64,000 bases of DNA from an uncultured Actinomycetes bacterium (GTDB lineage Bacteria; Actinomycetota; UBA4738; HRBIN12), in assembly GCA_963713185.1 (NCBI GenBank), contig CAVQKV010000004.1, positions 163,810 to 227,809 of the forward strand. The letters run 5' to 3'. Both the position numbers and the translations under genes were made by a program. Positions within the stretch are counted from its first letter, which is position 1. Each line of letters begins with the position of its first letter. This document shows positions 1 through 64,000 of this stretch, piece after piece. Below the pieces are notes generated by a model, which searched no databases, was not told the origin of the DNA, and was given only the letters and a program-made list of their open reading frames with translations.

Positions 1-52
1 CTCACCGATCGAGGCGATCGCGAACCTGAAGCGCGCACTGGCCGACGCGTGA
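1..52 (+). CDS. 3' end of an unidentified upstream gene (partial)
   Basis: The frame starting at nt 2 reads ...SPIEAIANLKRALADA and stops at TGA 50-52. The stop overlaps the next gene's GTG start (GTGA). Confidence 0.3.
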   Translation, partial: SPIEAIANLKRALADA

Positions 53-912
53 GCGAGACCCGGAGGGTGCCGTCGCCCGGGGACGGGGTCCCGGAGCAGA
101 TCGCGGGGTCGATCCGCGAGCGGACGGCGCTCGAGCCGGTCGTCGGCGTGGTCCTCGGATCCGGGTTGTCGGACGCGGTGGACGCGGTGCGCGCCGCCGC
201 GGACGGCGAGGCGGTCGAGATCTCGTACACGGACCTGCCGGGGTTCCCGCCGCCGACCGCCGTGGGGCACGCCGGACGGCTGTGGATCGGATCGGTGAGA
301 GGGCGCAGCCTGGCGATCTTCCAGGGTCGGATCCACTTCTACGAGGGACACGGCATGGCGATGGCCTCGATCACCTCGCGGGTGTCTGCGGAGCTCGGGG
401 CCCGCGCGATGCTGCTCACCGCCGCGGTCGGCGCGCTCGATCCGGACATCGACGCGGGAACGCTGGTGGTGCTTCGCGATCACCTCAACCTCATGGGGGT
501 GAACCCGCTGATCGGATGGCGGTTCCCCGACGGCTCGCCGGCCTTCGTCGACATCTCCCAGGTCTACGACCCGGAGCTCGCCGATCTCGCGCTCGCCGCG
601 GCGGGGGCGCAGCTCGAAGGCACCGATCGCACTGGCCGGGTCCGCGAGGGCGTCTACGTCGCGCTCCCCGGTCCCTCGTACGAGACGCCGGCCGAGACCG
701 CGATGCTCCGGCGGTTCGGGGCAACGGTGGTGGGGATGTCGATGGTCCCCGAGGCCGTTGCGGCTCGTGCGCTCGGGATGCGGGTGCTCGGGCTCGCCTT
801 CGCCACGAACGCGGCGGGTGTGGAGATCTCGCACGAAGAGGTCCTCGCCGCGTCGAAGGCCGCGGCCGGAACGATCGGTCGGGTGGTCGTGGAGCTCGTG
901 GACCGGTTCTGA
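49..912 (+). CDS. punA: Purine nucleoside phosphorylase (PNP/MTAP family)
   Basis: 287-aa ORF with family-typical blocks: VLGSGL, GFPPPTAVGHAGRL, GRIHFYEG, LPGPSYETPAE, VGMSMVPE. Confidence 0.9.
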   Translation: MSETRRVPSPGDGVPEQIAGSIRERTALEPVVGVVLGSGLSDAVDAVRAAADGEAVEISYTDLPGFPPPTAVGHAGRLWIGSVRGRSLAIFQGRIHFYEGHGMAMASITSRVSAELGARAMLLTAAVGALDPDIDAGTLVVLRDHLNLMGVNPLIGWRFPDGSPAFVDISQVYDPELADLALAAAGAQLEGTDRTGRVREGVYVALPGPSYETPAETAMLRRFGATVVGMSMVPEAVAARALGMRVLGLAFATNAAGVEISHEEVLAASKAAAGTIGRVVVELVDRF

Positions 913-929
913 CGGGCACCGTTTCGTGA

Positions 930-2231
<1,302 letters not shown>

Positions 2232-2259
2232 TCCCGGTGCGGGTGCGCGAGGGTCGCCG

Positions 2260-2904
2260 GTGAGCGAACCGATCTCGGTCCGCGCCCGGTTCGAGCGGTT
2301 CCCCGCGACCGTGAAGGGTGCCTTCATCTTCCGCGGGGAGGACGCGAACCCGCATCAGGTGATGGTCGTGGGTGCGCGCGTCGCCGCGCTCGGCGCGGGG
2401 GGATCGAACCCGGTCCCGCTCGCGCCGGTGACGCTCGACGTCGTTCCGCACCGGGACGTGTTCGTCCCGTTCGAGCTCCCGCTGTCCGAGCTCGAGCCGG
2501 GCTGGTACACGCTCGTGTGCGACGTGGAGGTGGACGGGTCACCGGCCGCCTACGACGGCGGGCGCCGCTTCTCCGTGCCGTGGCCGCGCGCGACGGTCCG
2601 CCGCGGGCAGGTGAAGGTCGGTCGCCAGGTGAAGCTCGCGGGCGCGACCGTGCACGTCGAGCAGGTGGACTGCTCGGGCGACTCGATCAAGCTCCACCTG
2701 CGCGTGGAGCCGGTCGGCGAGGTCGCGCTCAAGCTGTTCGCCGACCGACGACGCCTGCAGGTGCTCGACCTCGAGCTCGACGAGGAGACGGGGCGGGCCA
2801 TGGCGACCGCGTATCCACTCATGCGCACCGACGAGGCGCTGCGGGTGGAGCTCAAGGGGCGCGGTCGCGGCTCGGAGGGTTCCGTCGACATCCCGCTGCC
2901 CTAG
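2260..2904 (+). CDS. Hypothetical protein
   Basis: 214-aa ORF in the same direction and tightly spaced after ahcY. Composition looks protein-like, but no domain was recognised. Confidence 0.55.
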   Translation: MSEPISVRARFERFPATVKGAFIFRGEDANPHQVMVVGARVAALGAGGSNPVPLAPVTLDVVPHRDVFVPFELPLSELEPGWYTLVCDVEVDGSPAAYDGGRRFSVPWPRATVRRGQVKVGRQVKLAGATVHVEQVDCSGDSIKLHLRVEPVGEVALKLFADRRRLQVLDLELDEETGRAMATAYPLMRTDEALRVELKGRGRGSEGSVDIPLP

Positions 2905-2947
2905 CGTCGCTCGACCCGTTGTCGGCGCCGCGCGCTAGCGTCCGAGC

Positions 2948-3745
2948 GTGCTGGCCCCGTTGCTCGATGCCTTGTTCCCCAAGCGATGCGCGGGTTGCGG
3001 GTCGGGCCCGTGGCCGTTCTGCGCCACGTGCCGGTCGGAGCTCGTCGTCCTGTCGCCGCCGTGGTGCGAGCGGTGCTGCGCACCGTCTTCTCGTCCGACG
3101 GCTACCTGCCGCGACTGCCCACCCGACCCGATCGAGATCGCCCGGGCGCCGTTCGGGTTCGACGGGCCGGTCCGCCGGGCGGTCCATCGGCTGAAGTTCG
3201 GAGGGTGGCGAGCCGTCGCGGACGCGCTGGCGGAGGCGATGGTCGAGGCGTGGTCCGACGTCACCTGGGCGCCGAGCGCGGTCACGTGGGTCCCGCTCTC
3301 CAAGGACCGGCTCGCCGCCCGCGGGTACGACCAGGCGAAGGCGCTCGCCCGCGCGGTCGCGCCCAGGCTCGGTGCGCCGGCCTTCCCCCTCATCCGTCGC
3401 GTGGGCGATCCCGGGCCGCAGGCTCGCCGGGGGGCCGCCGCGCGTCGCGAGGCGATGCGGGGGATGTTCGAGGCCGTCGAGTCATCCGGCCGGGTGCTGC
3501 TCGTGGACGACGTGCTCACGACCGGCGCCACCGGCGGTGCGTGCGCATCGTCGCTGCTCGCTGCCGGGGCCGAGGCGGTGGGGCTCCTCACCGCTGCCCG
3601 TGCCGCGTCCTCGGCCCGGCGATCCCCGCCTATACTCGGCTACGGGCTCGCGTCCGGGTCTGTGGTTGCCCCGGGGAACGGATCCCCGGCAGTCGATGCC
3701 AGCCGCGGGCGAAGCGACCCACGTAAGCCGACCCTTGGTCGGTGA
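2948..3745 (+). CDS. comF: ComF family protein (phosphoribosyltransferase-like)
   Basis: N-terminal CxxC...CxxC zinc-finger region. PRTase motif VLLVDDVLTTGAT near residue 185. The conserved part ends near nt 3610. The last ~45 codons run into a structured region and may not be coding. Confidence 0.8.
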   Translation: MLAPLLDALFPKRCAGCGSGPWPFCATCRSELVVLSPPWCERCCAPSSRPTATCRDCPPDPIEIARAPFGFDGPVRRAVHRLKFGGWRAVADALAEAMVEAWSDVTWAPSAVTWVPLSKDRLAARGYDQAKALARAVAPRLGAPAFPLIRRVGDPGPQARRGAAARREAMRGMFEAVESSGRVLLVDDVLTTGATGGACASSLLAAGAEAVGLLTAARAASSARRSPPILGYGLASGSVVAPGNGSPAVDASRGRSDPRKPTLGR

Positions 3746-3940
3746 GCATGGCGCGGTTTAGATGTAAGTCCTGCCTCGGTGGGGGAGACCTCGCCGAGAG
3801 AGGGTGCGAAACCGTCCGATGGGCGGTGATCACCCCCGCAGGCGGATGTGGGGCCAAAGACCAGGTCAGCCGGACGCGGGCCTCCTCGCCCGTGGGTGGC
3901 GAGCGGCGAGACGGGCCCCGGGGAAGCGCGCGAAGGTGCG
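3640..3940 (+). ncRNA. Candidate structured RNA at the comF-hpf junction (position matches the raiA motif RNA)
   Basis: A -10-like TATACT lies at 3631-3636. Hairpins include CCGGGG-7nt-CCCCGG (about 3672-3690), ACCGTCC-GATG-GGCGGT nested inside GGGTG...CACCC (about 3802-3835), and CTCGG...CCGAG. From memory, the raiA motif typically lies between comFC and raiA/hpf. The boundaries given are approximate. Confidence 0.4.
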
Positions 3941-3979
3941 TGGGCCAAGGGAGTGGGCCAAGGGAGTGGGCCAAGGGAG
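3941..3979 (+). repeat. Perfect tandem repeat, 13 nt x 3 (TGGGCCAAGGGAG), each unit carrying an SD-like AAGGGAG
   Basis: Read directly: copies at 3941-3953, 3954-3966 and 3967-3979. The last copy ends 4 nt before the hpf ATG at 3984. Confidence 0.95.
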
Positions 3980-3983
3980 TGAG

Positions 3984-4364
3984 ATGGAGTTCGTCCTCAG
4001 GGGTCGCGGAGAGCGGGTGGCGCAGCGCCTGCGACAGGTCACCGAGCACAAGCTCGCCCGGCTCGAGCGCATCGAGCCGAGGCTGACGCGTCTCGAGGTC
4101 GAGGTCACCGTCGAGAAGAACCCGAGGCAGGGCGGGATCCACCGGGTCGATGTGCTCGCGGCCGCCCCCCGCAAGACGTACCGTGCCCACGCCGAGGCCA
4201 AGGAGGTGGGATCCGCGCTGGACCTCGTCGCCGAGCGCCTCGAGCGCCAGATCCGTGACCACCACGAACGTCGGCGGGATCGACGGATCGCGGGGGCGGG
4301 TCGCGTAAAATCCGCCCAGACGCCCGGCGAAAGCGGCGAGCGCGAGGCGAGGAGCGCGGAGTGA
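3984..4364 (+). CDS. hpf: Ribosome hibernation promoting factor, short form (S30AE/YfiA-like)
   Basis: MEFVLRGRGERV...LTRLEVEVTVEKNP...HRVDVL...AEAKEVGSALDLVAERLERQIR matches the S30AE domain. ATG 3984 is preceded by GGGAG. The longer ORF from 3804 adds only low-complexity R/G-rich sequence. Confidence 0.85.
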   Translation: MEFVLRGRGERVAQRLRQVTEHKLARLERIEPRLTRLEVEVTVEKNPRQGGIHRVDVLAAAPRKTYRAHAEAKEVGSALDLVAERLERQIRDHHERRRDRRIAGAGRVKSAQTPGESGEREARSAE

Positions 4365-5047
4365 CCGACGAGGCCGACACGAACTCGGAGAGGCTCCGGG
4401 TGCTGGTGTGCGACGATCATGCGCTGTTCCGCCGCGGGCTGAAGATGGTGCTCGACGATGAGCCCGATCTCGAGCTCGTCGGCGAGGCCTCGGACGGGGC
4501 CGAGGTCGTGGTCCGCGCGCAGGAGCTCATGCCCGACGTGATCTTGATGGACGTCCGGATGCCGAAGAAGTCGGGCATCGAGGCCGCCGGCGAGATCAAG
4601 GATTCGCTCCCGCACGTCAAGATCCTGATGCTCACGATCAGCGACGACGAGGCCGACCTGTACGAGGCCATCAAGGCGGGAGCCTCCGGGTACCTGCTGA
4701 AGGAGATCCGGATCGAGGAGGTCGCCGACGCGATCCGTTCGGTCTGGGCGGGACAGTCGAGGATCAGCCCCTCGATGGCGAGCAAGCTCCTGACCGAGTT
4801 CGCCGCGATGAGCAGGGCGTCCGACGAGAAGCCCCAGATGCCGGCGCCCAAGCTCACGGACCGCGAGATGGAGGTCCTGCGGCTCGTCGCCCAGGGCCTC
4901 AACAACCGTGACATCGCGGCCAAGCTGTTCATCTCCGAGAACACGGTGAAGAACCACATCCGCAACATCCTCGAGAAGCTGCACCTTCACTCGCGCATGG
5001 AGGCGGTGGTCTACGCGGTGCGGGAGAAGATGATCGAGATCAACTGA
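4361..5047 (+). CDS. Two-component response regulator, NarL/LuxR family; no histidine kinase nearby
   Basis: REC domain (VLVCDDH..., MDVRMP, KILMLT) plus a LuxR HTH ([43 protein letters not shown]). The GTG start overlaps the hpf stop (GTGA). Confidence 0.9.
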
Positions 5048-5198
5048 GCGTCGGGCCGCCCACGGCTTCAGCGACCTGGTCGTCAGCCTGAGCTCGGCCC
5101 TCGTCGCACCGCGCAGAGGCCGGCTCGGCCGGAGCCTCGGTGACGTTCGGGACCTCCGGTACCATGGAGGCCCCAACCCTTCCCACGCGAGGCGCAGC

Positions 5199-7871
<2,673 letters not shown>

Positions 7872-7882
7872 GACCGGACATG

Positions 7883-7915
7883 GAAGGAGGCCGGCCCTGG
7901 GGGCCGGCCTCCTTC
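7883..7915. terminator. Bidirectional intrinsic-terminator-like hairpin between secA and the convergent small gene
   Basis: 14-bp perfect stem: GAAGGAGGCCGGCC (7883-7896) pairs with GGCCGGCCTCCTTC (7902-7915). The loop is 5 nt. Confidence 0.65.
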
Positions 7916-7937
7916 GCGCCTGGAGAGGGGGGTTACC

Positions 7938-8171
7938 TCACCGGCACTGTCCGCAGACGCTCCCGTTCACGACCATTTGCTCGTTCTGGACCGTGACCGG
8001 CCCGTAGTCCGAGACCGGACCCAGACCGGTGCCGCCGGCCGGGGTTGCGCGGCCGAGGGCGACGGCCATCGTCACGATCACGGCGGCCACCAGCACGATC
8101 GCCGTCACGGCCAGCCGCGCCTTCGCGAGGTACGTCCGCTCGATCGGGAGACTCATGCTGCGGGTGGCCAT
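7938..8171 (-). CDS. Small single-pass membrane protein (77 aa), Cys-containing C-terminus (SVCGQCR)
   Basis: ATG at 8171 is preceded by GGAGGAG. One hydrophobic helix (LAVTAIVLVAAVIVTMAVAL). No family recognised. Confidence 0.5.
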   Translation of the reverse strand: MATRSMSLPIERTYLAKARLAVTAIVLVAAVIVTMAVALGRATPAGGTGLGPVSDYGPVTVQNEQMVVNGSVCGQCR

Positions 8172-8215
8172 CGGCTCCTCCTGTCTGCCGTTCGGTGCTT
8201 CGGCGAACGCTAGAC

Positions 8216-8311
8216 CCGGGTGCCTCCGCGTTCGGTGGCACCCGGCACCGGGCGGTTGTGACGTGCGGCACATCGACGCGCGAACGCCCCGGCCGCCGGG
8301 GCCGGGGCGTT
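8216..8311 (-). other. Two strong GC hairpins in the intercistronic region between the two small membrane-protein genes
   Basis: Hairpin 8216-8245 has a 9-bp stem (CCGGGTGCC/GGCACCCGG) and a 12-nt loop. Hairpin 8283-8311 has a 12-bp stem (AACGCCCCGGCC/GGCCGGGGCGTT) and a 5-nt loop. Confidence 0.6.
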
Positions 8312-8326
8312 GGCGGTTCGATCCGG

Positions 8327-8710
8327 TCAGATCCGCTGGTTCCGTGCGCGCGCCTCGCCGATCGCGGTGAGTCCGCCGGAGAGCTCGCTCGGTGTGTTCC
8401 CGACCGTCCCGGCCTCGGACGATCCGGTCGCGTCCGCCGCCCGCCTCGGAACGTGAGGAGTGAGGCGAACGCCGCCGCCTGCCTCGGCCGTCGCACCGCG
8501 GAGCTCGCTCGGCGTGTTGGCCGCGGTGCCGCCGACTATCGTCTGCTCGACCCCGCCGACCACGGTGTTCGGGGTCGGCTGCGGTCGGTCTCGACCCAGC
8601 GAAACGGCAGCGACCGCGATCGTCAGCATGACGAGCGACGCGACGACCGCCGCCGGCCAGATGGACCGTCCGGGCCGTGTCCCTTGGAGCGTTCCGACCC
8701 TCGTACTCAT
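8327..8710 (-). CDS. Small single-pass membrane protein (127 aa) with an internal NTPSEL repeat
   Basis: ATG at 8710 is preceded by GAAGGAGGG. One TM helix (WPAAVVASLVMLTIAVAAV). The ectodomain contains AANTPSELRG and VGNTPSELSG. Confidence 0.5.
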   Translation of the reverse strand: MSTRVGTLQGTRPGRSIWPAAVVASLVMLTIAVAAVSLGRDRPQPTPNTVVGGVEQTIVGGTAANTPSELRGATAEAGGGVRLTPHVPRRAADATGSSEAGTVGNTPSELSGGLTAIGEARARNQRI

Positions 8711-8858
8711 GGCCCCCTCCTTCGTCTCGCCCTGTCCGTTCGGATGCCCCGAACCTAGGCCGATGCCCGCGCGAGGTCGGTGCTCTCGGGCACCAGCCCG
8801 AGGTGACCTCGCTCACCCCGGGCTCCGGCGGGCTAGGCTGCGGCGCGAGGAGGCGCCG

Positions 8859-10963
8859 GTGGGCGACGAACCGCGACGGCCAGACGAGATGCGACAGGAC
8901 GAGATGCGGCCGATCACGGCCCTGTTCGCCGACATCGTCGGCTCGACGGGCCTGGGCGAGCGCCTCGGTCCCGACGAGGTGAAGGCCCTGGTGGGTGAGT
9001 GCGTGACCCGGATGAGCCGCGCGGTCGAGGAGTTCGGGGGTGTGATCCAGGCGTTCATGGGCGACGGGATCTGCGCGTACTTCGGCGTCCCCGCGGCACA
9101 CGAGGACGATCCCGAGCGTGCGGCACGCGCGGCGCTGCGGATCATCGGCGTCGCCGCCGGCTACGCCGGCGAGGTCGAGGCGGCGTGGGGGATCGAGAGC
9201 TTCAACGTCCGGGTGGGGTTGAACAGCGGACCGGCGGCCGTCGGCCTCGTCGGCGGGGAGGATTCGCAGACCGTCGCGCTCGGGGACACCACGAACGTCG
9301 CCGCGCGGCTCCAGAGCGCGGCCGAACCAGGATCGATCGCCATCGGCCCGGGGACGGCCTCGCGCTTGGTCGAGCGGTTCGTGCTCGAACCGATGGGGGA
9401 GATCCCGGTGAAAGGCAGGACCGAACCGGTCGTCGTCGCCCGCCTCGTCGGCCCTCGCCCGGTCACCGAACCACCCTCTCGGACACCGCTGGTCGGTCGT
9501 GAGGCGGAGCTCGCGCGGCTGCAGACGGCGATCGCCGACCTGCGTTCGGGTCGCGGACAGGTGTTGCTCCTGGTCGGGGACGCGGGGCTCGGGAAGACGC
9601 GGATGTTGGCCGAGCTCCTCTCGCTCGCGGGCGATGACATCACCTGGCTCGAGGGGCGGTGCGTCTCCTACGGCGCAGGATCGCCCTACGGCCCGTTCGT
9701 TGAGCTGCTCCGCACGTGGCTCGGGGTCGAGGAAACGGACGCCGAGCTCGCGGTTCGGACGAAGCTCCGCGCACGCGCGGGCGCCCTGCTCGGGACGATG
9801 CAGGAGCAGGCGTTGCCGTACCTCGGGCTGTTGCTCTCGATCCGCCTCGAGCCCGACGTCGAGCGGGAGCTGCTCGCGTTCTCGGCCGACGAGCTCTCCG
9901 AATGGATGCAGGAGTCGTTCGTGCTATGGGCGGAGGCGCTCGCCTCGACACGACCGTTGGTCCTGGCCATCGACGACCTCCACTGGGCGGATCGGACGAC
10001 CCGCGACCTCGCGGAGCGGCTGCTCGCGCTCACCGACCGGTCGGCCGTGATGCTGGCCGTCGCACTTCGACCTGACCCGGGCTCGGAGGGGTGGGCGTTC
10101 CGACTGGCCGCGCAGACGCGGTTCGCGCACCGGGTCGAGGAGCTCCCGCTCCCGCCGCTCGCGCCGGAGGCCGCCCGCGCCCTGATCGACGAGCTGGTGC
10201 CCGCCGGCCTGGTCGGCGAGCCGGTCAAGGACGAGGTCGTCGCCAAGGCCGAGGGCAATCCCCTCTACCTCGAGGAGCTGCTCCGCGCCCTGCTCGAGTC
10301 CGGTGGCGACCGGCGCAGGACGTGGACCATCACGCCGAGGACCGCGGCGGAGCTCCCGCCCGCGCTCGAGGCGTTGCTGGTCGCGCGGATCGACCGGCTC
10401 GAACCCGGCGCACGCCGGCTGGCCCAGGTGGCGGCCGTCGTCGGTCGGGACTTCCCGGTCGCGGTCGCCGCGGCGGTGGCGGGGAGCGCCGATGCGGAGG
10501 GCGACATCGCCTCGCTCCTGCGTGCCGAGATCGTCCGCGAGGTCCGGCGCTTCCCCGAACTCGAGTGCACGTTCCGTCACGGCCTGCTGCAGGAGGCGGC
10601 CCTGTCCACGCTCACCCCGACCTCGCAACGCGAGCTCTACGGGCGTGTCGGCCACGCGATGGAGGCGCACCTGGGCGATCAGGCGGGCGAGCGCCTGGAG
10701 CAGCTGGCCTTCTACTTCTACCGGAGCGACGACACCGAGAAGGGCCTGTCCTACCTCGACCGAGCGGCCGAGCACGCGATGTCGGTCGAGGCGCTCGGAC
10801 GCGCCGAGCAACTGTGGACGCGCGCTCGCAAGCTGGCCGAGCGGGTGGGCGACGAGGATCGGACGCGAATCGGTTGGAGCAGCAGCTGTCGAGGCTGCGG
10901 AAGCGCTCGAGCGGTGAGTTGCCGCTCCCGCCGGCATCGGGACCGGCGACGGCCGGGTCCTAG
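8859..10963 (+). CDS. Class III adenylate/guanylate cyclase domain fused to a STAND/AAA ATPase and TPR-like repeats; 3' end unresolved
   Basis: GTG 8859 follows GAGGAGG. Cyclase block: ITALFADIVGSTGL...GDGICAYFG...RVGLNSG...GDTTNVAARL. P-loop: LLVGDAGLGKT. Also IDDLHWAD and EGNPLYLEEL. The conserved sequence ends near 10860. The reading frame has no stop until 12734, while alternative frames stop at 10917 or 10963. Confidence 0.7.
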
Positions 10964-11852
10964 GGAGGCGGAGGGGCCGAGGGCGAAGGAGGGGGAGGCG
11001 CCGGCATACGACGGTGACGGGTCCCGGCGTCCCCGCGGCGAACGAGATCAGGTGCGCGTAGGCCGTCGCGGTGGGCGGTCGCTTCGTTGGGTCCTTAGCC
11101 AGCGCCTGCAGGATGGCCCACGACAGACCCTCGGGCGCGTCCGCGCGGTCCGCGCAGGGGTCCGGCGGATCGACGTCCAGGTGCGCGCTCGCGAGGTCGA
11201 ACATCGACTTGTCGGCGAACGGGGCGCGGCCCGCCGTGCACTCGTAGGTCAGGCACCCGAGCGCGTAGATGTCGGAGGCGGCCGTCGCCTCGGCCCCCCG
11301 GAGCATCTCGGGTGCGAGGTAGTCGAGGGTCCCCATCACCATGCCCGGCTTGGTCAGCACCGTGTACGCGCGGCCCTTCGCGAGCCCGAAATCGGTCAGG
11401 TTGGCGGACCCCGTCTCGTCGATGATCACGTTCGACGGTTTGACGTCGCGATGCACGATGCCCCCGGCGTGGAGCGCGTCGAGCCCCGAGGCCACGTGGG
11501 CGACGACCCGGACCATGTCCTGGATCGGGAGCGTGCCGTCGCTCGCGAGGCGATCCTCCAGCGTCTGGCCCCGGACGAACGCGACCGCGAGGTACGGGCG
11601 GCCCTCCGCCTCGCCGGCATCCGTGATCGGGACGAGGTGCTTGTGCCGGACCTCGCCCGCCGCGCGAGCCTCGTGGACGAACCGCCGTCGGAACGTCTCG
11701 TCGGCCGAGAGCTCCGACCGCAGCACCTTCAGGGCGACCTCGTCGCCCTCGGGCTCCCGGATCGCGCGGAAGACGACACCCATCCCGCCTTCCCCGAGCC
11801 GCTCCTCGAGGCGATAGACGCCGAGACGCGTGCCTGGTTCGAGATCCGCCAC
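10960..11852 (-). CDS. Ser/Thr protein kinase (Hanks type); 3' end unresolved
   Basis: GEGGMGVVF, VALKVL, HRDVKPSNV, DFGLAK, GTLDYLAPE, LAKDPTKRP. The kinase domain spans about 11042-11852. The same frame stays open to 9924, running antisense through the cyclase gene. A Pro-rich alternative frame stops at the CCTAGG palindrome (10959-10964). Confidence 0.75.
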
Positions 11853-11936
11853 GCACGAAGGATAGTCCGCTTCAGGGTGCGCCTTGTCTGGGAGGCGCCT
11901 ATCCGGGCGGGCACCGGAGTGCTAGAACCAACCGCG

Positions 11937-13827
11937 ATGGCCGAGGACACGAGGGTTGGAACGGAGCTCGCCGGCTATCGGATCGAAGGAGTGATCGGGC
12001 GAGGTGGCATGAGCGTGGTCTACCTCGCCGAGCACGCTCGGCTGGAACGCAAGGTGGCGCTGAAAGTCCTCGCGCCTGAGCTCGCGGGGAGCGAGCGGTT
12101 CCACGACCGGTTCCTGCGCGAATCCAAACTCGCCGCCTCGCTCGACCATCCGAACATCGTTCCGATCTACGACGCGGACGAGGCCGACGGCGTCCTGTAC
12201 ATCGCGATGCGCTACGTCGAGGGCTCCGACCTCAAGCAGACGATCCGCGACAACGGCCCGCTCGACCCGCTGCGTGTGTCGGCGATCGTCGATCAGATCG
12301 CGAGCGCGCTCGATGCCGCCCATGCCCGAGGGCTCGTCCATCGCGACGTGAAGCCGGCGAACGTCCTGCTCACCCCCGACGATCACGCGTACGTGTCGGA
12401 CTTCGGCCTGACGAAGCGGGCGGTGTCGGTGAGTGGGCTCACGGAGACGGGCCAGCTCATCGGAACGATCGACTACGTCGCGCCGGAGCAGATCAAGGGC
12501 GACCCCGTCGACCAGCGCGCCGACGTGTACTCGCTCGGGTGTCTGCTCTTCGAATGCCTGACCGGGCATGCGCCCTACCCGCGCGACATCGAGGTGGGCG
12601 TGCTTGTGGGCGCACGTCGAGACCCCGCCGCCGACGCTGACCGAGGAGCGACCCGACCTGCCGCCCGAGGTCGACGACGTCCTGGCGCTCGCGATGGCGA
12701 AGGATCCTGCCGAGCGCACTGCGGCCGCGGGTGACGTTGCTGCCGGGTTCCGATCGGCGATCGGGCTCGAGCCCGGCCGGATGGCCCCGCTACGTGCGAG
12801 GCGGAAGCGGAAGGGCGGGCGTTGGAGAACGCTGGTCGCGGCGGCGGTTGTTGGCGTGGTCCTACTGGCCGCGGCGGGGGTCTTCCTCCTCACTCGGGGG
12901 GGCGGAGCCGACGTGGCTGCGCCTGCCCCGGACTCGGTCGCCATGATCGACTCGACCACGAACGCCTTCGATCAGGCGGTACCGGTCGGTGAGGATCCCA
13001 CCGGCATCGCGGTCGGCGAGGACGGGGACCTCTGGGTGATCAACCAGGGGAACTCGACCGTGAACCGGATCGATCCGGAGACCGGTGAGGTGTCGCCTGC
13101 GGAGTCCACGCTCGGCATCCCAACCGGTGTAGCGGCCGGCGAGGGCGCCGTCTGGATCACGAACGGGTTCGGCGGTCCCGGCGGCACGCAGGTCGTGACG
13201 GTCGACCCCACCACGGGATCCGTCGAGGTCGCGTTCCCATCGGGAACCGCGAAGGCGATCGTCGTCGGGTTCGGTTTCATCTGGTTGGCCGATGCCGATC
13301 GCGACCTCGTGCTCAGGTACGACCCGGAGGACCCGGCCGCCGATCCCCTAGAGATCCCCGTCGATGAAGGCGCGCCCGAGAGCGCGGTTCCTCGGTTCCT
13401 CGCGGTTGGGACAGACTCCGCGGAAGGCATCTGGGTCGTGAACGAGCTCGGAGGCGCCGTCCTTCGCATCGACCCCGAGACGAACGAGGTAGCCCGCCGG
13501 ATCGATGTCGAGTCGCCGACGGCCGTCGCGGCCGATGACAGCGGCGTGTGGGTGACGAGCGAGGCGAACGACCGCGTACATCACTTCGACGCGGCTGGCA
13601 GGGCCCTCCAAACCTTCCAGCAGGCGGACGGGATCCTCGATGGACCGACAGCGATCGTGATTGGTCCGAGCGTGGTGTGGATCGGGAGCGATCTGGAGAC
13701 CGCGGTCGCCCGGATCGATCCGGAAACGGACACGGTTGATCGCCTATCGCTCGGTGGCATCACGGGCGGCATGGTCGTGGACGAGAACGGCGACGTGTGG
13801 GTGGCGGTTCGTGCGCAGGTGGCCTGA
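11937..13827 (+). pseudogene. Ser/Thr protein kinase with a TM helix and extracellular beta-propeller (NHL/YVTN-like repeats), split by one apparent frameshift near 12606
   Basis: Kinase blocks: GRGGMSVVYLA, HRDVKPANVL, DFGLTK, GTIDYVAPE. The frame changes at GTGCTTGTGGGCG: ...PYPRDIEVGV continues as LWAHVETPPPTLTEERPDLPPEVDDVL...AKDPAER in the ORF 12568-13827. A TM helix (LVAAAVVGVVLLAAAGVFLL) and repeated DPxTxxV propeller blades follow. Confidence 0.8.
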
Positions 13828-15772
13828 GATCTCCACGACGTGCCGACCGAGACGGGCGACCGCCGTTCTGACGGTCGCCGTGTTGCTCGTCGCAAGCTCA
13901 TGCACGTCGGAGGGTGATTCCACCGAGCGATCGACCGGCACCGGGACGACGTCGCTGCATGGGGGAACGCTTCGCGTCGCGGTGTCCGATTGGTGGACCC
14001 CGAGCGTCGTTCACTTCGATCCTCAACGCGACTACGGGATCATCGGGTGGCAGTTGTACAGATGTTGCCTGCTCCGGACGCTCTACTCATACAACGGCAA
14101 GCCTATCGAGGGAGGGGGAGCGGAGCTCCGTCCAGACCTCGCCTCGGGACTGCCGGAGGTTTCAGCAGACGGCCTTACGTGGGTCTTCCATCTCCGGCAG
14201 GGCCTCCGTTTCGCGCCTCCGTTCGAAGACAACCGGATCGTCGCGCTCGACTTGGTTCGAGCCCTCGAGCGGACGGCTCGCGTCGGGGCGGAGGGCGGCT
14301 ACGCCTTCTACTACTCGGCCATCCACGGATTCGACGACTACGCGGCCGGGGATGCCGATTCGATCGCCGGGCTCGAGGCGCAGGACGACCACACGCTCGT
14401 CGTCCGCCTCGATCAGGTGACGAGCGACCTCGCGTATCGGTTCTCCCTTGCCGCGACGGCACCGATCCCGGAGGGAGCCGCGGACGGCCACGATGAGGAC
14501 TACGGGAGGTTCCTCGTCGCGTCCGGACCGTACATGGTCGAGGGGTCAGACCAGCTCGACTTCTCGCTGCCACCTGCGGAGCAGGAGCCGCTGACCGGGT
14601 TCGTACCCCCCAGTATTCGCAAGAAGAAGGATGGGTCTGTCGTACTCCTATCGGCGGGCTCGCTCACCCTGGTGCGCAATTCCGAATGGAAGTCCTCGTC
14701 GGACGAGCTGCGGCCGGCCTTCCCGGATCGGATCGAGTTCACGCTGGGTGGGGACCAGGTGGAGCTCGCGACCCGCGTCGATGCCGGCGAGATCGATCTC
14801 GTCCTTGCCAGCTCATCGCCCGCCGAGCAGGTCGCGCGGTATCGCGAGGATCCCGAGCTGACCGAGCGCGTGTTCGTCCACGCGACGGACGGCCTCAGCT
14901 TCGTTTCGCTCAACCTCGCCGTCCCACCCTTCGACGACGTACACGTCCGCCGAGCCGTCTCGTTCGCGATCGACAAGGAGGCGTACGTCGGGATGCTGAA
15001 CCGCCTCGCGGATCGACCGGCCGACACCCAGGGGGAGTTCGAGTTCATCGACGGCGAGGTCGCCACGCACATCGCTGCGGACGGGCTCGAGCGGAGCGTG
15101 CTCGGGACGTTCGATCCCTACCCCTACGACCCATCGCGGGCCCGGGCCGAGATGCGATCATCCGCATACGATCGCGACGGGAACGGCCGATGCGATGCTC
15201 CCGCGTGCCGCGAGGTGACGGCGCTCGTGAACACGACCGGGATCCTCCCGGAACAGGCGCGGGCGATCCGCGACGCCCTCGGTGAGTTGGGGATCGAGTT
15301 GGTGCTCGAAGGTCTGGAGCTCGAGTTGTTCTTCCCACGCCTCTACGACGCGGCCCAGCGGATCCCGATCGGGATCGGGGCCGGATGGGCCTCGGATTTC
15401 CCCGCTGGCGGGGGGTGGTTCCCCGGTCTGTTCGACAGTGCGGCCGTCAACGAGGGTTGCTGCAACACGTCGCTTGTCGGGGCCAGCCCGGCCCGGCTCA
15501 AAGACTGGGGATACCCGCGGACGACCGTCCCGAACGTAGACGATCGCTTCCAGGCGTGCATGAGGCGAACGGGTGTCGCCTCGACCGAGTGCTGGGCCGA
15601 GTTCGACCAGCTCCTCATGACCGGGATCGTGCCGTGGGTGCCATTGATATTCGTAGCGCATTCGCAGGTGGTCTCCGAAAGGGTCATCGCATACTCGTTC
15701 GACCAGTTCACGAGCCTGCCCGCGCTGGACCGGATCGCCCTGGCTCCGGGCTCTGAGCAGCCTCCGCCATGA
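13811..15772 (+). CDS. ABC-transporter substrate-binding lipoprotein, family 5 (peptide/nickel type), orphan
   Basis: The signal peptide ends LLVASSC (lipobox-like). SBP_bac_5-like blocks include GGTLRVAV...LYSYNGKP...LRFAPPF. GTG 13811 is the first in-frame start. No permease or ATPase genes are nearby. Confidence 0.8.
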   Translation: MRRWPEISTTCRPRRATAVLTVAVLLVASSCTSEGDSTERSTGTGTTSLHGGTLRVAVSDWWTPSVVHFDPQRDYGIIGWQLYRCCLLRTLYSYNGKPIEGGGAELRPDLASGLPEVSADGLTWVFHLRQGLRFAPPFEDNRIVALDLVRALERTARVGAEGGYAFYYSAIHGFDDYAAGDADSIAGLEAQDDHTLVVRLDQVTSDLAYRFSLAATAPIPEGAADGHDEDYGRFLVASGPYMVEGSDQLDFSLPPAEQEPLTGFVPPSIRKKKDGSVVLLSAGSLTLVRNSEWKSSSDELRPAFPDRIEFTLGGDQVELATRVDAGEIDLVLASSSPAEQVARYREDPELTERVFVHATDGLSFVSLNLAVPPFDDVHVRRAVSFAIDKEAYVGMLNRLADRPADTQGEFEFIDGEVATHIAADGLERSVLGTFDPYPYDPSRARAEMRSSAYDRDGNGRCDAPACREVTALVNTTGILPEQARAIRDALGELGIELVLEGLELELFFPRLYDAAQRIPIGIGAGWASDFPAGGGWFPGLFDSAAVNEGCCNTSLVGASPARLKDWGYPRTTVPNVDDRFQACMRRTGVASTECWAEFDQLLMTGIVPWVPLIFVAHSQVVSERVIAYSFDQFTSLPALDRIALAPGSEQPPP

Positions 15773-17631
15773 GTCCATCGATCGCGAGGCGAGCTCCTCT
15801 CGTCGGAGTGGTGACCGTCCTTCTTCTCGCTGCCGCATGTACGGGAGAGGATCGGAGCGGCAGCCCACCGCCCGCCGATGAGCACCCTCGAGGCGGGACG
15901 CTTCGACTCGCGGTTCCGACCGGGTACTTCCCACGGGTTGAGCTTGACCCGCAGCGGGCGGTCTTCTCCCTCGCGCTCACCCGGTGCTGCCTGTTCCGAA
16001 CCCTGTACTCGTACAACGGCAAGCCCACGGACGATGGCGGTGCCGAGCTTCTCCCGGACCTGGCGGCGGGGATCCCCGAGGTGTCAAGCGACGGTCTGCG
16101 CTGGACCTTCCGCCTCCGTACGGGGCTTCGATACGCCCCGCCGTTCGAGGAGACGGAGATCGTCGCGGCCGATTTCGTGCGGGCTCTCGAGCGAGAGGCC
16201 CGCGTGGGCCAGAACGCGTATGCCTACCATTACCCGGTGATCGTCGGGTTCGACGACTATGCAAATGGAGACGCGGACTCGATCGTCGGTCTCGAGACAC
16301 CGGATGCCCACACGCTGGTCGTCGAGCTCCAGGAACCGGCAAGCGATCTTGCTCACCGTCTCGCTCTGCCTGCGGCCGCTCCGATCCCCGAGGGAGCCGC
16401 TGATGGTCACGACGAGGATTACGAGAGGTTCGTGGTTGCATCGGGCCCGTACATGGTCGAGGGGTCCGAACGCCTGGACTTCTCGTTGCCGCCGGCGGAG
16501 CAAGCGCCGCTGTCCGGGTTCGTGCCACCCGACCTCGAGGACGGGTCTCTCATCGCTCCAGGCTCGCTCACGCTGGTGCCCAATCCTTCCTGGGAACCGT
16601 CGTCGGACGGGCTGCGACCCGCCTACGTCGAGCGCATGGAGTTCATCATCGGGGGTGACGAGGAGGGGATGGCGCAAGACGTAGACAACGGAGAACTGGA
16701 TCTCGTGTTCGGACCGGATTCCTCCTTTCCGGACCAGGTGGCGCGCTATCGTCAGGATCCGGAGCTCGAAGAGCGCCTGTTCGTCGACTCGGGGGATTTT
16801 GAGTTCTACGTCTCGATGAACCTCGCCGCACCGCCCTTCGACGACATCCACGTCCGCAGGGCCGTCAACCTCGCGATCGACAAGGCCCCGCTCATCGAAC
16901 TGATGTCTCGACCACCGTACGGTCCGTACGGGGTGTCGTCCGTCGAGATCGCGACGCACATCGGAACCGATGCCGTCGAGGGGGACCTCCTGCCCGGGTT
17001 CGACCCCTACCCCCACGACCTGGCGGAGGCCCGGCGGGAGATGGGTTTGTCCGCATACGATCGCGACGGAGACGGCCAGTGTGACGTCCCGCTCTGCCGG
17101 GGCGTCCTGGCGGTCGTCTTGCCCCGGGGGGCTATTCCCGACCAGGCGCGAGCGATCCGCGGGGACCTCGCCGATCTCGGGATCGAGCTCGATCTGGAAC
17201 CAAGCAACTTCTCGAGGTTCTACGATCGGTCTGAAATTGTCCCGATCGGCATCGGCGCCGCCTGGGGGAAGGACTTCGCGAATGGCTCGGCCTGGTTCCT
17301 GCCGCTATTCAGTGTCGCGAGCCTCGAATCGCTGAACCATTCGTTGCTAAGCGCGACGGCCGGTCAGCTCAGGGAATGGGGCTACGCGGTGACATCCGTT
17401 CCCAGCGTCGAGGACCGACTGGACGCCTGCGCGAGGCGTATGGGGCCATCTCAGACCGAGTGCTGGGCTGAGCTCGATCAGTACCTCATGGCCGAGGTGG
17501 TTCCGTGGGTCCCGTACATGGTCGGCAACTACGTACAGGTTGTGTCTGAGCGCGTCGTCGCATATTCCTTCGATCAGTTCGGTGGTCGCCCGGCGTTGGA
17601 TCGGATCGCTCTCGCGCCCGGTTCCGAGTAG
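15769..17631 (+). CDS. ABC-transporter substrate-binding lipoprotein, family 5, paralog of the preceding gene
   Basis: The ATG overlaps the upstream stop (ATGA). Lipobox LLAAAC. It shares blocks with the upstream paralog: TRCCLFRTLYSYNGKP, PIPEGAADGHDEDY, SAYDRDG. Confidence 0.88.
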   Translation: MSPSIARRAPLVGVVTVLLLAAACTGEDRSGSPPPADEHPRGGTLRLAVPTGYFPRVELDPQRAVFSLALTRCCLFRTLYSYNGKPTDDGGAELLPDLAAGIPEVSSDGLRWTFRLRTGLRYAPPFEETEIVAADFVRALEREARVGQNAYAYHYPVIVGFDDYANGDADSIVGLETPDAHTLVVELQEPASDLAHRLALPAAAPIPEGAADGHDEDYERFVVASGPYMVEGSERLDFSLPPAEQAPLSGFVPPDLEDGSLIAPGSLTLVPNPSWEPSSDGLRPAYVERMEFIIGGDEEGMAQDVDNGELDLVFGPDSSFPDQVARYRQDPELEERLFVDSGDFEFYVSMNLAAPPFDDIHVRRAVNLAIDKAPLIELMSRPPYGPYGVSSVEIATHIGTDAVEGDLLPGFDPYPHDLAEARREMGLSAYDRDGDGQCDVPLCRGVLAVVLPRGAIPDQARAIRGDLADLGIELDLEPSNFSRFYDRSEIVPIGIGAAWGKDFANGSAWFLPLFSVASLESLNHSLLSATAGQLREWGYAVTSVPSVEDRLDACARRMGPSQTECWAELDQYLMAEVVPWVPYMVGNYVQVVSERVVAYSFDQFGGRPALDRIALAPGSE

Positions 17632-17663
17632 GCGCGCGCAAGGGCCGGTACCATGACCGCACC

Positions 17664-18780
17664 ATGAGCGATCACACCGAACGGCTCGAGGACCTCACGA
17701 AGCGGATCGACGCCGCGAAGGAGTTCCTTTGACGTCGAAGGCAAGCGCGCACGCGCGACCGAACTCGAGCAGGAGGCGTCCGACCCCTCGCTCTGGGACG
17801 ACCCCGCCCGCGGTCAGCAGCTGACGACGAGCCTCGCGCGCCTGCGGGCGGAGCTCGAGCGATACGACGGTCTCGTTCGGCGGCTCGAGGATGCGCTGAC
17901 GATGGATGAGCTCCTCGCGAACGAAGCCGACCCCCAGATGACGGCCGATCTGGCGCGCGCGGTGCGCGACCTCGAGCGCGACGTCGAGAAGCTCGAGCTC
18001 GCGACGCTCCTCGGTGGCGAGTACGACGACCACGACGCGGTCGCCACGCTGCACGCCGGCGCCGGCGGCACCGAATCGCAGGACTGGGCCGAGATGCTGC
18101 TGCGGATGTACCTGCGGTGGGCCGAACGCGAGGGGCTCGAGGTCGAGGTCGACGAGACGCTCCTCGGTGACGAGGCCGGGATCAAGAGCGCGACGTTCAT
18201 CATCCACGGCCCGTATGCGTACGGGCTCCTGTCGGCGGAGCGCGGGGTGCACCGGCTCGTGCGGATCTCGCCGTTCGACGCGCAGAAGCGACGGCATACC
18301 TCGTTCGCCAACCTCGACGTCATCCCGATGCTCGAGGAGACGGGCGACGAGGACATCGAGATCGACCCGAAGGACCTGCGGATCGACGTGTATCGCTCGA
18401 CGGGCCCGGGTGGCCAGTCGGTCAACACCACGGACTCCGCCGTCAGGATCACCCACCTGCCGAGCGGGATCACGGCGGCGTGCCAGAACGAGCGCTCGCA
18501 GCTGCAGAACCGCGCCGTGGCGATGCGGATCCTGAAGGCCCGGCTCGCCGAACGGATGCGCGAGGAGCAGCAGACCAAGCTCGAGGACCTGCGCGGGGAG
18601 CGCAAGGGGATCGACTTCGGCTCGCAGATCCGCTCGTACGTCCTCGCGCCGTACCGGCTCGTCAAGGACCACCGGACGAACCTCGAGCTCGGCGACGTCG
18701 ACCGGGTCCTGGGCGGTGACCTGGAGGCACTGATCGAGGCCGAGCTCCGACGCCGGACGGGCCACGGAGGCGCATCGTAG
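17664..18780 (+). CDS. prfB: Peptide chain release factor 2, requiring a programmed +1 frameshift at 17730
   Basis: Frame 0 reads MSDHTERLEDLTKRIDAAKEFL then TGA (17730-17732). The +1 frame continues DVEGKRARATELEQEASDPSLWDDP... into the 292-aa ORF, which carries the SPF and GGQ motifs (RISPFD, GPGGQSVNTTDSAVRITHLPSG). Confidence 0.93.
17718..17733 (+). promoter_or_regulatory. prfB autoregulatory +1 ribosomal frameshift site (SD-like AAGGAG, 3-nt spacer, CTT TGA C)
   Basis: The sequence AAGGAGTTCCTTTGAC has the same architecture as the E. coli site AGGGGGTATCTTTGAC. Confidence 0.9.
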
Positions 18781-18865
18781 GGGAGGAGCGTATCCCTACG
18801 GACCTTCGCACTAGGTCCTTGGTCTCGGTCGTGCCGCCCGTGTCTCCAGATCACGTCCGACTGGC

Positions 18866-20722
18866 TTGCCGTGGGGGTACGAACGAACGAGAATCGGACC
18901 GATCCCCGGGAGGGCCCGAACGTTGTCCGAAACGACGAAGCGCGGTCTCGAGGTCTCGGTCACCGCGGTCTTCACTCTCGCGTTGCTGTTGGTCGGGACC
19001 ATCCTGATCTTCTCCGGTGGAACCGCTTCCGCCAAACAGATCGCGACGCTCAGACTCTTCGGTGGACAGGTCGCGGTGCAGCATGGCAGCGGTGCGTTCG
19101 TGGGCGGTGAGGACGGCGCGTCGCTCCACGAGGGTGACACCGTTCGCACCGGCCCGGACGGACGGGCGTCGATCGAGTACTTCGACGGGAGCGAGACGCG
19201 TCTCGACTACGACACGACGCTCACGCTGGTCGTGCTTGAGACGCTGGACAACGCTGCAGGCTCGAAGGTGATCGAGGCAAGCCAGACCGACGGCAACTCC
19301 TACAACCGGGTGGCGGAGCTCACCGATCCTGAGAGCCGATTCGACATCGAGACGCCGACGCTGACGGCATCGGTGCAGGCCACCGAGTACGCGCTGATGG
19401 TGGATGGGGGATCGACGACGATCGCGGTCGTGGACGGCATCGTCAAGGCGACCGGCGCCACCGGCTCCGTCGCCGTTCCCGCCGGCTACATGGTGGTCGT
19501 TGGTCCCGACGGCGCTATCGGACAGATCGAGGAGATCTCCCAGGAGCTGCTCGACAGTGACTGGCTCAGGTTCAACTGGTGCGAGTTCGATAGCGTCCGG
19601 GGATGTCCCGAAGACACCGGGGTAGAACCCCAGGGGCCGAGCAACGAACCGACGAACTCGGACGAGGGTCAGCAGGGGTCGCTCCCGCCGAACGCCAACA
19701 CCGGCGGCGAGGGGGGCGGGGGCGGCGCGACCACGCACGACGGTGCGCCCCCCCCACCACCACACAACCAGCCCCCACACGCGGGCTTCTCCGCATCGTC
19801 GAAGCTCGGCACGGCGCCGCTGCGCGTGCGGTTCACCGACTCGTCGAGCGACCCGGACGGCGACCAGATCTCGCGGCACTGGAGCTTCGGTGACGGTTCG
19901 TCGCAGTCCGGCGGACTGAGCCCGATGCACACGTACACCCACCCCGGGGACTACACGGTTACGCTCACGGTGTCCGATCCCCACGGCGAGCGCGACTCGA
20001 AGAGCCGGGTCATCGACGTCGGGTCGCCGCAGGACACGGTGCCACCGGTCGTCACGATCACCGGCGCACCGAGCAACCCGAGCGCCTCGAGGAACGCCAC
20101 GTTCACGTTCACTTCCGACGAAGCGGGTCGAGGGTTCGTCTGCACGCTGGACGGGACGAGCGATCCGTGCGGCGGAGGGGGTGGCGCCCGTCCCAATGCG
20201 GCCGTGGTCAACGGATCGGTGAGCTACTCGAACCTCTCCCAGGGGCAACACGCGTTCTCGGTGTCCGTGACGGATGCCTCGGGCAACACCGGATCCGCTT
20301 CGTACGCGTGGAGGATCGATACCGAGAGTGGCGGCGGCGGCGGTGGTGGTGGTGGCGATGGCGACGGCGATCACGAGGGCGATGGCGACGGCGATCACCA
20401 TGGCGGCGGCGACGGCGATCACGAGGGCCAAGATGACGGTGATCACGAGGGCCATGATGACGGCGATCACGAGGGCGATGACGACGGCGATCACCAGGGC
20501 GATGAGACGGCGATCACGAGGGCGATGACGACGGCGATCACCATGGCGATGACGACGGCGATCACGAGGGCGATGACGACGGCGATCACCATGGCGATGA
20601 CGACGGCGATCACGAGGGCGATGACGACGGCGATCACCATGGCGATGACGACGGCGATGGCGGGGGCGGTCACCATGGCGACGGGTGATCACGGGGATCC
20701 GCTCGCTCCGCCCCGGCGCTGA
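18866..20722 (+). CDS. Membrane-anchored FecR-domain / PKD-domain / Ig-like protein with a C-terminal His/Asp/Gly-rich repeat tail (frame broken inside the repeat)
   Basis: N-terminal TM helix (VTAVFTLALLLVGTILIF). FecR-like block: LHEGDTVRTGPDGRASIEYFDGSETRLDYDTTLTL. PKD block: APLRVRFTDSSSDPDGDQISRHWSFGDGS...YTHPGDYTVTLTVSD. Ig-like block: TFTFTSDEAGRGFVCTLDG...GQHAFSVSVTDASGN. Then (DGDHEGDD)n. An alternative TTG start lies at 18923, after GGGAGGG. Confidence 0.75.
   Translation: MPWGYERTRIGPIPGRARTLSETTKRGLEVSVTAVFTLALLLVGTILIFSGGTASAKQIATLRLFGGQVAVQHGSGAFVGGEDGASLHEGDTVRTGPDGRASIEYFDGSETRLDYDTTLTLVVLETLDNAAGSKVIEASQTDGNSYNRVAELTDPESRFDIETPTLTASVQATEYALMVDGGSTTIAVVDGIVKATGATGSVAVPAGYMVVVGPDGAIGQIEEISQELLDSDWLRFNWCEFDSVRGCPEDTGVEPQGPSNEPTNSDEGQQGSLPPNANTGGEGGGGGATTHDGAPPPPPHNQPPHAGFSASSKLGTAPLRVRFTDSSSDPDGDQISRHWSFGDGSSQSGGLSPMHTYTHPGDYTVTLTVSDPHGERDSKSRVIDVGSPQDTVPPVVTITGAPSNPSASRNATFTFTSDEAGRGFVCTLDGTSDPCGGGGGARPNAAVVNGSVSYSNLSQGQHAFSVSVTDASGNTGSASYAWRIDTESGGGGGGGGGDGDGDHEGDGDGDHHGGGDGDHEGQDDGDHEGHDDGDHEGDDDGDHQGDETAITRAMTTAITMAMTTAITRAMTTAITMAMTTAITRAMTTAITMAMTTAMAGAVTMATGDHGDPLAPPRR
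20363..20688 (+). repeat. 24-bp tandem repeat array (about 12.5 units, GACGGCGATCACSAKGGCGATGAC), with a 1-nt deletion between 20505 and 20506
   Basis: Read directly. Units 7-12 form three perfect 48-bp HE/HH double units. At unit 6, GATGA-GACGG replaces GATGACGACGG. The unshifted frame would end at TGA 20686-20688. Confidence 0.9.
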
Positions 20723-20775
20723 TCGCGCGGAGCACAAGGGCGCAGGCGGTCGTCCCGCCCGCCGTAGGTGACCGG

Positions 20776-23286
20776 CTACGCCCCGGTAGAGCCCGTCGGT
20801 GCGGTGTCCGAGACGGTCGGAGCGCCCGCGGATCGCGCCGCCGACGGTTCCGTCGCCTGAGCCCGGGCGCGCCGGCTCCTCACGATCTCGAACGTCAACA
20901 CCCCGAGGAACCCGAGCCAGGCGAGAGCCGACAGCGCGAGCCCCCGGGCGATCGCGGGTTCCCGGTAGGTGAGGTTGACCTCGTGGCGGCCGGGCGGGAG
21001 CGAGACCCCCTGGAGGAACCCGTCGGTGCGTAGGACCGGCACGTCTCGACCGTCGAGCGTTGCCGACCATCCCTCGTCCCACGCGTTCCGGACGACCAGG
21101 ATCGACGGGACGGCCGCCTCGGCCCGGATGCGAACGTCCTCGGGACCCACCTCGCGGTAGTCGGCGGTCCCGGCGGCGCCGCCGGGGGTCGAGGTCGAGC
21201 CGGGATCGGACTCGAGCACGGCGACCTCGGCCGGGTCGAATCCCGGGCCCAGGACCGCATCCAGCGCCGACGCCCGGTCGTCGACGACCTGCCAGGAGGG
21301 AACGACCGATGCGCGTGGCTCGGCCCCATCGATCTCGATGAGCCGGTACGCCCCCTCGGTGGCGACGGTTCGGCCGGACAGGCCGGCCGGCAGGGAGATC
21401 TCCTGCAGCGTGATCAGGTAGCGGGCGCCGAGGAGCCGAAGGTCGACCAGGGTCGGCACCTGGACCACCGCGGCGTTGTAGAAGACGGGCAGCCGGTTGG
21501 TGGCGTGGACGAACGACCAGTACCCGGGGATCTGGACGGGGGAGTAGCCGAGCGTGTCCGGGACCTCGAACAGGACCGAGCGGCCGATCAGCAGGGCCGG
21601 CCAATCGGACTCCTTCCGCGTGAACAGGTACCCCTTGTTGAAGTACGCGTCCGGAGGGATCCAGGCGAGGTAGCGCCCGTCCGCCCGCCCCGTTCGCCGG
21701 ATCGCGCGAGCGATGGCTCCCGGCTCCAGGTAGTCGTGGAGGTTCACGTCGGGCCATCGGAGCGGGGCCGCGACCAGCGCGGGGTTGTCCCCGGTCTCGA
21801 GCCCCAGGTACACGGTCCCGCCCCGGTAGACCGAGGACCACGCGGCGCCGGCCAGGAGCTCGGCGCACAGGACCGCGCAGATCGCGACCGGCGCCCAGCG
21901 CCGGCCGCGCGACAGCGCCCACACCGCGCCGATCACGGCTGCCGATGCGATCGCGAAGATCGTCAGCCGACCGAAGCGCGCGCCCATGAGCAGGGGGAAG
22001 GCGAGGAAGACGGCCAGGCCGGCGCCGATCCATCGCATCGCGTCCGCGAACCGCGGCCGCTCGTCCAGCAACCATTGGATCCCCACAGCGCCGAGCGCCG
22101 GCACGATCAGGAACGCGAGGTACCGCAACCGGCTCGGGTTGTGCAGGTAGACGTCGCCGAACGGGAGCGTTCGGACGAACGAGCGGAACCACCCGGCGCC
22201 GACGAGGAGCGTGTTGGTCAGCAGGTACGCGACGACCGCCACGGCCGCGAGGGAGGCGACGAGGTACCGGCGCGCGGCGTCGCGGAGCGCGAACGGCACG
22301 AAGAGCAGGATGGCCGCCCCCAGGTACCCGCCGGGGGTGGAGGCGAGCGCGAGCGGCCATGCCCCCCAGATGCCCGTCGTCGGGATCGGCAGGTCCTCGG
22401 TCGTGGCGGACGCGCGCGCGACGGTGCCCTGGATGGCGCCGTACCCGTCGGCCAGGCTCGAGCGCGCGAGGACCGCGAAGTGGGGGACGAGGACCGCGAG
22501 GTTCGCGAGCGGCAGGAAGGCGAGGAAGGCGACCGACAGCCCGACGGCGCCACCCGGTCGCAGGTTGCCCCGACGGCTCTCTCGGAGTGCGCGCGCCACC
22601 ACGTAGGCGACGACGAGACCGGTCGCCATCACCAGGCCGTGCGACAGATGCGCCGTGGCGACCTGCCCCCATGCGAACGCGGCGAGCCCGAGCCACGCGA
22701 GACGCCGCCATCCCGCCCGTCCGAAGAACCCGGATGCGCCCGTGAGGAGGAACGGCGTCCAGGCGAGCGTGCCGGCGAACGGGAGGCTGACGGCCAGGAT
22801 CGAGGCGGACACGGCCATCGCGAGCGAGAGCCCCCCGGCCGTCGAGGCGATCCGTCCGAGCCCCTCCTTCCGCAGGAACAAGAACAGGCCGAGGCCCGCG
22901 AGGATGGGGTTCAGCACGATCAGCGCCCGGAGCCCGCCGCCGCAGCCGAACAGCAGGGAGGTGGCCATCGTTGGCAGGGAGAGCCACCCGCTCTGGGGGT
23001 CGGCGGCGAACCACGTTCCCGACATCTCGAACGGGTTCCACAGGGGGACGTGGCCGTCGGCGATCGCCCGCCCGAGCATGCAGGAGCGCGGGAGCCAGAA
23101 GGACAGGATGTCGGGGTGTTGGTCCGACAGGTTCGGCAGGAAGGCGATGCCCCGCAACGCGATCAGGACCGACCCCACGATCAGGGTGGGCCCCGCGGCG
23201 GCGTTCACCCACCGCCGGACCGTCGACGGCGAGGGAGGCTCATCGGCGCGCGTGGGTTCGCGCTGCGCGCGCGTCGTCGTCTCCAT
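20776..23286 (-). CDS. YfhO-family polytopic membrane protein (putative glycosyl-transfer/lipid-linked glycan function)
   Basis: 836 aa with many TM helices in the first ~480 aa, then a large extracytoplasmic C-terminal domain ending in a final TM helix. This is the typical YfhO architecture. Confidence 0.75.
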   Translation of the reverse strand: METTTRAQREPTRADEPPSPSTVRRWVNAAAGPTLIVGSVLIALRGIAFLPNLSDQHPDILSFWLPRSCMLGRAIADGHVPLWNPFEMSGTWFAADPQSGWLSLPTMATSLLFGCGGGLRALIVLNPILAGLGLFLFLRKEGLGRIASTAGGLSLAMAVSASILAVSLPFAGTLAWTPFLLTGASGFFGRAGWRRLAWLGLAAFAWGQVATAHLSHGLVMATGLVVAYVVARALRESRRGNLRPGGAVGLSVAFLAFLPLANLAVLVPHFAVLARSSLADGYGAIQGTVARASATTEDLPIPTTGIWGAWPLALASTPGGYLGAAILLFVPFALRDAARRYLVASLAAVAVVAYLLTNTLLVGAGWFRSFVRTLPFGDVYLHNPSRLRYLAFLIVPALGAVGIQWLLDERPRFADAMRWIGAGLAVFLAFPLLMGARFGRLTIFAIASAAVIGAVWALSRGRRWAPVAICAVLCAELLAGAAWSSVYRGGTVYLGLETGDNPALVAAPLRWPDVNLHDYLEPGAIARAIRRTGRADGRYLAWIPPDAYFNKGYLFTRKESDWPALLIGRSVLFEVPDTLGYSPVQIPGYWSFVHATNRLPVFYNAAVVQVPTLVDLRLLGARYLITLQEISLPAGLSGRTVATEGAYRLIEIDGAEPRASVVPSWQVVDDRASALDAVLGPGFDPAEVAVLESDPGSTSTPGGAAGTADYREVGPEDVRIRAEAAVPSILVVRNAWDEGWSATLDGRDVPVLRTDGFLQGVSLPPGRHEVNLTYREPAIARGLALSALAWLGFLGVLTFEIVRSRRARAQATEPSAARSAGAPTVSDTAPTGSTGA

Positions 23287-23383
23287 CGCCTCAGGCTACC
23301 GAGGCAGCTTCGTTCCTGTTGGCGAGGGGGTCTGTTAGACTCCGCGCCGGTTCGGCCCGCTCGGATCCCTCAGGACCCCAGTC

Positions 23384-24061
23384 ATGATCAGTCTTCAGCA
23401 TGTCACCAAGGTCTACCGGAACGGCACGACCGCGCTCGAGGACGTCACCGTCGAGGTGGAGAAGGGCGAGTTCGTCTTCATCGTCGGTCAGTCCGGTTCC
23501 GGCAAGAGCACGTTCATCCGTCTCCTGCTGAAAGAGGAGGAGGCCACCAAGGGTGACATCTACGTGGCCGGCAAGAACCTGGCCAAGCTCACGACGTGGA
23601 AGGTACCGCACCTGCGACGCAACATCGGAACGGTGTTCCAGGACTTCAAGCTCCTGCAGGACAAGACCGTGTTCGAGAACGTGGCGTTCGCGCTCGAGGT
23701 GATCGGCAAGCCCAAGCACGTGATCGACCAGCGCGTGCCCGAGATCCTCGAGCTGGTGGGGCTCGGCGACAAGCTCAACAACTTCCCGGACGAGCTCTCG
23801 GGCGGCGAGCAGCAGCGCGTCTCGATCGCGCGCGCCTGCGTGAACCGGCCGCTCGTGCTCCTGGCCGACGAGCCCACGGGCAACCTCGACCCTTCCACGT
23901 CGGTCGAGATCATGCGCCTGCTCGACAAGGTGAACCGGATCGGCACCACGGTGTGCATGGCGACCCACGACCAGGCGATCGTGGATGCGATGCGCCGCCG
24001 CGTGATCGAGCTCGACAAGGGCAAGGTCATCCGCGACCAGGCCCGCGGGGTCTACAGCTAG
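23384..24061 (+). CDS. ftsE: Cell division ATP-binding protein FtsE
   Basis: Walker [10 protein letters not shown], signature LSGGEQQRV, Walker [12 protein letters not shown]. Followed by ftsX. Confidence 0.95.
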
Positions 24062-24936
24062 TGGCGAGGTTCGAGTACCTGTTCCGCGAGACCACGTCGG
24101 GTCTGCGGCGGAACGGCCTGGTGGCGTTCGCCGCGATCTCGACGACCTTCATCGCGCTGTTCCTGTTCGGGCTCTCGCTGCTGATCTCCCGGCAAGTGAG
24201 CCTGATGATCGAGGCGACGACCGGCAACGTCGAGGTCGCCGTCTACCTCACCGATCCGGTCAACCCCGACACCGTCAGGTCCCTCACCGAGACGCTGAAC
24301 GAGCTCGACGTGGTCGCGAACGTCGACTACGAGGACAAGCAGGAGGCGTGCGATCGCTTCCGCACGCTGTTCGCCGAACAGGAGGCGCTCGTCAACAACG
24401 TGGACTGCGACGCCCTCCCGGCCTCGCTGCGGGTCAAGATGGAGGACCCGGAGCAGTACTCGCAGGTCGCCGCGGTCCTCAAGGGCCAGCCGGGGATCGA
24501 CCAGATCGTCGACCAGAGCGCGTTCCTGGACCGGCTGTTCGCGGTCACCCGGGTGTTCCGGGTGGGTGTGCTGCTGGTCGCGTTCGTGATGCTGGTGTCG
24601 GCGTCGATCCTGATCGCGAACACCGTTCGGATGGGGCTGTTCGCACGACGCAAGGAGATCGGGATCATGAAGCTGGTGGGTGCGACCAACTGGCGGATCC
24701 GCCTGCCGTTCCTGGTCGAAGGGCTGTTCGAGAGCCTGATCGGAGCGATCGCCGCCATCCTGTTCCTGTTCGCCATCAAGGTGGCGTTCATCGAGCCGCT
24801 CAACGAGTCGGTGCAGTTCATCCCGTGGGTCGTGAACAAGGACCTGATCGCCATCGTCCCGATCCTGCTGGTCGCCGGGGCGCTCGTCGCGCTCGTCGCC
24901 GGCCTCGTCGGGATGCGGCGCTTCCTCGACGTCTGA
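24061..24936 (+). CDS. ftsX: Cell division permease-like protein FtsX
   Basis: The GTG overlaps the ftsE stop (TAGTG). FtsX N-terminus: FEYLFRETTSGLRRNG. Four TM segments. MKLVGATNWRIRLPF block. Confidence 0.92.
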   Translation: MARFEYLFRETTSGLRRNGLVAFAAISTTFIALFLFGLSLLISRQVSLMIEATTGNVEVAVYLTDPVNPDTVRSLTETLNELDVVANVDYEDKQEACDRFRTLFAEQEALVNNVDCDALPASLRVKMEDPEQYSQVAAVLKGQPGIDQIVDQSAFLDRLFAVTRVFRVGVLLVAFVMLVSASILIANTVRMGLFARRKEIGIMKLVGATNWRIRLPFLVEGLFESLIGAIAAILFLFAIKVAFIEPLNESVQFIPWVVNKDLIAIVPILLVAGALVALVAGLVGMRRFLDV

Positions 24937-24956
24937 CCCCGGCGGCCCAGCCACCC

Positions 24957-25433
24957 ATGAGCCCCAAGGGCGACGCGGAAGGCCAGAAGACCGTCGTCTC
25001 CAACCGCCGGGCCCGGCACGACTTCGAGATCCTCGAGCGGTACGAGGCGGGCATCGTGCTCACCGGCGCCGAGGTGAAGTCGCTGCGCGGCGGGCGGGGG
25101 TCGCTCGCCGAGGCGTACGGCCGGGTGCGGGGCGACGAGGTCTGGCTCGAGGGCATGCACATCCCCCCGTACGAGCAGGCGATGGACAAGGCTCGGTGGG
25201 AGCCGACCCGGGCCCGCAAGCTCCTGCTCCACCGAAAGGAGATCGAGCGCCTGATCGGCAAGACGGCCGAGAAGGGCCTCGCGCTGATCCCGCTCCGGGT
25301 GTACTTCTCGCACGGGTTGGCCAAGGTCGAACTCGGGCTGGGGCGCGGCAAGCGGCAGTTCGAGAAGCGCCAGGCGATCGCCGAGCGGGAGCACCGGCGC
25401 GAGATGGAGCGCGAGGCGGGTCGGCGCCGGTAG
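24957..25433 (+). CDS. smpB: SsrA-binding protein SmpB
   Basis: NRRARHDFEILERYEAGIVLTGAEVKSLR...HIPPY...RKLLLHRKEI...GLALIPLRVYF is canonical SmpB. Confidence 0.95.
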   Translation: MSPKGDAEGQKTVVSNRRARHDFEILERYEAGIVLTGAEVKSLRGGRGSLAEAYGRVRGDEVWLEGMHIPPYEQAMDKARWEPTRARKLLLHRKEIERLIGKTAEKGLALIPLRVYFSHGLAKVELGLGRGKRQFEKRQAIAEREHRREMEREAGRRR

Positions 25434-25463
25434 CGCTCGTATACTTCCTGCACAACCGCATAT

Positions 25464-25817
25464 GGGGGTGTACTGGCTTCGACCTGAGCGAGAACCGTTC
25501 AGGGGAAGCGGGCCGAGGTCCCCGGATGCCTCGCTAAAAGCCGGGACCAACACAAGCGCCGATAACGATTACGCGCTCGCTGCCTAGGTAGCTAGGTAGC
25601 CGTCCCCTCCCGGTCGCCTGCGACGGGAGGATGGGCGTCGTGAGCAGGCTCACGGAGGTGGCTCCGCCCGGGGGCCGCCGCCGGACATCGCACCCGGGCT
25701 GGCCGAGAGGTCCTCCGCCGGTGGGAGCCTCGAGGCGAGATCTCCCCGCCGGCTGCGCCCGGAGAAGCCCTGATCGGTCGCCCGGGGACGGGGGTTCGAA
25801 TCCCCCCACCTCCACCA
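25464..25817 (+). ncRNA. ssrA: tmRNA (SsrA)
   Basis: 5' GGGGGTGTACTGGCTTCGAC. 3' GGACGGGGGTTCGAATCCCCCCACCTCCACCA. The acceptor stem pairs 5' GGGGGUG with 3' CACCUCC and includes a G3:U pair. The tag ORF ends ...GATAACGATTACGCGCTCGCTGCCTAG, encoding ...DNDYALAA*. Confidence 0.93.
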
Positions 25818-25852
25818 GATGTCCAGTGCCGACCGCCGGCTCGGGTCTGTGA

Positions 25853-27095
25853 TCAGGCCGCGATCATCGTGCTCCGCCAGCCGTGCAGGCGATCCGCGTG
25901 ATGGCCGGGCGTCAACACCAAGTGGTTTCCCAGCGGTCGCGTGAGCAGGTCCGCGACGGATCCGCGGCTGAGCTCTACCTCCAGCTGGGTCCGGCACAGG
26001 CCCTCGCGCGGCTCCGTCGCAAGCGATGTCCCTTCCGCGAGCCACAGCTCCTGCATGCGCGCGCCGCCGATCCGGACGAGCGTGACGTCGCCGGGAGGGA
26101 TGTCTCCCGAGAGCCCGACCCCGAGACCGGATTCGAAGTGCGTTCGCAGTCGGTAGCCATCGACGATCGCCCTCGGCACCGTGCAGTGCGCGATCAGCAG
26201 CGTGTTCCGGCCCTCGTCGACCTGCGCGGGATTGGCCATCCACGGGATCGGACCGAGGAGACGGTGGATCCACAGCATCGCCACGGTGCTGACGAGATCC
26301 CCCTCGCAGCCCGCGATGACCCCCTCGTCGTTCAGCTCCGCGAGCGCGAGGCAGCTCGAGGTGCGGAGCTCGGTGATGAGATCGAAGCAGCGCACGGTGA
26401 GCGCGTCGAGCCGTTCGGTCTCGACGATCTCCCGGAGGACGGGATACACGCGAGATGCCTCGTCGATCTGCGCGGCGCCCGGCCCGTCGATCGAGCCCGC
26501 CCCTTCCGAGACGGACGAGGCGAGCGCCGTGACGGGAACGCGCGAGTGACGCCGAATGACCTCGGCCACGTCGAGCCGGACGACCTGTGGTCCCCACGTC
26601 TCCTGCACGACCTCGGGCGCCGGGCTGCTCGCGACCAGCCAGTCCGAGGGCTCGCCGATCAAGCCGATCCGCGCGTCGAGCATCGAGCGTCGGACCGCGA
26701 GGTCTCGGACGGCATCGTTCAGGTGCCCGAGACCCTCGGCGTCTCCCGGACCTCGGAGATACACGATCCTGCCCCTGCCGCCGAGCTGATGGACACGGGC
26801 GAGCGTCTCGAGTGCCGCGGGCAACGAGTTCTGAGCCGGGTGGGCGACGAGGAGCGTCGGCTCGCCGGGCTCGTGCTCGGTCCGCCGCCGCCGGAGTTCC
26901 AGCAGTCGCGTCTCGGTTCCCCCGGTCAGCACGACGTACAGCAACGGTCGAGCGCCCGCGACGTCGTCCTCGCTCGCGCGCTCTCCGCCGATGCGCTCGA
27001 GCGAGGGCTGAGAGCGTCCCGAGCAGCGCGTCGAGGGAGGTCGGGTCGTGGAGCGGCGAGGCGACGGGGATCCATCGGAACGTCGGCATCGGCAC
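25853..27095 (-). pseudogene. L-fucose/L-arabinose isomerase-like protein, with an apparent frameshift near 27010
   Basis: The 363-aa ORF contains LTVRCFDL...CLALAELNDEGVIAGCEGDLVSTVAMLW. A plausible N-terminus (MPMPTFRWIPVASPLHDPTSLDALLGTL) lies in another frame starting at 27095. The family assignment is moderate. Confidence 0.55.
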
Positions 27096-27235
27096 TTCCT
27101 CGTCGAGGTCGAGGCCAGTGCACCACCGATCCGAAGGGCCGATGAGGGCGGAAGGACCTGCGGGCTCCCGGTCGAACGACCGGCGAGGCCGTTACGCGGA
27201 GGCAGCGGGACTTGGGACGCCCTCCGGCTCGACCG

Positions 27236-27643
27236 CTACGAGCCGGTCTCGATCCGAGCAGCCCTCGGCGTTGCCCGGACGCGAAGGCGATCCCCGGTTC
27301 CGAACCCGGTGTGAGCGACCACGACCGGGATCGTCGTCCCGTAGAGCTCGCGCGCGACGATCGCGCCGAGCGCGAGGATCGGGTCCGCCTCGCCGAGGAC
27401 GATCGCGGCGGGCGCGGTCCGGGCGCGGATCGCCTCGGCGAGCACGGTCGAGGACGAGCTCGAGCCCCGTCCGGACGGCAGCACCAGGATCCGGCCGGCC
27501 ACGTTCGCGCCGTGCTGCGGGTGCCGGGGGTCGACGATGTCGCCGGTCCCGGGGTCGATGCCGCCCCAGAACGAGAGGGGCTCTTCCAGGACGAGCGCCG
27601 TACCCGTCGCCGAACCCGTGACCAGGGTTCGCGCGTCAGCCAT
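27236..27643 (-). CDS. Aconitase X swivel-domain subunit (DUF126, AcnX small subunit)
   Basis: MADARTLVTGSATGTALVLEEPLSFWGGIDPGTGDIVD..HP..G.....ILVLPSGRGSSSSS is the characteristic DUF126 pattern. The start overlaps the large-subunit stop by 8 nt. Confidence 0.8.
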   Translation of the reverse strand: MADARTLVTGSATGTALVLEEPLSFWGGIDPGTGDIVDPRHPQHGANVAGRILVLPSGRGSSSSSTVLAEAIRARTAPAAIVLGEADPILALGAIVARELYGTTIPVVVAHTGFGTGDRLRVRATPRAARIETGS

Positions 27644-28896
27644 CGGCCCACAGCGTCTCATCGAGCAGGACACGACCCGCGACCGCGGACCGGACGCACT
27701 CCTCGAGCCCCGCGATCACCACGTCGACGCCGACGTTCGCGGGCGCGTACCAGGCCCACTTCCCCGAATCGGTCATCACCACCCCGTCGACCGCGTCCAT
27801 GACGGGGGCGATGTAGGTGCACGTGTCGGAGACGATCCGCACGCCGGTGGTTCCGAGCGACGAGACCAGGCCCCGTTCCTCCGCCGCGGCGAGCACGTCC
27901 CGCCCGACGTTCACGTAGACGGGAACCACGGGCTCGTCCGTACCGAGGAGACCTGCCAGCCGTTCGAGCTCAGCGAGCGAGGCGTGCGGGGTCCCGACGC
28001 TCACCGCCCCGAGCGGCCCATCCGGCGCCGTACTGAGCTCGTCGCGGGCCTCGCGGAGCCGATCCATCGTGACGACCACCGTGGGGATCTCGTTGCCGCC
28101 GGTCGCGGCCTCCAGCGTCGGCGCCTCGGGCGTGACGCCGACCGCGTGGAACATCGCGACCGAGCCGGACGACGCAGCCGCGGCGCCGAGCGCCTTCAGC
28201 CGGTCCTCCGACGCGCCGGCCGGCAGACCCACGATCGCAGCGACCTCGTTCCCCGCCTTTATGCCGAGGAGGTGCCCGAGCACCGGGTACAGGGCGTCCG
28301 ACGCGAGGAGCCGTCCGGGGATACCCTCAAGCGTGAACGCGACCTGTGCCCGCCGATCCTCGTCCCGGTGCAGTCCGGCCAGCGGCACGCGGCCCGTGAT
28401 CGCCGCGCAGATGTCGATGAAGTCGCCGTAGCGATCCGTGCGGGCGCCGAGGACCGAGTTGCAGAACACGATCGCGTTGGACTCGGCCCACGCGACGTGC
28501 TGTCCGAACGCCGGCCGCTCGGGCAGCTGGTACGGGGCGCAGGTCCACGTGGGCCGGCACCCCATCTCGACGTAGCGGTCCATCTGCCGGCGGGCGTGCG
28601 CGGCGGTCGTCCGGGTCGCCGCGGTGCCGCTCCGGGTGCAACAGGTCGAGGTAGCCCACGTTCAGGGTGGTCGGCACGGTGACCCGCGCCCCGCCGGCGA
28701 CCAGCCGCTCGGCGAACTCCAGGCCCGCGGGCCCGTGGTACAGGCATCCATCGACGTGGGCAGACGTGACGTCGATCAGGCGTTCGGCGCCCACGACGCC
28801 GGCCATCTCGACGACGACGCGCATCGCGAGCGCGGCAGCGTCACCGTGCGCACCCTGGAGGAAGACCCGGTCGCTCTCGGCGAGCTCGACCGGCAC
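27636..28896 (-). pseudogene. Aconitase X catalytic subunit (DUF521, AcnX large subunit), with an apparent frameshift near 28630
   Basis: The N-terminal part (MPVELAESDRVFLQGAHGDAAALAMRVVVEMAG...VTSAHVDGCLY...TLNVGYLDLLHPE) is in the frame of ORF 28327-28896. It continues as ...AAHARRQMDRYVEMGCRPTWTCAPYQL...NAIVFCNSVLGARTDRYG in ORF 27636-28583. Confidence 0.8.
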
Positions 28897-28903
28897 CGGT
28901 GTC

Positions 28904-30089
28904 CTACGCCTGCTTCGCGGCCCGTTCGAAGATCGGGAGCGCTCGCTCCACCATCTCGTCGTTGCCCGTGACCGAGATCCGGAAGCGGCCGGGCATCTCG
29001 ACGACGGCGCCGGGGAGCACGAACACCTTGTCCTCGGCCAGGCGTTCGACGAACGCCTCGTCGTCGGGGTCCGGGCTGGTCGGCAGCAGGTAGAACGTCC
29101 CCTCGGGCGAATGCAGGTCGTAGCCGTACGAGCGGAGCGCCTCCACCATCCGGTCGCGCCGACGCTGCAGGGCCTTAACGTCGACGCTCATCCGCTTCGA
29201 GGTCGCCCATCGCACGCTGCAGGACGTTGCTCGGCGCGGCGTGACCTCCGTACGTGAGCTGGCCGAGCATCAACGCGTCGCGCATGGCCGGCCGGTCCGG
29301 CATCGTCGGCGGGAGCGCGATGTAGCCGCAGCGCTGACCGGGCGTGAGGAGCTGCTTGGCATACGTGTAGACGAGGAACGAGTCCGCGTAGAACTCGGTC
29401 GGGCTGGGGAACGGGCGGTCGTCGAACACGATCCTCGAGTAGGCCTCGTCCGAGATCAGGTAGATCGGCCGGCCGGCGCGCTCGGAGGCTGCCGTGAGCA
29501 CGTCCGCGAGCGCGCGCAGGGTCTCGGGTGGATAGATCTTGCCGCTGGGATTGTTCGGCGAGTTCACGATGATCGCCGATGTACGTTCGGTGATCGCGGC
29601 CTCGATCGCCGGGACGTCCAGGTCCCACGTCTCGTAGTCGACGGCGACCCGCACCGGAGTGGCCTCCCCGCCGAGGATGATTGCCTCGTAGAAGAACCAG
29701 GGCGGCGTGAGGAAGATCACCTCGTCGCCGGGGTCGGTCACCGTTCGGATGCACAGGTTCAGGCCCGCGAACGCGCCGTCGGTCACGAGGATGTCGTCGG
29801 CCTCGAACGGGACCCCTCGCCGCTCGCGGAGGCCCGCGGCCGCGGCCTCCTGTGCGTAGGGCTCGTTGAACTTGTACGCGTACCAGTCCTTGTCCTGCGG
29901 CACGGTCCACCGTTGGAGGGACTCGACGTACTCGGGCAGCACCATCTCCTGCGGGTTGCCCGCGACGAAGTCGCAGGTCTCCGGGTCGGCGGGGTCGCGA
30001 CGGGAGTAGCGGCTGTCGTAGAAGAACCGCCGGAGGCCCTCCTCGACGTCCATCATGCGCTGGAGGCTCTGCGAGAGTCGGTGCGGCAT
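28904..30089 (-). pseudogene. Class I/II PLP-dependent aminotransferase, with an apparent frameshift near 29200
   Basis: ATG 30089 follows GGAGGA. Blocks: IIVNSPNNPSGKIY, YLISDEAYSRIVFD. The C-terminal ~100 aa (MSVDVKALQRRRDRMVEALRSYGYDLHSPEGTFYLLP...) sit in ORF 28904-29215. Confidence 0.8.
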
Positions 30090-30157
30090 CGTGATCCTCC
30101 GTGTGGGTCGACGGGTCCGCGTGTGCGTGGGGCGAACCCTATCACCGGGCGTGTGAG

Positions 30158-32044
30158 CTACCAGGTGACGGTCGGCATCCCGTCGGGATCGGCCTCGGTG
30201 TAGCGCGTCGCCCCGAACCGCGACAGGTCCGTGGCCGCGAGCTCCGCGATGTAGGTGGCCGGGAGCACGGCGGCGAACGACCGATCCTGCAGCCGGTCCC
30301 GACGGATCGCGGCGGGCCGGATATACGGACCGATGTTGTCGCCGTAGCGGTAGTCGGCCAGGAACGCCGCCACGTCCTCGGCGGACAGCCCCGAGTCGGT
30401 GAGCGCCCTCGGGTCCAGGTACACCTCGGACGGCGCGACCATCTGGACCAGGCCGAACACGCTCGTGCCGAACTCGGCGTTCAGGTCCTGCTCGAGCTGG
30501 ATCGGGTCGATGCGCACGCCGCCGCTCGCGTCGATCTCGGGGCACTGGCCGTGGTCGGCCGTCACGATCAGGACGCTCCGGCCGTCGCCGAACCGCTCCG
30601 CGAGCAGATCCGCGATCGCGCCGATCTGGGCGTCGACGGCGCCCAGCACTAGGGCCTGCCGCTCGTCGTCCATGTTGTAGACGTGACCCGCGTAGTCGGG
30701 CGCCTTGAAGTTCAGGTACAGCAGGTCGGTGACCTCGTCCTGGCCGATCGGCTCGGAGTCGAAGGTCGCCCGGATCAGCTCGCCCTGGTAGCGCACCACG
30801 GGCGGGAAGCAGCACATCGCCTTCTTCCCGGTCGGGTCGTAGGCCGACGGCGCGGGCGGGTCGTAGCCCACGGTCAGCTCGTCCAGGCGCTCGAGCCCGG
30901 GGGTGCTGCTCGGGAGCCGGTACAGGTCGGGGTGGTGGGGCTTCCAGCCTCCGCCGCCGTTCTCGTCCCAGAAGACGCCGACCGGCGCATCGCCCATCGG
31001 CCGCCCGCCCCGCCCGAGCATCCCGACGTGCCACACCTGGTACCCGATCTCGCCGACCCACGCGCGGTCCTCGGTCCATGCGGTCCAGCGGTCGGCCAGG
31101 GTGGGTTCGAGCAGGAAGGAGGGGTCGATGTTGCCGGCCTCGCCCCAGGCCTTCACCGGGCCGCCGCCGCGCCGGACGTTGTGGCCCGTGATGCCGTGCG
31201 TCCGGGGGAAGGCGCCGGTGCCGATCGTCGCGTGGGTCGACGCGGTCACCGAGGGGAACGAGCCCGAGATCGCGTTCCGGTAGGTGGCGCCCCCGCGCAT
31301 CAGGCGCTTCATGTTGGGCCAAGCGTCGGGCCAGCGATGCAGGACGTTCCAGCCGCCGCCGTCGACCACGAGCGTCACGATCACCCTCGGCTGCACGGGT
31401 GGCGTCACCGACGGGATCCCGGGGAGCGCCACCCCGTCGGCCGCCCGGTACTCGTCGAACCCCATCAGCCGGGCCGTCGTGGGGGCGAGGTCGGCGAGCG
31501 TGACGCGCTCGGTGTGGTCCTGCGGCTCGATGCGGCCGGGGGACCACACGACGATGGGCACGCGCTCGCCGTACATCCACGTCACGGCGTGGCTCGAACG
31601 AGGGTCGTTCGGCGCGAGCGAGAGTGACTCCTGCGCGTAGTTGGAGCTCGAATACGGCGTCACGAGCAACTGCAGGTCGCCGAGCCGCTCGGCGTTGTAG
31701 GCGCGCGTGACGAGCTCGAGGTATTCGGAGCCGAGGTCCGTCGCCATCGCCTCCAGGGTGGGGCGGGGGTCGGGCCGGGTCAGGCGCCGGACGAGCGCGC
31801 CGGCCGCGGTGCCCGCGGCCACGGCGGCGAAACCGAGACCGCCCATCACGGCGAGGAAGCGACGCCGGCCGGGGTCCTCGGGCACGCGCGCCCGGATCGC
31901 GAACAGGGCGGTCCCCAGGACCAGGACGCCCGCGATGGCACCCCCGATCAGGCTGCCGGTGGCCACGAGCGCGAAGGCGACCACGCCGCCCATGAGCGCG
32001 AGCAGCACGAGGACGCCTCTGGAACGCATCGGTGGTCGAATCAT
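30158..32044 (-). CDS. Alkaline phosphatase superfamily protein (type I phosphodiesterase / nucleotide pyrophosphatase-like), membrane or Tat-exported
   Basis: RRRFLAVMGGLG twin-arginine-like motif after an N-terminal TM helix. LVVDGGGWN, FPSVTASTHATIGTGAFPRTHGITGHN and IVTADHGQ are NPP-type metal-site blocks. The start is uncertain (32044, 32029 or 32107). Confidence 0.75.
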   Translation of the reverse strand: MIRPPMRSRGVLVLLALMGGVVAFALVATGSLIGGAIAGVLVLGTALFAIRARVPEDPGRRRFLAVMGGLGFAAVAAGTAAGALVRRLTRPDPRPTLEAMATDLGSEYLELVTRAYNAERLGDLQLLVTPYSSSNYAQESLSLAPNDPRSSHAVTWMYGERVPIVVWSPGRIEPQDHTERVTLADLAPTTARLMGFDEYRAADGVALPGIPSVTPPVQPRVIVTLVVDGGGWNVLHRWPDAWPNMKRLMRGGATYRNAISGSFPSVTASTHATIGTGAFPRTHGITGHNVRRGGGPVKAWGEAGNIDPSFLLEPTLADRWTAWTEDRAWVGEIGYQVWHVGMLGRGGRPMGDAPVGVFWDENGGGGWKPHHPDLYRLPSSTPGLERLDELTVGYDPPAPSAYDPTGKKAMCCFPPVVRYQGELIRATFDSEPIGQDEVTDLLYLNFKAPDYAGHVYNMDDERQALVLGAVDAQIGAIADLLAERFGDGRSVLIVTADHGQCPEIDASGGVRIDPIQLEQDLNAEFGTSVFGLVQMVAPSEVYLDPRALTDSGLSAEDVAAFLADYRYGDNIGPYIRPAAIRRDRLQDRSFAAVLPATYIAELAATDLSRFGATRYTEADPDGMPTVTW

Positions 32045-32081
32045 CCCAGACGGGGTTCGACCCGGTGCCGAACGGGGTTCG

Positions 32082-33272
32082 CTACGCGCGCTTGCGCTCG
32101 AGGTCAAGGAACGGGAGCTCGACGACCGTCGCCCCCACCTTGCCGCGCTCGCCCTCGACGCTCCACTCGACCGAGACGCGCGCCCCGGGTTCGATCAGCC
32201 GGGGCGGGAGCGAGCCGAAGGCCACCATCTTCTTGATCGTCGGCCCCCACGTGACGCTCGTGGCGCGACCGACTTGCTGCCCGTCCTTGTAGACCGGCAC
32301 CGGGTCCCGGTGCACGGTGGCCGAGACCATCGGCGGGAGGTCGTGCCGGGCGAACAGCCCCTCGATCCCGGACCAGTCCAGGTCCAGCCCGGCCAGCCGT
32401 CGTCCGGGCCCGCCCCGACCGCGTTCGAGCTCGAGCGCGTGCTTGCCGACGAAGGCCGGCTTCGCGAGGTCGACGAACCCGCCCAACCCGATCTCGAACG
32501 GCGAGTAGTGTTGCTCCGGGCTGATCGCGTGACGCGCGCTCGTGTACTCCGCCTCGATCAGGATCAGGCCGGCCTCGACGCGCGCCACGTCGAGCGCCCG
32601 GATGCCGGCGGGACGGATCCCGTGGGGCTCGCCGGCCTCCCAGAGCGCGTCCCACACCTCGGTGGCCGACCCCGAGTCGACCCAGATCTCATAGCCGAGA
32701 TCGCCCGTGTAGCCGGTGCGCGAGACGTAGACGGGGACCCCGGCGATCTCGGATCGCCGGTGGCCGAAGTACCGCAGATCCGACCAGTCCTGTCGGGTGG
32801 CGGCCTCCAGCACGTCGCGCGAGCGAGGCCCCTGGAGCGCGACGGCCGCAACCTGCTCCGAGACGTCGTCGATCCGCACGTCGAGCCCGGCGGCGTTCAT
32901 CGAGAACCACCGGTAACAGGGGTCGGCCGCCGTCCAGAAGAACGCGTCCTCGTCCCGGCGCGCGACGGTGCCGTCGTCGACCACCTTGCCGTCCTCGTTG
33001 CACCACGGCGTGTAGAACACGCGCCCAACGGCGAGCTTGGAGACGTCCCGTGTGATGACGCGGTCGACCAGGCGCGCTGCATCCGGGCCCGAGATCTCGT
33101 ACTTGTAGAGCGGCGTGACGTCGATCAGCGCCGCCTGCTCGCGGATCGCGTTGTACTCGATGTCGTGGTAGTCGGCGTAGACTGCGGCGGCGAAGTAGCC
33201 GGACCACTCACCCCAGGCCATCGTGGAGTTCAGCGCGGATGTCCGCGGGTGGAACGCCGTGCCGACGCTCAC
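32082..33272 (-). CDS. Aminomethyltransferase (GcvT) family protein
   Basis: 396 aa with folate-binding GcvT-family blocks: ALIDVTPLYKYEISGPDA, VALQGPRSRDVL, VSRTGYTGDLGYEIW, RVEAGL. Confidence 0.8.
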   Translation of the reverse strand: MSVGTAFHPRTSALNSTMAWGEWSGYFAAAVYADYHDIEYNAIREQAALIDVTPLYKYEISGPDAARLVDRVITRDVSKLAVGRVFYTPWCNEDGKVVDDGTVARRDEDAFFWTAADPCYRWFSMNAAGLDVRIDDVSEQVAAVALQGPRSRDVLEAATRQDWSDLRYFGHRRSEIAGVPVYVSRTGYTGDLGYEIWVDSGSATEVWDALWEAGEPHGIRPAGIRALDVARVEAGLILIEAEYTSARHAISPEQHYSPFEIGLGGFVDLAKPAFVGKHALELERGRGGPGRRLAGLDLDWSGIEGLFARHDLPPMVSATVHRDPVPVYKDGQQVGRATSVTWGPTIKKMVAFGSLPPRLIEPGARVSVEWSVEGERGKVGATVVELPFLDLERKRA

Positions 33273-33364
33273 GCGTACCTCCTCGGGTCCTCGTCGAGAT
33301 CCCCGTCCGCGCCTAGCCTAGCGGCACCACCGGGGGCGAGGCTGACCTGCGGTTCTGGGCCCTG

Positions 33365-35005
33365 TTGGTCCACCCTCGACCCCGCACCTACGATGACGCC
33401 GTGGCGAGCCGGTACGACGCCGTCATCATCGGAGGTGGGCACAACGGCCTCACGGCGGCCGCGTACCTTGCGCGGGCCGGCCGCCGGGTCCTCGTGCTCG
33501 AGCGCCGCCACGTGCTCGGCGGGGCCGCCGTCACTGAGGAGGTCTACCCGGGGTTCCGCTTCAGCGAGTTCTCCTACGTCGTGTCGCTGCTCCGGCCCGA
33601 GATCATCCGCGAGCTCGAGCTGGCCAAACACGGCCTGGAGATCCTGCCGCTCGACGGCACGATCACTCCGCTCGACGAGGACTCCCTGTGGCGCGTGAAC
33701 GACCACGGCAAGACGATCCGGGAGCTCCGCCGGTGGTCCAAGAGCGACGCCGAGGCCTACGAGGAGTACGGGCTGCTGATGGCGGACATGGCGCGCTTCA
33801 TCAAGCCGATCCTGTCGGTCGTCCCGCCCGACCCCGGCGCGTTCAACCCGTTCGACTGGATGCCGGTGGTCGGCCTCGCCAAGACGTTCCGCGACCTGCC
33901 CGAACGCCTCCAGTCCACGTTCGTGCAGCTCATGACGATGAGCGCCACGGAGTTCCTCCAGCAGTGGTTCGAGACCGACCCGCTCATCGCGACGATGTCC
34001 GCGTCGGGGATCATCGGGACGTTCCAGGGCGTTCGCTCGCCCGGCACGGCGTACGTGCTGCTGCACCACTACATGGGCGAGATCGACGGCGCGTTCCGCG
34101 CGTGGGGCATCCCCCGCGGGGGGACCGGCGGGATCTCGAACGCGATCGCGTCCGCGGCCCGCGCGCTCGGCGCCGAGATCCGCACGGAGTCCCCGGTCGC
34201 GCGGATCGACGTCCGAAACGGCCGAGCGACCGGCGTGGTCCTCGAGTCCGGGGAGGAGATCGCCGCCGGGACGGTCCTGTCCAGCGTGGACTCGCACCTG
34301 ACGTTCCTGCGGCTCGTCGAGCCCTCGCACCTCGAGCCCTCGTTCCTGGAGGAAGTCAAGCGCTTCAAGTTTCGAGGTTCGAGCGGCAAGGTGAACCTCG
34401 CGCTCGACGCGCTCCCCGAGCTCGCGTGCCGGCCGGGCAAGGGGGAGTGGCTGCGCGGCGCGATCAGCTTCTCGCCGGGGGTCGACTACATGGAGCACGC
34501 GTACGACGACGCGAAGTACGGGCGGTTCTCGCGGCGCCCGTACATCGATTGCATCATCCCGACGCTGGTGGACCCGTCGATGGCGCCGCCCGGCAAGCAC
34601 GTGATGTCGTGCTTCGTCCAGTACGCGCCCTACCACCTGTCCGACGGGAGGACCTGGGACGACGCGCAGCGTGATGCGTTCGGCGAGACCGTGCTCGACA
34701 CACTGGAGGAGCGCTTCCCGAACCTGCGGAACCTGATCCTGCATCAGCAGGTGCTCACGCCGCTCGACATCGAGCGGATGATCGGTCTAACCGAGGGCAA
34801 CATCTTCCAGGGTGAGCTCTCACTCGAGCAGCTCTTCTTCAACCGGCCCGTCCCGGGTTGGGCCCGCTACCGGACGCCGATCAAGGACCTGTGGATGTGC
34901 GGCTCGGCCACGCATCCGGGAGGCGGGATCATGGGCGCCCCGGGTCGGATCGCCGCCCTCGAGCTCCTCGGCGCCCGCTCCGGGTCGAAGGGCAGGGTGG
35001 CCTGA
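33365..35005 (+). CDS. NAD(P)/FAD-dependent oxidoreductase, phytoene-desaturase (CrtI)-like
   Basis: YDAVIIGGGHNGLTAAAYLARAGRRVLVLERRHVLGGAA dinucleotide fold. C-terminal MCGSATHPGGGIMGAPG. The start is either TTG 33365 or GTG 33401. Confidence 0.8.
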   Translation: MVHPRPRTYDDAVASRYDAVIIGGGHNGLTAAAYLARAGRRVLVLERRHVLGGAAVTEEVYPGFRFSEFSYVVSLLRPEIIRELELAKHGLEILPLDGTITPLDEDSLWRVNDHGKTIRELRRWSKSDAEAYEEYGLLMADMARFIKPILSVVPPDPGAFNPFDWMPVVGLAKTFRDLPERLQSTFVQLMTMSATEFLQQWFETDPLIATMSASGIIGTFQGVRSPGTAYVLLHHYMGEIDGAFRAWGIPRGGTGGISNAIASAARALGAEIRTESPVARIDVRNGRATGVVLESGEEIAAGTVLSSVDSHLTFLRLVEPSHLEPSFLEEVKRFKFRGSSGKVNLALDALPELACRPGKGEWLRGAISFSPGVDYMEHAYDDAKYGRFSRRPYIDCIIPTLVDPSMAPPGKHVMSCFVQYAPYHLSDGRTWDDAQRDAFGETVLDTLEERFPNLRNLILHQQVLTPLDIERMIGLTEGNIFQGELSLEQLFFNRPVPGWARYRTPIKDLWMCGSATHPGGGIMGAPGRIAALELLGARSGSKGRVA

Positions 35006-36594
35006 TGGCTCGCTACGACGCGGTGATCGTCGGGACGGGTCACAACGGCCTGGTGACCGCCGCGTACCTCGCCAAGGCGGGCCGCTCGGTCCTGGTCCTC
35101 GAACGGCGCGAGCGGATCGGCGGGATCTTGGACACGATCCAGATCGCGCCGGGCGTCGGGGCCCCCGGCATCGTCCACACCGTGGGGCGGCTCCGGAGGT
35201 CGGTGGTCCGCGACCTCGGGCTCGTCAAGCACGGGCTCGTGACGATCGAGCCCGAGGTGCGGGTCTTCGCGCCCCAGCCGGAGGGCCCGCCGCTCACGCT
35301 GTGGGCCGATGCCGGCCGAACGGCGTCGGAGCTCCGCGATCGCTCGGCCGCCGACGCCGAGGCGTACCCGTCCTTCGACAAGAAGGTGCGTTCGCTCGCC
35401 TCGTTCCTGTCGTACCTGCACGCGATCACGCCGCCCGACGTGAAGGAGCCGTCGCTCGCCGACGCCCTGAACGGCGTCAAGCTCGGGAACGCGTTCCGGC
35501 GTCTCGGGCGCAGGCCCGGCCGCGAGGCCACGCGGGCGATCCCGATGGCGATCGCGGACTACGTGGCGGAAACCTTCCAGAGCGACGCGGTCCGCGGCGC
35601 GATCGCCTCCCGGGCCGTCCAGTACACGGCGACGGGCCCGTGGTCGGCCGGCTCGACGGCCGTCCTGCTGGCCGACTCGGCCGGCAACGACGGGGGAGCG
35701 CCGGGGCAGTCGACGATCGCGCGCGGCGGGCCCGGTGCGCTGGCCGAAGCGCTCGCGAACGCGGCCCGCGGATTCGGCGCCGAGATCCGGACCGGCTCCG
35801 AGGTCGTGCAGGTCTCGGTCGAGGACCACCGCGCGACGGGCGTGGTCCTTGCCGACGGCTCCGAGGTGCGTTCGCAGGCCGTCATCACCGCCGCCGACCC
35901 CAAGCGGACCCTCACCACCCTCGTCGACCCGGTCGAGATCGGCCCCCACCTGCGCTGGCGCGCCGCGAACATCCGCACCCCCGGCACCGTGTCGAAGGTC
36001 AACCTCGCGCTCTCGGGACTGCCGGTCTTCGACGGCGCCGAGCCGGAGCGGCTCGCTGGGCGGATCGTGATCGCACCCTCCGTGGACCACCTCGAGCAGG
36101 CGTTCGACGCCTCGAAGTACGGGCGGATCGGGGATGAGCCCTACCTGGAGGCGACGATCCCCACGATCTCGGACCCGACGCTCGCGCCGGAGGGGGCCCA
36201 CGTGATGAGCGTGGTCGCCCAGTGGACGCCGTACGCGCTGCGCGAGGCGGACTGGCCGGCCGAGCGCGACCGCCTCGGCGACCTCGTGGTCAAGGCGATG
36301 GAGCGGTACGCGCCCGGCCTGTCGGACCTCGTGACGGCCCGGCAGGTGATCACGCCCGTCGACCTCGAGACCGACTACGGCCTGTCCGGCGGCCACGTCT
36401 ACCACGCCGAGCCGGGACTCGATCAGTTCTTCGTCTGGCGACCCCTGCTCGGTCACGGCCGCTATCGCCTCGGGCCTCCCGGGTTGTACCTGTGCGGCTC
36501 GGGCGCGCATCCGGGTGGAGGCGTGACGGGTGCGCCGGGGGCCAACGCCGCCCGCGAGATCCTCGCCGATCTGAAGAAGCGCTCCTCGCGGTAG
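35005..36594 (+). CDS. NAD(P)/FAD-dependent oxidoreductase, CrtI-like, tandem paralog
   Basis: The ATG overlaps the upstream stop (TGATG). MARYDAVIVGTGHNGLVTAAYLAKAGRSVLVLERRERIGG...LCGSGAHPGGGVTGAPG. Confidence 0.85.
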   Translation: MARYDAVIVGTGHNGLVTAAYLAKAGRSVLVLERRERIGGILDTIQIAPGVGAPGIVHTVGRLRRSVVRDLGLVKHGLVTIEPEVRVFAPQPEGPPLTLWADAGRTASELRDRSAADAEAYPSFDKKVRSLASFLSYLHAITPPDVKEPSLADALNGVKLGNAFRRLGRRPGREATRAIPMAIADYVAETFQSDAVRGAIASRAVQYTATGPWSAGSTAVLLADSAGNDGGAPGQSTIARGGPGALAEALANAARGFGAEIRTGSEVVQVSVEDHRATGVVLADGSEVRSQAVITAADPKRTLTTLVDPVEIGPHLRWRAANIRTPGTVSKVNLALSGLPVFDGAEPERLAGRIVIAPSVDHLEQAFDASKYGRIGDEPYLEATIPTISDPTLAPEGAHVMSVVAQWTPYALREADWPAERDRLGDLVVKAMERYAPGLSDLVTARQVITPVDLETDYGLSGGHVYHAEPGLDQFFVWRPLLGHGRYRLGPPGLYLCGSGAHPGGGVTGAPGANAAREILADLKKRSSR

Positions 36595-36596
36595 CG

Positions 36597-37451
36597 TCAG
36601 ACGTCGCCGAACCGGAACTCGTTCGACTCGGCCGTCCGCCGGTACCCGATCCGCTCGTAGATCGCGTTGGACGTGGGGTTCGACAGGTCCGTGTACAGGA
36701 AGCAGGAGCGGTACCCCTCGGCGAGGAGCCAGCGGCTCTGCTCGGCGACCAGCGTCGTCGCGTACCCTCGACCGCGCCGCTCGGGCGGCGTGTAGACCAT
36801 CCCGATGCGGATCCCGTTCGGCGTCCGACCGCCGTAGGAGGACACCGACACCTGTTCGCCGTCGTCCTCCCAGAACCAGAAGCCCGCGTGGTCGGAGGCG
36901 AGGCGCGCCTCGATGGTTCGCTCGGCCCGCTCGTGGGTCCCGGCGTCGGGGAGCGCCTCCTGCGCGAACGCCGTCATCCATGCGAGGAGCGTGCTCCGGT
37001 CCTCGGTCCCGGCGACGCGCGATCGTCCCGACGCCCTCGGGACGTCCGCGACGGTCGTCAGGGCATAGACGCCCATCGACAGGATCAACTCGGCGGTTCG
37101 GCCGGTTGCGGCGGCGAGGGTTTCGGCCGCGGCCAGCGCATACGGGGCGTTGCCGACGACACCGGGCACCTCGGGGTCGTCGTTCAGCACCGAGGCGACC
37201 AGGGTCCGGAGCGCCTCGTCCGACGTCGGGTCGCCGAGCACCAGGTTGAAGTCGTCCGTCCGGATCGCCGCGGCCACCGGAAGGTCGCCGTCCCGAACCA
37301 CCCACAGACGGACGACGTCGAAGGCATTCGGTACCCGCACGGCGGTCCCGGCGATCCCGAGCGGGAGCTGGTTGCGGGCCTCGTCGCGCTCGAGCAACGG
37401 ACCGGCCAGGCGCAGGAACACCGACGCGTCGTCGGGACGCAGGACCTCCAT
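36597..37451 (-). CDS. GNAT family N-acetyltransferase (two-lobed, ~284 aa)
   Basis: C-terminal acetyl-CoA motif MVYTPPERRGRGYATTLVAE...YTDLSNPTSNAIYERIGY. Confidence 0.8.
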   Translation of the reverse strand: MEVLRPDDASVFLRLAGPLLERDEARNQLPLGIAGTAVRVPNAFDVVRLWVVRDGDLPVAAAIRTDDFNLVLGDPTSDEALRTLVASVLNDDPEVPGVVGNAPYALAAAETLAAATGRTAELILSMGVYALTTVADVPRASGRSRVAGTEDRSTLLAWMTAFAQEALPDAGTHERAERTIEARLASDHAGFWFWEDDGEQVSVSSYGGRTPNGIRIGMVYTPPERRGRGYATTLVAEQSRWLLAEGYRSCFLYTDLSNPTSNAIYERIGYRRTAESNEFRFGDV

Positions 37452-37471
37452 CGCCCGATGCTAGCGGGGGG

Positions 37472-39546
37472 TCAGTCCGACCACAGGCCGGCGAGGAGCG
37501 CGTCGACGCCGCCCGCGGTCCCGTTCGCGTCCGGTTCGCCCGGCGGGTCGCCGCCTCCGCCGTCGGCGTACGTCGTCTCGAGCGAGAACCTGCCCCGGAC
37601 CTCCGCAGGCAGGAACCGCGTCAGCTGCGCGTACCAGTGACGGTCCTCGTACCCGCGGTTGGACCGGTGGTAGCGGAGCGGGAACGTGACGTGGAGCTCG
37701 TCCCGCGCGCGGGTGAGGGCGACGTACAGGAGCCGGCGCTCCTCCTCGAGCTGCTCGGGGTCGCCGGTCGCCATGTCGGACGGGATCATGCCGTCCGCGG
37801 CGTGGATCACGTGCACCACGTCCCACTCGCCGCCCTTGGCCGAGTGGATCGTCGACAGGACCACGTAGTCCTCGTCCCGGTGCGGCGGTCCCGCCAGATC
37901 GGACGTCGACACCGGTGGGTCGAGCGTGAGGTCGGTGACGAACCGTGCCCGGCTTTCGAACCCCGACGCCGAGCTGTTCGAGCTGCTCGAGATCGCGCAG
38001 CCTCGGCTCGGGTTGGTCGTAGCGGCGTCGGAGCAACGGCTCGAGGAACCGCCGGACGCGTTCGACCTGCGCGGCCGGCGGGGCGCCCTCGACCTCGAGG
38101 TCGCGGAAGGCGCCCCGGAGCCCTTCGAGCTCCGCGCGCGCCGGGCCCGGCACCGCGATCGCCTGTTCGAGGAACCGCGTCATCGGGTCGCCGGGAGCGG
38201 ACACCCCGATCGCCGCCATCACCCGGCGGGCACCGGCCGGTCCCACGTGATCGAGCAGCTGGAGGACGCGGAACCACGACACCTCGTCGCGCGGGTTGTC
38301 CGCGATCCGGAGCACCGCGATCGCGTCCTTCACGTGCGCCGACTCGAGGAACTTCAACCCCCCGTACTTGACGAACGGGATGTTGCGGCGGGTGAGCTCG
38401 ACCTCGAGCAGGTCGCTGTGGTGGCCGGCGCGGAACAGCACGGCCTGCTCACGCAGGAGGGTGCCGCGCTCGCGGTGACCGAGGATCGACCGGCAGACGG
38501 CGTCGGCCTGGTCGCGTTCGTCGATGCAGGTGAGCAGGGACGGGAGCGGTCCGCCCGACCCGCTCGGTCCACAGGGTCTTCTCGTGGCGCTGGGGGCTGA
38601 GCGCGATCACGGCGTTCGTGGCCTCCAGGATCGGGCGCGTCGAACGGTAGTTGCGCTCGAGCTTGATGACCGTCGTCCCGGGGAACCGCGTGGGGAACTC
38701 GAGGATGTTCGCGATGGTCGCGCTCCGGAACGCGTAGATGGCCTGCGCGTCGTCGCCGACCACCATGAGCCCATCGCCGTGCGGCCGCAGCGATGCCAGG
38801 ATGTCGGCCTGGAGCGGGTTCGTGTCCTGGTACTCGTCGACCAGGATGTGGTCGAACCGCTCCGAGATCGCGGGACCCGCGGCGGGGTGACGGCACAGCG
38901 CGTCCCAGAACAGCAGCAGGTCGTCGTAGTCGAGCGCTTGCTGCGCGCGCTTGCGCTCGGTGTAGCGCTCGAAGATCGCGCGGACCGCCTCGCCCTCCTC
39001 GGCGCACCACGGGTACTCGCGCTCGAGCACCGCGGCGAGCTTGATGCGAGCGTTCACGGTGCGCGAGTAGATATCGGCCAGGGTCTCCTTGCGAGGGAAG
39101 CGACGCTCGCCCTCGCCGAGTCCGAGCTCGCCGCGGATCAGATCCATCAGGTCCGCCGTGTCGGTCCGGTCGAGCACCGTGAAGCCGGGGGACAGGCCGA
39201 GCGCCCCGCCGTGCAGCCGAAGCAGGCGGTTCGCCGTCGCGTGGAACGTGCCGCCCCACACGCGTCCGAGCGCGTGGTCTCCGGTCAGGCCCTCCGCACG
39301 CGACAGCATCTCGCGGGCGGCCCGGCGCGTGAAGGTGAGCAGCAGGATCCGCTCGGGCGGGACCCCGTGATCGACCAGGTCCGCCACCCGGCAGGCGAGG
39401 GTCCAGGTCTTGCCCGAACCGGCACCCGCCACGACCAGCAGCGGACCGCCCCGGTGCTCGACGGCGGCCCGTTGCTCGGGGTTCAGGCGTTCGTCGGGGT
39501 CGAACATGCGTTCGAGTAGGATAGGCGCGCGCTCGGACGCGAGCAA
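37472..39546 (-). pseudogene. UvrD/PcrA/Rep-family (SF1) DNA helicase split into three frames (apparent frameshifts near 38557 and 37968)
   Basis: Frame 1 (ORF 38449-39546): NPEQRAAVEH..GPLLVVAGAGSGKT, ILVDEYQDTN, VVGDDAQAIYAFRSA, LERNYRST. Frame 2 (ORF 37461-38441, frame open further upstream): ...TCIDERDQADAVCRSILGHRERGTLLREQAVLFRAGHHSDLLEVELTRRNIPF. Frame 3 (37472-37912): VVLSTIHSAKGGEWDVVHVI...RLLYVALTRARDEL. Confidence 0.85.
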
Positions 39547-39611
39547 GGACCCGGTGCCGCGCGAAGTCTCGCCGTCGGAGCGTTTCCCGCCTTCGTCGGT
39601 ACCATCCCCGC

Positions 39612-39818
39612 ATGTGCCGAAGCATCAAGCGGCTCCGTGAGGGCGACGTTCCGGCGACCGAGGCCGAGATCCGGGAGGCCGCCCTGCAGTTCGTCCGCAA
39701 GGTGAGCGGGTACCGGGCGCCCTCCAAGCGGAACGAGGAGGCCTTCAACGGCGCCGTCGACGAGGTCGCCGAGGCCTCCCGGCGGCTCCTCGAGGCCGTC
39801 ACCCGGCCGACGCCGTAG
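39612..39818 (+). CDS. DUF2277-domain small protein
   Basis: MCRSIKRLREGDVPATEAEIREAALQFVRKVSGYRAPSKRNEEAFNGAVDEV matches the conserved DUF2277 N-terminus (MCRNIK...AALQFVRK.SG). Confidence 0.75.
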   Translation: MCRSIKRLREGDVPATEAEIREAALQFVRKVSGYRAPSKRNEEAFNGAVDEVAEASRRLLEAVTRPTP

Positions 39819-39850
39819 CGCCGCCTTCGCTCGCGTCCGGGTTCCGTAGC

Positions 39851-41257
39851 ATGGGCGCCGTGCCGTACCCCCTCGAGCCCGGTCCCGAGCAGATGCGCGC
39901 GATGGGCGAGGCCGCGCTCGGGTACCTGGTCGAGTTCGTGCAGTCCCAGGACGAGGCCGCGGCGATGGACGTCGAGGGCGCGATCGAGGCCGCCCGCCGG
40001 GTGCGCGGGGCGCCCCCGGACGGTCCCGGGAGCTTCGACCAGTTGATGGACACCGTGGACCTGATCGCCGCGAACTCGTACAACACCACGGGTCCGGGGT
40101 TCCTCCCGTTCATCCCGGGAGGAGGCCTGTTCGCCTCGGTCCTGGGGGACTTCCTCGCGACCGGCATCAACCGGTTCGTGAACCTGTGGGGGCAGGCGCC
40201 GGTCGGCACGCAGATCGAGGACAACGTCGTGCGGTGGCTCTGCGATCTGTTCGGGTACGGACCGGAGTCCCGGGGGATCCTGACCTCCGGCGGCTCGATC
40301 GCGAACCTGTCCGCGCTGGTCACGGCGCGCAAGGCGAAGCTGCCCGAGGACTTCCTCGATGGGACCCTCTACGTGTCCGAGCAGGTCCACGCCTCGAACG
40401 CGAAGGCGGCCTCGATCGCGGGCTTCCCGAACGCGAACGTCCGCTCGGTCCCGTGCACCTCGGAGCTTCGGATGGATCTGATGGCGCTCCGCGAGATGAT
40501 CCGGACCGATCGAGCGGCCGGGCGAACCCCGTTCTTCGTCATCGCGTCGGCCGGGACGACGAACACGGGCGCGATCGACCCGATCGACGGGATCGCCGAC
40601 GTCGCGGCCGGGGAGGACCTGTGGCTGCACGTCGATGCGGCCTACGGCGGCTTCTTCCAGCTCACCGAGCGCGGCCGGAGAGCGTTCGCGGGGGTGGAAC
40701 GGGCGGACTCGATCACGCTGGACCCGCACAAGGGGATGTTCCTGCCGTACGGGACCGGCTCCCTCGTCGTGCGCGAAGGCGCGCGGCTGCGCGAGGCGCA
40801 TGTGGTGGGCGCCGCGTACCTGCAGGACTTCCCCCCCGAGGACGAGCTGCCGAACTTCACCGAGTACTCGGCGGAGCTGTCGCGGGACTTCCGGGGTCTG
40901 CGCGTCTGGTTCCCGCTCGTCCTGCACGGCGTGGACGCGTTCCGCGAGGCGCTCGACGAGAAGCTCGACCTGGCACGCTGGCTGTACGAGGAGCTCTTGA
41001 CCATCCCCGAGCTCGAGCTGCCCTGGGAACCCGAGCTGACGGTCGTGCCCTTCCGGCTCCGGGACGGCTCGGGCGATGCCGATCGACGCCTCCTGGAGCT
41101 GATCAATGCCTCCAAGCGAGTCGTGCTCTCGAGCACGATCGTGGAGGATCGGTTCACCATCCGCGCGTGCATCCTGTCGCATCGGACGCACCGCGACCGC
41201 GTCGAGGAGTGCGCGCAGATCGTCCGGCGGGGCGTCGCAGACGTGACCGGGCGGTGA
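39851..41257 (+). CDS. Group II pyridoxal-dependent decarboxylase (aromatic amino acid / diaminobutyrate decarboxylase-like)
   Basis: LTSGGSIANLSALVTAR, HVDAAYGGFF, and DPHKGMFLPYGTG (PLP lysine). Confidence 0.85.
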   Translation: MGAVPYPLEPGPEQMRAMGEAALGYLVEFVQSQDEAAAMDVEGAIEAARRVRGAPPDGPGSFDQLMDTVDLIAANSYNTTGPGFLPFIPGGGLFASVLGDFLATGINRFVNLWGQAPVGTQIEDNVVRWLCDLFGYGPESRGILTSGGSIANLSALVTARKAKLPEDFLDGTLYVSEQVHASNAKAASIAGFPNANVRSVPCTSELRMDLMALREMIRTDRAAGRTPFFVIASAGTTNTGAIDPIDGIADVAAGEDLWLHVDAAYGGFFQLTERGRRAFAGVERADSITLDPHKGMFLPYGTGSLVVREGARLREAHVVGAAYLQDFPPEDELPNFTEYSAELSRDFRGLRVWFPLVLHGVDAFREALDEKLDLARWLYEELLTIPELELPWEPELTVVPFRLRDGSGDADRRLLELINASKRVVLSSTIVEDRFTIRACILSHRTHRDRVEECAQIVRRGVADVTGR

Positions 41258-41775
41258 CCGGCCGAGCCGCCGACCCGATCCGAACCGAGCGGCTCCTCCT
41301 GCGGCCGATGGAGCTCGGCGACCTCGACGGGTACGCGAGGGTGCTCGCCGACCCCGAGGTGGTGCGGTTCATCGGCGACGGGACGACGGCGGACGCGGCG
41401 GAGACGGCCGAGTGGCTCACGCGATCGCTCCATCGGAACGACCACGAGGGTTTCGATCGGAGATCGGTCGTCCTGCCCGACGACGGCTCGTTGCTCGGCT
41501 GGTGCGGGATCGCCGTGTGGGACATCCAGGGCACGATCGAGCGGGAGCTCGGCTACGTCCTGGGGCGGGAGTGGTGGGGTCGCGGCTACGCGACCGAGGC
41601 GGCGGCCGCGATGCGCGACCACGCACGTTCGGCGCTCGGCCTGACGCGGCTGATCGCGCTCATCCACCGGGACAACGAGGCCTCCAAGGGGGTGGCGCGC
41701 AAGCTCGGCATGGTCTACGAGCGCGTGGCGGAGTTCCACGGGCGTCTGGTCGAGCTGTTCGCGCTCGAGCCGTGA
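41254..41775 (+). CDS. GNAT N-acetyltransferase (RimJ/RimL-like), translationally coupled to the decarboxylase
   Basis: The GTG overlaps the decarboxylase stop (GTGA). IRTERLLLRPMELGDLDGY...ELGYVLGREWWGRGYATEAAAAMRDHA. Confidence 0.8.
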   Translation: MTGRAADPIRTERLLLRPMELGDLDGYARVLADPEVVRFIGDGTTADAAETAEWLTRSLHRNDHEGFDRRSVVLPDDGSLLGWCGIAVWDIQGTIERELGYVLGREWWGRGYATEAAAAMRDHARSALGLTRLIALIHRDNEASKGVARKLGMVYERVAEFHGRLVELFALEP

Positions 41776-41895
41776 GCCCCCCTCTTCCTCGGCACGAACC
41801 TATGCACTGTCCCCGCGATATGTGCAGAGGTCCATGCGTCTTCGATACAACATGTGCATCGGTTCCGAGGGGGACCGGGGAAGGAAGGACGCGAG

Positions 41896-42129
41896 ATGAG
41901 GAAGATCGATGGTCTGGCACTGCTCCTCGTGATCGTGGGGGCGTTGAACTGGGGTCTGGTCGCGCTCTTCGGGTTCGACCTGGTTGCGGCGATTGCCGGC
42001 CTGGACTTCGGTGAGACGAACGCCTTCACCCGCGCGGTCTACGGCCTCGTGGGGCTGTCCGGCGTCTACGTGGCCGCGCAGGTCGGGGCGATGCGTCGTC
42101 GCTGGAGCTTCAGCCTGGCGACTGGCTGA
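41896..42129 (+). CDS. DUF378-domain small membrane protein
   Basis: MRKIDGLALLLVIVGALNWGLVALFGFDLVAAI...YGLVGLSGVY is the typical DUF378 pattern. ATG 41896 follows GGAAGGAAGGA. Confidence 0.75.
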   Translation: MRKIDGLALLLVIVGALNWGLVALFGFDLVAAIAGLDFGETNAFTRAVYGLVGLSGVYVAAQVGAMRRRWSFSLATG

Positions 42130-42144
42130 TCCACCCGCCCCGTC

Positions 42145-42179
42145 TTCGGAGCCGCCGGTCCCGAGCCGGCGGCTCCGAA
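42145..42179 (+). terminator. Intrinsic-terminator-like hairpin after the DUF378 gene
   Basis: 14-bp perfect stem: TTCGGAGCCGCCGG (42145-42158) pairs with CCGGCGGCTCCGAA (42166-42179). The loop is 7 nt. Confidence 0.6.
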
Positions 42180-42201
42180 CGCCCGTGGCTAGCATGACCA
42201 C

Positions 42202-43035
42202 GTGCCCGAGCTCCCCGAGGTCCAGGCGCTCGCCGAGCGGCTCACCGATGCGGTGGGTGGCTCCGCGCTCACGGCCGCGAACCAGCTGCAGTTCTCCTCG
42301 CTGAAGACGGTGCAGCCGCGAGGGTCGGAGCTCTTCGGTCGGACCCTGGAGCGTGTGAGTCGGCGCGGGAAGTTCCTGGTCTTCGAGTACGGCGGGCCCC
42401 GGATCTTGGTGCACCTCTCGCAGGGTGGCCGTCTCGACGTCGAGGATCCGCCGAAGTCGACGAAGCCGCGGGGCGCCGTGGTTCGCTTCTCGTTCGACGG
42501 ACGCCCGTCGGTGCTGGTGAAGGAGTTCGGCCGCGAGCGCAAGGCCGGGTGGTGGGTCCTGGCCGAAGGGGACGAGGGCCCGCTCGCCAAGCTCGGCCCC
42601 GAGCCCGATTCGGAGGAGTTCGACCGCCTCGTGCTGGCGAGTGACGACGCCCGACGCGTGCACACCATCCTGCGTGACCAGCGCACGGTCGCCGGGATCG
42701 GCCGCGGGTACTCCGACGACATCCTGCACCGCGCGAAGCTCTCGCCGTACGCCTCGCTCGGCGTGCTCTCGGTCGACCAGCGGCGTGCCGTGCTCGACGC
42801 CGTCGGGGAGGTGCTGAGTGGGGCGCTCGAGGCCGAGCGGCGCCGTGCGGGCGGGCTGCCGACGAAGATCGGGCATCACTTCACCGTCCACGGCCGATAC
42901 GGGAAACCCTGCCCGGTCTGCGGCGACGACCTGCGCCGCGTCTCGTACGAGTCACACGAGGTGACCTACTGCCCGACCTGCCAAACCGGCGGCAGGGTTC
43001 TCGCCGACCGCCGTCTCTCGCGCCTGATCAAGTGA
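42202..43035 (+). CDS. Fpg/Nei family DNA glycosylase / AP lyase
   Basis: MPELPEV N-terminus, an H2TH region ([23 protein letters not shown]), and a C-terminal zinc finger CPVCGDDL...YCPTCQ. Confidence 0.88.
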
Positions 43036-43118
43036 TACGGTCGCGCATCTAATGGACTTAGGTTCTTAGAACCCCTAGGTTGATTGAATTCGCCTAATGG
43101 ATATCGGATACTTATCAC
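43036..43118 (+). promoter_or_regulatory. AT-rich intergenic region with operator-like symmetry upstream of the CGNR zinc-finger gene
   Basis: GC content drops sharply here relative to ~70% elsewhere. Inverted repeat GGTTCT-T-AGAACC at 43061-43073. Direct repeat CTAATGGA at 43048-43055 and 43094-43101. TAGGTT occurs twice. Flanking GTGATA (43032-43037) and TATCAC (43112-43117) are also inverted. Confidence 0.5.
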
Positions 43119-43613
43119 GTGTCGAACCCGGCCATGGGTCTGGCGAACACGGCGTTCGATTCGGGGAGCGCCCTGAGAGCATGGCTGGAGGCCGAGGGCG
43201 GTCTCGAGGCACTCGAGAGCGCCGAGGTCTCGCTCCGCCTGGCGGAGTTCGTCGCCCTCCGGGATTCGGTCCGTGAGCTCCTGGAGGCGTCGATCGGCGG
43301 CGGTCCCTTCCCCGCCGCCGCCGTCGAGCACATCAACGAGGCCAGCGCTCGGGTTCCGCGCGTGCTCCGCCTCGAGGCCGATGGTCCGTGCGAGGCGCCG
43401 TTCGCCGCGGGTCCGACCCGGTTGATCCTCGCGCGGGTCGCCTGGTCGGCGATCGAGCTCGTGGGCGGCGCCGACCGCGCCCGCCTGCGCCGGTGCGGTT
43501 CGTGCGGGCGATACTTCGTCTCGACGCGTCCGGACCGGCTCTGGTGCTCCAACGCTTGCGGGAATCGGGCGAGGGTTGCTCGACACCACGCTCGTCGACG
43601 GGCGCCCGCGTAA
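43119..43613 (+). CDS. CGNR zinc-finger domain protein (ABATE + zf-CGNR, putative stress-linked regulator)
   Basis: C-terminal RRCGSCGRYFVSTRPDRLWCSNACGNRARVARHH is the CGNR signature. The start is either GTG 43119 or ATG 43134. Confidence 0.8.
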   Translation: MSNPAMGLANTAFDSGSALRAWLEAEGGLEALESAEVSLRLAEFVALRDSVRELLEASIGGGPFPAAAVEHINEASARVPRVLRLEADGPCEAPFAAGPTRLILARVAWSAIELVGGADRARLRRCGSCGRYFVSTRPDRLWCSNACGNRARVARHHARRRAPA

Positions 43614-43622
43614 CCTTCCGTC

Positions 43623-43787
43623 GTGACCTGTCCGGCGTGCGGCGAACCGAACCCCGGGCGAGCGAGGTTCTGCGTCGCGTGCGGCTCGATCCTCGCCGAC
43701 GAGGAGGCGTCGTCCGGGGAGGAGCGCAAGCTCGTCCCGATCGTCTCCGAGCTCGCATCCGCCCTCGAAGGCGTCCCGGCTTCGTGA
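43623..43787 (+). CDS. 54-aa zinc-ribbon ORF, possibly the N-terminal remnant of a zinc-ribbon cyclase-type gene
   Basis: VTCPACGEPNPGRARFCVACGSIL...EERKLV. This prefix normally precedes a class III cyclase domain (EERKxVTVLFADL), which is missing here. The stop overlaps the next start (GTGA). Confidence 0.35.
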   Translation: MTCPACGEPNPGRARFCVACGSILADEEASSGEERKLVPIVSELASALEGVPAS

Positions 43788-44631
43788 TCGCGATCCTCGG
43801 CGGCCTCGCCGCGGCCGCGATGTGGGCGGCCTCCGCCCTGTGCATCAGCCGGTCCACGCGCATGCTCCCCCCGTCGCGATCCTCGGCAGCGTGCTGCTGA
43901 TCGGCGCCGTGGTCTCGGCGCCGTTCGCGCTCGCCCAAGGGGTACCGGCCGGGCTCGGGCGGGAGCAGGTCGGGCTGATCGTCCTGACCGCGATCGGCAA
44001 CACGACCGGGCTCCTGCTCGTGTACAGCTCGCTGCGGTTCGGCAAGGTCGGGGTGGTCGCCCCGATCACGTCGGCGCAGGGTGCCGCGGCGGCGGTCATC
44101 GCGGTGCTCGCCGGCGAGCAGATCGCGACCGGAGCCGGCGTGGCGCTCGGCGTGATCGTGCTCGGCGTCGTGCTGTCGAGCATGTCGCGGACGACCGAAC
44201 TCGGCTCCGACCGGCGCGAGGGATTGGCGGTCGCGCTCGCGATCGGCGCGGCCCTGTTCTTCGGCCTCGGCCTGTTCGCGATGGGCCGGCTGTCGGAGGA
44301 CGTCCCGATCGCGTGGATCATCTTCCCGTCGCGGACGATCGCCGTGCTGCTGGTCACGATCCCGCTCGCGATCGCCGGACGGTTGCGGATGACGCGCGAG
44401 GCCGCGCCGCTCGTCGTCGCGTCCGGCCTGCTCGAGGTCGCGGGGCTGGTCGCCTTCACGCTCGGCGCGCGTCACGGGATCGCGGTCGCGGCGGTCCTCG
44501 GCTCGCAGTTCGCCGCGATCGCGGCGGTGGCCGCGTTCGTGCTGTTCCGGGAACGGCTGGCCCGCGTGCAGATCGTCGGGGTGGTGGTCATCGCGACGGG
44601 GGTGGCGGTCCTGACCGCGCTGCAGGCGTAG
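43784..44631 (+). pseudogene. EamA/DMT-family transporter with an apparent frameshift in a C6 run (43867-43872)
   Basis: The N-terminal 28 codons (VIAILGGLAAAAMWAASALCISRSTRML) are in one frame. The rest (PVAILGSVLLIGAVV... with 9-10 TM helices) is in ORF 43822-44631. The junction is CATGCTCCCCCCGTCG. Confidence 0.75.
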
Positions 44632-44662
44632 GGCTCCGCCGCGCCGGTGCTAGCCTCGCGCC

Positions 44663-46171
44663 GTGCCGGACCCCTTCGCGGACCTTCCCGAACCCGAACT
44701 CGTCGACATCCGCGACGAGGCCGTCGCCCGCCCCGCGCTCGAGCGGCTCGGCAGGGCGGTCTGGGAGGAGGCCCTCCGCTACGTCTACGAGGACGCGATG
44801 CAGCGGCCGCTCCGAGCGGTGCCGTACCCGGAGATGCGCCGCACCTTCTTCGGGGCGTCGGGTGAACCGGCGCCCCCTCCGGACACCGCCTCGAAGGCCG
44901 AGGACGTCCTGGGCGAGTTCCGGGAGCGGGTCGCCCCGTACGTCTTCAACACCCAGCATCCCGGCTCGTACAGCTACTTCACGCCGCCGCCGCTCGCGAT
45001 GTCGATCGCTGGTGAGCTCCTCGCGCAGTGGGTGAACCAGGGCGTCGACGTCTGGGTCGCGGGACCGGTGGGGGCGCTCGTGGAGGAGGAGGTCACGGCC
45101 TGGCTCCGAACGCTGATCGGGTTCGGCGCCGGCTCGTGGGCCGTGCTCACCTCGGGCGGGGTGATGGCGAACATCATGGCGCTCACGGTCGCGCGCGACA
45201 TCCATCTGGCCCGGCTCCTCGGCCTGCGCGAGCCGCCGCGGGCGGGCGCGCTCGAGGGCACCCGCGTGTACGCGAGCGACCAGGCGCATTTCTCGATCGC
45301 GCGCGCGCTCGACGTGCTCGGGTTCCCGCCCGAGACCCTGCGCATCGTGCCCTCGGACGAGCGGTTCCGGTTGCACGCGGCGCCGGTCGCGAACGCCGTC
45401 GCCGAGGACCGCGCCGCCGGTCTGGTGCCGTTCGCGATCGCGGCGGTCGCCGGCTCGACGAACACCGGCAGCGTCGACCTCACCGGCGAGCTGGCTGACC
45501 TCGCCGAACGGGAGCGGTTGTGGCTGCACGTCGATGCCGCGTACGGGGGCGGGGCGGCGTTGTCGTCTCGGGTCGCGCGGCGCGTGCCCGACCTCGAGCG
45601 CGCCGACAGCGTCACGATCGACCCGCACAAGTGGTTCTTCCAGCCGTACGACATCGGCGCGCTCGTCGTGAAGCGCCGCGAGGACCTGCAGGAGACGTTC
45701 CACCGCACGCCGGAGTACTACCGGCATCCGAGTCCGAAGGACGCACCGCTGAACTGGTTCGAGTACTCGATCGAGGGGACGCGGCGGTTCCGCGGGCTGA
45801 AGCTCTGGCTGTCGTGGAAGCACCTGGGGACGGCGGGGTTCGCGCGGCTGATCGAGCACAACGTCGACCTGGCGGCGTACCTCGCCGCGAGGTGCCGAGA
45901 GGCGGCGGACCTCGACGTCGTCCCGGACGAGCCCGAGCTCTCGGTCGTGTGCTTCCGCCACCTGCCGCGGGGGCTCGAGGGCGACGCGCTGGACGCCTAC
46001 CAGGACCGGCTCCAGCTCGCGCTCGAGGCCAGCGAGGAGGCCTGGGTCTCGACGACGAGGATCCGCGGCGCGACGTACCTGCGAGCCGGGATCGTGAACT
46101 ACCTGTCCTCCGAGGCCGACGTGGATCGCATGCTCGAGACCCTCCGGCGTCTTTCGCCCGAAGTGCGCTGA
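44663..46171 (+). CDS. Group II pyridoxal-dependent decarboxylase (second copy)
   Basis: LTSGGVMANIMALTVARD, HVDAAYGGGAAL, and DPHKWFFQPYDIGALVV (PLP lysine). Confidence 0.85.
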   Translation: MPDPFADLPEPELVDIRDEAVARPALERLGRAVWEEALRYVYEDAMQRPLRAVPYPEMRRTFFGASGEPAPPPDTASKAEDVLGEFRERVAPYVFNTQHPGSYSYFTPPPLAMSIAGELLAQWVNQGVDVWVAGPVGALVEEEVTAWLRTLIGFGAGSWAVLTSGGVMANIMALTVARDIHLARLLGLREPPRAGALEGTRVYASDQAHFSIARALDVLGFPPETLRIVPSDERFRLHAAPVANAVAEDRAAGLVPFAIAAVAGSTNTGSVDLTGELADLAERERLWLHVDAAYGGGAALSSRVARRVPDLERADSVTIDPHKWFFQPYDIGALVVKRREDLQETFHRTPEYYRHPSPKDAPLNWFEYSIEGTRRFRGLKLWLSWKHLGTAGFARLIEHNVDLAAYLAARCREAADLDVVPDEPELSVVCFRHLPRGLEGDALDAYQDRLQLALEASEEAWVSTTRIRGATYLRAGIVNYLSSEADVDRMLETLRRLSPEVR

Positions 46172-46272
46172 CGTACACTCCGCCGGATGTCGACCGCCAG
46201 GACGTGGTTGTTCCGAACCGCTACGAGCGCAGCCGCTGGGCGAACGAGCGGAGGCTCGCCTAGGCTCGCCGC

Positions 46273-46854
46273 GTGACCAAGCCGGACCGCCCCGATGACG
46301 GACGGACGATGCGCGAGCGCATGCTGGCGGGAGAACGGTACCTGGCCGACGACCCGGTCCTCGTCGAGGAGCAGGCGCGCGCCTCGAGGCTCCTCGACCG
46401 CTTCAACCGGACCGGAGCCGACGACGGCGCCGAGCGGCACGAGCTCCTCGTCGAGCTCCTGGGGCATCTCGGCCCCGGATCCGAGATCAAGCCGCCCCTG
46501 CGATGCGACTACGGGTACCCGATACAGATCGGCGCGCGGACGTTCGTGAACTACGGGCTCGTCGCCCTCGACGTCGCACCGATCACGATCGGCGACGACG
46601 TGCAGATCGGTCCCAACGTGCAGCTCCTGACACCGACGCACCCCATCGAGCCCGACCCGAGGCGGGCGAAGTGGGAGGCGGCCGAACCAATCGCCATCGG
46701 AGACAACGCATGGCTGGGCGGTGGGGTCATCGTCCTCCCGGGCGTCACGATCGGCGAGAACACCGTCGTCGGCGCCGGATCGATCGTGACGAAGGATCTC
46801 CCTCCGAACGTGGTCGCAGCGGGCAACCCCGCGCGCGTGATCCGGTCCGTCTGA
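46273..46854 (+). CDS. Sugar O-acetyltransferase, left-handed beta-helix (maltose/galactoside acetyltransferase-like)
   Basis: Mac-type N-terminus (MRERMLAGERYLADDPVLVEEQARASRLL..FN) followed by hexapeptide repeats (IGDDVQIGPNV, IGDNAWLGGGVIVLPGVTIGENTVVGAGSIV). Confidence 0.85.
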   Translation: MTKPDRPDDGRTMRERMLAGERYLADDPVLVEEQARASRLLDRFNRTGADDGAERHELLVELLGHLGPGSEIKPPLRCDYGYPIQIGARTFVNYGLVALDVAPITIGDDVQIGPNVQLLTPTHPIEPDPRRAKWEAAEPIAIGDNAWLGGGVIVLPGVTIGENTVVGAGSIVTKDLPPNVVAAGNPARVIRSV

Positions 46855-46885
46855 GGACCCTCGGTCGACCGCTCTTCGGGACGCG

Positions 46886-46916
46886 GAAGGGGGCGCCCCT
46901 TTAGGGCGCCCCCTTC
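46886..46916. terminator. Bidirectional terminator-like hairpin between convergent genes
   Basis: 13-bp perfect stem: GAAGGGGGCGCCC (46886-46898) pairs with GGGCGCCCCCTTC (46904-46916). The loop is CTTTA. Confidence 0.7.
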
Positions 46917-46935
46917 TCCGTTGAGTGGGTTGTTG

Positions 46936-48728
46936 CTAGATCCCCGGGATGCGGATCAGCAGCAGCTGGCCTCCTTCGCGCTTGTACGTGAAGTCGGGAT
47001 CGGTGTCGCGTCGAGGAAGTTATCCGCACCCGCTGCCTTCTCCATCCAGAGCGAGTGCGCCTGGACGTTGATCAGGAACGCGCCAGTGCCGAACGCCGCC
47101 GAGGCGTCGACGATGCCGGTCGTCTCCCAGGAGCCCCAGTTGCCGAGCGGAGGGTCCGGGGTCGGGGTGGGACCAACATCCGTCGGGCCATTGTCGGCCG
47201 ACTGGTTCATCTTCGCGACGACCTGAGGCAGAGCTCGGTGACGAGAACGGGACGTACCACAGGCGCGCCGTGGTCGCGTTGGGGTCTGGGGGTTCGCGGG
47301 GAACTGGTTGCTGCCACCGGATCCTCGGTCACGAGGAGTCCGGTCTGCGTCGTCTCGATGTTGTCCGGCTGGTGGACCTCGTCCAGGGTCTTGACGGGAT
47401 TGTCGTCGCCGTCGAGGAGGATGGTAAGCGAGTCACCTGCGTCGGGTCGTCGGGTCGAGCACCATCTTCCAGACGCGGCCGTTCGTGGACTCGAAGTTCG
47501 GCGTGTCCAGGGGTCGTCGGCCGTCGGCCGCGGCCCGAGTCGGCGAAGTAGACGACGTTCCCCATGCCGGGGCGCTTGTCGTACGCGATGTCCTCGACGC
47601 GAACGAACTGGAAGACATGGTTGATGTCGCTCCAGTACTCGAGCACCCACTGGGGGCCGTCGATCGGGACCGCCGGCGTTACGGTACGAAGGTCGGTCTG
47701 CCAGCGGCGCCCGGCGGTGGCAGGGGTACCCGACGTCCGCTGACGTCAGCTCGGAGCCGTCAACAGGGTCGTTTCCGGTCGCGATCTCCTTCGGCACCTC
47801 GATGAAGTGACCGGTGATCGACTCGTGGCGGAGCCGGGTGCGAAGTCGTAGTAGTCGTTGAAGCCCGGCGTGTCCGAGACGAATGCCCACAGGTCGCCCT
47901 CGTCTGCGAGCAGCGCATCCGTGTCTCGGCGCGATGTACGAGTACAGCTGCGACTGGGCGGGCGCGGACGCCGCCGGGGTAGCGGGGCCATCGGGCGGGA
48001 GCCGTCAGCGGGCCGCTCGTGAACGTGTCGTCGCCCGAGAGGACGACCAGGATCGTCGTATCCCGGGATCGCGACGTCGTTCTCGTGGTTGTGTCGGCCC
48101 ATCCCGTAGATGGTGCTGGTAACCGCCGGTGTCCGGGGTCGAGCGCGAGGACGACGCCGTTCTCCTCTGCCCCCTGGGGCGCCGAGGGGCGGCGGCCACG
48201 AGTTCTCCTGCCGGAACACGTAGTCCGGCGACTCCTCGTTTGTGAAGAAGATGTCGCGGCCGAATCCCTCCCTGCTCGTTGCGAGGAAGTTCGAGCAGAA
48301 TCGCTGGAAGCCACCGCCGCTACCGATGACGAACGAGCCGTCGAGCACCCGCGCCCGCCGCGTTCAGAGTCAGCTGGCTGACCTGCGAGTTGTCGAAGTC
48401 GCTCTGGCCGTTGAAGCCGCGGTCGGGGCGGCCGAGTGCGAACGGGAACGGCACCTTGCTCGTCTCATGGTTCACGTAGAGATCGATCAGGCCCCGAGCC
48501 CGATCGGACGGACCGAGATCCCGTCGGGGATCGCCTCGAATCGGTAGCCACTGGGCAGCACGTCGCCGACGGTCAAGAGCGGCTGTCATCGAGACGCCGT
48601 TCTTGACGGCGGTGAGCATCGAGGGCCTGGATGGTCTTGAAGCCACCGTTCTCGGCTGCCAGCGCGGCGTGCCAGAGAGCACCATGGCCATCGCGAGCAG
48701 GGCGCAGGCGAAGACCTCCGTCTCGCAT
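46936..48728 (-). pseudogene. Secreted PhoX/DUF839-like beta-propeller protein, shattered by about 15 or more frameshifts
   Basis: ATG 48728 follows AAGGAGG. Recognisable consecutive peptide blocks alternate among all three minus frames: ETEVFACALLAMAMVLSG / ALAAENGGFKTIQAL / LIDLYVNHETSKVPFPF / GGGFQRFCSNFLATSREGFGRDIFFTNEE / TIYGMGRHNHENDVAIPGYDD / LVVLSGDDTFTSGPL / LEYWSDINHVFQFVRVEDIAYDKRPGMGNVVYFADSG / DSLTILLDGDDNPVKTLDEVHQPDNIETT / WETTGIVDASAAFGTGAFLINVQAHS / DFTYKREGGQLLLIRIPGI*. The family call is moderate. Confidence 0.7.
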
Positions 48729-48900
48729 GGTTCCTCCTTGGGGCAGGGGACAGGTCCAGTCGTAGCAGACTCCCTCGGCGCGGGCAACCCACACGCAGCG
48801 TAGGTACGTGCATGCGTGTGACGCCGTCGTGCTTGCTCGCCAACGGGCGTGCTCTCCTCGAGGTCATGCCGGCGGATCGGCTCGCTGGTTATGGTGAGCT

Positions 48901-49328
48901 ATGCGCACGAACCTGACCCTCGACGACATCGGTGGCCTGCTCGACGAGCCGCTCGTCGCGGTCCTGGCGACGCTCCGTTCGAGACGGTTCGGTCCAGCTC
49001 TCGCCGGTCTGGCACGAGTGGCGAGACGGCGGGTTCAACCTCTGGCTCCCGGCGGATGACGTCAAGAGCCGTCATCTGCGGCGCGATCCTCGAGCCACGA
49101 TCGTCGTGGCCGAGTCCGTGGAGCCGCTCCGGGGCGTGGAGCTCCGCACCGAGGCGCGCCTGCTGCACCGCTGCGACGACTTCGTCCGATGCGATCCGCA
49201 TCGCGACGCGCTACGTGGGTCCGGAGAAGGGCGCGGCGTACGTGGAAGACGCGCCGTATGACTCCGTGATCGCCCGGCTCGAGCCCGGTCACCTGCGGAT
49301 CTGGGACTTCGCGGACGAGTCCGACTGA
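48901..49328 (+). pseudogene. Pyridoxamine 5'-phosphate oxidase-family (PPOX class, probably F420-dependent) protein with two apparent frameshifts (near 48980 and 49187)
   Basis: MRTNLTLDDIGGLLDEPLVAVLATLR (frame 1), DGSVQLSPVWHEWRDGGFNLWLPADDVKSRHLRRDPRATIVVAE (frame 2), DAIRIATRYVGPEKGAAYVEDAPYDSVIARLEPGHLRIWDF (frame 3). Confidence 0.75.
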
Positions 49329-49494
49329 CCGTGCTCCCACAGGCGTAGCCCACGGGGAAGAAGGGAAACCCCATCTGAGTTGCGATCGGTAGAGCCGGGA
49401 CCCGTTCGGAGGTCCGACTCCGACCGATGAGTTGGCGCCCGATCCGAGGTCGGACCAGAGAGCAACCCAGGCAGCACGGAGGGAGGAGGCCCCC

Positions 49495-50874
49495 ATGAGC
49501 ACGTCATCGACCATCTCGATCCCGAAGCTCCGTGCGGACGTCCGTGGCCAGGCGATCGGTCCCGACGACGTCGGGTACGACGAAGCCCGAACGCCCTTCT
49601 ACGGTGGGATCGACCGGCGCCCGGCCGCGATCGTCCGGGTCGCCGACGAGATGGACGTCGCGCGCGTGATCGCGCTGGTGCGCGAGGCCGACGTCGAGCT
49701 CGCGGTCCGCGGCGGCGGCCACAGCATCCCCGGTCACAGCGTGTCCGAGGGCGGGATCGTGGTCGACCTCAGGCGCATGCGGGCGATCGACATCGACGCC
49801 GGAGGGCCCACCGCGTGGGCCCAGACCGGCCTCACCGCCGCCGAGTTCACCGCCGCCACCGCGGCGCACGGACTCGGCGTGGGGTTCGGCGACACCGGCT
49901 CCGTGGGGGTCGGCGGGATCACCCTGGGCGGCGGGGTCGGCTACCTGGTCCGCAAGCACGGCCTCACGATCGACAGCCTGCTGGCCGCCGAGATCGTCAC
50001 CGCGGACGGCGAGCTCCGCCGCGTCGACGCCGACAACGAGCCCGACCTGTTCTGGGCGATCCGCGGCGGTGGTGGGAACTTCGGGATCGCGACGCGGTTC
50101 CTCTTCGGCCTACACCAGGTCGACACGGTCGTCGGCGGCATGCTGCTGCTGCCCGCGACGGCCGGCACGATCGCCGGGTTCATGGCCGAGGCCGATGCCG
50201 CCCCCGAGGAGCTCTCGTCGATCGCGAACGTGATGCCCGCGCCGCCGATGCCGTTCCTGCCCGAGGAGGCCCACGGCAAGCTCGCGATCATGGCGCTGAT
50301 GACCTACGCCGGCGACGTCGAGGCGGGCCAGGAGGCGTTGGCGCCGTTCCGAGCGCTCGCCGAGCCGATCGTCGACATGCTCCGGCCGATGCCCTACCCG
50401 GAGGTCTACCCGCCGGAGGAGGAGGGCTACCACCCGGTCGCGACGGCCCACACGATGTTCGTCGACACGATCGGCCGCCCCGAGGCCGAGACGATCCTCG
50501 AGCACCTGGGGACCTCGACCGCGATGATGCGGGTGGCGCAGCTCCGAACGCTCGGCGGTGCGATGGCCCGGGTGCCCGTCGACGCGACGGCGTTCGCGCA
50601 CCGGCAGAGCAAGATCATGGTGAACGTGGCGGCGGTGTACGAGCGTCCCGAGGAGCGCGTGGTTCACGAACCGTGGGTCGAGGCGTTCGCGGCCGCGCTC
50701 AATCAGGGCGACGACGGCGCGTACGTCAACTTCCTGGGCGACGAGGGCGACGCGCGGATCCGGGCGGCGTACCCAGGCCAGACCTGGGACCGCCTCACGA
50801 AGATCAAGGCGCGATACGACCCGACGAACCTGTTCCGGCTCAACCAGAACATCCCGCCGGAGGGGGCGAGATGA
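49495..50874 (+). CDS. FAD-binding oxidoreductase (FAD_binding_4 / BBE-like)
   Basis: ATG 49495 follows GGAGGGAGGAGG. AVRGGGHS, FWAIRGGGGNFGIATRF, and the C-terminal BBE-like YDPTNLFRLNQNI. Confidence 0.85.
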   Translation: MSTSSTISIPKLRADVRGQAIGPDDVGYDEARTPFYGGIDRRPAAIVRVADEMDVARVIALVREADVELAVRGGGHSIPGHSVSEGGIVVDLRRMRAIDIDAGGPTAWAQTGLTAAEFTAATAAHGLGVGFGDTGSVGVGGITLGGGVGYLVRKHGLTIDSLLAAEIVTADGELRRVDADNEPDLFWAIRGGGGNFGIATRFLFGLHQVDTVVGGMLLLPATAGTIAGFMAEADAAPEELSSIANVMPAPPMPFLPEEAHGKLAIMALMTYAGDVEAGQEALAPFRALAEPIVDMLRPMPYPEVYPPEEEGYHPVATAHTMFVDTIGRPEAETILEHLGTSTAMMRVAQLRTLGGAMARVPVDATAFAHRQSKIMVNVAAVYERPEERVVHEPWVEAFAAALNQGDDGAYVNFLGDEGDARIRAAYPGQTWDRLTKIKARYDPTNLFRLNQNIPPEGAR

Positions 50875-51662
50875 ACACGGTGACCTCGAGGGACGGCACC
50901 ACGATCGCGTTCGACGAGTCGGGGGAGGGCCCACCGCTGCTGGTCGTGGGCGGCGCGCTGAGCAATCGCTACGCCGCCGCGACCCAGGCCGGCCTGCTCG
51001 CCCCGACCTTCACGGTGTACACGTACGACCGGCGCGGGCGTGGCGACAGCGGCGACACGCTCCCGTACGCGGTCGAACGCGAGGTCGAGGACGTCCAAGC
51101 GCTCGTCGAGGACGCGGGCGGGACCGCCTACGCGATCGGTCACTCGTCGGGCGCCGTGCTCGCGCTCGAGGCCGCGGCCGCGACCCCGGGCATCACGAAG
51201 CTCGTGCTGTACGAACCTCCGTTCATCGTCGACGACTCCCGCCCGCCGTTGCCGAACGACTACGTCCCGCACCTCGAAGAGCTGGCCGCGAGCGACCGCC
51301 GCGGCGAGGCCGTCGAGTACTTCATGACCACGGGCGTCGGCGTGCCGGCCGAGGCGATCCCCTCGATGAAGGAGTCGCCGTTCTGGCCGTCGCTGGAGGC
51401 GATGGCGCACACGATCTCGTACGACGGCCGGATCATGGGCGACAACATGGCCGGCAAGCCGCTCCCCAGCGATCGGTGGTCCACGGTCACGATCCCGACG
51501 CTGGTGATCGACGGTGGGGCGAGCCCGGACTGGGCACGCAACGCGGTGCAGGGGCTCGTCGATGTCCTCCCCAACGCGCGACGCCTGACGATGGACGGGC
51601 AGACGCACGAGGTCGACCCGACGCTCCTGGCGCCGATCCTGACGGAGTTCTTCACGAGCTGA
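50871..51662 (+). CDS. Alpha/beta hydrolase
   Basis: The ATG overlaps the upstream stop (ATGA). Nucleophile elbow GHSSGA, plus a distal His in DGQTHEV. Confidence 0.8.
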   Translation: MNTVTSRDGTTIAFDESGEGPPLLVVGGALSNRYAAATQAGLLAPTFTVYTYDRRGRGDSGDTLPYAVEREVEDVQALVEDAGGTAYAIGHSSGAVLALEAAAATPGITKLVLYEPPFIVDDSRPPLPNDYVPHLEELAASDRRGEAVEYFMTTGVGVPAEAIPSMKESPFWPSLEAMAHTISYDGRIMGDNMAGKPLPSDRWSTVTIPTLVIDGGASPDWARNAVQGLVDVLPNARRLTMDGQTHEVDPTLLAPILTEFFTS

Positions 51663-51692
51663 GCCGCGTCCGCGCGTGCCCGGTCGACCTCG
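51662..51692. repeat. Intergenic GC-rich repeat, copy H (degenerate)
   Basis: AGCCGCGTCCGCGCGTGCCCGGTCGACCTCGG lies directly after the hydrolase stop. It aligns with copy G1 (GCGCGTGACCAGTCAGACCCTCC). Confidence 0.45.
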
Positions 51693-51837
51693 GCGACGGA
51701 CGTCCCCACTGCTACCGCGAGTCCACGATCGCGATTCTCGCATGGCCAGGCTCGTGGGCACGACGGTGTTCGCATCGGGCGCCGTCATGCTCGACCACGA
51801 ACCTCGGGACACGTGAGGACCATTATCCTGGTGGGTC

Positions 51838-52347
51838 ATGGGTCGCTCGCTCCTCGACGACGCCTTCGCGCACCATGTGTGGGCGACGCTGCGGCTGATC
51901 GATGCATGCCGCTCGCTCACGCCGGGACAGCTGAACGCGCCCGTCCCCGGAACCTACGGGTCGATCCTGGGAACCATGCGCCATCTGGTCGGCGGCGACA
52001 CGTACTACCTGTCGCACCTGACGGGCGATCCCGCTCGGGAGATCGAAACGGAGCGGATGGATCTCGTGGAACTAAGAGCCGAGATGGAGGCCGACGAACG
52101 GACCTGGGTCGAGCTCCTCGCCGAGGACGTCGACCCCGATGCCGTCGTGAAAGACGTCGACGAGGAGGGCTATGAGCGGGACGCCTCGATCGGCATCCGG
52201 CTCGCCCAGGCGATCCACCACGGGACCGACCATCGGAGCCAGATCTGCACGGCGCTGACGACGTTTGGCGTCGAGCCACCGATCATCGACGTCTGGGGGT
52301 TCGGCGCCCGGACCGGGCTCGTCGTCGAGGTTCCGCCCGCGTCCTAG
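51838..52347 (+). CDS. DinB family protein
   Basis: DAFAHHVWATLRLIDAC...ILGTMRHLVGGDTYY...AQAIHHGTDHRSQI has the DinB His triad pattern. Confidence 0.8.
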   Translation: MGRSLLDDAFAHHVWATLRLIDACRSLTPGQLNAPVPGTYGSILGTMRHLVGGDTYYLSHLTGDPAREIETERMDLVELRAEMEADERTWVELLAEDVDPDAVVKDVDEEGYERDASIGIRLAQAIHHGTDHRSQICTALTTFGVEPPIIDVWGFGARTGLVVEVPPAS

Positions 52348-52349
52348 CC

Positions 52350-52375
52350 GCCGGGGTGCTGGCCGAAGCGACCTC
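52350..52375. repeat. Intergenic GC-rich repeat, copy D (degenerate)
   Basis: GCCGGGGTGCTGGCCGAAGCGACCTCC lies 3 nt after the DinB stop. It is closest to copy E. Confidence 0.45.
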
Positions 52376-52518
52376 CCCACGCCATCGCACACCCGAACGT
52401 TCCCGACACTCGGGCCCCTCATGGGTCCTCATGGACCCCATGGAAGGGGTCCGGCGGCCCCCAGAGACGGGTGCGCGGCGGGGATGATGACCGTGTGGAG
52501 GGAAGGAGATGAGGCGAC

Positions 52519-53283
52519 ATGCCCGTTGCTGATCCCTCGTTCGGCTGGCAAGAGGCCATGGCTGCGTTCGCCATCATCGCGGTCGTCGCGTTCCTGGTGA
52601 CGTGGGTCGTGACGGACCTCGGTCACGTGCCGCGAACGCCCTATGTGGCGACCCTCACGCTGACGACCGTCGCCCTCGCGGGCGGTTACCTCGCTCGGTC
52701 GGGCACGTCCGGGGCCGACCTCGTCACGCAAGGGTGGGGCTGGGGCATCGTCGCGGGTCTGGTCGCGGCCGCGCTGGTCGCACCCCTCGTGCGTCGCCTA
52801 CCCAAGGGACCTCGGTCGGAAGGCCCGCAGCTCATCGGACGCCTCCTATGGGAAGGGGTCGTGTACGGAACCGCGGAGGCGATCCTGCTCGCGACCCTTC
52901 CGGTCCTGGCGGTCTGGCAGGCCGCCGATGCGCTCGGCTGGACGGGCACGGGCTGGGCGGATGCGGCTTCGGGCGCGCTCGCGGTGGCCGGAGCCCTGTT
53001 CGTCATCTTGGTGCACCACCTTGGGTACCGGGAGTTCAGGGCGTCGAGGAAGATGCTGGCGGGTGCGCTGGCGGGTTGCGGCATCCAGGCGCTTGCGTTC
53101 CTCCTCACCGGGAACGTGCTCGCGCCGATCGTCGCTCACATCGTGCTGCACTGGCAGCTGACGTTCCGCGGCAGCGAGATGCCGCCCCAGTCGGACGCCA
53201 ACCGTGGGGCCCCTGGCGTCGTCGGTCGCGTGGGGCTGCCCGAGTCACCCGCGCCGGCGAAGGACCTCGTCGCGCAGCGGTGA
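52519..53283 (+). CDS. Polytopic membrane protein, function unknown (CPBP-protease-like features are weak)
   Basis: 254 aa with 6-7 hydrophobic helices. It has an EGVVYGTAEAI block and conserved His residues (LVHHLGYRE, VAHIVLH). Confidence 0.55.
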   Translation: MPVADPSFGWQEAMAAFAIIAVVAFLVTWVVTDLGHVPRTPYVATLTLTTVALAGGYLARSGTSGADLVTQGWGWGIVAGLVAAALVAPLVRRLPKGPRSEGPQLIGRLLWEGVVYGTAEAILLATLPVLAVWQAADALGWTGTGWADAASGALAVAGALFVILVHHLGYREFRASRKMLAGALAGCGIQALAFLLTGNVLAPIVAHIVLHWQLTFRGSEMPPQSDANRGAPGVVGRVGLPESPAPAKDLVAQR

Positions 53284-53299
53284 CCGTCGTCTCGCGCAA

Positions 53300-53390
53300 G
53301 CCACCGATGGCGGTGGCCCACCGCGTCGAAGGGGTCGATGCCTCACGTGCCGGGGCGCACGTGCCAGCTTGGAGAGAGATGCGATAAGCG
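53300..53390. repeat. Intergenic GC-rich repeat, copy A (long form)
   Basis: Hairpin GCCACCG-ATGG-CGGTGGC at 53300-53317. Core GCCGGGGCGCACGTGCCAGCTTGG at 53349-53372. Confidence 0.65.
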
Positions 53391-53391
53391 C

Positions 53392-54084
53392 CTACCTGCG
53401 ACCGGGTTCCGCGGGATCCGTGTGGGTCTGTCGGGCGGACCGAGGACGCACCATGAGGTTGACGACGCTGCCGGCGATCGCGCCCAGTGCGGCGCCCCCG
53501 ATGACGTCGAGCGGGAGATGCGCGCCGACGTAGATGCGGCCGAAGAGCACCACCGTCCCGAGCGCCAGGGCCACGATCACCCACCGCATCGAGAGGTGGG
53601 CGGCCACCACGACGGTGAGCGCGGCAGCGACGGCAGCGTGTCCCGACGGGTAGCCGAGGCTGTCCGCCCCGAACAGCTCGCGCTCTTCCACGGACGTGAG
53701 GACCGCGGCCGGCCGGCCTCGGTCCACGACGCCCTTTACCACGAGGGCCACCAAGTACACCCCGACCCCCGCGAGCGCGATGGCGAGGGCCAGACGGAAC
53801 CGGCGGAATAGGAGCGCGACCACGGCGAGGGCAGGGATCGTGATGAACGTGCCGTACTGCATGAAGGGCCACACCGCCGTGTAGAGACCCTGGGGCAGGT
53901 CGTTCACCGCCCGGAAGATGCTGACTTCGAGCGCGGCGAGCTCGGCCCGGGCCACCAGCATCGTCGTCGCGAGCACCACCACGGCCGCGCACAGGACGAC
54001 GAGGTTCCATCTTGTCCGCGCGAGGGCGGGCTCGTCGGACGGCTGCCGAGCCGGTCCAGCCCGCTGCGCCGCTTCCTCGGTCAC
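53392..54084 (-). CDS. PAP2-family phosphatase (membrane)
   Basis: KGVVDRGRP, YPSGHAA and GRIYVGAHLPLDVIGG are the three PAP2 motifs. The likely start is GTG 54084 after GGAGGGG. The longer ORF to 54249 crosses an intergenic repeat. Confidence 0.8.
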   Translation of the reverse strand: MTEEAAQRAGPARQPSDEPALARTRWNLVVLCAAVVVLATTMLVARAELAALEVSIFRAVNDLPQGLYTAVWPFMQYGTFITIPALAVVALLFRRFRLALAIALAGVGVYLVALVVKGVVDRGRPAAVLTSVEERELFGADSLGYPSGHAAVAAALTVVVAAHLSMRWVIVALALGTVVLFGRIYVGAHLPLDVIGGAALGAIAGSVVNLMVRPRSARQTHTDPAEPGRR

Positions 54085-54141
54085 GGCTCGATCCCCTCCA
54101 CAGGAGAGGCCGAGTATGAGCTGGGCACCTGCCGAAAGCGA

Positions 54142-54228
54142 GCCGGTGGCGGGCGCCCGGATGCTGCCCCGATCGGCCTCTCGGGCCGGGGCGCAAGTTC
54201 CGGCTTGGGCGAAGCAGCCGATCCGCTC
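54142..54228. repeat. Intergenic GC-rich repeat, copy B (long form)
   Basis: CCG-GTGG-CGG box near 54143-54152. Core GCCGGGGCGCAAGTTCCGGCTTGG at 54185-54208. About 24 of 30 core positions match copy A. Confidence 0.65.
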
Positions 54229-54320
54229 GAAGTCGTGAACACGGCGCATGCGGTGCTCTTCGGTGACCAGACCCTAACCCGCACAGACCCTCTCTGGCGG
54301 GGGTTCGCTACGCTCACTAG

Positions 54321-54779
54321 ATGACCACGGACCCCGAGATTCGGGTTCGGCGGGCGGGCCGGGCAGACGGGGCGGAAGTCGCACGATTCGGGGAGGCGTT
54401 CGACAACGAAGTGCTCGCCGAGGAAACCAGGCGATTCCTCAACGATGATCGACATCACCTGGTGCTCGGGTACGTTGACGATCGGCCCGCAGGGTTCGCT
54501 TCGGCAGTAGAAGTCTTCCACCCGGACAAGCGGTGCGAACTCTTCCTGAACGAGGTCGCGGTCATGGAAGGAGTTCGCCGACATGGGGTGGCTCGGGCTC
54601 TGATCCGCGAGCTGAAGCGCGTTGGCCGCGAACGGGGGTGCGTCAGCATGTGGGTCTTGACAGACGAGGACAACGCGCCCGCGATGGGCCTATACCGGGG
54701 CACCGGTGGACAGTGGGACGGCGAGCAGAGCGTGATGTTCGAGTACGACCTCACCACCGGTGAGCCCGCGGAGACGTGA
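54321..54779 (+). CDS. GNAT family N-acetyltransferase
   Basis: 152 aa. EVAVMEGVRRHGVARALIRELKRVGRERG is the acetyl-CoA-binding motif A. Confidence 0.8.
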   Translation: MTTDPEIRVRRAGRADGAEVARFGEAFDNEVLAEETRRFLNDDRHHLVLGYVDDRPAGFASAVEVFHPDKRCELFLNEVAVMEGVRRHGVARALIRELKRVGRERGCVSMWVLTDEDNAPAMGLYRGTGGQWDGEQSVMFEYDLTTGEPAET

Positions 54780-54787
54780 CCTCAGGC

Positions 54788-54815
54788 GCCGGGGCGCGTG
54801 ACCAGTCAGACCCTC
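54788..54815. repeat. Intergenic GC-rich repeat, copy G1
   Basis: GCCGGGGCGCGTGACCAGTCAGACCCTCC lies 8 nt after the GNAT stop. It shares GCGTGACCAGT with copy G2. Confidence 0.6.
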
Positions 54816-55016
54816 CCGATGTGCGCGGTCAGCAGCTCGAGCCTAGTCTTCGACGAACGGCTCCGGTGTCGGTCGCCGCCCAGTGCGACGTGACGATCTG
54901 ACCGGTGTTCGGGCGGTTCGGGTGTGGTCGGTAGGCAGGGCTCGTTGAGGACTTGCTCGCCGTGACCCCCGACTTCCGACAGTTGGAACTGCAACCCATA
55001 TCCCGAGGAGGAGGCG

Positions 55017-55654
55017 ATGGGCGAGCCGATCGCACCGCGACACTTCCACGAGGCCGACTGGCGGGTGATACGACACGCCGCGTGCGCGCACTTCCGCACC
55101 GGATCGTTCGAAGCCGGCATCGCGCTGGTGGAGGAGATCGGCAGGCTGGCCGACGCCGCCAACCATCACCCAGATATCGATCTGCGGTCGGAGGGGGTAA
55201 CGGTGCGTCTGATCTCGAACAGCATCGGGGAGTTCAGCGAGCGTGATGTCACGCTCGCGGGACAGATCTCGTCGGCGGCGCGAGAACTGGACGCTCCCGT
55301 GGACCCGAGCGCCCTGCAGATCGTCCAGGTTGCGATCGACGCGCTCGTGATCCCCGAGGTGATGCCGTTCTGGCGCGCCGTGCTCGGCTACCGAGAGATC
55401 GGCGACGACGACCTGGCCGACCGGCGTTCCGAGGGGCCACCGGTCTGGTTCCAGCAGATGGACGCGCCGCGTCCACAGCGCAACCGGATCCACATCGATG
55501 TCTACGTGCCGCACGACCAGGCGGAGGCGCGCGTCGCCGCCGCGATCGCCGCGGGTGGTCATCTATGAGCGACGAGCACGCCCCGGGGTGGTGGACCCTG
55601 GCCGACGCCGAGGGCAACGAGGTCGACCTCGCCCCTTGGCCGGACCGCGACTGA
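55017..55654 (+). pseudogene. Pterin-4a-carbinolamine dehydratase (PCD/DCoH) domain fused to a VOC/glyoxalase-like domain, with an apparent frameshift near 55561
   Basis: PCD block: ANHHPDIDLRSEGVTVRL. VOC-like block: FWRAVLGYRE...RIHIDVYVP. The natural C-terminus SDEHAPGWWTLADAEGNEVDLAPWPDRD* lies in the next frame (ATG 55565 to TGA 55652-55654). Confidence 0.7.
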
Positions 55655-55687
55655 AACGATGGGTCTGCGGTGTCGGCACTGGAGTTC

Positions 55688-55780
55688 TCCGGATGGCCGG
55701 AACCGACACCCGCTCCCAAGTCTCAACGCGGTCACGACGCGCCGGAGCGCAAGTACCGTTTGGCGCTTAGCCCGAAGAGC
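55688..55780. repeat. Intergenic GC-rich repeat, copy C (long form)
   Basis: Hairpin TCCGG-ATGG-CCGGA at 55688-55701. Core GCCGGAGCGCAAGTACCGTTTGGCGC starting at 55741. Confidence 0.65.
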
Positions 55781-55786
55781 CCTTTC

Positions 55787-56110
55787 TCACAGCACCTGGA
55801 GAACCGGCTGGGTGGCCTTTGTCAGTCCCTCCATGACCGCGAAGTCGTGGGACGCGAGGTCCGATACCGAATCGTCGCTAAGAACCGATGCCCATAGCTC
55901 GGTCGCCAAGAAGCTCTCATACGCCTCCCGGTCCCGCCAGAGGTACATGCCGCCATAGACCTTGTCGTCAGCATTCTTGAGCCAGACCTTTGCGAGGAGA
56001 CCCGGGACGACGGCCATCATCGACGCGAACTCCTGGTTGGCCTCGATGAAGTCAGAGTCGCTCATATCCTCCATGCCGGACAACCGGTAGGTAACGACCT
56101 GAACATGCAT
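55787..56110 (-). CDS. YdhR-like putative monooxygenase (dimeric alpha-beta barrel), 107 aa
   Basis: ATG 56110 follows GGGAGG. MHVQVVTYRLSGM...MAVVPGLLAKVWL...GGMYLWRDREAYESF. Confidence 0.65.
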   Translation of the reverse strand: MHVQVVTYRLSGMEDMSDSDFIEANQEFASMMAVVPGLLAKVWLKNADDKVYGGMYLWRDREAYESFLATELWASVLSDDSVSDLASHDFAVMEGLTKATQPVLQVL

Positions 56111-56208
56111 GGCTGCCTCCCACTTCTCCTCGCGCCCGAGATGGGCGAACCGTTGCCACTCTTCCAGAGCGGGTCGGCCCTGGATAGGGGCGGTTAGCGG
56201 CGGCTCCT

Positions 56209-56240
56209 GCCGGGGGGCGTGACCAGTTTGGGCGCATGAC
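56209..56240. repeat. Intergenic GC-rich repeat, copy G2
   Basis: GCCGGGGGGCGTGACCAGTTTGGGCGCATGAC. It aligns with copy C (ACC.GTTTGG.CGC) and copy B (CTTGGGCG). Confidence 0.6.
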
Positions 56241-56350
56241 TCGTTCTTCCTACTGATACGAGCAAACGCGGGAGCGTGACTAGGTTGCTTCCCTTTGGGT
56301 GGAAGACCATAGTCAGTGATCGATCTCATCAACTGGAGGGGGAAACCAGA

Positions 56351-57085
56351 GTGAGCCCACTTAGAAGGATTGCGTCGCTTGCAGGCTGGCTTTTCATCGT
56401 CACCTTCATAGCCTCCATCCCAGCCTTCTTCATCTGCTACAAGCCGTTGCTGGATCACCCCAACTACATCGTCGGTGCAGGTGCGGACAGTCGCGTCGCC
56501 CTCGGAGCGCTCCTCGAGATGATCGTCATCGTGGCCAACATCGGTACGGCCGTCGTGTTGTTCCCGATCCTCAAGCGGCAGAACGAAAGCCTCGCTCTCG
56601 GCTACGTCACCGCCCGCGTCGTGGAATCCGTGTTCATCGGCGTCGGCATCCTCAGCCTCATGGCGGTCGTGACGTTGCGGCAGGACGTCGGGGCCGCCGG
56701 CGGGGACTCGCTCGTCATCGCCGGCCGGTCGCTCGTCGCGATCCACGACTGGACGTTCCTGCTCGGGCCCGGCTGGGTCGTCGGCCTCGGGAACGGGCTG
56801 ATCCTGGGCTACCTGATGTACGCGTCCGGTTTGGTGCCGCGCCGAATGACCTGGCTGGGCCTGATCGGAGGTCCGCTGATCATCCTGTCGGGGACCCTGG
56901 TGCTGTTCAACGTCATCGAGCCAGGCTCCTCAGCACAGGCGATCGCGACGATCCCGGAGTTCTTCTGGGAGCTGTCGCTCGGCATCTACCTCATCGTCAA
57001 GGGATTCAGGCCGTCTCCCATCACCGCCGGACTCGAGTCACCGGCCGCCGCTACTCCGGGTGTAATGCTCGTCGACCCGGCGTAG
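56351..57085 (+). CDS. DUF4386-domain membrane protein
   Basis: GTG 56351 follows GGAGGGGGA. LAGWLFIVTFIASIPA...LLEMIVIVANIGTAVVLFPILK...IPEFFWELSLGIYLIVKGF. Confidence 0.7.
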   Translation: MSPLRRIASLAGWLFIVTFIASIPAFFICYKPLLDHPNYIVGAGADSRVALGALLEMIVIVANIGTAVVLFPILKRQNESLALGYVTARVVESVFIGVGILSLMAVVTLRQDVGAAGGDSLVIAGRSLVAIHDWTFLLGPGWVVGLGNGLILGYLMYASGLVPRRMTWLGLIGGPLIILSGTLVLFNVIEPGSSAQAIATIPEFFWELSLGIYLIVKGFRPSPITAGLESPAAATPGVMLVDPA

Positions 57086-57139
57086 CTCGGAGCCCCGACT
57101 TCGGCCGGTCGCCCGGCGTGCCGCGAGGGCCACCGCTGC

Positions 57140-57165
57140 GCCGGGGCGCGCTGGCCTCGGCCTCC
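57140..57165. repeat. Intergenic GC-rich repeat, copy E (degenerate)
   Basis: GCCGGGGCGCGCTGGCCTCGGCCTCC, preceded by GGCCACCG as in copy A. Confidence 0.45.
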
Positions 57166-57180
57166 GTCAGGCTGCGATGG

Positions 57181-57531
57181 TCAGTTCCCCCAGAGCGGCC
57201 GGACCTCGATCGTTCCCGTCTGGGCGATGGGGTGCCCGCCTGCGATCTCAACGGCCTCCTCCAAACTGCCGCACTCGAGGATGTCGAACCCCCCGACCGC
57301 CTCCTTGGTTTCGGCGAACGGACCATCGGTGACCAGCGGCTTCCCATCGCGAACGCGAACCGAGCGAGCTCGGCGCGGTGGAGCCAGCTGATCGCCCGTG
57401 ATCCAGATGCCCCGCGCCTGGAGGTCGTCCAACCACGGGAGGCTCTCCTCAGGCGTGGCGTCGGTCGGGTCCGGTTCGGTCTGAGCGTCCATCCGCTCGG
57501 CATCCCAGCAGACCAGCAGCAGGAACTTCAT
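57181..57531 (-). CDS. YciI family protein (DGPF domain)
   Basis: ATG 57531 follows GGAAGGAG. MKFLLLV...VTDGPFAETKEAVGGFDILECGSLEEAVEIA. Confidence 0.8.
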   Translation of the reverse strand: MKFLLLVCWDAERMDAQTEPDPTDATPEESLPWLDDLQARGIWITGDQLAPPRRARSVRVRDGKPLVTDGPFAETKEAVGGFDILECGSLEEAVEIAGGHPIAQTGTIEVRPLWGN

Positions 57532-57764
57532 CGTCGCTCCTTCCCTCGTTCGGTGTGGGACGTTCCCATCTGGATGAACGACGAACAAGGTGAGCCCGAG
57601 ATCGACATCTCTGACGAAGATCGTTCGCCCAACATCCACCAGCCCTCGCGGACGGCCTGTGAAGAGATCGTCGAGTCCCGGCCGGAGGAGGACGCGGCGC
57701 CTCGGCGTCGCTGAGGCGACGTTAGGCTGGGTTCCATCCTTCCTGGCCCAGGTGATCACCGCTG

Positions 57765-58091
57765 ATGGCCCGAACCCCGGAACAGATCTGGCAGCCGATC
57801 GCGGAGTGGCAGCTCGCGACGACGGGGGTGACAGGCGGCACCGGGTTCGGGACCAACGAGGGGCTGCGGGTGTCCGGCAAGATCTTCGCGATGCTCGTCC
57901 GTGGTGAGCTCGTCGTGAAGCTCCCGAAGGATCGCGTGGACGAGCTGGTGGACACGGGCGTCGCGAGCCGCTTCGACGCGGGGAAGGGGCGTCCCATGAA
58001 GGCATGGGCATCGGTGCCTGCCGGCGCATCCGGACGCTGGAGGATGCTGGTCGAGGAGGCTCGCACGTTCGTTCTCGGCAAGAACGGATAG
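57765..58091 (+). CDS. TfoX N-terminal-domain-like / MmcQ-YjbR-like small protein
   Basis: LRVSGKIFAMLVRGELVVKLPKDRVDELV...GKGRPMKAWASVP. The family call is moderate. Confidence 0.5.
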   Translation: MARTPEQIWQPIAEWQLATTGVTGGTGFGTNEGLRVSGKIFAMLVRGELVVKLPKDRVDELVDTGVASRFDAGKGRPMKAWASVPAGASGRWRMLVEEARTFVLGKNG

Positions 58092-58123
58092 GGTCGCGCG
58101 ACCCGAGCCAAGGAGGCGCGCCC

Positions 58124-58894
58124 ATGTGTCACGAGACGACCGCTCGACCGCCGCTCCCGCCGATCGCGGGAGGCGCCGGTGCCGCAAGCAGCGGGGAGCT
58201 GATCCTCGACGCCGCCGACGGCAACCGGCTGCGGGCGTTCGCCGCGACCGCGATCGACCCGGAGGCGCCCGGCGTCGTGATCCTCCCGGACGTCCGCGGG
58301 TTGCATCCGTTCTACGAGGAGCTCGCGGTCCGGTTCGCCGAGGTGGGGGTGCACGCGACCGCGATCGACTACTTCGGACGCACGGCGGGCATCGAGGAGC
58401 GCGACGCCGACTTCGACTTCAGGACCCACATCCAGCAGGTCACCACCGAGGGTGTCCGCGCCGACGCGGCCGCCGCGATCGCGCACGTGCGGTCGGAGGC
58501 CGGCGGGGCAGCGGAGCGGGTGTTCACCGTCGGGTTCTGCGCCGGTGGCCGGTTCTCGTTCAACCAGGCGGTGGACCAGGAGCTCGACGGCGTGATCGGG
58601 TTCTACGGCGGTCCGCAAGGCAAGGGGCCCGAGGACGACCGCGCGCCGATCCGGCTCGCGCCCCGCTACCGCTGCCGGGTGCTCGGCCTGTTCGGGGGCG
58701 CCGACCGGAACATCCCGGCCGAGGCGCTCGACGCCTTCCGGGTGGCGCTGACCGAGGCCGGCGTCCCGAACGAGATCGTGGTGTACGAGGGTGCGCCCCA
58801 CTCGTTCTTCGACCGGGCGTTCGAGGAATACCGGCAGGCGTGCGACGACGCGTGGCGGCGGGTCCTGGCGTTCGTCCGCGACCCGGGCGTCTAG
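58124..58894 (+). CDS. Dienelactone hydrolase family protein
   Basis: ATG 58124 follows AAGGAGG. GVVILPDVRGL, nucleophile GFCAGG, and the C-terminal YEGAPHSFFD. Confidence 0.82.
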   Translation: MCHETTARPPLPPIAGGAGAASSGELILDAADGNRLRAFAATAIDPEAPGVVILPDVRGLHPFYEELAVRFAEVGVHATAIDYFGRTAGIEERDADFDFRTHIQQVTTEGVRADAAAAIAHVRSEAGGAAERVFTVGFCAGGRFSFNQAVDQELDGVIGFYGGPQGKGPEDDRAPIRLAPRYRCRVLGLFGGADRNIPAEALDAFRVALTEAGVPNEIVVYEGAPHSFFDRAFEEYRQACDDAWRRVLAFVRDPGV

Positions 58895-59346
58895 CCGCGC
58901 GACAGGAGCCGCTCGATCTCGTCGAGGTGCTCGAGCCGGTGGTCCGCGCGATCGGGATTGACGAGCCACCCGAGGGCCTCGTTGCGCGCGTAGAGCTCGT
59001 CGGAGAGTCCGGCCACCGCCCGGTCGGCCGCCTCGGCCGCCTCGACCGTGACCCGCGCCGCCGCGCGAGGCTCGAGGGCCGAGATCAGCGGCTTGGTCGC
59101 GTCGTTGATCCAGTCCACCGCGTCGTCGTGGTAGGTGGGGATGGGGCCGTTCCCATCGGGTCCCCATGCGTCGAGGCACGCCACGATCCGCAGGTCCCAG
59201 AACGCCGTGTGCCCGAGCACGCTCGCCACCGTCCAGCCGGCCTCCATCGGATGCGTGAGCTCGTCGTCCGAAGCCGTGTCGACGAACGCTCGCAGCCGGT
59301 CGAGCGCCACCCGGTTCACCTCGACGTAGGATCGATCCACCGCCAC
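58891..59346 (-). CDS. DinB_2 / mycothiol-dependent-isomerase-N-like protein
   Basis: WTVASVLGHTAFWDLR....DHRLEHLDEI has His-rich four-helix-bundle features. Confidence 0.6.
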   Translation of the reverse strand: MAVDRSYVEVNRVALDRLRAFVDTASDDELTHPMEAGWTVASVLGHTAFWDLRIVACLDAWGPDGNGPIPTYHDDAVDWINDATKPLISALEPRAAARVTVEAAEAADRAVAGLSDELYARNEALGWLVNPDRADHRLEHLDEIERLLSRG

Positions 59347-59381
59347 GAGGCCCTCCTTCCCCTAGCCACGTCGGTCGAACC

Positions 59382-59837
59382 CTAGCCGAAGAGCCCGGCG
59401 ATCCCCTGGCCTCCGTCGATCAGCCACTGCACCGGCGCGTGCTCGACGACCTGACGCAACGCGACCGCGACGAGCGCGTTGAGCGAGCCGCGCCGTTCGG
59501 CGTCGTCGATCGACTCGAGGAGCCCGGCCCGGACCGCCCGCTCGATCGTCGCGTCGTCCCACGGGATCGGCTCGACGCCCGAGCCCGGTTCGAGGGATAG
59601 CACCAGTTCCTCGCGTGTGGTCCCCAGCTCGCACGCCGCCCCGTCCAGGCCGTCGAACACGATGCGCTGCAACGTCGCATCGAGGCCCTCGCCGGGGAAG
59701 GCGGGTCGAGGCTCGCACGGGTCGCGGACGGCGAGCGCGCCCGCCTCGGCGGCGCCGTTCGCGAGCTCGAGCGCGATGAGCCCGATCGCCCCCACGAAGA
59801 GCGCCACGAGCGCAGCGACCGCGATCCGGCGGTTCAT
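59382..59837 (-). CDS. Hypothetical membrane-anchored or exported protein
   Basis: 151 aa with an N-terminal hydrophobic segment (IAVAALVALFVGAIGLIAL). Its start overlaps the MFS gene's stop. Confidence 0.5.
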   Translation of the reverse strand: MNRRIAVAALVALFVGAIGLIALELANGAAEAGALAVRDPCEPRPAFPGEGLDATLQRIVFDGLDGAACELGTTREELVLSLEPGSGVEPIPWDDATIERAVRAGLLESIDDAERRGSLNALVAVALRQVVEHAPVQWLIDGGQGIAGLFG

Positions 59838-61188
59838 GTGACCAGCCGCTTCCGGAACGCGAGCACCGGGACGAGCGCGAGGGACGCGAGCAGCGCGCAG
59901 AACAGGAAGGACGGGCGGAAGCTGCGGGTGACAGCCCGCTCGATCGTCGCGACCAGGTCGTCGTGCACGACCTGCACCGCGGCATCGGTCGCGGCACCCG
60001 CCTCATCGAACGCCGCCGAGAAGTCCGGGATCTCGCCCTTCGGCACGCGGTCGAGCTCGTCCCGGATGTCGAGCGCGAGCGGGATCTTCGTCGCGGCCGG
60101 GATCGCGCCGTCGATGATGACGGCGGTCGCGTTCAGCATCGCGACGTCGGCGCCGGCCAGCAGATCGCCGGCGAGCAGCGGCGCCCCGATCGCGAGCGCG
60201 ACCACCAGACCCAGGTGTCGGACGCCGACGGTGAGCGTCGCCTTGCGTCCGATGCCTCCTTCGCCACCCAGCACCGAGTGCGTGAGGCCGGGCACCGACA
60301 GGCCGAGCCCGAACCCGCAGAGCGCGAACGAGGCGAGCGTGTACGCCAGTTCGCTCGACGGCAGGAGCGCGAGCCCGACCAGCCCGGCCGCGAGCAGCAG
60401 CGCGCCCGATGCGATCGCGAGCACCACCGGCAGCTGCGCCGCGAGGGGTCGCGCGAGCAGCGTGGTGGCCGGGATCACGCTCACCACCGCCGCCCCCTGG
60501 ATCGGGGCGTAGCCGAACACGTCGATCACCAGCAGGACGCCGAGGAACAGCGTCCCGACGAGCGCGCCGGACAGCAGGGCGAGCGCGACGTTGCCGGGGA
60601 CGGTTCGCCACAGCGGCGGCCGCCAGCCTTCCTCGAGGATCGCCGCGACGTGCGCCCCGAAGGTCGCGAGCAGCGCCGCGCCCGCCACGGGGGCCTGGAA
60701 CACGAAGATCGCCCGCCAGTCGAACACCTGCGTGAGGACGCCGCCGAGCGCCGGACCGACCGCCGCGCCGAAGGTCCCCGCGAGCGTCCAGACCGCGACC
60801 CCCCTGGCCGTCGAGCCGGCGAGGGCACCCAGCACCGGCAGGGAGCCGGCCAGCAGCAGCGCGCCGCCGAGCCCCTGGATGGACCTGCGCGGCGATCAGG
60901 AAGCCGATCGAGTCCGCGAGCGCGCACGCGACCGAGGCCCCGAGGAACACGATCGTTCCCGCGGCGAGCAGCACGTTCGCGCGCGCACGGTGCACGACGA
61001 GGACGAGCGCGAGGGCGCAGAGCGCCGAGCACGAGGTTGTACGACGTGATCACCCAGGCGACGCCCTCGATCGTGGTGTCGAACCGCGCGTACAGCTCGG
61101 GGAGCGCCAGGACGACGATCGAGGAGTCGGCGAACGCGACCGCGACCGCGACGGCGACGGCCGCGACGAGGAGCGAGCGGCGGTTCAC
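59834..61188 (-). pseudogene. MFS transporter split into three frames (apparent frameshifts near 61020 and 60879)
   Basis: The GTG 61188 start overlaps the upstream stop (GTGA). Frame 1: VNRRSLLVAAVAVAVAVAFADSSIVVLALPELYARFDTTIEGVAWVITSYNLV. Frame 2: LCALALVLVVHRARANVLLAAGTIVFLGASVACALADSIGFLIAAQ. Frame 3: IQGLGGALLLAGSLPVLGALAGS... to 59834. Confidence 0.75.
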
Positions 61189-62498
61189 GGCGTGGTCGTC
61201 ACGGTCAGCTCGTCGCCGCCCGAGATCGTCACCCGTCGGCCTTCGAACGGCCTTCCGTCGAGGGTCGCCCCGGCGCCCGACGGCGCGACGCGGACCGCCG
61301 TGAGACCGCTCGCGACCTGGACGTGGATCAGCCCGGGCTCGGGATACGGCTCGGGCCGCAGGCCGCCGTAGTAGTAGGCCAGGATGTCCGACGCGGAGAG
61401 ACCGCGCAGCGCCTTGCCGTAGGCGCCCCACTGCACCATGCCGACCCCGTGTCCCCACCCCCGTCCCATGGCGATCGCCGCGCCGCCGTCGGACGTGAGC
61501 GTCATCCACCTCGAGGGGAGCGAGACGGGCAACGGTGCCGGCGGGTACCTGCCCGGCTCGAGGCACGGCCCCCACGCGTTGACCGCGTCGCGGAACGTGG
61601 TGAGGTCCATCGAGCGCGACCCGCCGTCCCCGTGGACGACGACCGTGGAGCCGTCCAGGGCCGCGCTCGAGATCGCGCGATGCGGGGGCCACTCGCCGGC
61701 CTCGTGCAGGAACGTCGCGAGGTCGTCGTACGGCAGCCGAACGCGCCAGCGCGACGTCGGCGACGCGCCGTCGTCGCGCTCGGCCACCGGACGCAGGTAC
61801 GGCAGGGGGGCGCTGCCGAAGACCGCGTCGTTGCCGTACGTGTGACCGTTCGAGGTCGAGAAGTACACGGTGTCGGCCGGCCGGCGATCGTAGAGCAGGA
61901 CCTCGCCCGCGGTGCGCCGGACGGCCGCGAACCAGCGCCGCACCTCCGGGTCGAACGGGACCGGGATCCCCCGATAGACCTGGCACGACGTGGTGGCGCA
62001 GATCGGCGTCTCCAGCGTCTCGCCCCGCGCGCCGTCCCAGCCCGTCGTGGCGAGCGCGTAGCTGCGTGCCGCGATCGCCTGGGCCTCGAGCGCCGCCAGG
62101 GGCCAGGACGCCGGTACCTCGGCGATGCCCTTGAGGTAGTCCTCGAACGGGAGCGTCAGCGTCAGGTCCAGCGTCCCGTCGTCCGCGCGCCTCACCGAGA
62201 GCGTTCCCGGGTACCGGGCCGCGAGGCGGGGCCGCTCGTAGCGAACGCATCGCGATCGCACGCGCGGGTAGGTGCCGTGCACCAGGAGCGAGGTGCCGGC
62301 CGGGGACCGGATGACGGCGGATCGGGGCACCTCGGGGATCGCCGTTGCCGACGCGGACGTCGTCGGCGAGCGCGACCCGGGGACCGATGGGACCTCGCGC
62401 GTCGCCGGCGCGGGCGTCGAGGTGCATCCGCCGGCCGCGAGGAGCAGGGTGACCGCGACCACGTGGACCAACGGACGCGGGAGGGCGGGCGCCGACAC
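61185..62498 (-). CDS. SpoIID/LytB-domain lipoprotein (peptidoglycan amidase enhancer-like)
   Basis: Lipobox LLLAAGGC. YLKGIAEVPASWPLAALEAQAIAARSYA, TSCQVYRG, VYFSTSNGHT. Confidence 0.8.
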   Translation of the reverse strand: MSAPALPRPLVHVVAVTLLLAAGGCTSTPAPATREVPSVPGSRSPTTSASATAIPEVPRSAVIRSPAGTSLLVHGTYPRVRSRCVRYERPRLAARYPGTLSVRRADDGTLDLTLTLPFEDYLKGIAEVPASWPLAALEAQAIAARSYALATTGWDGARGETLETPICATTSCQVYRGIPVPFDPEVRRWFAAVRRTAGEVLLYDRRPADTVYFSTSNGHTYGNDAVFGSAPLPYLRPVAERDDGASPTSRWRVRLPYDDLATFLHEAGEWPPHRAISSAALDGSTVVVHGDGGSRSMDLTTFRDAVNAWGPCLEPGRYPPAPLPVSLPSRWMTLTSDGGAAIAMGRGWGHGVGMVQWGAYGKALRGLSASDILAYYYGGLRPEPYPEPGLIHVQVASGLTAVRVAPSGAGATLDGRPFEGRRVTISGGDELTVTTTP

Positions 62499-62559
62499 CC
62501 GGGCACGCTATCAGGTCGGTTCGGGAACCCGGCCGAGCTGCCGGCTTGCCGATCGGGGC

Positions 62560-63411
62560 GTGCAGGGGCGAGGATCGACCCATGAGGGAGCCCGCCCCCT
62601 GAGCGTCACCGAGGTACCCGAGCTCCGGATCGACCTCGCCCCCGCGGCCGAGGCGATCGAGCGCGCCGGACGGCGGGTGACCGAGCTGCTCACGCACGTC
62701 GAGGATCCGGACCGGCCGACGCGCGGCCTCGAGTGGACGCTCGGCGACCTCGCCGCCCACCTCGCGGCTCGGACGGAGCGGTTCGCCGCGTACCTGTCCG
62801 GGGTCGCCACCCCCGAGGGGGAGATCGCCGGCATCGCGGCCGAGAACCAACAGGACATCCGCGCGCGCCGCGAGCGCCCCTTGGGCGACCACATCGACGA
62901 GGTCCGTTCGAACGTCGCGAGCTTCGTCGCGACCACCCGGGGCAAGCTCGGGGCCGACCCGTTCCCTTGGTACTCGGGCGTCACGCTCGACGTCGCGACC
63001 GCCGCCGGGGTCCTGCTCGGCGAGCTGATCGTGCACGGCTACGATGCGGCCCGGACGCTCGGGCACCCGTGGCCGATCGCGGCGACCGACGCTCGGACGA
63101 TCGTCCGGGCCGCGGCGGCGCTCGCCCCCTGGTACGTCGACGAGGAGGCGACCCGCGGAGACCGGACGACCTTCCGCATCGCGGCCCGGGGCGGCCCGGT
63201 GTTCCGGGTCCGGATCGACGACGGCACCGCCTCGGTGGAACCCGCGGACGGCGACGCGGACTGCACGATCCACGCCGACCCCGTGGCGCTGGTGCTCCTG
63301 TCGTACGGGCGGATCACGAGGTGGCGGGCGGCCGGGAAGGGCAAGCTCGTCGCCACGGGCCGCCGCCCCTGGCGGGCGCTCCGGTTCGAGAGGTCGTTCC
63401 GGTCCCCCTGA
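62560..63411 (+). CDS. Maleylpyruvate-isomerase-family mycothiol-dependent enzyme with an SCP2-like C-terminal domain
   Basis: WTLGDLAAHLA and ELIVHGYD (MDMPI_N / DinB-like). C-terminal ADPVALVLLSYGRI...GKLVATGRRPW. The start is uncertain (GTG 62560 is proposed). Confidence 0.65.
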   Translation: MQGRGSTHEGARPLSVTEVPELRIDLAPAAEAIERAGRRVTELLTHVEDPDRPTRGLEWTLGDLAAHLAARTERFAAYLSGVATPEGEIAGIAAENQQDIRARRERPLGDHIDEVRSNVASFVATTRGKLGADPFPWYSGVTLDVATAAGVLLGELIVHGYDAARTLGHPWPIAATDARTIVRAAAALAPWYVDEEATRGDRTTFRIAARGGPVFRVRIDDGTASVEPADGDADCTIHADPVALVLLSYGRITRWRAAGKGKLVATGRRPWRALRFERSFRSP

Positions 63412-63443
63412 GCGTCGGAGAACGACCCGACTAGACTTCCCAC

Positions 63444-64000
63444 GTGGACGAGCCGCAGATCGTGGTCACCAAGGACGGGCCCTACCGGATCGAGGGCGCC
63501 GTCCCGCTCCTGCGCACGGCGATCGTGCAGACGGAGCGGGGCGAGCCGATCGCCTGGGACGAAGGCCCCACGTTCGAGACGCCCGGCGAGGTCTACGAGC
63601 TCTGCCGCTGCGGCAACTCGTCGAACAAGCCGTTCTGCGACAGCACGCACGAACGGATCCCGTTCGACGGCACGGAGACCGCGGACCGTGGACCGATCGC
63701 CGCGCGCCGGGAGGCGTGGGAGGGCGAGGAGAACCACGTCCTGTACGACGACCTGTCCCTGTGCACGCACGCTGGCTTCTGCCGCAACGTCCGGACCGGG
63801 GTTTGGGAGATGGTCGAGGAGGCGGACGATCCGGAGGTCCGGGGCGAGTTCACGGCGATGGTGAACCGGTGTCCCTCGGGCCGGCTGGCGTACGCGATCC
63901 TGCCCGACCCCGAGCCGATCGAGCCGACGTTCGAGCCCTCGGTGGGGGTCGAGCCGAACGCGTCGTACTGGGTGCGCGGCGGGATCCCCGTGGTATCGGA
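63444..64000 (+). CDS. CDGSH iron-sulfur domain protein (partial, runs off the window)
   Basis: GTG 63444. DGPYRIEG...ELCRCGNSSNKPFCDSTH is the CDGSH-type motif. The frame is still open at nt 64000. Confidence 0.7.
   Translation, partial: MDEPQIVVTKDGPYRIEGAVPLLRTAIVQTERGEPIAWDEGPTFETPGEVYELCRCGNSSNKPFCDSTHERIPFDGTETADRGPIAARREAWEGEENHVLYDDLSLCTHAGFCRNVRTGVWEMVEEADDPEVRGEFTAMVNRCPSGRLAYAILPDPEPIEPTFEPSVGVEPNASYWVRGGIPVVS

Follow-up and report, generated by a model that had tools for sequence, protein, structure and literature searches.

A local family of co-oriented GC-rich intergenic repeats in a variable chromosomal hotspot of an uncultured soil actinobacterium

Introduction

Several described systems place short repeats next to small accessory genes. 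In integron arrays the repeats are attC sites, imperfect palindromes of 57-141 nt with R''/R' arms, extrahelical bases and a GTTRRRY box. Complete integrons have been reported absent from the phylum of the present host (PMC4889954). In the dif modules of Acinetobacter, accessory modules are bounded by pdif XerC/XerD sites, with the recombinase encoded elsewhere (PMC6449649). REPs number more than 100 per genome, frequently alternate in orientation, carry a GTAG or CGTC head and are accompanied by a RAYT gene (PMC2817692, PMC3733652).

The window analysed here is a 64 kb stretch of the chromosome of an uncultured soil actinobacterium. An earlier note on this DNA had described eight copies of a GC-rich repeat, one in each of eight consecutive intergenic regions, and had likened the layout to an integron cassette array. 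That observation is partly confirmed, with copies of the motif occupying five or six intergenic gaps in one shared orientation.

Results

Gene map of the hotspot

The region is a true variable chromosomal hotspot whose gene content differs between relatives (Table 1). The Pfam gene map bears out the presence of one gene per interval; three of the eight array genes are reversed, and the modules have their own conserved promoter region. No recombinase was found among the ~60 products scanned from the whole 64 kb window, as the earlier note had stated, and IntI is absent from these products. Nor is there a RAYT or IS200-type gene in view, and no recombinase was seen adjoining the copies on the related contigs L002, L025 or L079.

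Table 1. Genes and repeat cores of the hotspot, with positions in the window; R1 and R2 are the two family models described in the text.
Feature	Position	Strand	Basis, type or score
Variable hotspot, eight single-gene modules	51663..57764	.	conserved flanks: alpha/beta-hydrolase and YjbR
Flank, alpha/beta-hydrolase gene	50871-51662		
DinB	51838-52347	+	Pfam
Membrane protein	52519-53283	+	Pfam gene map
Core A	53338..53378	+	ABC-type, GCCTCACGT GCCGGGGCGCACGTGCCAGCTTGG; R1 30.2 bits, R2 26.7 bits
PAP2 module, bounded by cores A and B	53392..54084	-	Pfam
Core B	54173..54215	+	ABC-type; R1 33.2 bits, R2 16.7 bits
GNAT	54321-54779	+	Pfam
Core G1	54777..54812	+	G-type, CCTCAGGC GCCGGGGCGCGTGACCAGTCAG; R1 26.4 bits, R2 21.0 bits (E = 3e-5)
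Pterin_4a+Glyoxalase_6 (VOC)	55017-55568, then 55565-55655 past a frameshift	+	Pfam
Core C	55731..55769	+	ABC-type with 1-nt deletion; R1 23.3 bits, R2 7.2 bits
ydhR module, bounded by cores C and G2	55787..56110	-	Pfam
Core G2	56197..56237	+	G-type; R1 26 bits, R2 17.1 bits (E = 5e-4)
DUF4386 module, bounded by cores G2 and E	56351..57085	+	Pfam
Core E	57137..57176	+	degenerate G-type, internal insertion/duplication (GGCCTC GGCCTC); alignment to L082 copy
YCII	57181-57531	-	Pfam
Flank, YjbR	57765-58091		

Identification of the core family

Five cores between 53.3 and 56.2 kb, A, B, G1, C and G2, make up a genuine repeat family that shares a GC-rich motif of ~40 bases; all five are intergenic and on the + strand. 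A, B and C constitute the top direct-repeat family of the region, A and B being 85% identical across 33 nt, and the pattern GCCGGGGCGCNNGTNCCNGNTTGG matches twice against 0.14 matches expected. Run over both strands of the 64 kb, family model R1 scores the five cores at 23-33 bits and the next best match at 9.2 bits, a gap of 14 bits, with no further copies above noise and none in the other 60 kb. Model R2 provides a non-circular test, having been trained solely on copies from other contigs (L079, L025, L023 and L002); G1 and G2 are independent of this training set. With R2, E values of 5e-7 to 7e-4 are obtained for A, G1, G2 and B against a noise level of at most 9 bits, while core C reaches only 7.2 bits. 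Models of the ABC-type and G-type, built from the window alone, do not find each other; the two types, differing by 2 nt in spacing, are linked because the outside copies connect both. In leave-one-out runs within the window, B, C and G2 are only weakly recovered.

Core E is found by neither R1 nor R2, and is accepted as a degenerate copy because L082 has an orthologous G-type copy behind its DUF4386 gene, GGGGCGCGTGAGGGCCTCTGTCAGTTTGGGG, in a better state of preservation. The proposed copies D (52350..52372, +) and H (51662..51700, +) are found by no model. D shares nothing but a GC-rich 10-mer, and the H intergenic region is variable, L001 carrying a PNPOx gene remnant there. The bare 10-mer GCCGGGGCGC is not enriched in the window, with 43 matches at up to one mismatch against 50 expected. 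The eight copies claimed earlier are thereby reduced to five supported cores and E as a degenerate sixth, without D and H. The supported cores lie 468-953 bp apart; the 999 bp given earlier as the upper limit includes the unsupported D-to-A interval.

The motif is local rather than generic and lineage-restricted, not a widespread repeat. Five or six copies fall inside 3.9 kb of the window and ~7 in 395 kb of related contigs, intergenic wherever checked, giving about a dozen known copies at 65-85% identity. An exact-pattern scan of 185,579 species genomes returned 11 single matches, which is chance level.

Consensus, structure and orientation of the cores

The consensus, GCCTCaCGn-GCCGGGGCGC-(aa)-GTG(a)CCaG-yTTGG, spans ~35-40 bp and contains an imperfect dyad centred on CC|GG|GG. 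The dyad positions pair in 71% of cells, compared with at most 58% when slid, without covariation; B and C have a weak dyad or none. Folds of the intergenic regions are no better than those of shuffles (z = -0.8 to +0.6); in the cores it is primary sequence, not structure, that is conserved. With these z values the conserved-loop hairpin proposed upstream of the long copies fails. For A and C the hairpin resembles an ordinary stem between converging genes, and for B, CCG-GTGG-CGG, it has only 3 bp.

Core A lies 19 nt past the PAP2 stop and core C 22 nt past the ydhR stop, in the gaps of the converging membrane-protein/PAP2 and VOC/ydhR genes, respectively. Two cores lie between diverging genes, upstream of both: core B, 101 nt from the PAP2 start and 113 nt from the GNAT start, and core G2, ~99 nt from the ydhR start and ~119 nt from that of DUF4386. 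Core G1 begins 9 nt past the GNAT stop. Core E is 55 nt past the DUF4386 stop and ~5 nt beyond the YCII stop as measured from the end of 57137-57176, or 18 nt from it as measured from the core proper (57140-57162).

Copies are co-oriented in every multi-copy locus (6/6 in the window, 2/2 in L079, 2/2 in L002), with a chance of ~1/128 by our calculation. Core direction relative to the adjacent gene varies, being reverse after PAP2 and adh_short and forward after DUF4386 and GNAT. This independence from the adjacent gene favours a role at the DNA level rather than the RNA level. Within the five or six copies, the description of a related element in consecutive intergenic regions, in one orientation whatever the gene direction, is supported.

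Variability of the hotspot in relatives

L050-L053 and L073 retain BBE-hydrolase and YjbR-DinB_2-MFS at 74-78% identity. Between the flanks, the flank-sharing relatives (~77% DNA identity) hold a different gene set, comprising in L050-L053 and L073 PNPOx, SnoaL, a PAP2 gene pointing the opposite way to that of the window, a fragment of HIT and a PPOX gene. Homologues of PAP2, DUF4386 and ydhR turn up singly in many other contexts, including at least seven different ones for PAP2 (79-90% DNA identity) and three others for DUF4386 (93-95% protein identity), and the core travels with all three on relocation. Core A has orthologues after PAP2 in L079 and L025/L035, and the ydhR-side half of core C is retained behind the ydhR homologue of L078. 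Unit-wise gain, loss, inversion and permutation are observed among relatives.

Array genes also relocate in relatives without any core (L080, L081, L083, L053 and contigs with PAP2 after pup), so the repeat is not required for shuffling. L001, which is 95-99% identical to the window, shows two structural differences, neither at cores: a 276-bp deletion at microhomology, and a replacement in the first array intergenic region, the hydrolase-DinB gap. Other intergenic repeat families occur on related contigs, so such repeats are common in the group.

Homology breakpoints

Breakpoints fall inside or at the edge of cores at 5 of ~9 informative junctions, namely L079 at 53331, L025 at ~53349-53353, L002/L023 at 54193, L078 at 55749, and L082 at 57150 to ~57172. 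The L002/L023 homology ends inside core B. At that junction the non-homologous half also has the form of a family-type half-site, which is what hybrid sites would be expected to show. With a binomial p of ~0.1 by our estimate, the coincidence of breakpoints and cores is only suggestive.

Discussion

We tentatively prefer the reading, with a probability of roughly 0.35, that the cores are double-stranded DNA sites, co-oriented and placed at module junctions, on which a trans-acting recombinase would act. The cores would mark the junctions of independently relocating single-gene modules in the variable hotspot, and a site-specific recombinase encoded elsewhere may recognise them as crossover sites, excising, inserting or exchanging modules between direct repeats. 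The outcome would be an integron-like or dif-module-like layout built on an unrelated site. The family exists, clusters locally, and is intergenic and co-oriented, the hotspot varies and its genes relocate singly; from this we infer that the sites serve as recombination substrates and that a recombinase exists in trans. Support comes from the non-circular family membership of G1 and G2 by R2, the strict locality, the co-orientation within loci with no fixed direction relative to the adjacent gene, the conservation of sequence instead of structure, the conserved flanks around differing gene content, and the breakpoints with their hybrid-type half-site. Against it stand the lack of a recombinase in the window or beside the copies in L002, L025 and L079, the breakpoint p value, the relocation of the same genes without a core, the position of both L001 differences away from cores, the small number of copies, and the weak or absent dyad in B and C, while the 2 nt spacing difference between types is awkward for a single recombinase. 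The motif is no more than a candidate driver of the gene shuffling.

The relocation without cores would suit relics or footprints of a REP-, REPIN- or MITE-like repeat, small, selfish and non-autonomous, a reading that is possible though doubtful. Such a repeat would have spread in the past into accessory-region intergenic DNA, perhaps with a strand bias, and would now be decaying and inherited with the neighbouring gene. The short, intergenic, degenerate copies with a partial dyad, their co-inheritance with the adjacent gene across contexts, and the other repeat families on related contigs all fit, but the copy number is very low, with none elsewhere in the 64 kb and chance-level matches in the species genomes. 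Terminal inverted repeats, target duplications, a fold signal and a RAYT or IS200-type gene are absent, and by eye there is no GTAG or CGTC head, unlike known REP superfamilies (PMC3733652). Travel of the core with PAP2, DUF4386 and ydhR could alternatively reflect a cis-acting expression part (a factor-dependent terminator, insulator or protein-binding site) that lets accessory genes work in any context. A forward core, or the claimed D, follows the stop of five + strand genes at 3-86 nt, a core follows that of all three - strand genes at 18-23 nt, and the G-type consensus is able to fold into an 8-bp stem and tetraloop with GTTTGG after it. This explanation is nevertheless unlikely, as predicted stems differ among copies and fold no better than shuffles, a terminator scan found none at cores, no gene ends at B or G2, which sit between diverging genes, direction relative to the gene is not constant, and housekeeping genes of the same window have no core.

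Copies of a protein-coding gene end, duplicated at successive insertions like the att repeats left by elements integrating into a gene end, would account for copy differences in one codon phase. By eye, all six A-B differences and the three C differences share one phase, and the + frame reads ASRAGA(H/Q)VPAW with a nearby stop. This phase was seen after the fact (p ~0.004), however, and the idea is improbable: no intact gene with such an end was found in any locus, the frames lie antisense to real genes or in a different frame from them, and orthologous copies show indels without a phase pattern. Chance similarity of GC-rich intergenic DNA, to which the unenriched 10-mer, the chance-level D and H and the weak leave-one-out recovery would point, is already disfavoured and very improbable given the R2 recovery of G1 and G2 at E <= 5e-4, the 14-bit gap and the orthologous copies kept on other contigs. 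Least credible of all is a true integron cassette array without integrase (CALIN) and with unusual attC sites. Small accessory genes (GNAT, VOC, DinB, YCII, ABM-like), one co-oriented repeat per junction and the core spacing recall one, and GTTTGGG in G2 and GTTTGGC in C are one base off GTTRRRY. The best copies, though, have GCTTGG instead of GTT, and conservation covers a single 35-40-nt block, with no variable centre framed by R/L boxes. It is not an attC: no inverted partner arm lies within 150 nt, single-stranded DNA folds give z ~0, and the window has no recombinase, IntI included. The reversed genes, the module promoters and the reported absence of complete integrons from Actinobacteria genomes (PMC4889954) also argue against it. 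The integron analogy thus holds for the layout, not for the site.

Comparison with known systems

The locus shares features with each of several known systems. Integron arrays and CALIN likewise have one co-oriented repeat per junction, single small accessory genes in 0.5-1 kb units, gene families typical of environmental cassettes and variation between relatives, and CALIN also have no integrase nearby; here the genes occur in both orientations and carry a promoter region of their own, and the cores have none of the attC features. Like REP, BIME and REPIN elements, which can be recombination hotspots, the cores are extragenic repeats of short length and high GC content that are partly palindromic and lie close to gene ends, but they amount to a handful of co-oriented copies in one hotspot, without a fold signal. 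Chromosomal HGT hotspots show the same conserved flanks (here BBE-hydrolase and YjbR-DinB_2-MFS), variable interior and gene remnants (PNPOx in L001), but need no specific junction repeat, which is here an extra feature. The cores have no dif-like ATAA/TTAT arms. The dif modules resemble the locus in being discrete accessory-gene modules with short bounding sites, found in different contexts and carrying no recombinase; their pdif sites are 28 bp (11-6-11), like chromosomal dif, and form inverted repeats on plasmids, whereas the cores are ~35-40 bp, GC-rich, directly oriented and chromosomal, with subtypes 2 nt apart in spacing.

Gene content and sequence quality of the locus

The window is chromosomal DNA of an uncultured bacterium with ~70% GC. 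Its housekeeping genes include those for SecA, RF-2, FtsE, tmRNA and a UvrD-like helicase, and for its genes the nearest named relatives come from MAGs labelled "Actinomycetota bacterium". The array of single-gene modules and its two flanks run from alpha/beta-hydrolase through DinB, a membrane protein, PAP2 (-), GNAT, a Pterin_4a+Glyoxalase_6 fusion interrupted by a single frameshift, ydhR (-), DUF4386 and YCII (-) to YjbR. Pfam domain calls match the gene map that the earlier note had drawn for 51.6-58.1 kb. Its observation that no recombinase is in view is likewise borne out, as the domain scan of ~60 products across the whole window revealed no recombinase, integrase or transposase domain, including Phage_integrase.

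Housekeeping genes such as that for the UvrD-like helicase are split in the window, and ~150 small indels in 17 kb separate it from the related metagenome contig L001; the frameshifts at the locus, including that of the VOC fusion, may therefore be long-read assembly errors. Together, the split genes and indels suggest assembly indel errors of this kind rather than real pseudogenes. The window also contains a raiA RNA motif (150.8 bits), a tmRNA gene with the tag ADNDYALAA and no adjoining integrase or island, two paralogous PLP-dependent decarboxylases 3.4 kb apart, and three DinB/MDMPI-type genes within 12 kb.

Coordinates of the features discussed, in the window or in related metagenome loci (L numbers)
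Feature	Sequence	Positions	Remark
Array interval	Window	51663-57764	Hydrolase ends 51662; YjbR starts 57765
Core A	Window	53338-53378	ABC-type
Core B	Window	54173-54215	ABC-type
Core G1	Window	54777-54812	G-type
Core C	Window	55731-55769	ABC-type
Core G2	Window	56197-56237	G-type
Core E	Window	57137-57176	G-type, degenerate
Codon-phase pattern	Window	53339-53372, 54175-54208, 55738-55760	In A, B and C
Homology stop, L079	Window	53331	Just beyond A
Homology stop, L025/L035	Window	~53349-53353	Outer edge of A
Homology stop, L002/L023	Window	54193	Inside B; non-homologous half is a G-type half-site
Homology stop, L078	Window	55749	Inside C
Homology stop, L082	Window	57150 (BLAST), ~57172 (with gaps)	At E
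Boundary, L082 upstream	Window	56261	Away from cores
Boundaries, L081	Window	57108, 56322	Away from cores
Boundary, L079/L080 upstream	Window	54155	Away from cores
Segment missing from L001	Window	54906-55181	Between GATCTG.CGG microhomologies
Segment replaced in L001	Window	51673-51750	By PNPOx 5' remnant
PNPOx 5' remnant	L001	15500-15685	After hydrolase stop
Intact PNPOx-like gene	L053	3043-3501	Equivalent position
Core copies	L002	6226-6263, 9870-9910	Co-oriented; the first intergenic
Repeat TACGCACAAGGAGCTTTGTCGGCGGATCGAGAGGG	L079	1250-1400, 3480-3530, 4090-4140	
Repeat TACGCACAAGGAGCTTTGTCGGCGGATCGAGAGGG	L080	2860-2900	
Repeat TACGCACAAGGAGCTTTGTCGGCGGATCGAGAGGG	L033	536-552	
Tandem hairpins GGTACCGGCTTGGCCGGTACC, GGTGCCGGCTCTGCCGGCGCC	L007	~5140-5260	Just upstream of a gene start
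Palindromic repeats, type GCCTGCCCTATAAGGGGCAGGGC	L078	3030-3130	Downstream of ydhR homologue
ABM-like, membrane-protein and DUF4386 genes	L081	8307-10714	670-kb contig
raiA RNA motif	Window	3649-3878	
tmRNA	Window	25464-25817	
UvrD-like helicase	Window	37472-39546	Two pieces
PhoX-like debris	Window	46900-48800	Fragmentary
Pterin_4a+VOC fusion	Window	55017-55655	Frameshifted
Aminotransferase	Window	28904-29215	C-terminal fragment
PLP-dependent decarboxylases	Window	39851-41257, 44663-46171	Paralogous
DinB/MDMPI-type genes	Window	51838-52347, 58891-59346, 62272-63411	

Identity and membership of the repeat family

The cores are GC-rich motif copies of about 40 nt. Mechanical repeat finding ranked A, B and C highest, with A and B sharing 85% identity across 33 nt. 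A strict pattern gave 2 matches against 0.14 expected. The bare 10-mer GCCGGGGCGC, allowing at most 1 mismatch, matched 43 times in the window against 50 expected; it shows no enrichment, so the word on its own proves nothing. Leave-one-out HMMs trained on the window copies only fell into two groups, A/B/C and G1/G2; D, E and H were not recovered by any of them.

At the level of sequence, the search considered decisive for the reality of the family used a sequence-only model of five copies from unrelated metagenome contigs (two from L079, one each from L025, L023 and L002), run with filtering disabled against all of the window. This model scored A at 26.7 bits, B at 16.7 bits, G1 at 21.0 bits (E-value = 3e-5) and G2 at 17.1 bits (E-value = 5e-4), with C at just 7.2 bits where noise reached up to 9 bits. 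A ten-sequence model gave 23-33 bits for five window copies, the next match in the 128 kb of strand searched scoring 9.2 bits. Core E, not recovered by the family models, is accepted as a degenerate member because it aligns with a G-type copy in L082 that is better preserved and holds the corresponding position behind DUF4386 (GGGGCGCGTGA-GGGCCTCTGT-CAGTTTGGGG); D was not found when tested against the E-type model. Of the eight copies claimed in the earlier note, the models thus uphold A, B, G1, C and G2, the alignment adds E in degenerate form, and D and H are unsupported. The extended consensus reads GCCTCaCGn-GCCGGGGCGC-(aa)-GTG(a)CCaG-yTTGG. Alignment of whole intergenic regions with MAFFT was not useful, Rfam at gathering and E-value thresholds gave no match at the cores or in the region, and the cores are unrelated to the tmRNA or tRNA 3' end.

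Distribution of the cores

The 64 kb window holds no copy outside the array, and 395 kb of related contigs hold ~7. The intergenic copy in L079 lies 36 nt past the adh_short stop, in the same orientation as the copy after PAP2, and the two L002 copies are also co-oriented. In the other ~60 loci (395 kb in all), the family model found nothing convincing. Searched across 185,579 species, each represented by one genome, the exact ABC-type pattern gave 11 single matches, mostly inside genes and in scattered phyla, in line with chance expectation. Viral contigs scanned for both types yielded 15 and 0 matches with no similarity beyond the pattern, and the array as a whole, searched against plasmids, returned weak coding matches only. 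Given this scarcity, the core family is rare, lineage-restricted and clustered, and is neither a generic terminator nor a REP-like genome-wide repeat; the density by which the earlier note would have recognized such sequences is not seen in the window or the related contigs searched.

Other repeats occur in related loci. L079 carries, within 4.4 kb, at least 4 copies of another intergenic repeat, TACGCACAAGGAGCTTTGTCGGCGGATCGAGAGGG, which is unrelated to the cores and absent from the window. The near-perfect hairpins in L007 (Thermoleophilia MAG MFD02416.bin.2.59) were retrieved only because they contain the search pattern, and L078 carries a run of palindromic repeats.

Structural features of the cores

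The upstream hairpin with a kept loop, described in the earlier note, does not stand. The hairpins of A and C, located where genes converge, are ordinary stems, the B stem comprises 3 bp, and the intergenic regions folded as single-stranded DNA (z = -0.8 to +0.6) do not surpass their shuffles. For 11 copies folded as RNA, z ranged from -2.4 to +1.8, nine being no better than shuffles; a stable palindromic hairpin of the REP / REPIN kind is lacking. A terminator hairpin at the cores was ruled out, with no fold signal and no terminator-like match, and promoter readings (sigma-70, ECF GGAAC-N17-GTT, sigma-54) did not fit by eye. The cores carry an imperfect dyad, TCACGCGCC and GGCGCGTGA around a central GG, in which 71% of cells pair, compared with at most 58% in slid controls, with no covariation; it is a sequence feature, not evidence of RNA structure. 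In the G-type consensus, 7-bp inverted arms can be drawn on either side of CCGGGG; ABC-type copies are 2 nt longer, and B and C lack the dyad.

Gene turnover and relocation

L001 (48.9-kb contig, sample ERZ25039536) is 95-99% identical to the window with unchanged gene order, differing by one deletion and by the replacement of a short segment with a PNPOx gene remnant. An intact PNPOx-like gene occupies the equivalent position in L053, and the remnant records the loss of a gene from the hotspot. Five soil contigs (L050-L053, L073) with 74-78% DNA identity retain the flanks, BBE-hydrolase at one end and YjbR-DinB_2-MFS at the opposite end, enclosing PNPOx, SnoaL, reversed PAP2, a HIT fragment and a PPOX gene, with no window array gene other than PAP2 between the flanks. 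From the kept flanks, the different content in relatives and the small gene-level differences in L001, the array interval is a hotspot of gene-by-gene turnover, in agreement with the unit-wise variation anticipated in the earlier note.

Single genes recur elsewhere. PAP2 homologues with 79-90% DNA identity occupy at least 7 contexts, including after pup in most relatives, beside LPG_synthase in either orientation and next to Ppx-GppA, and each time the gene is preceded by the same 60-110-nt upstream region, which includes a -10-like CATACT box. The pup-then-PAP2 arrangement, found in L018, L021, L022, L024, L027, L029, L030, L032 and L066, has a gap of ~100 nt, a pup C-terminus ending in ...FVKAYIQKGGE and the same CATACT box as the window. 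DUF4386 homologues with 93-95% protein identity have three further contexts, the membrane-protein gene adjoining one of them, and a ydhR homologue (80% protein identity) follows an isochorismatase gene. In L081, a small ABM-like gene, a membrane-protein homologue (76% DNA identity) and a DUF4386 homologue follow one another, a partly shared module set in another order, without cores.

Homology boundaries coincide with cores in 5 of ~9 cases, where the targets make up ~30% of intergenic DNA, giving an estimated p ~0.1; this coincidence may be regarded as suggestive, not proof. Many further boundaries lie near start codons. Relocated genes without any core are found in L080, L081, L083, L053 and the contigs with PAP2 after pup, and both structural differences between the window and L001 lie away from cores.

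Interpretation of the cores

The first-ranked reading is that the cores are co-oriented double-stranded DNA sites at module junctions, on which a recombinase would act in trans. We give it a probability of only about 0.35, because no enzyme is in view, genes also relocate where cores are absent, and the statistic on breakpoints is weak. A double-stranded DNA site in a directional process fits better than an RNA element, since primary sequence is conserved rather than structure, copies are strictly intergenic, co-orientation holds within every multi-copy locus (~1/128 by chance, our own calculation), orientation varies with respect to the neighbouring gene, and copies lie at junctions of moving modules. 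A more tentative extension, doubtful at present, is that a soil Actinomycetota lineage possesses a cassette system unrelated to integrons, in which single genes with their own promoters would be bounded by a co-oriented, non-palindromic ~38-bp site, and a chromosomally encoded recombinase would insert, excise and reorder them in trans, thereby building arrays in chromosomal hotspots.

That the cores are a small selfish repeat in decay is similarly doubtful. An element marking transcript ends or insulating each gene as it travels is unlikely: a core does lie near the 3' end of every array gene, but B and G2 occupy gaps between diverging genes, there is no fold signal and orientation varies. Descent from a duplicated gene end is quite improbable, although 6/6 A-B differences and 3 C differences share one codon phase (p ~0.004, noticed after the fact). 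The + frame of the core reads ASRAGA(H/Q)VPAW with a stop 3-9 codons on, the - frame QAGTCAPAREA, and a peptide search found no intact gene with the in-phase ASRAGA(H/Q)VPAW; the pattern may be a coding-sequence relic or chance. Mere chance as the source of the core similarity itself is very improbable.

Actinomycetota are reported to lack complete integrons, and their small accessory and stress genes are freely shuffled, with near-identical single genes (PAP2, DUF4386, ydhR) appearing in many unrelated neighbourhoods of this lineage. A specific junction site, if true, would give a first point of entry to a mechanism dedicated to module exchange in this phylum, and would offer a new recombination site and enzyme type for genome engineering of high-GC hosts. 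If the motif is a decaying repeat or transcript-end element, the locus would be a hotspot of the ordinary kind that carries an intergenic repeat specific to the lineage.

Comparison with known systems

REP / REPIN elements have high copy number genome-wide and an associated RAYT gene, whereas the core family is confined to the array within the 64 kb and the window has no RAYT (IS200/IS605-type) gene.

The attC site of integrons is an imperfect palindrome in which R''/L'' pair with L'/R' over 57-141 nt; the cores have no such arms, and the best complementary arm up to 150 nt away in both directions was at chance level for each core (p 0.02-1.0, 14 tests). Two boxes surround a variable centre in attC, while the cores form one conserved block. 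In place of the R' box GTTRRRY (R'' RYYYAAC), A and B read GCTTGGA and GCTTGGG; at this position G2 has GTTTGGG, C has GTTTGGC (one base off) and G1 has GTCAGAC. The missing partner arm, folds no better than shuffles and GCTTGG instead of GTTRRRY in the best copies speak strongly against attC identity. The likeness to an integron cassette array or CALIN drawn in the earlier note extends to layout only. No IntI was found among the ~60 products across the window, an absence that belongs to the definition of a CALIN, and genomes of Actinobacteria have yielded no complete integrons (PMC4889954). Integron cassettes are mostly co-oriented and promoterless, in contrast to array genes with five on the + and three on the - strand and a PAP2 with a conserved upstream region. 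A true CALIN is extremely improbable.

Sites of dif modules are 28 bp long, with an 11-6-11 layout and dif-like arms; by eye, no similarity of the cores to dif was seen. Those modules are flanked by inverted sites, whereas the cores of the window, of L079 and of L002 all stand in direct orientation.
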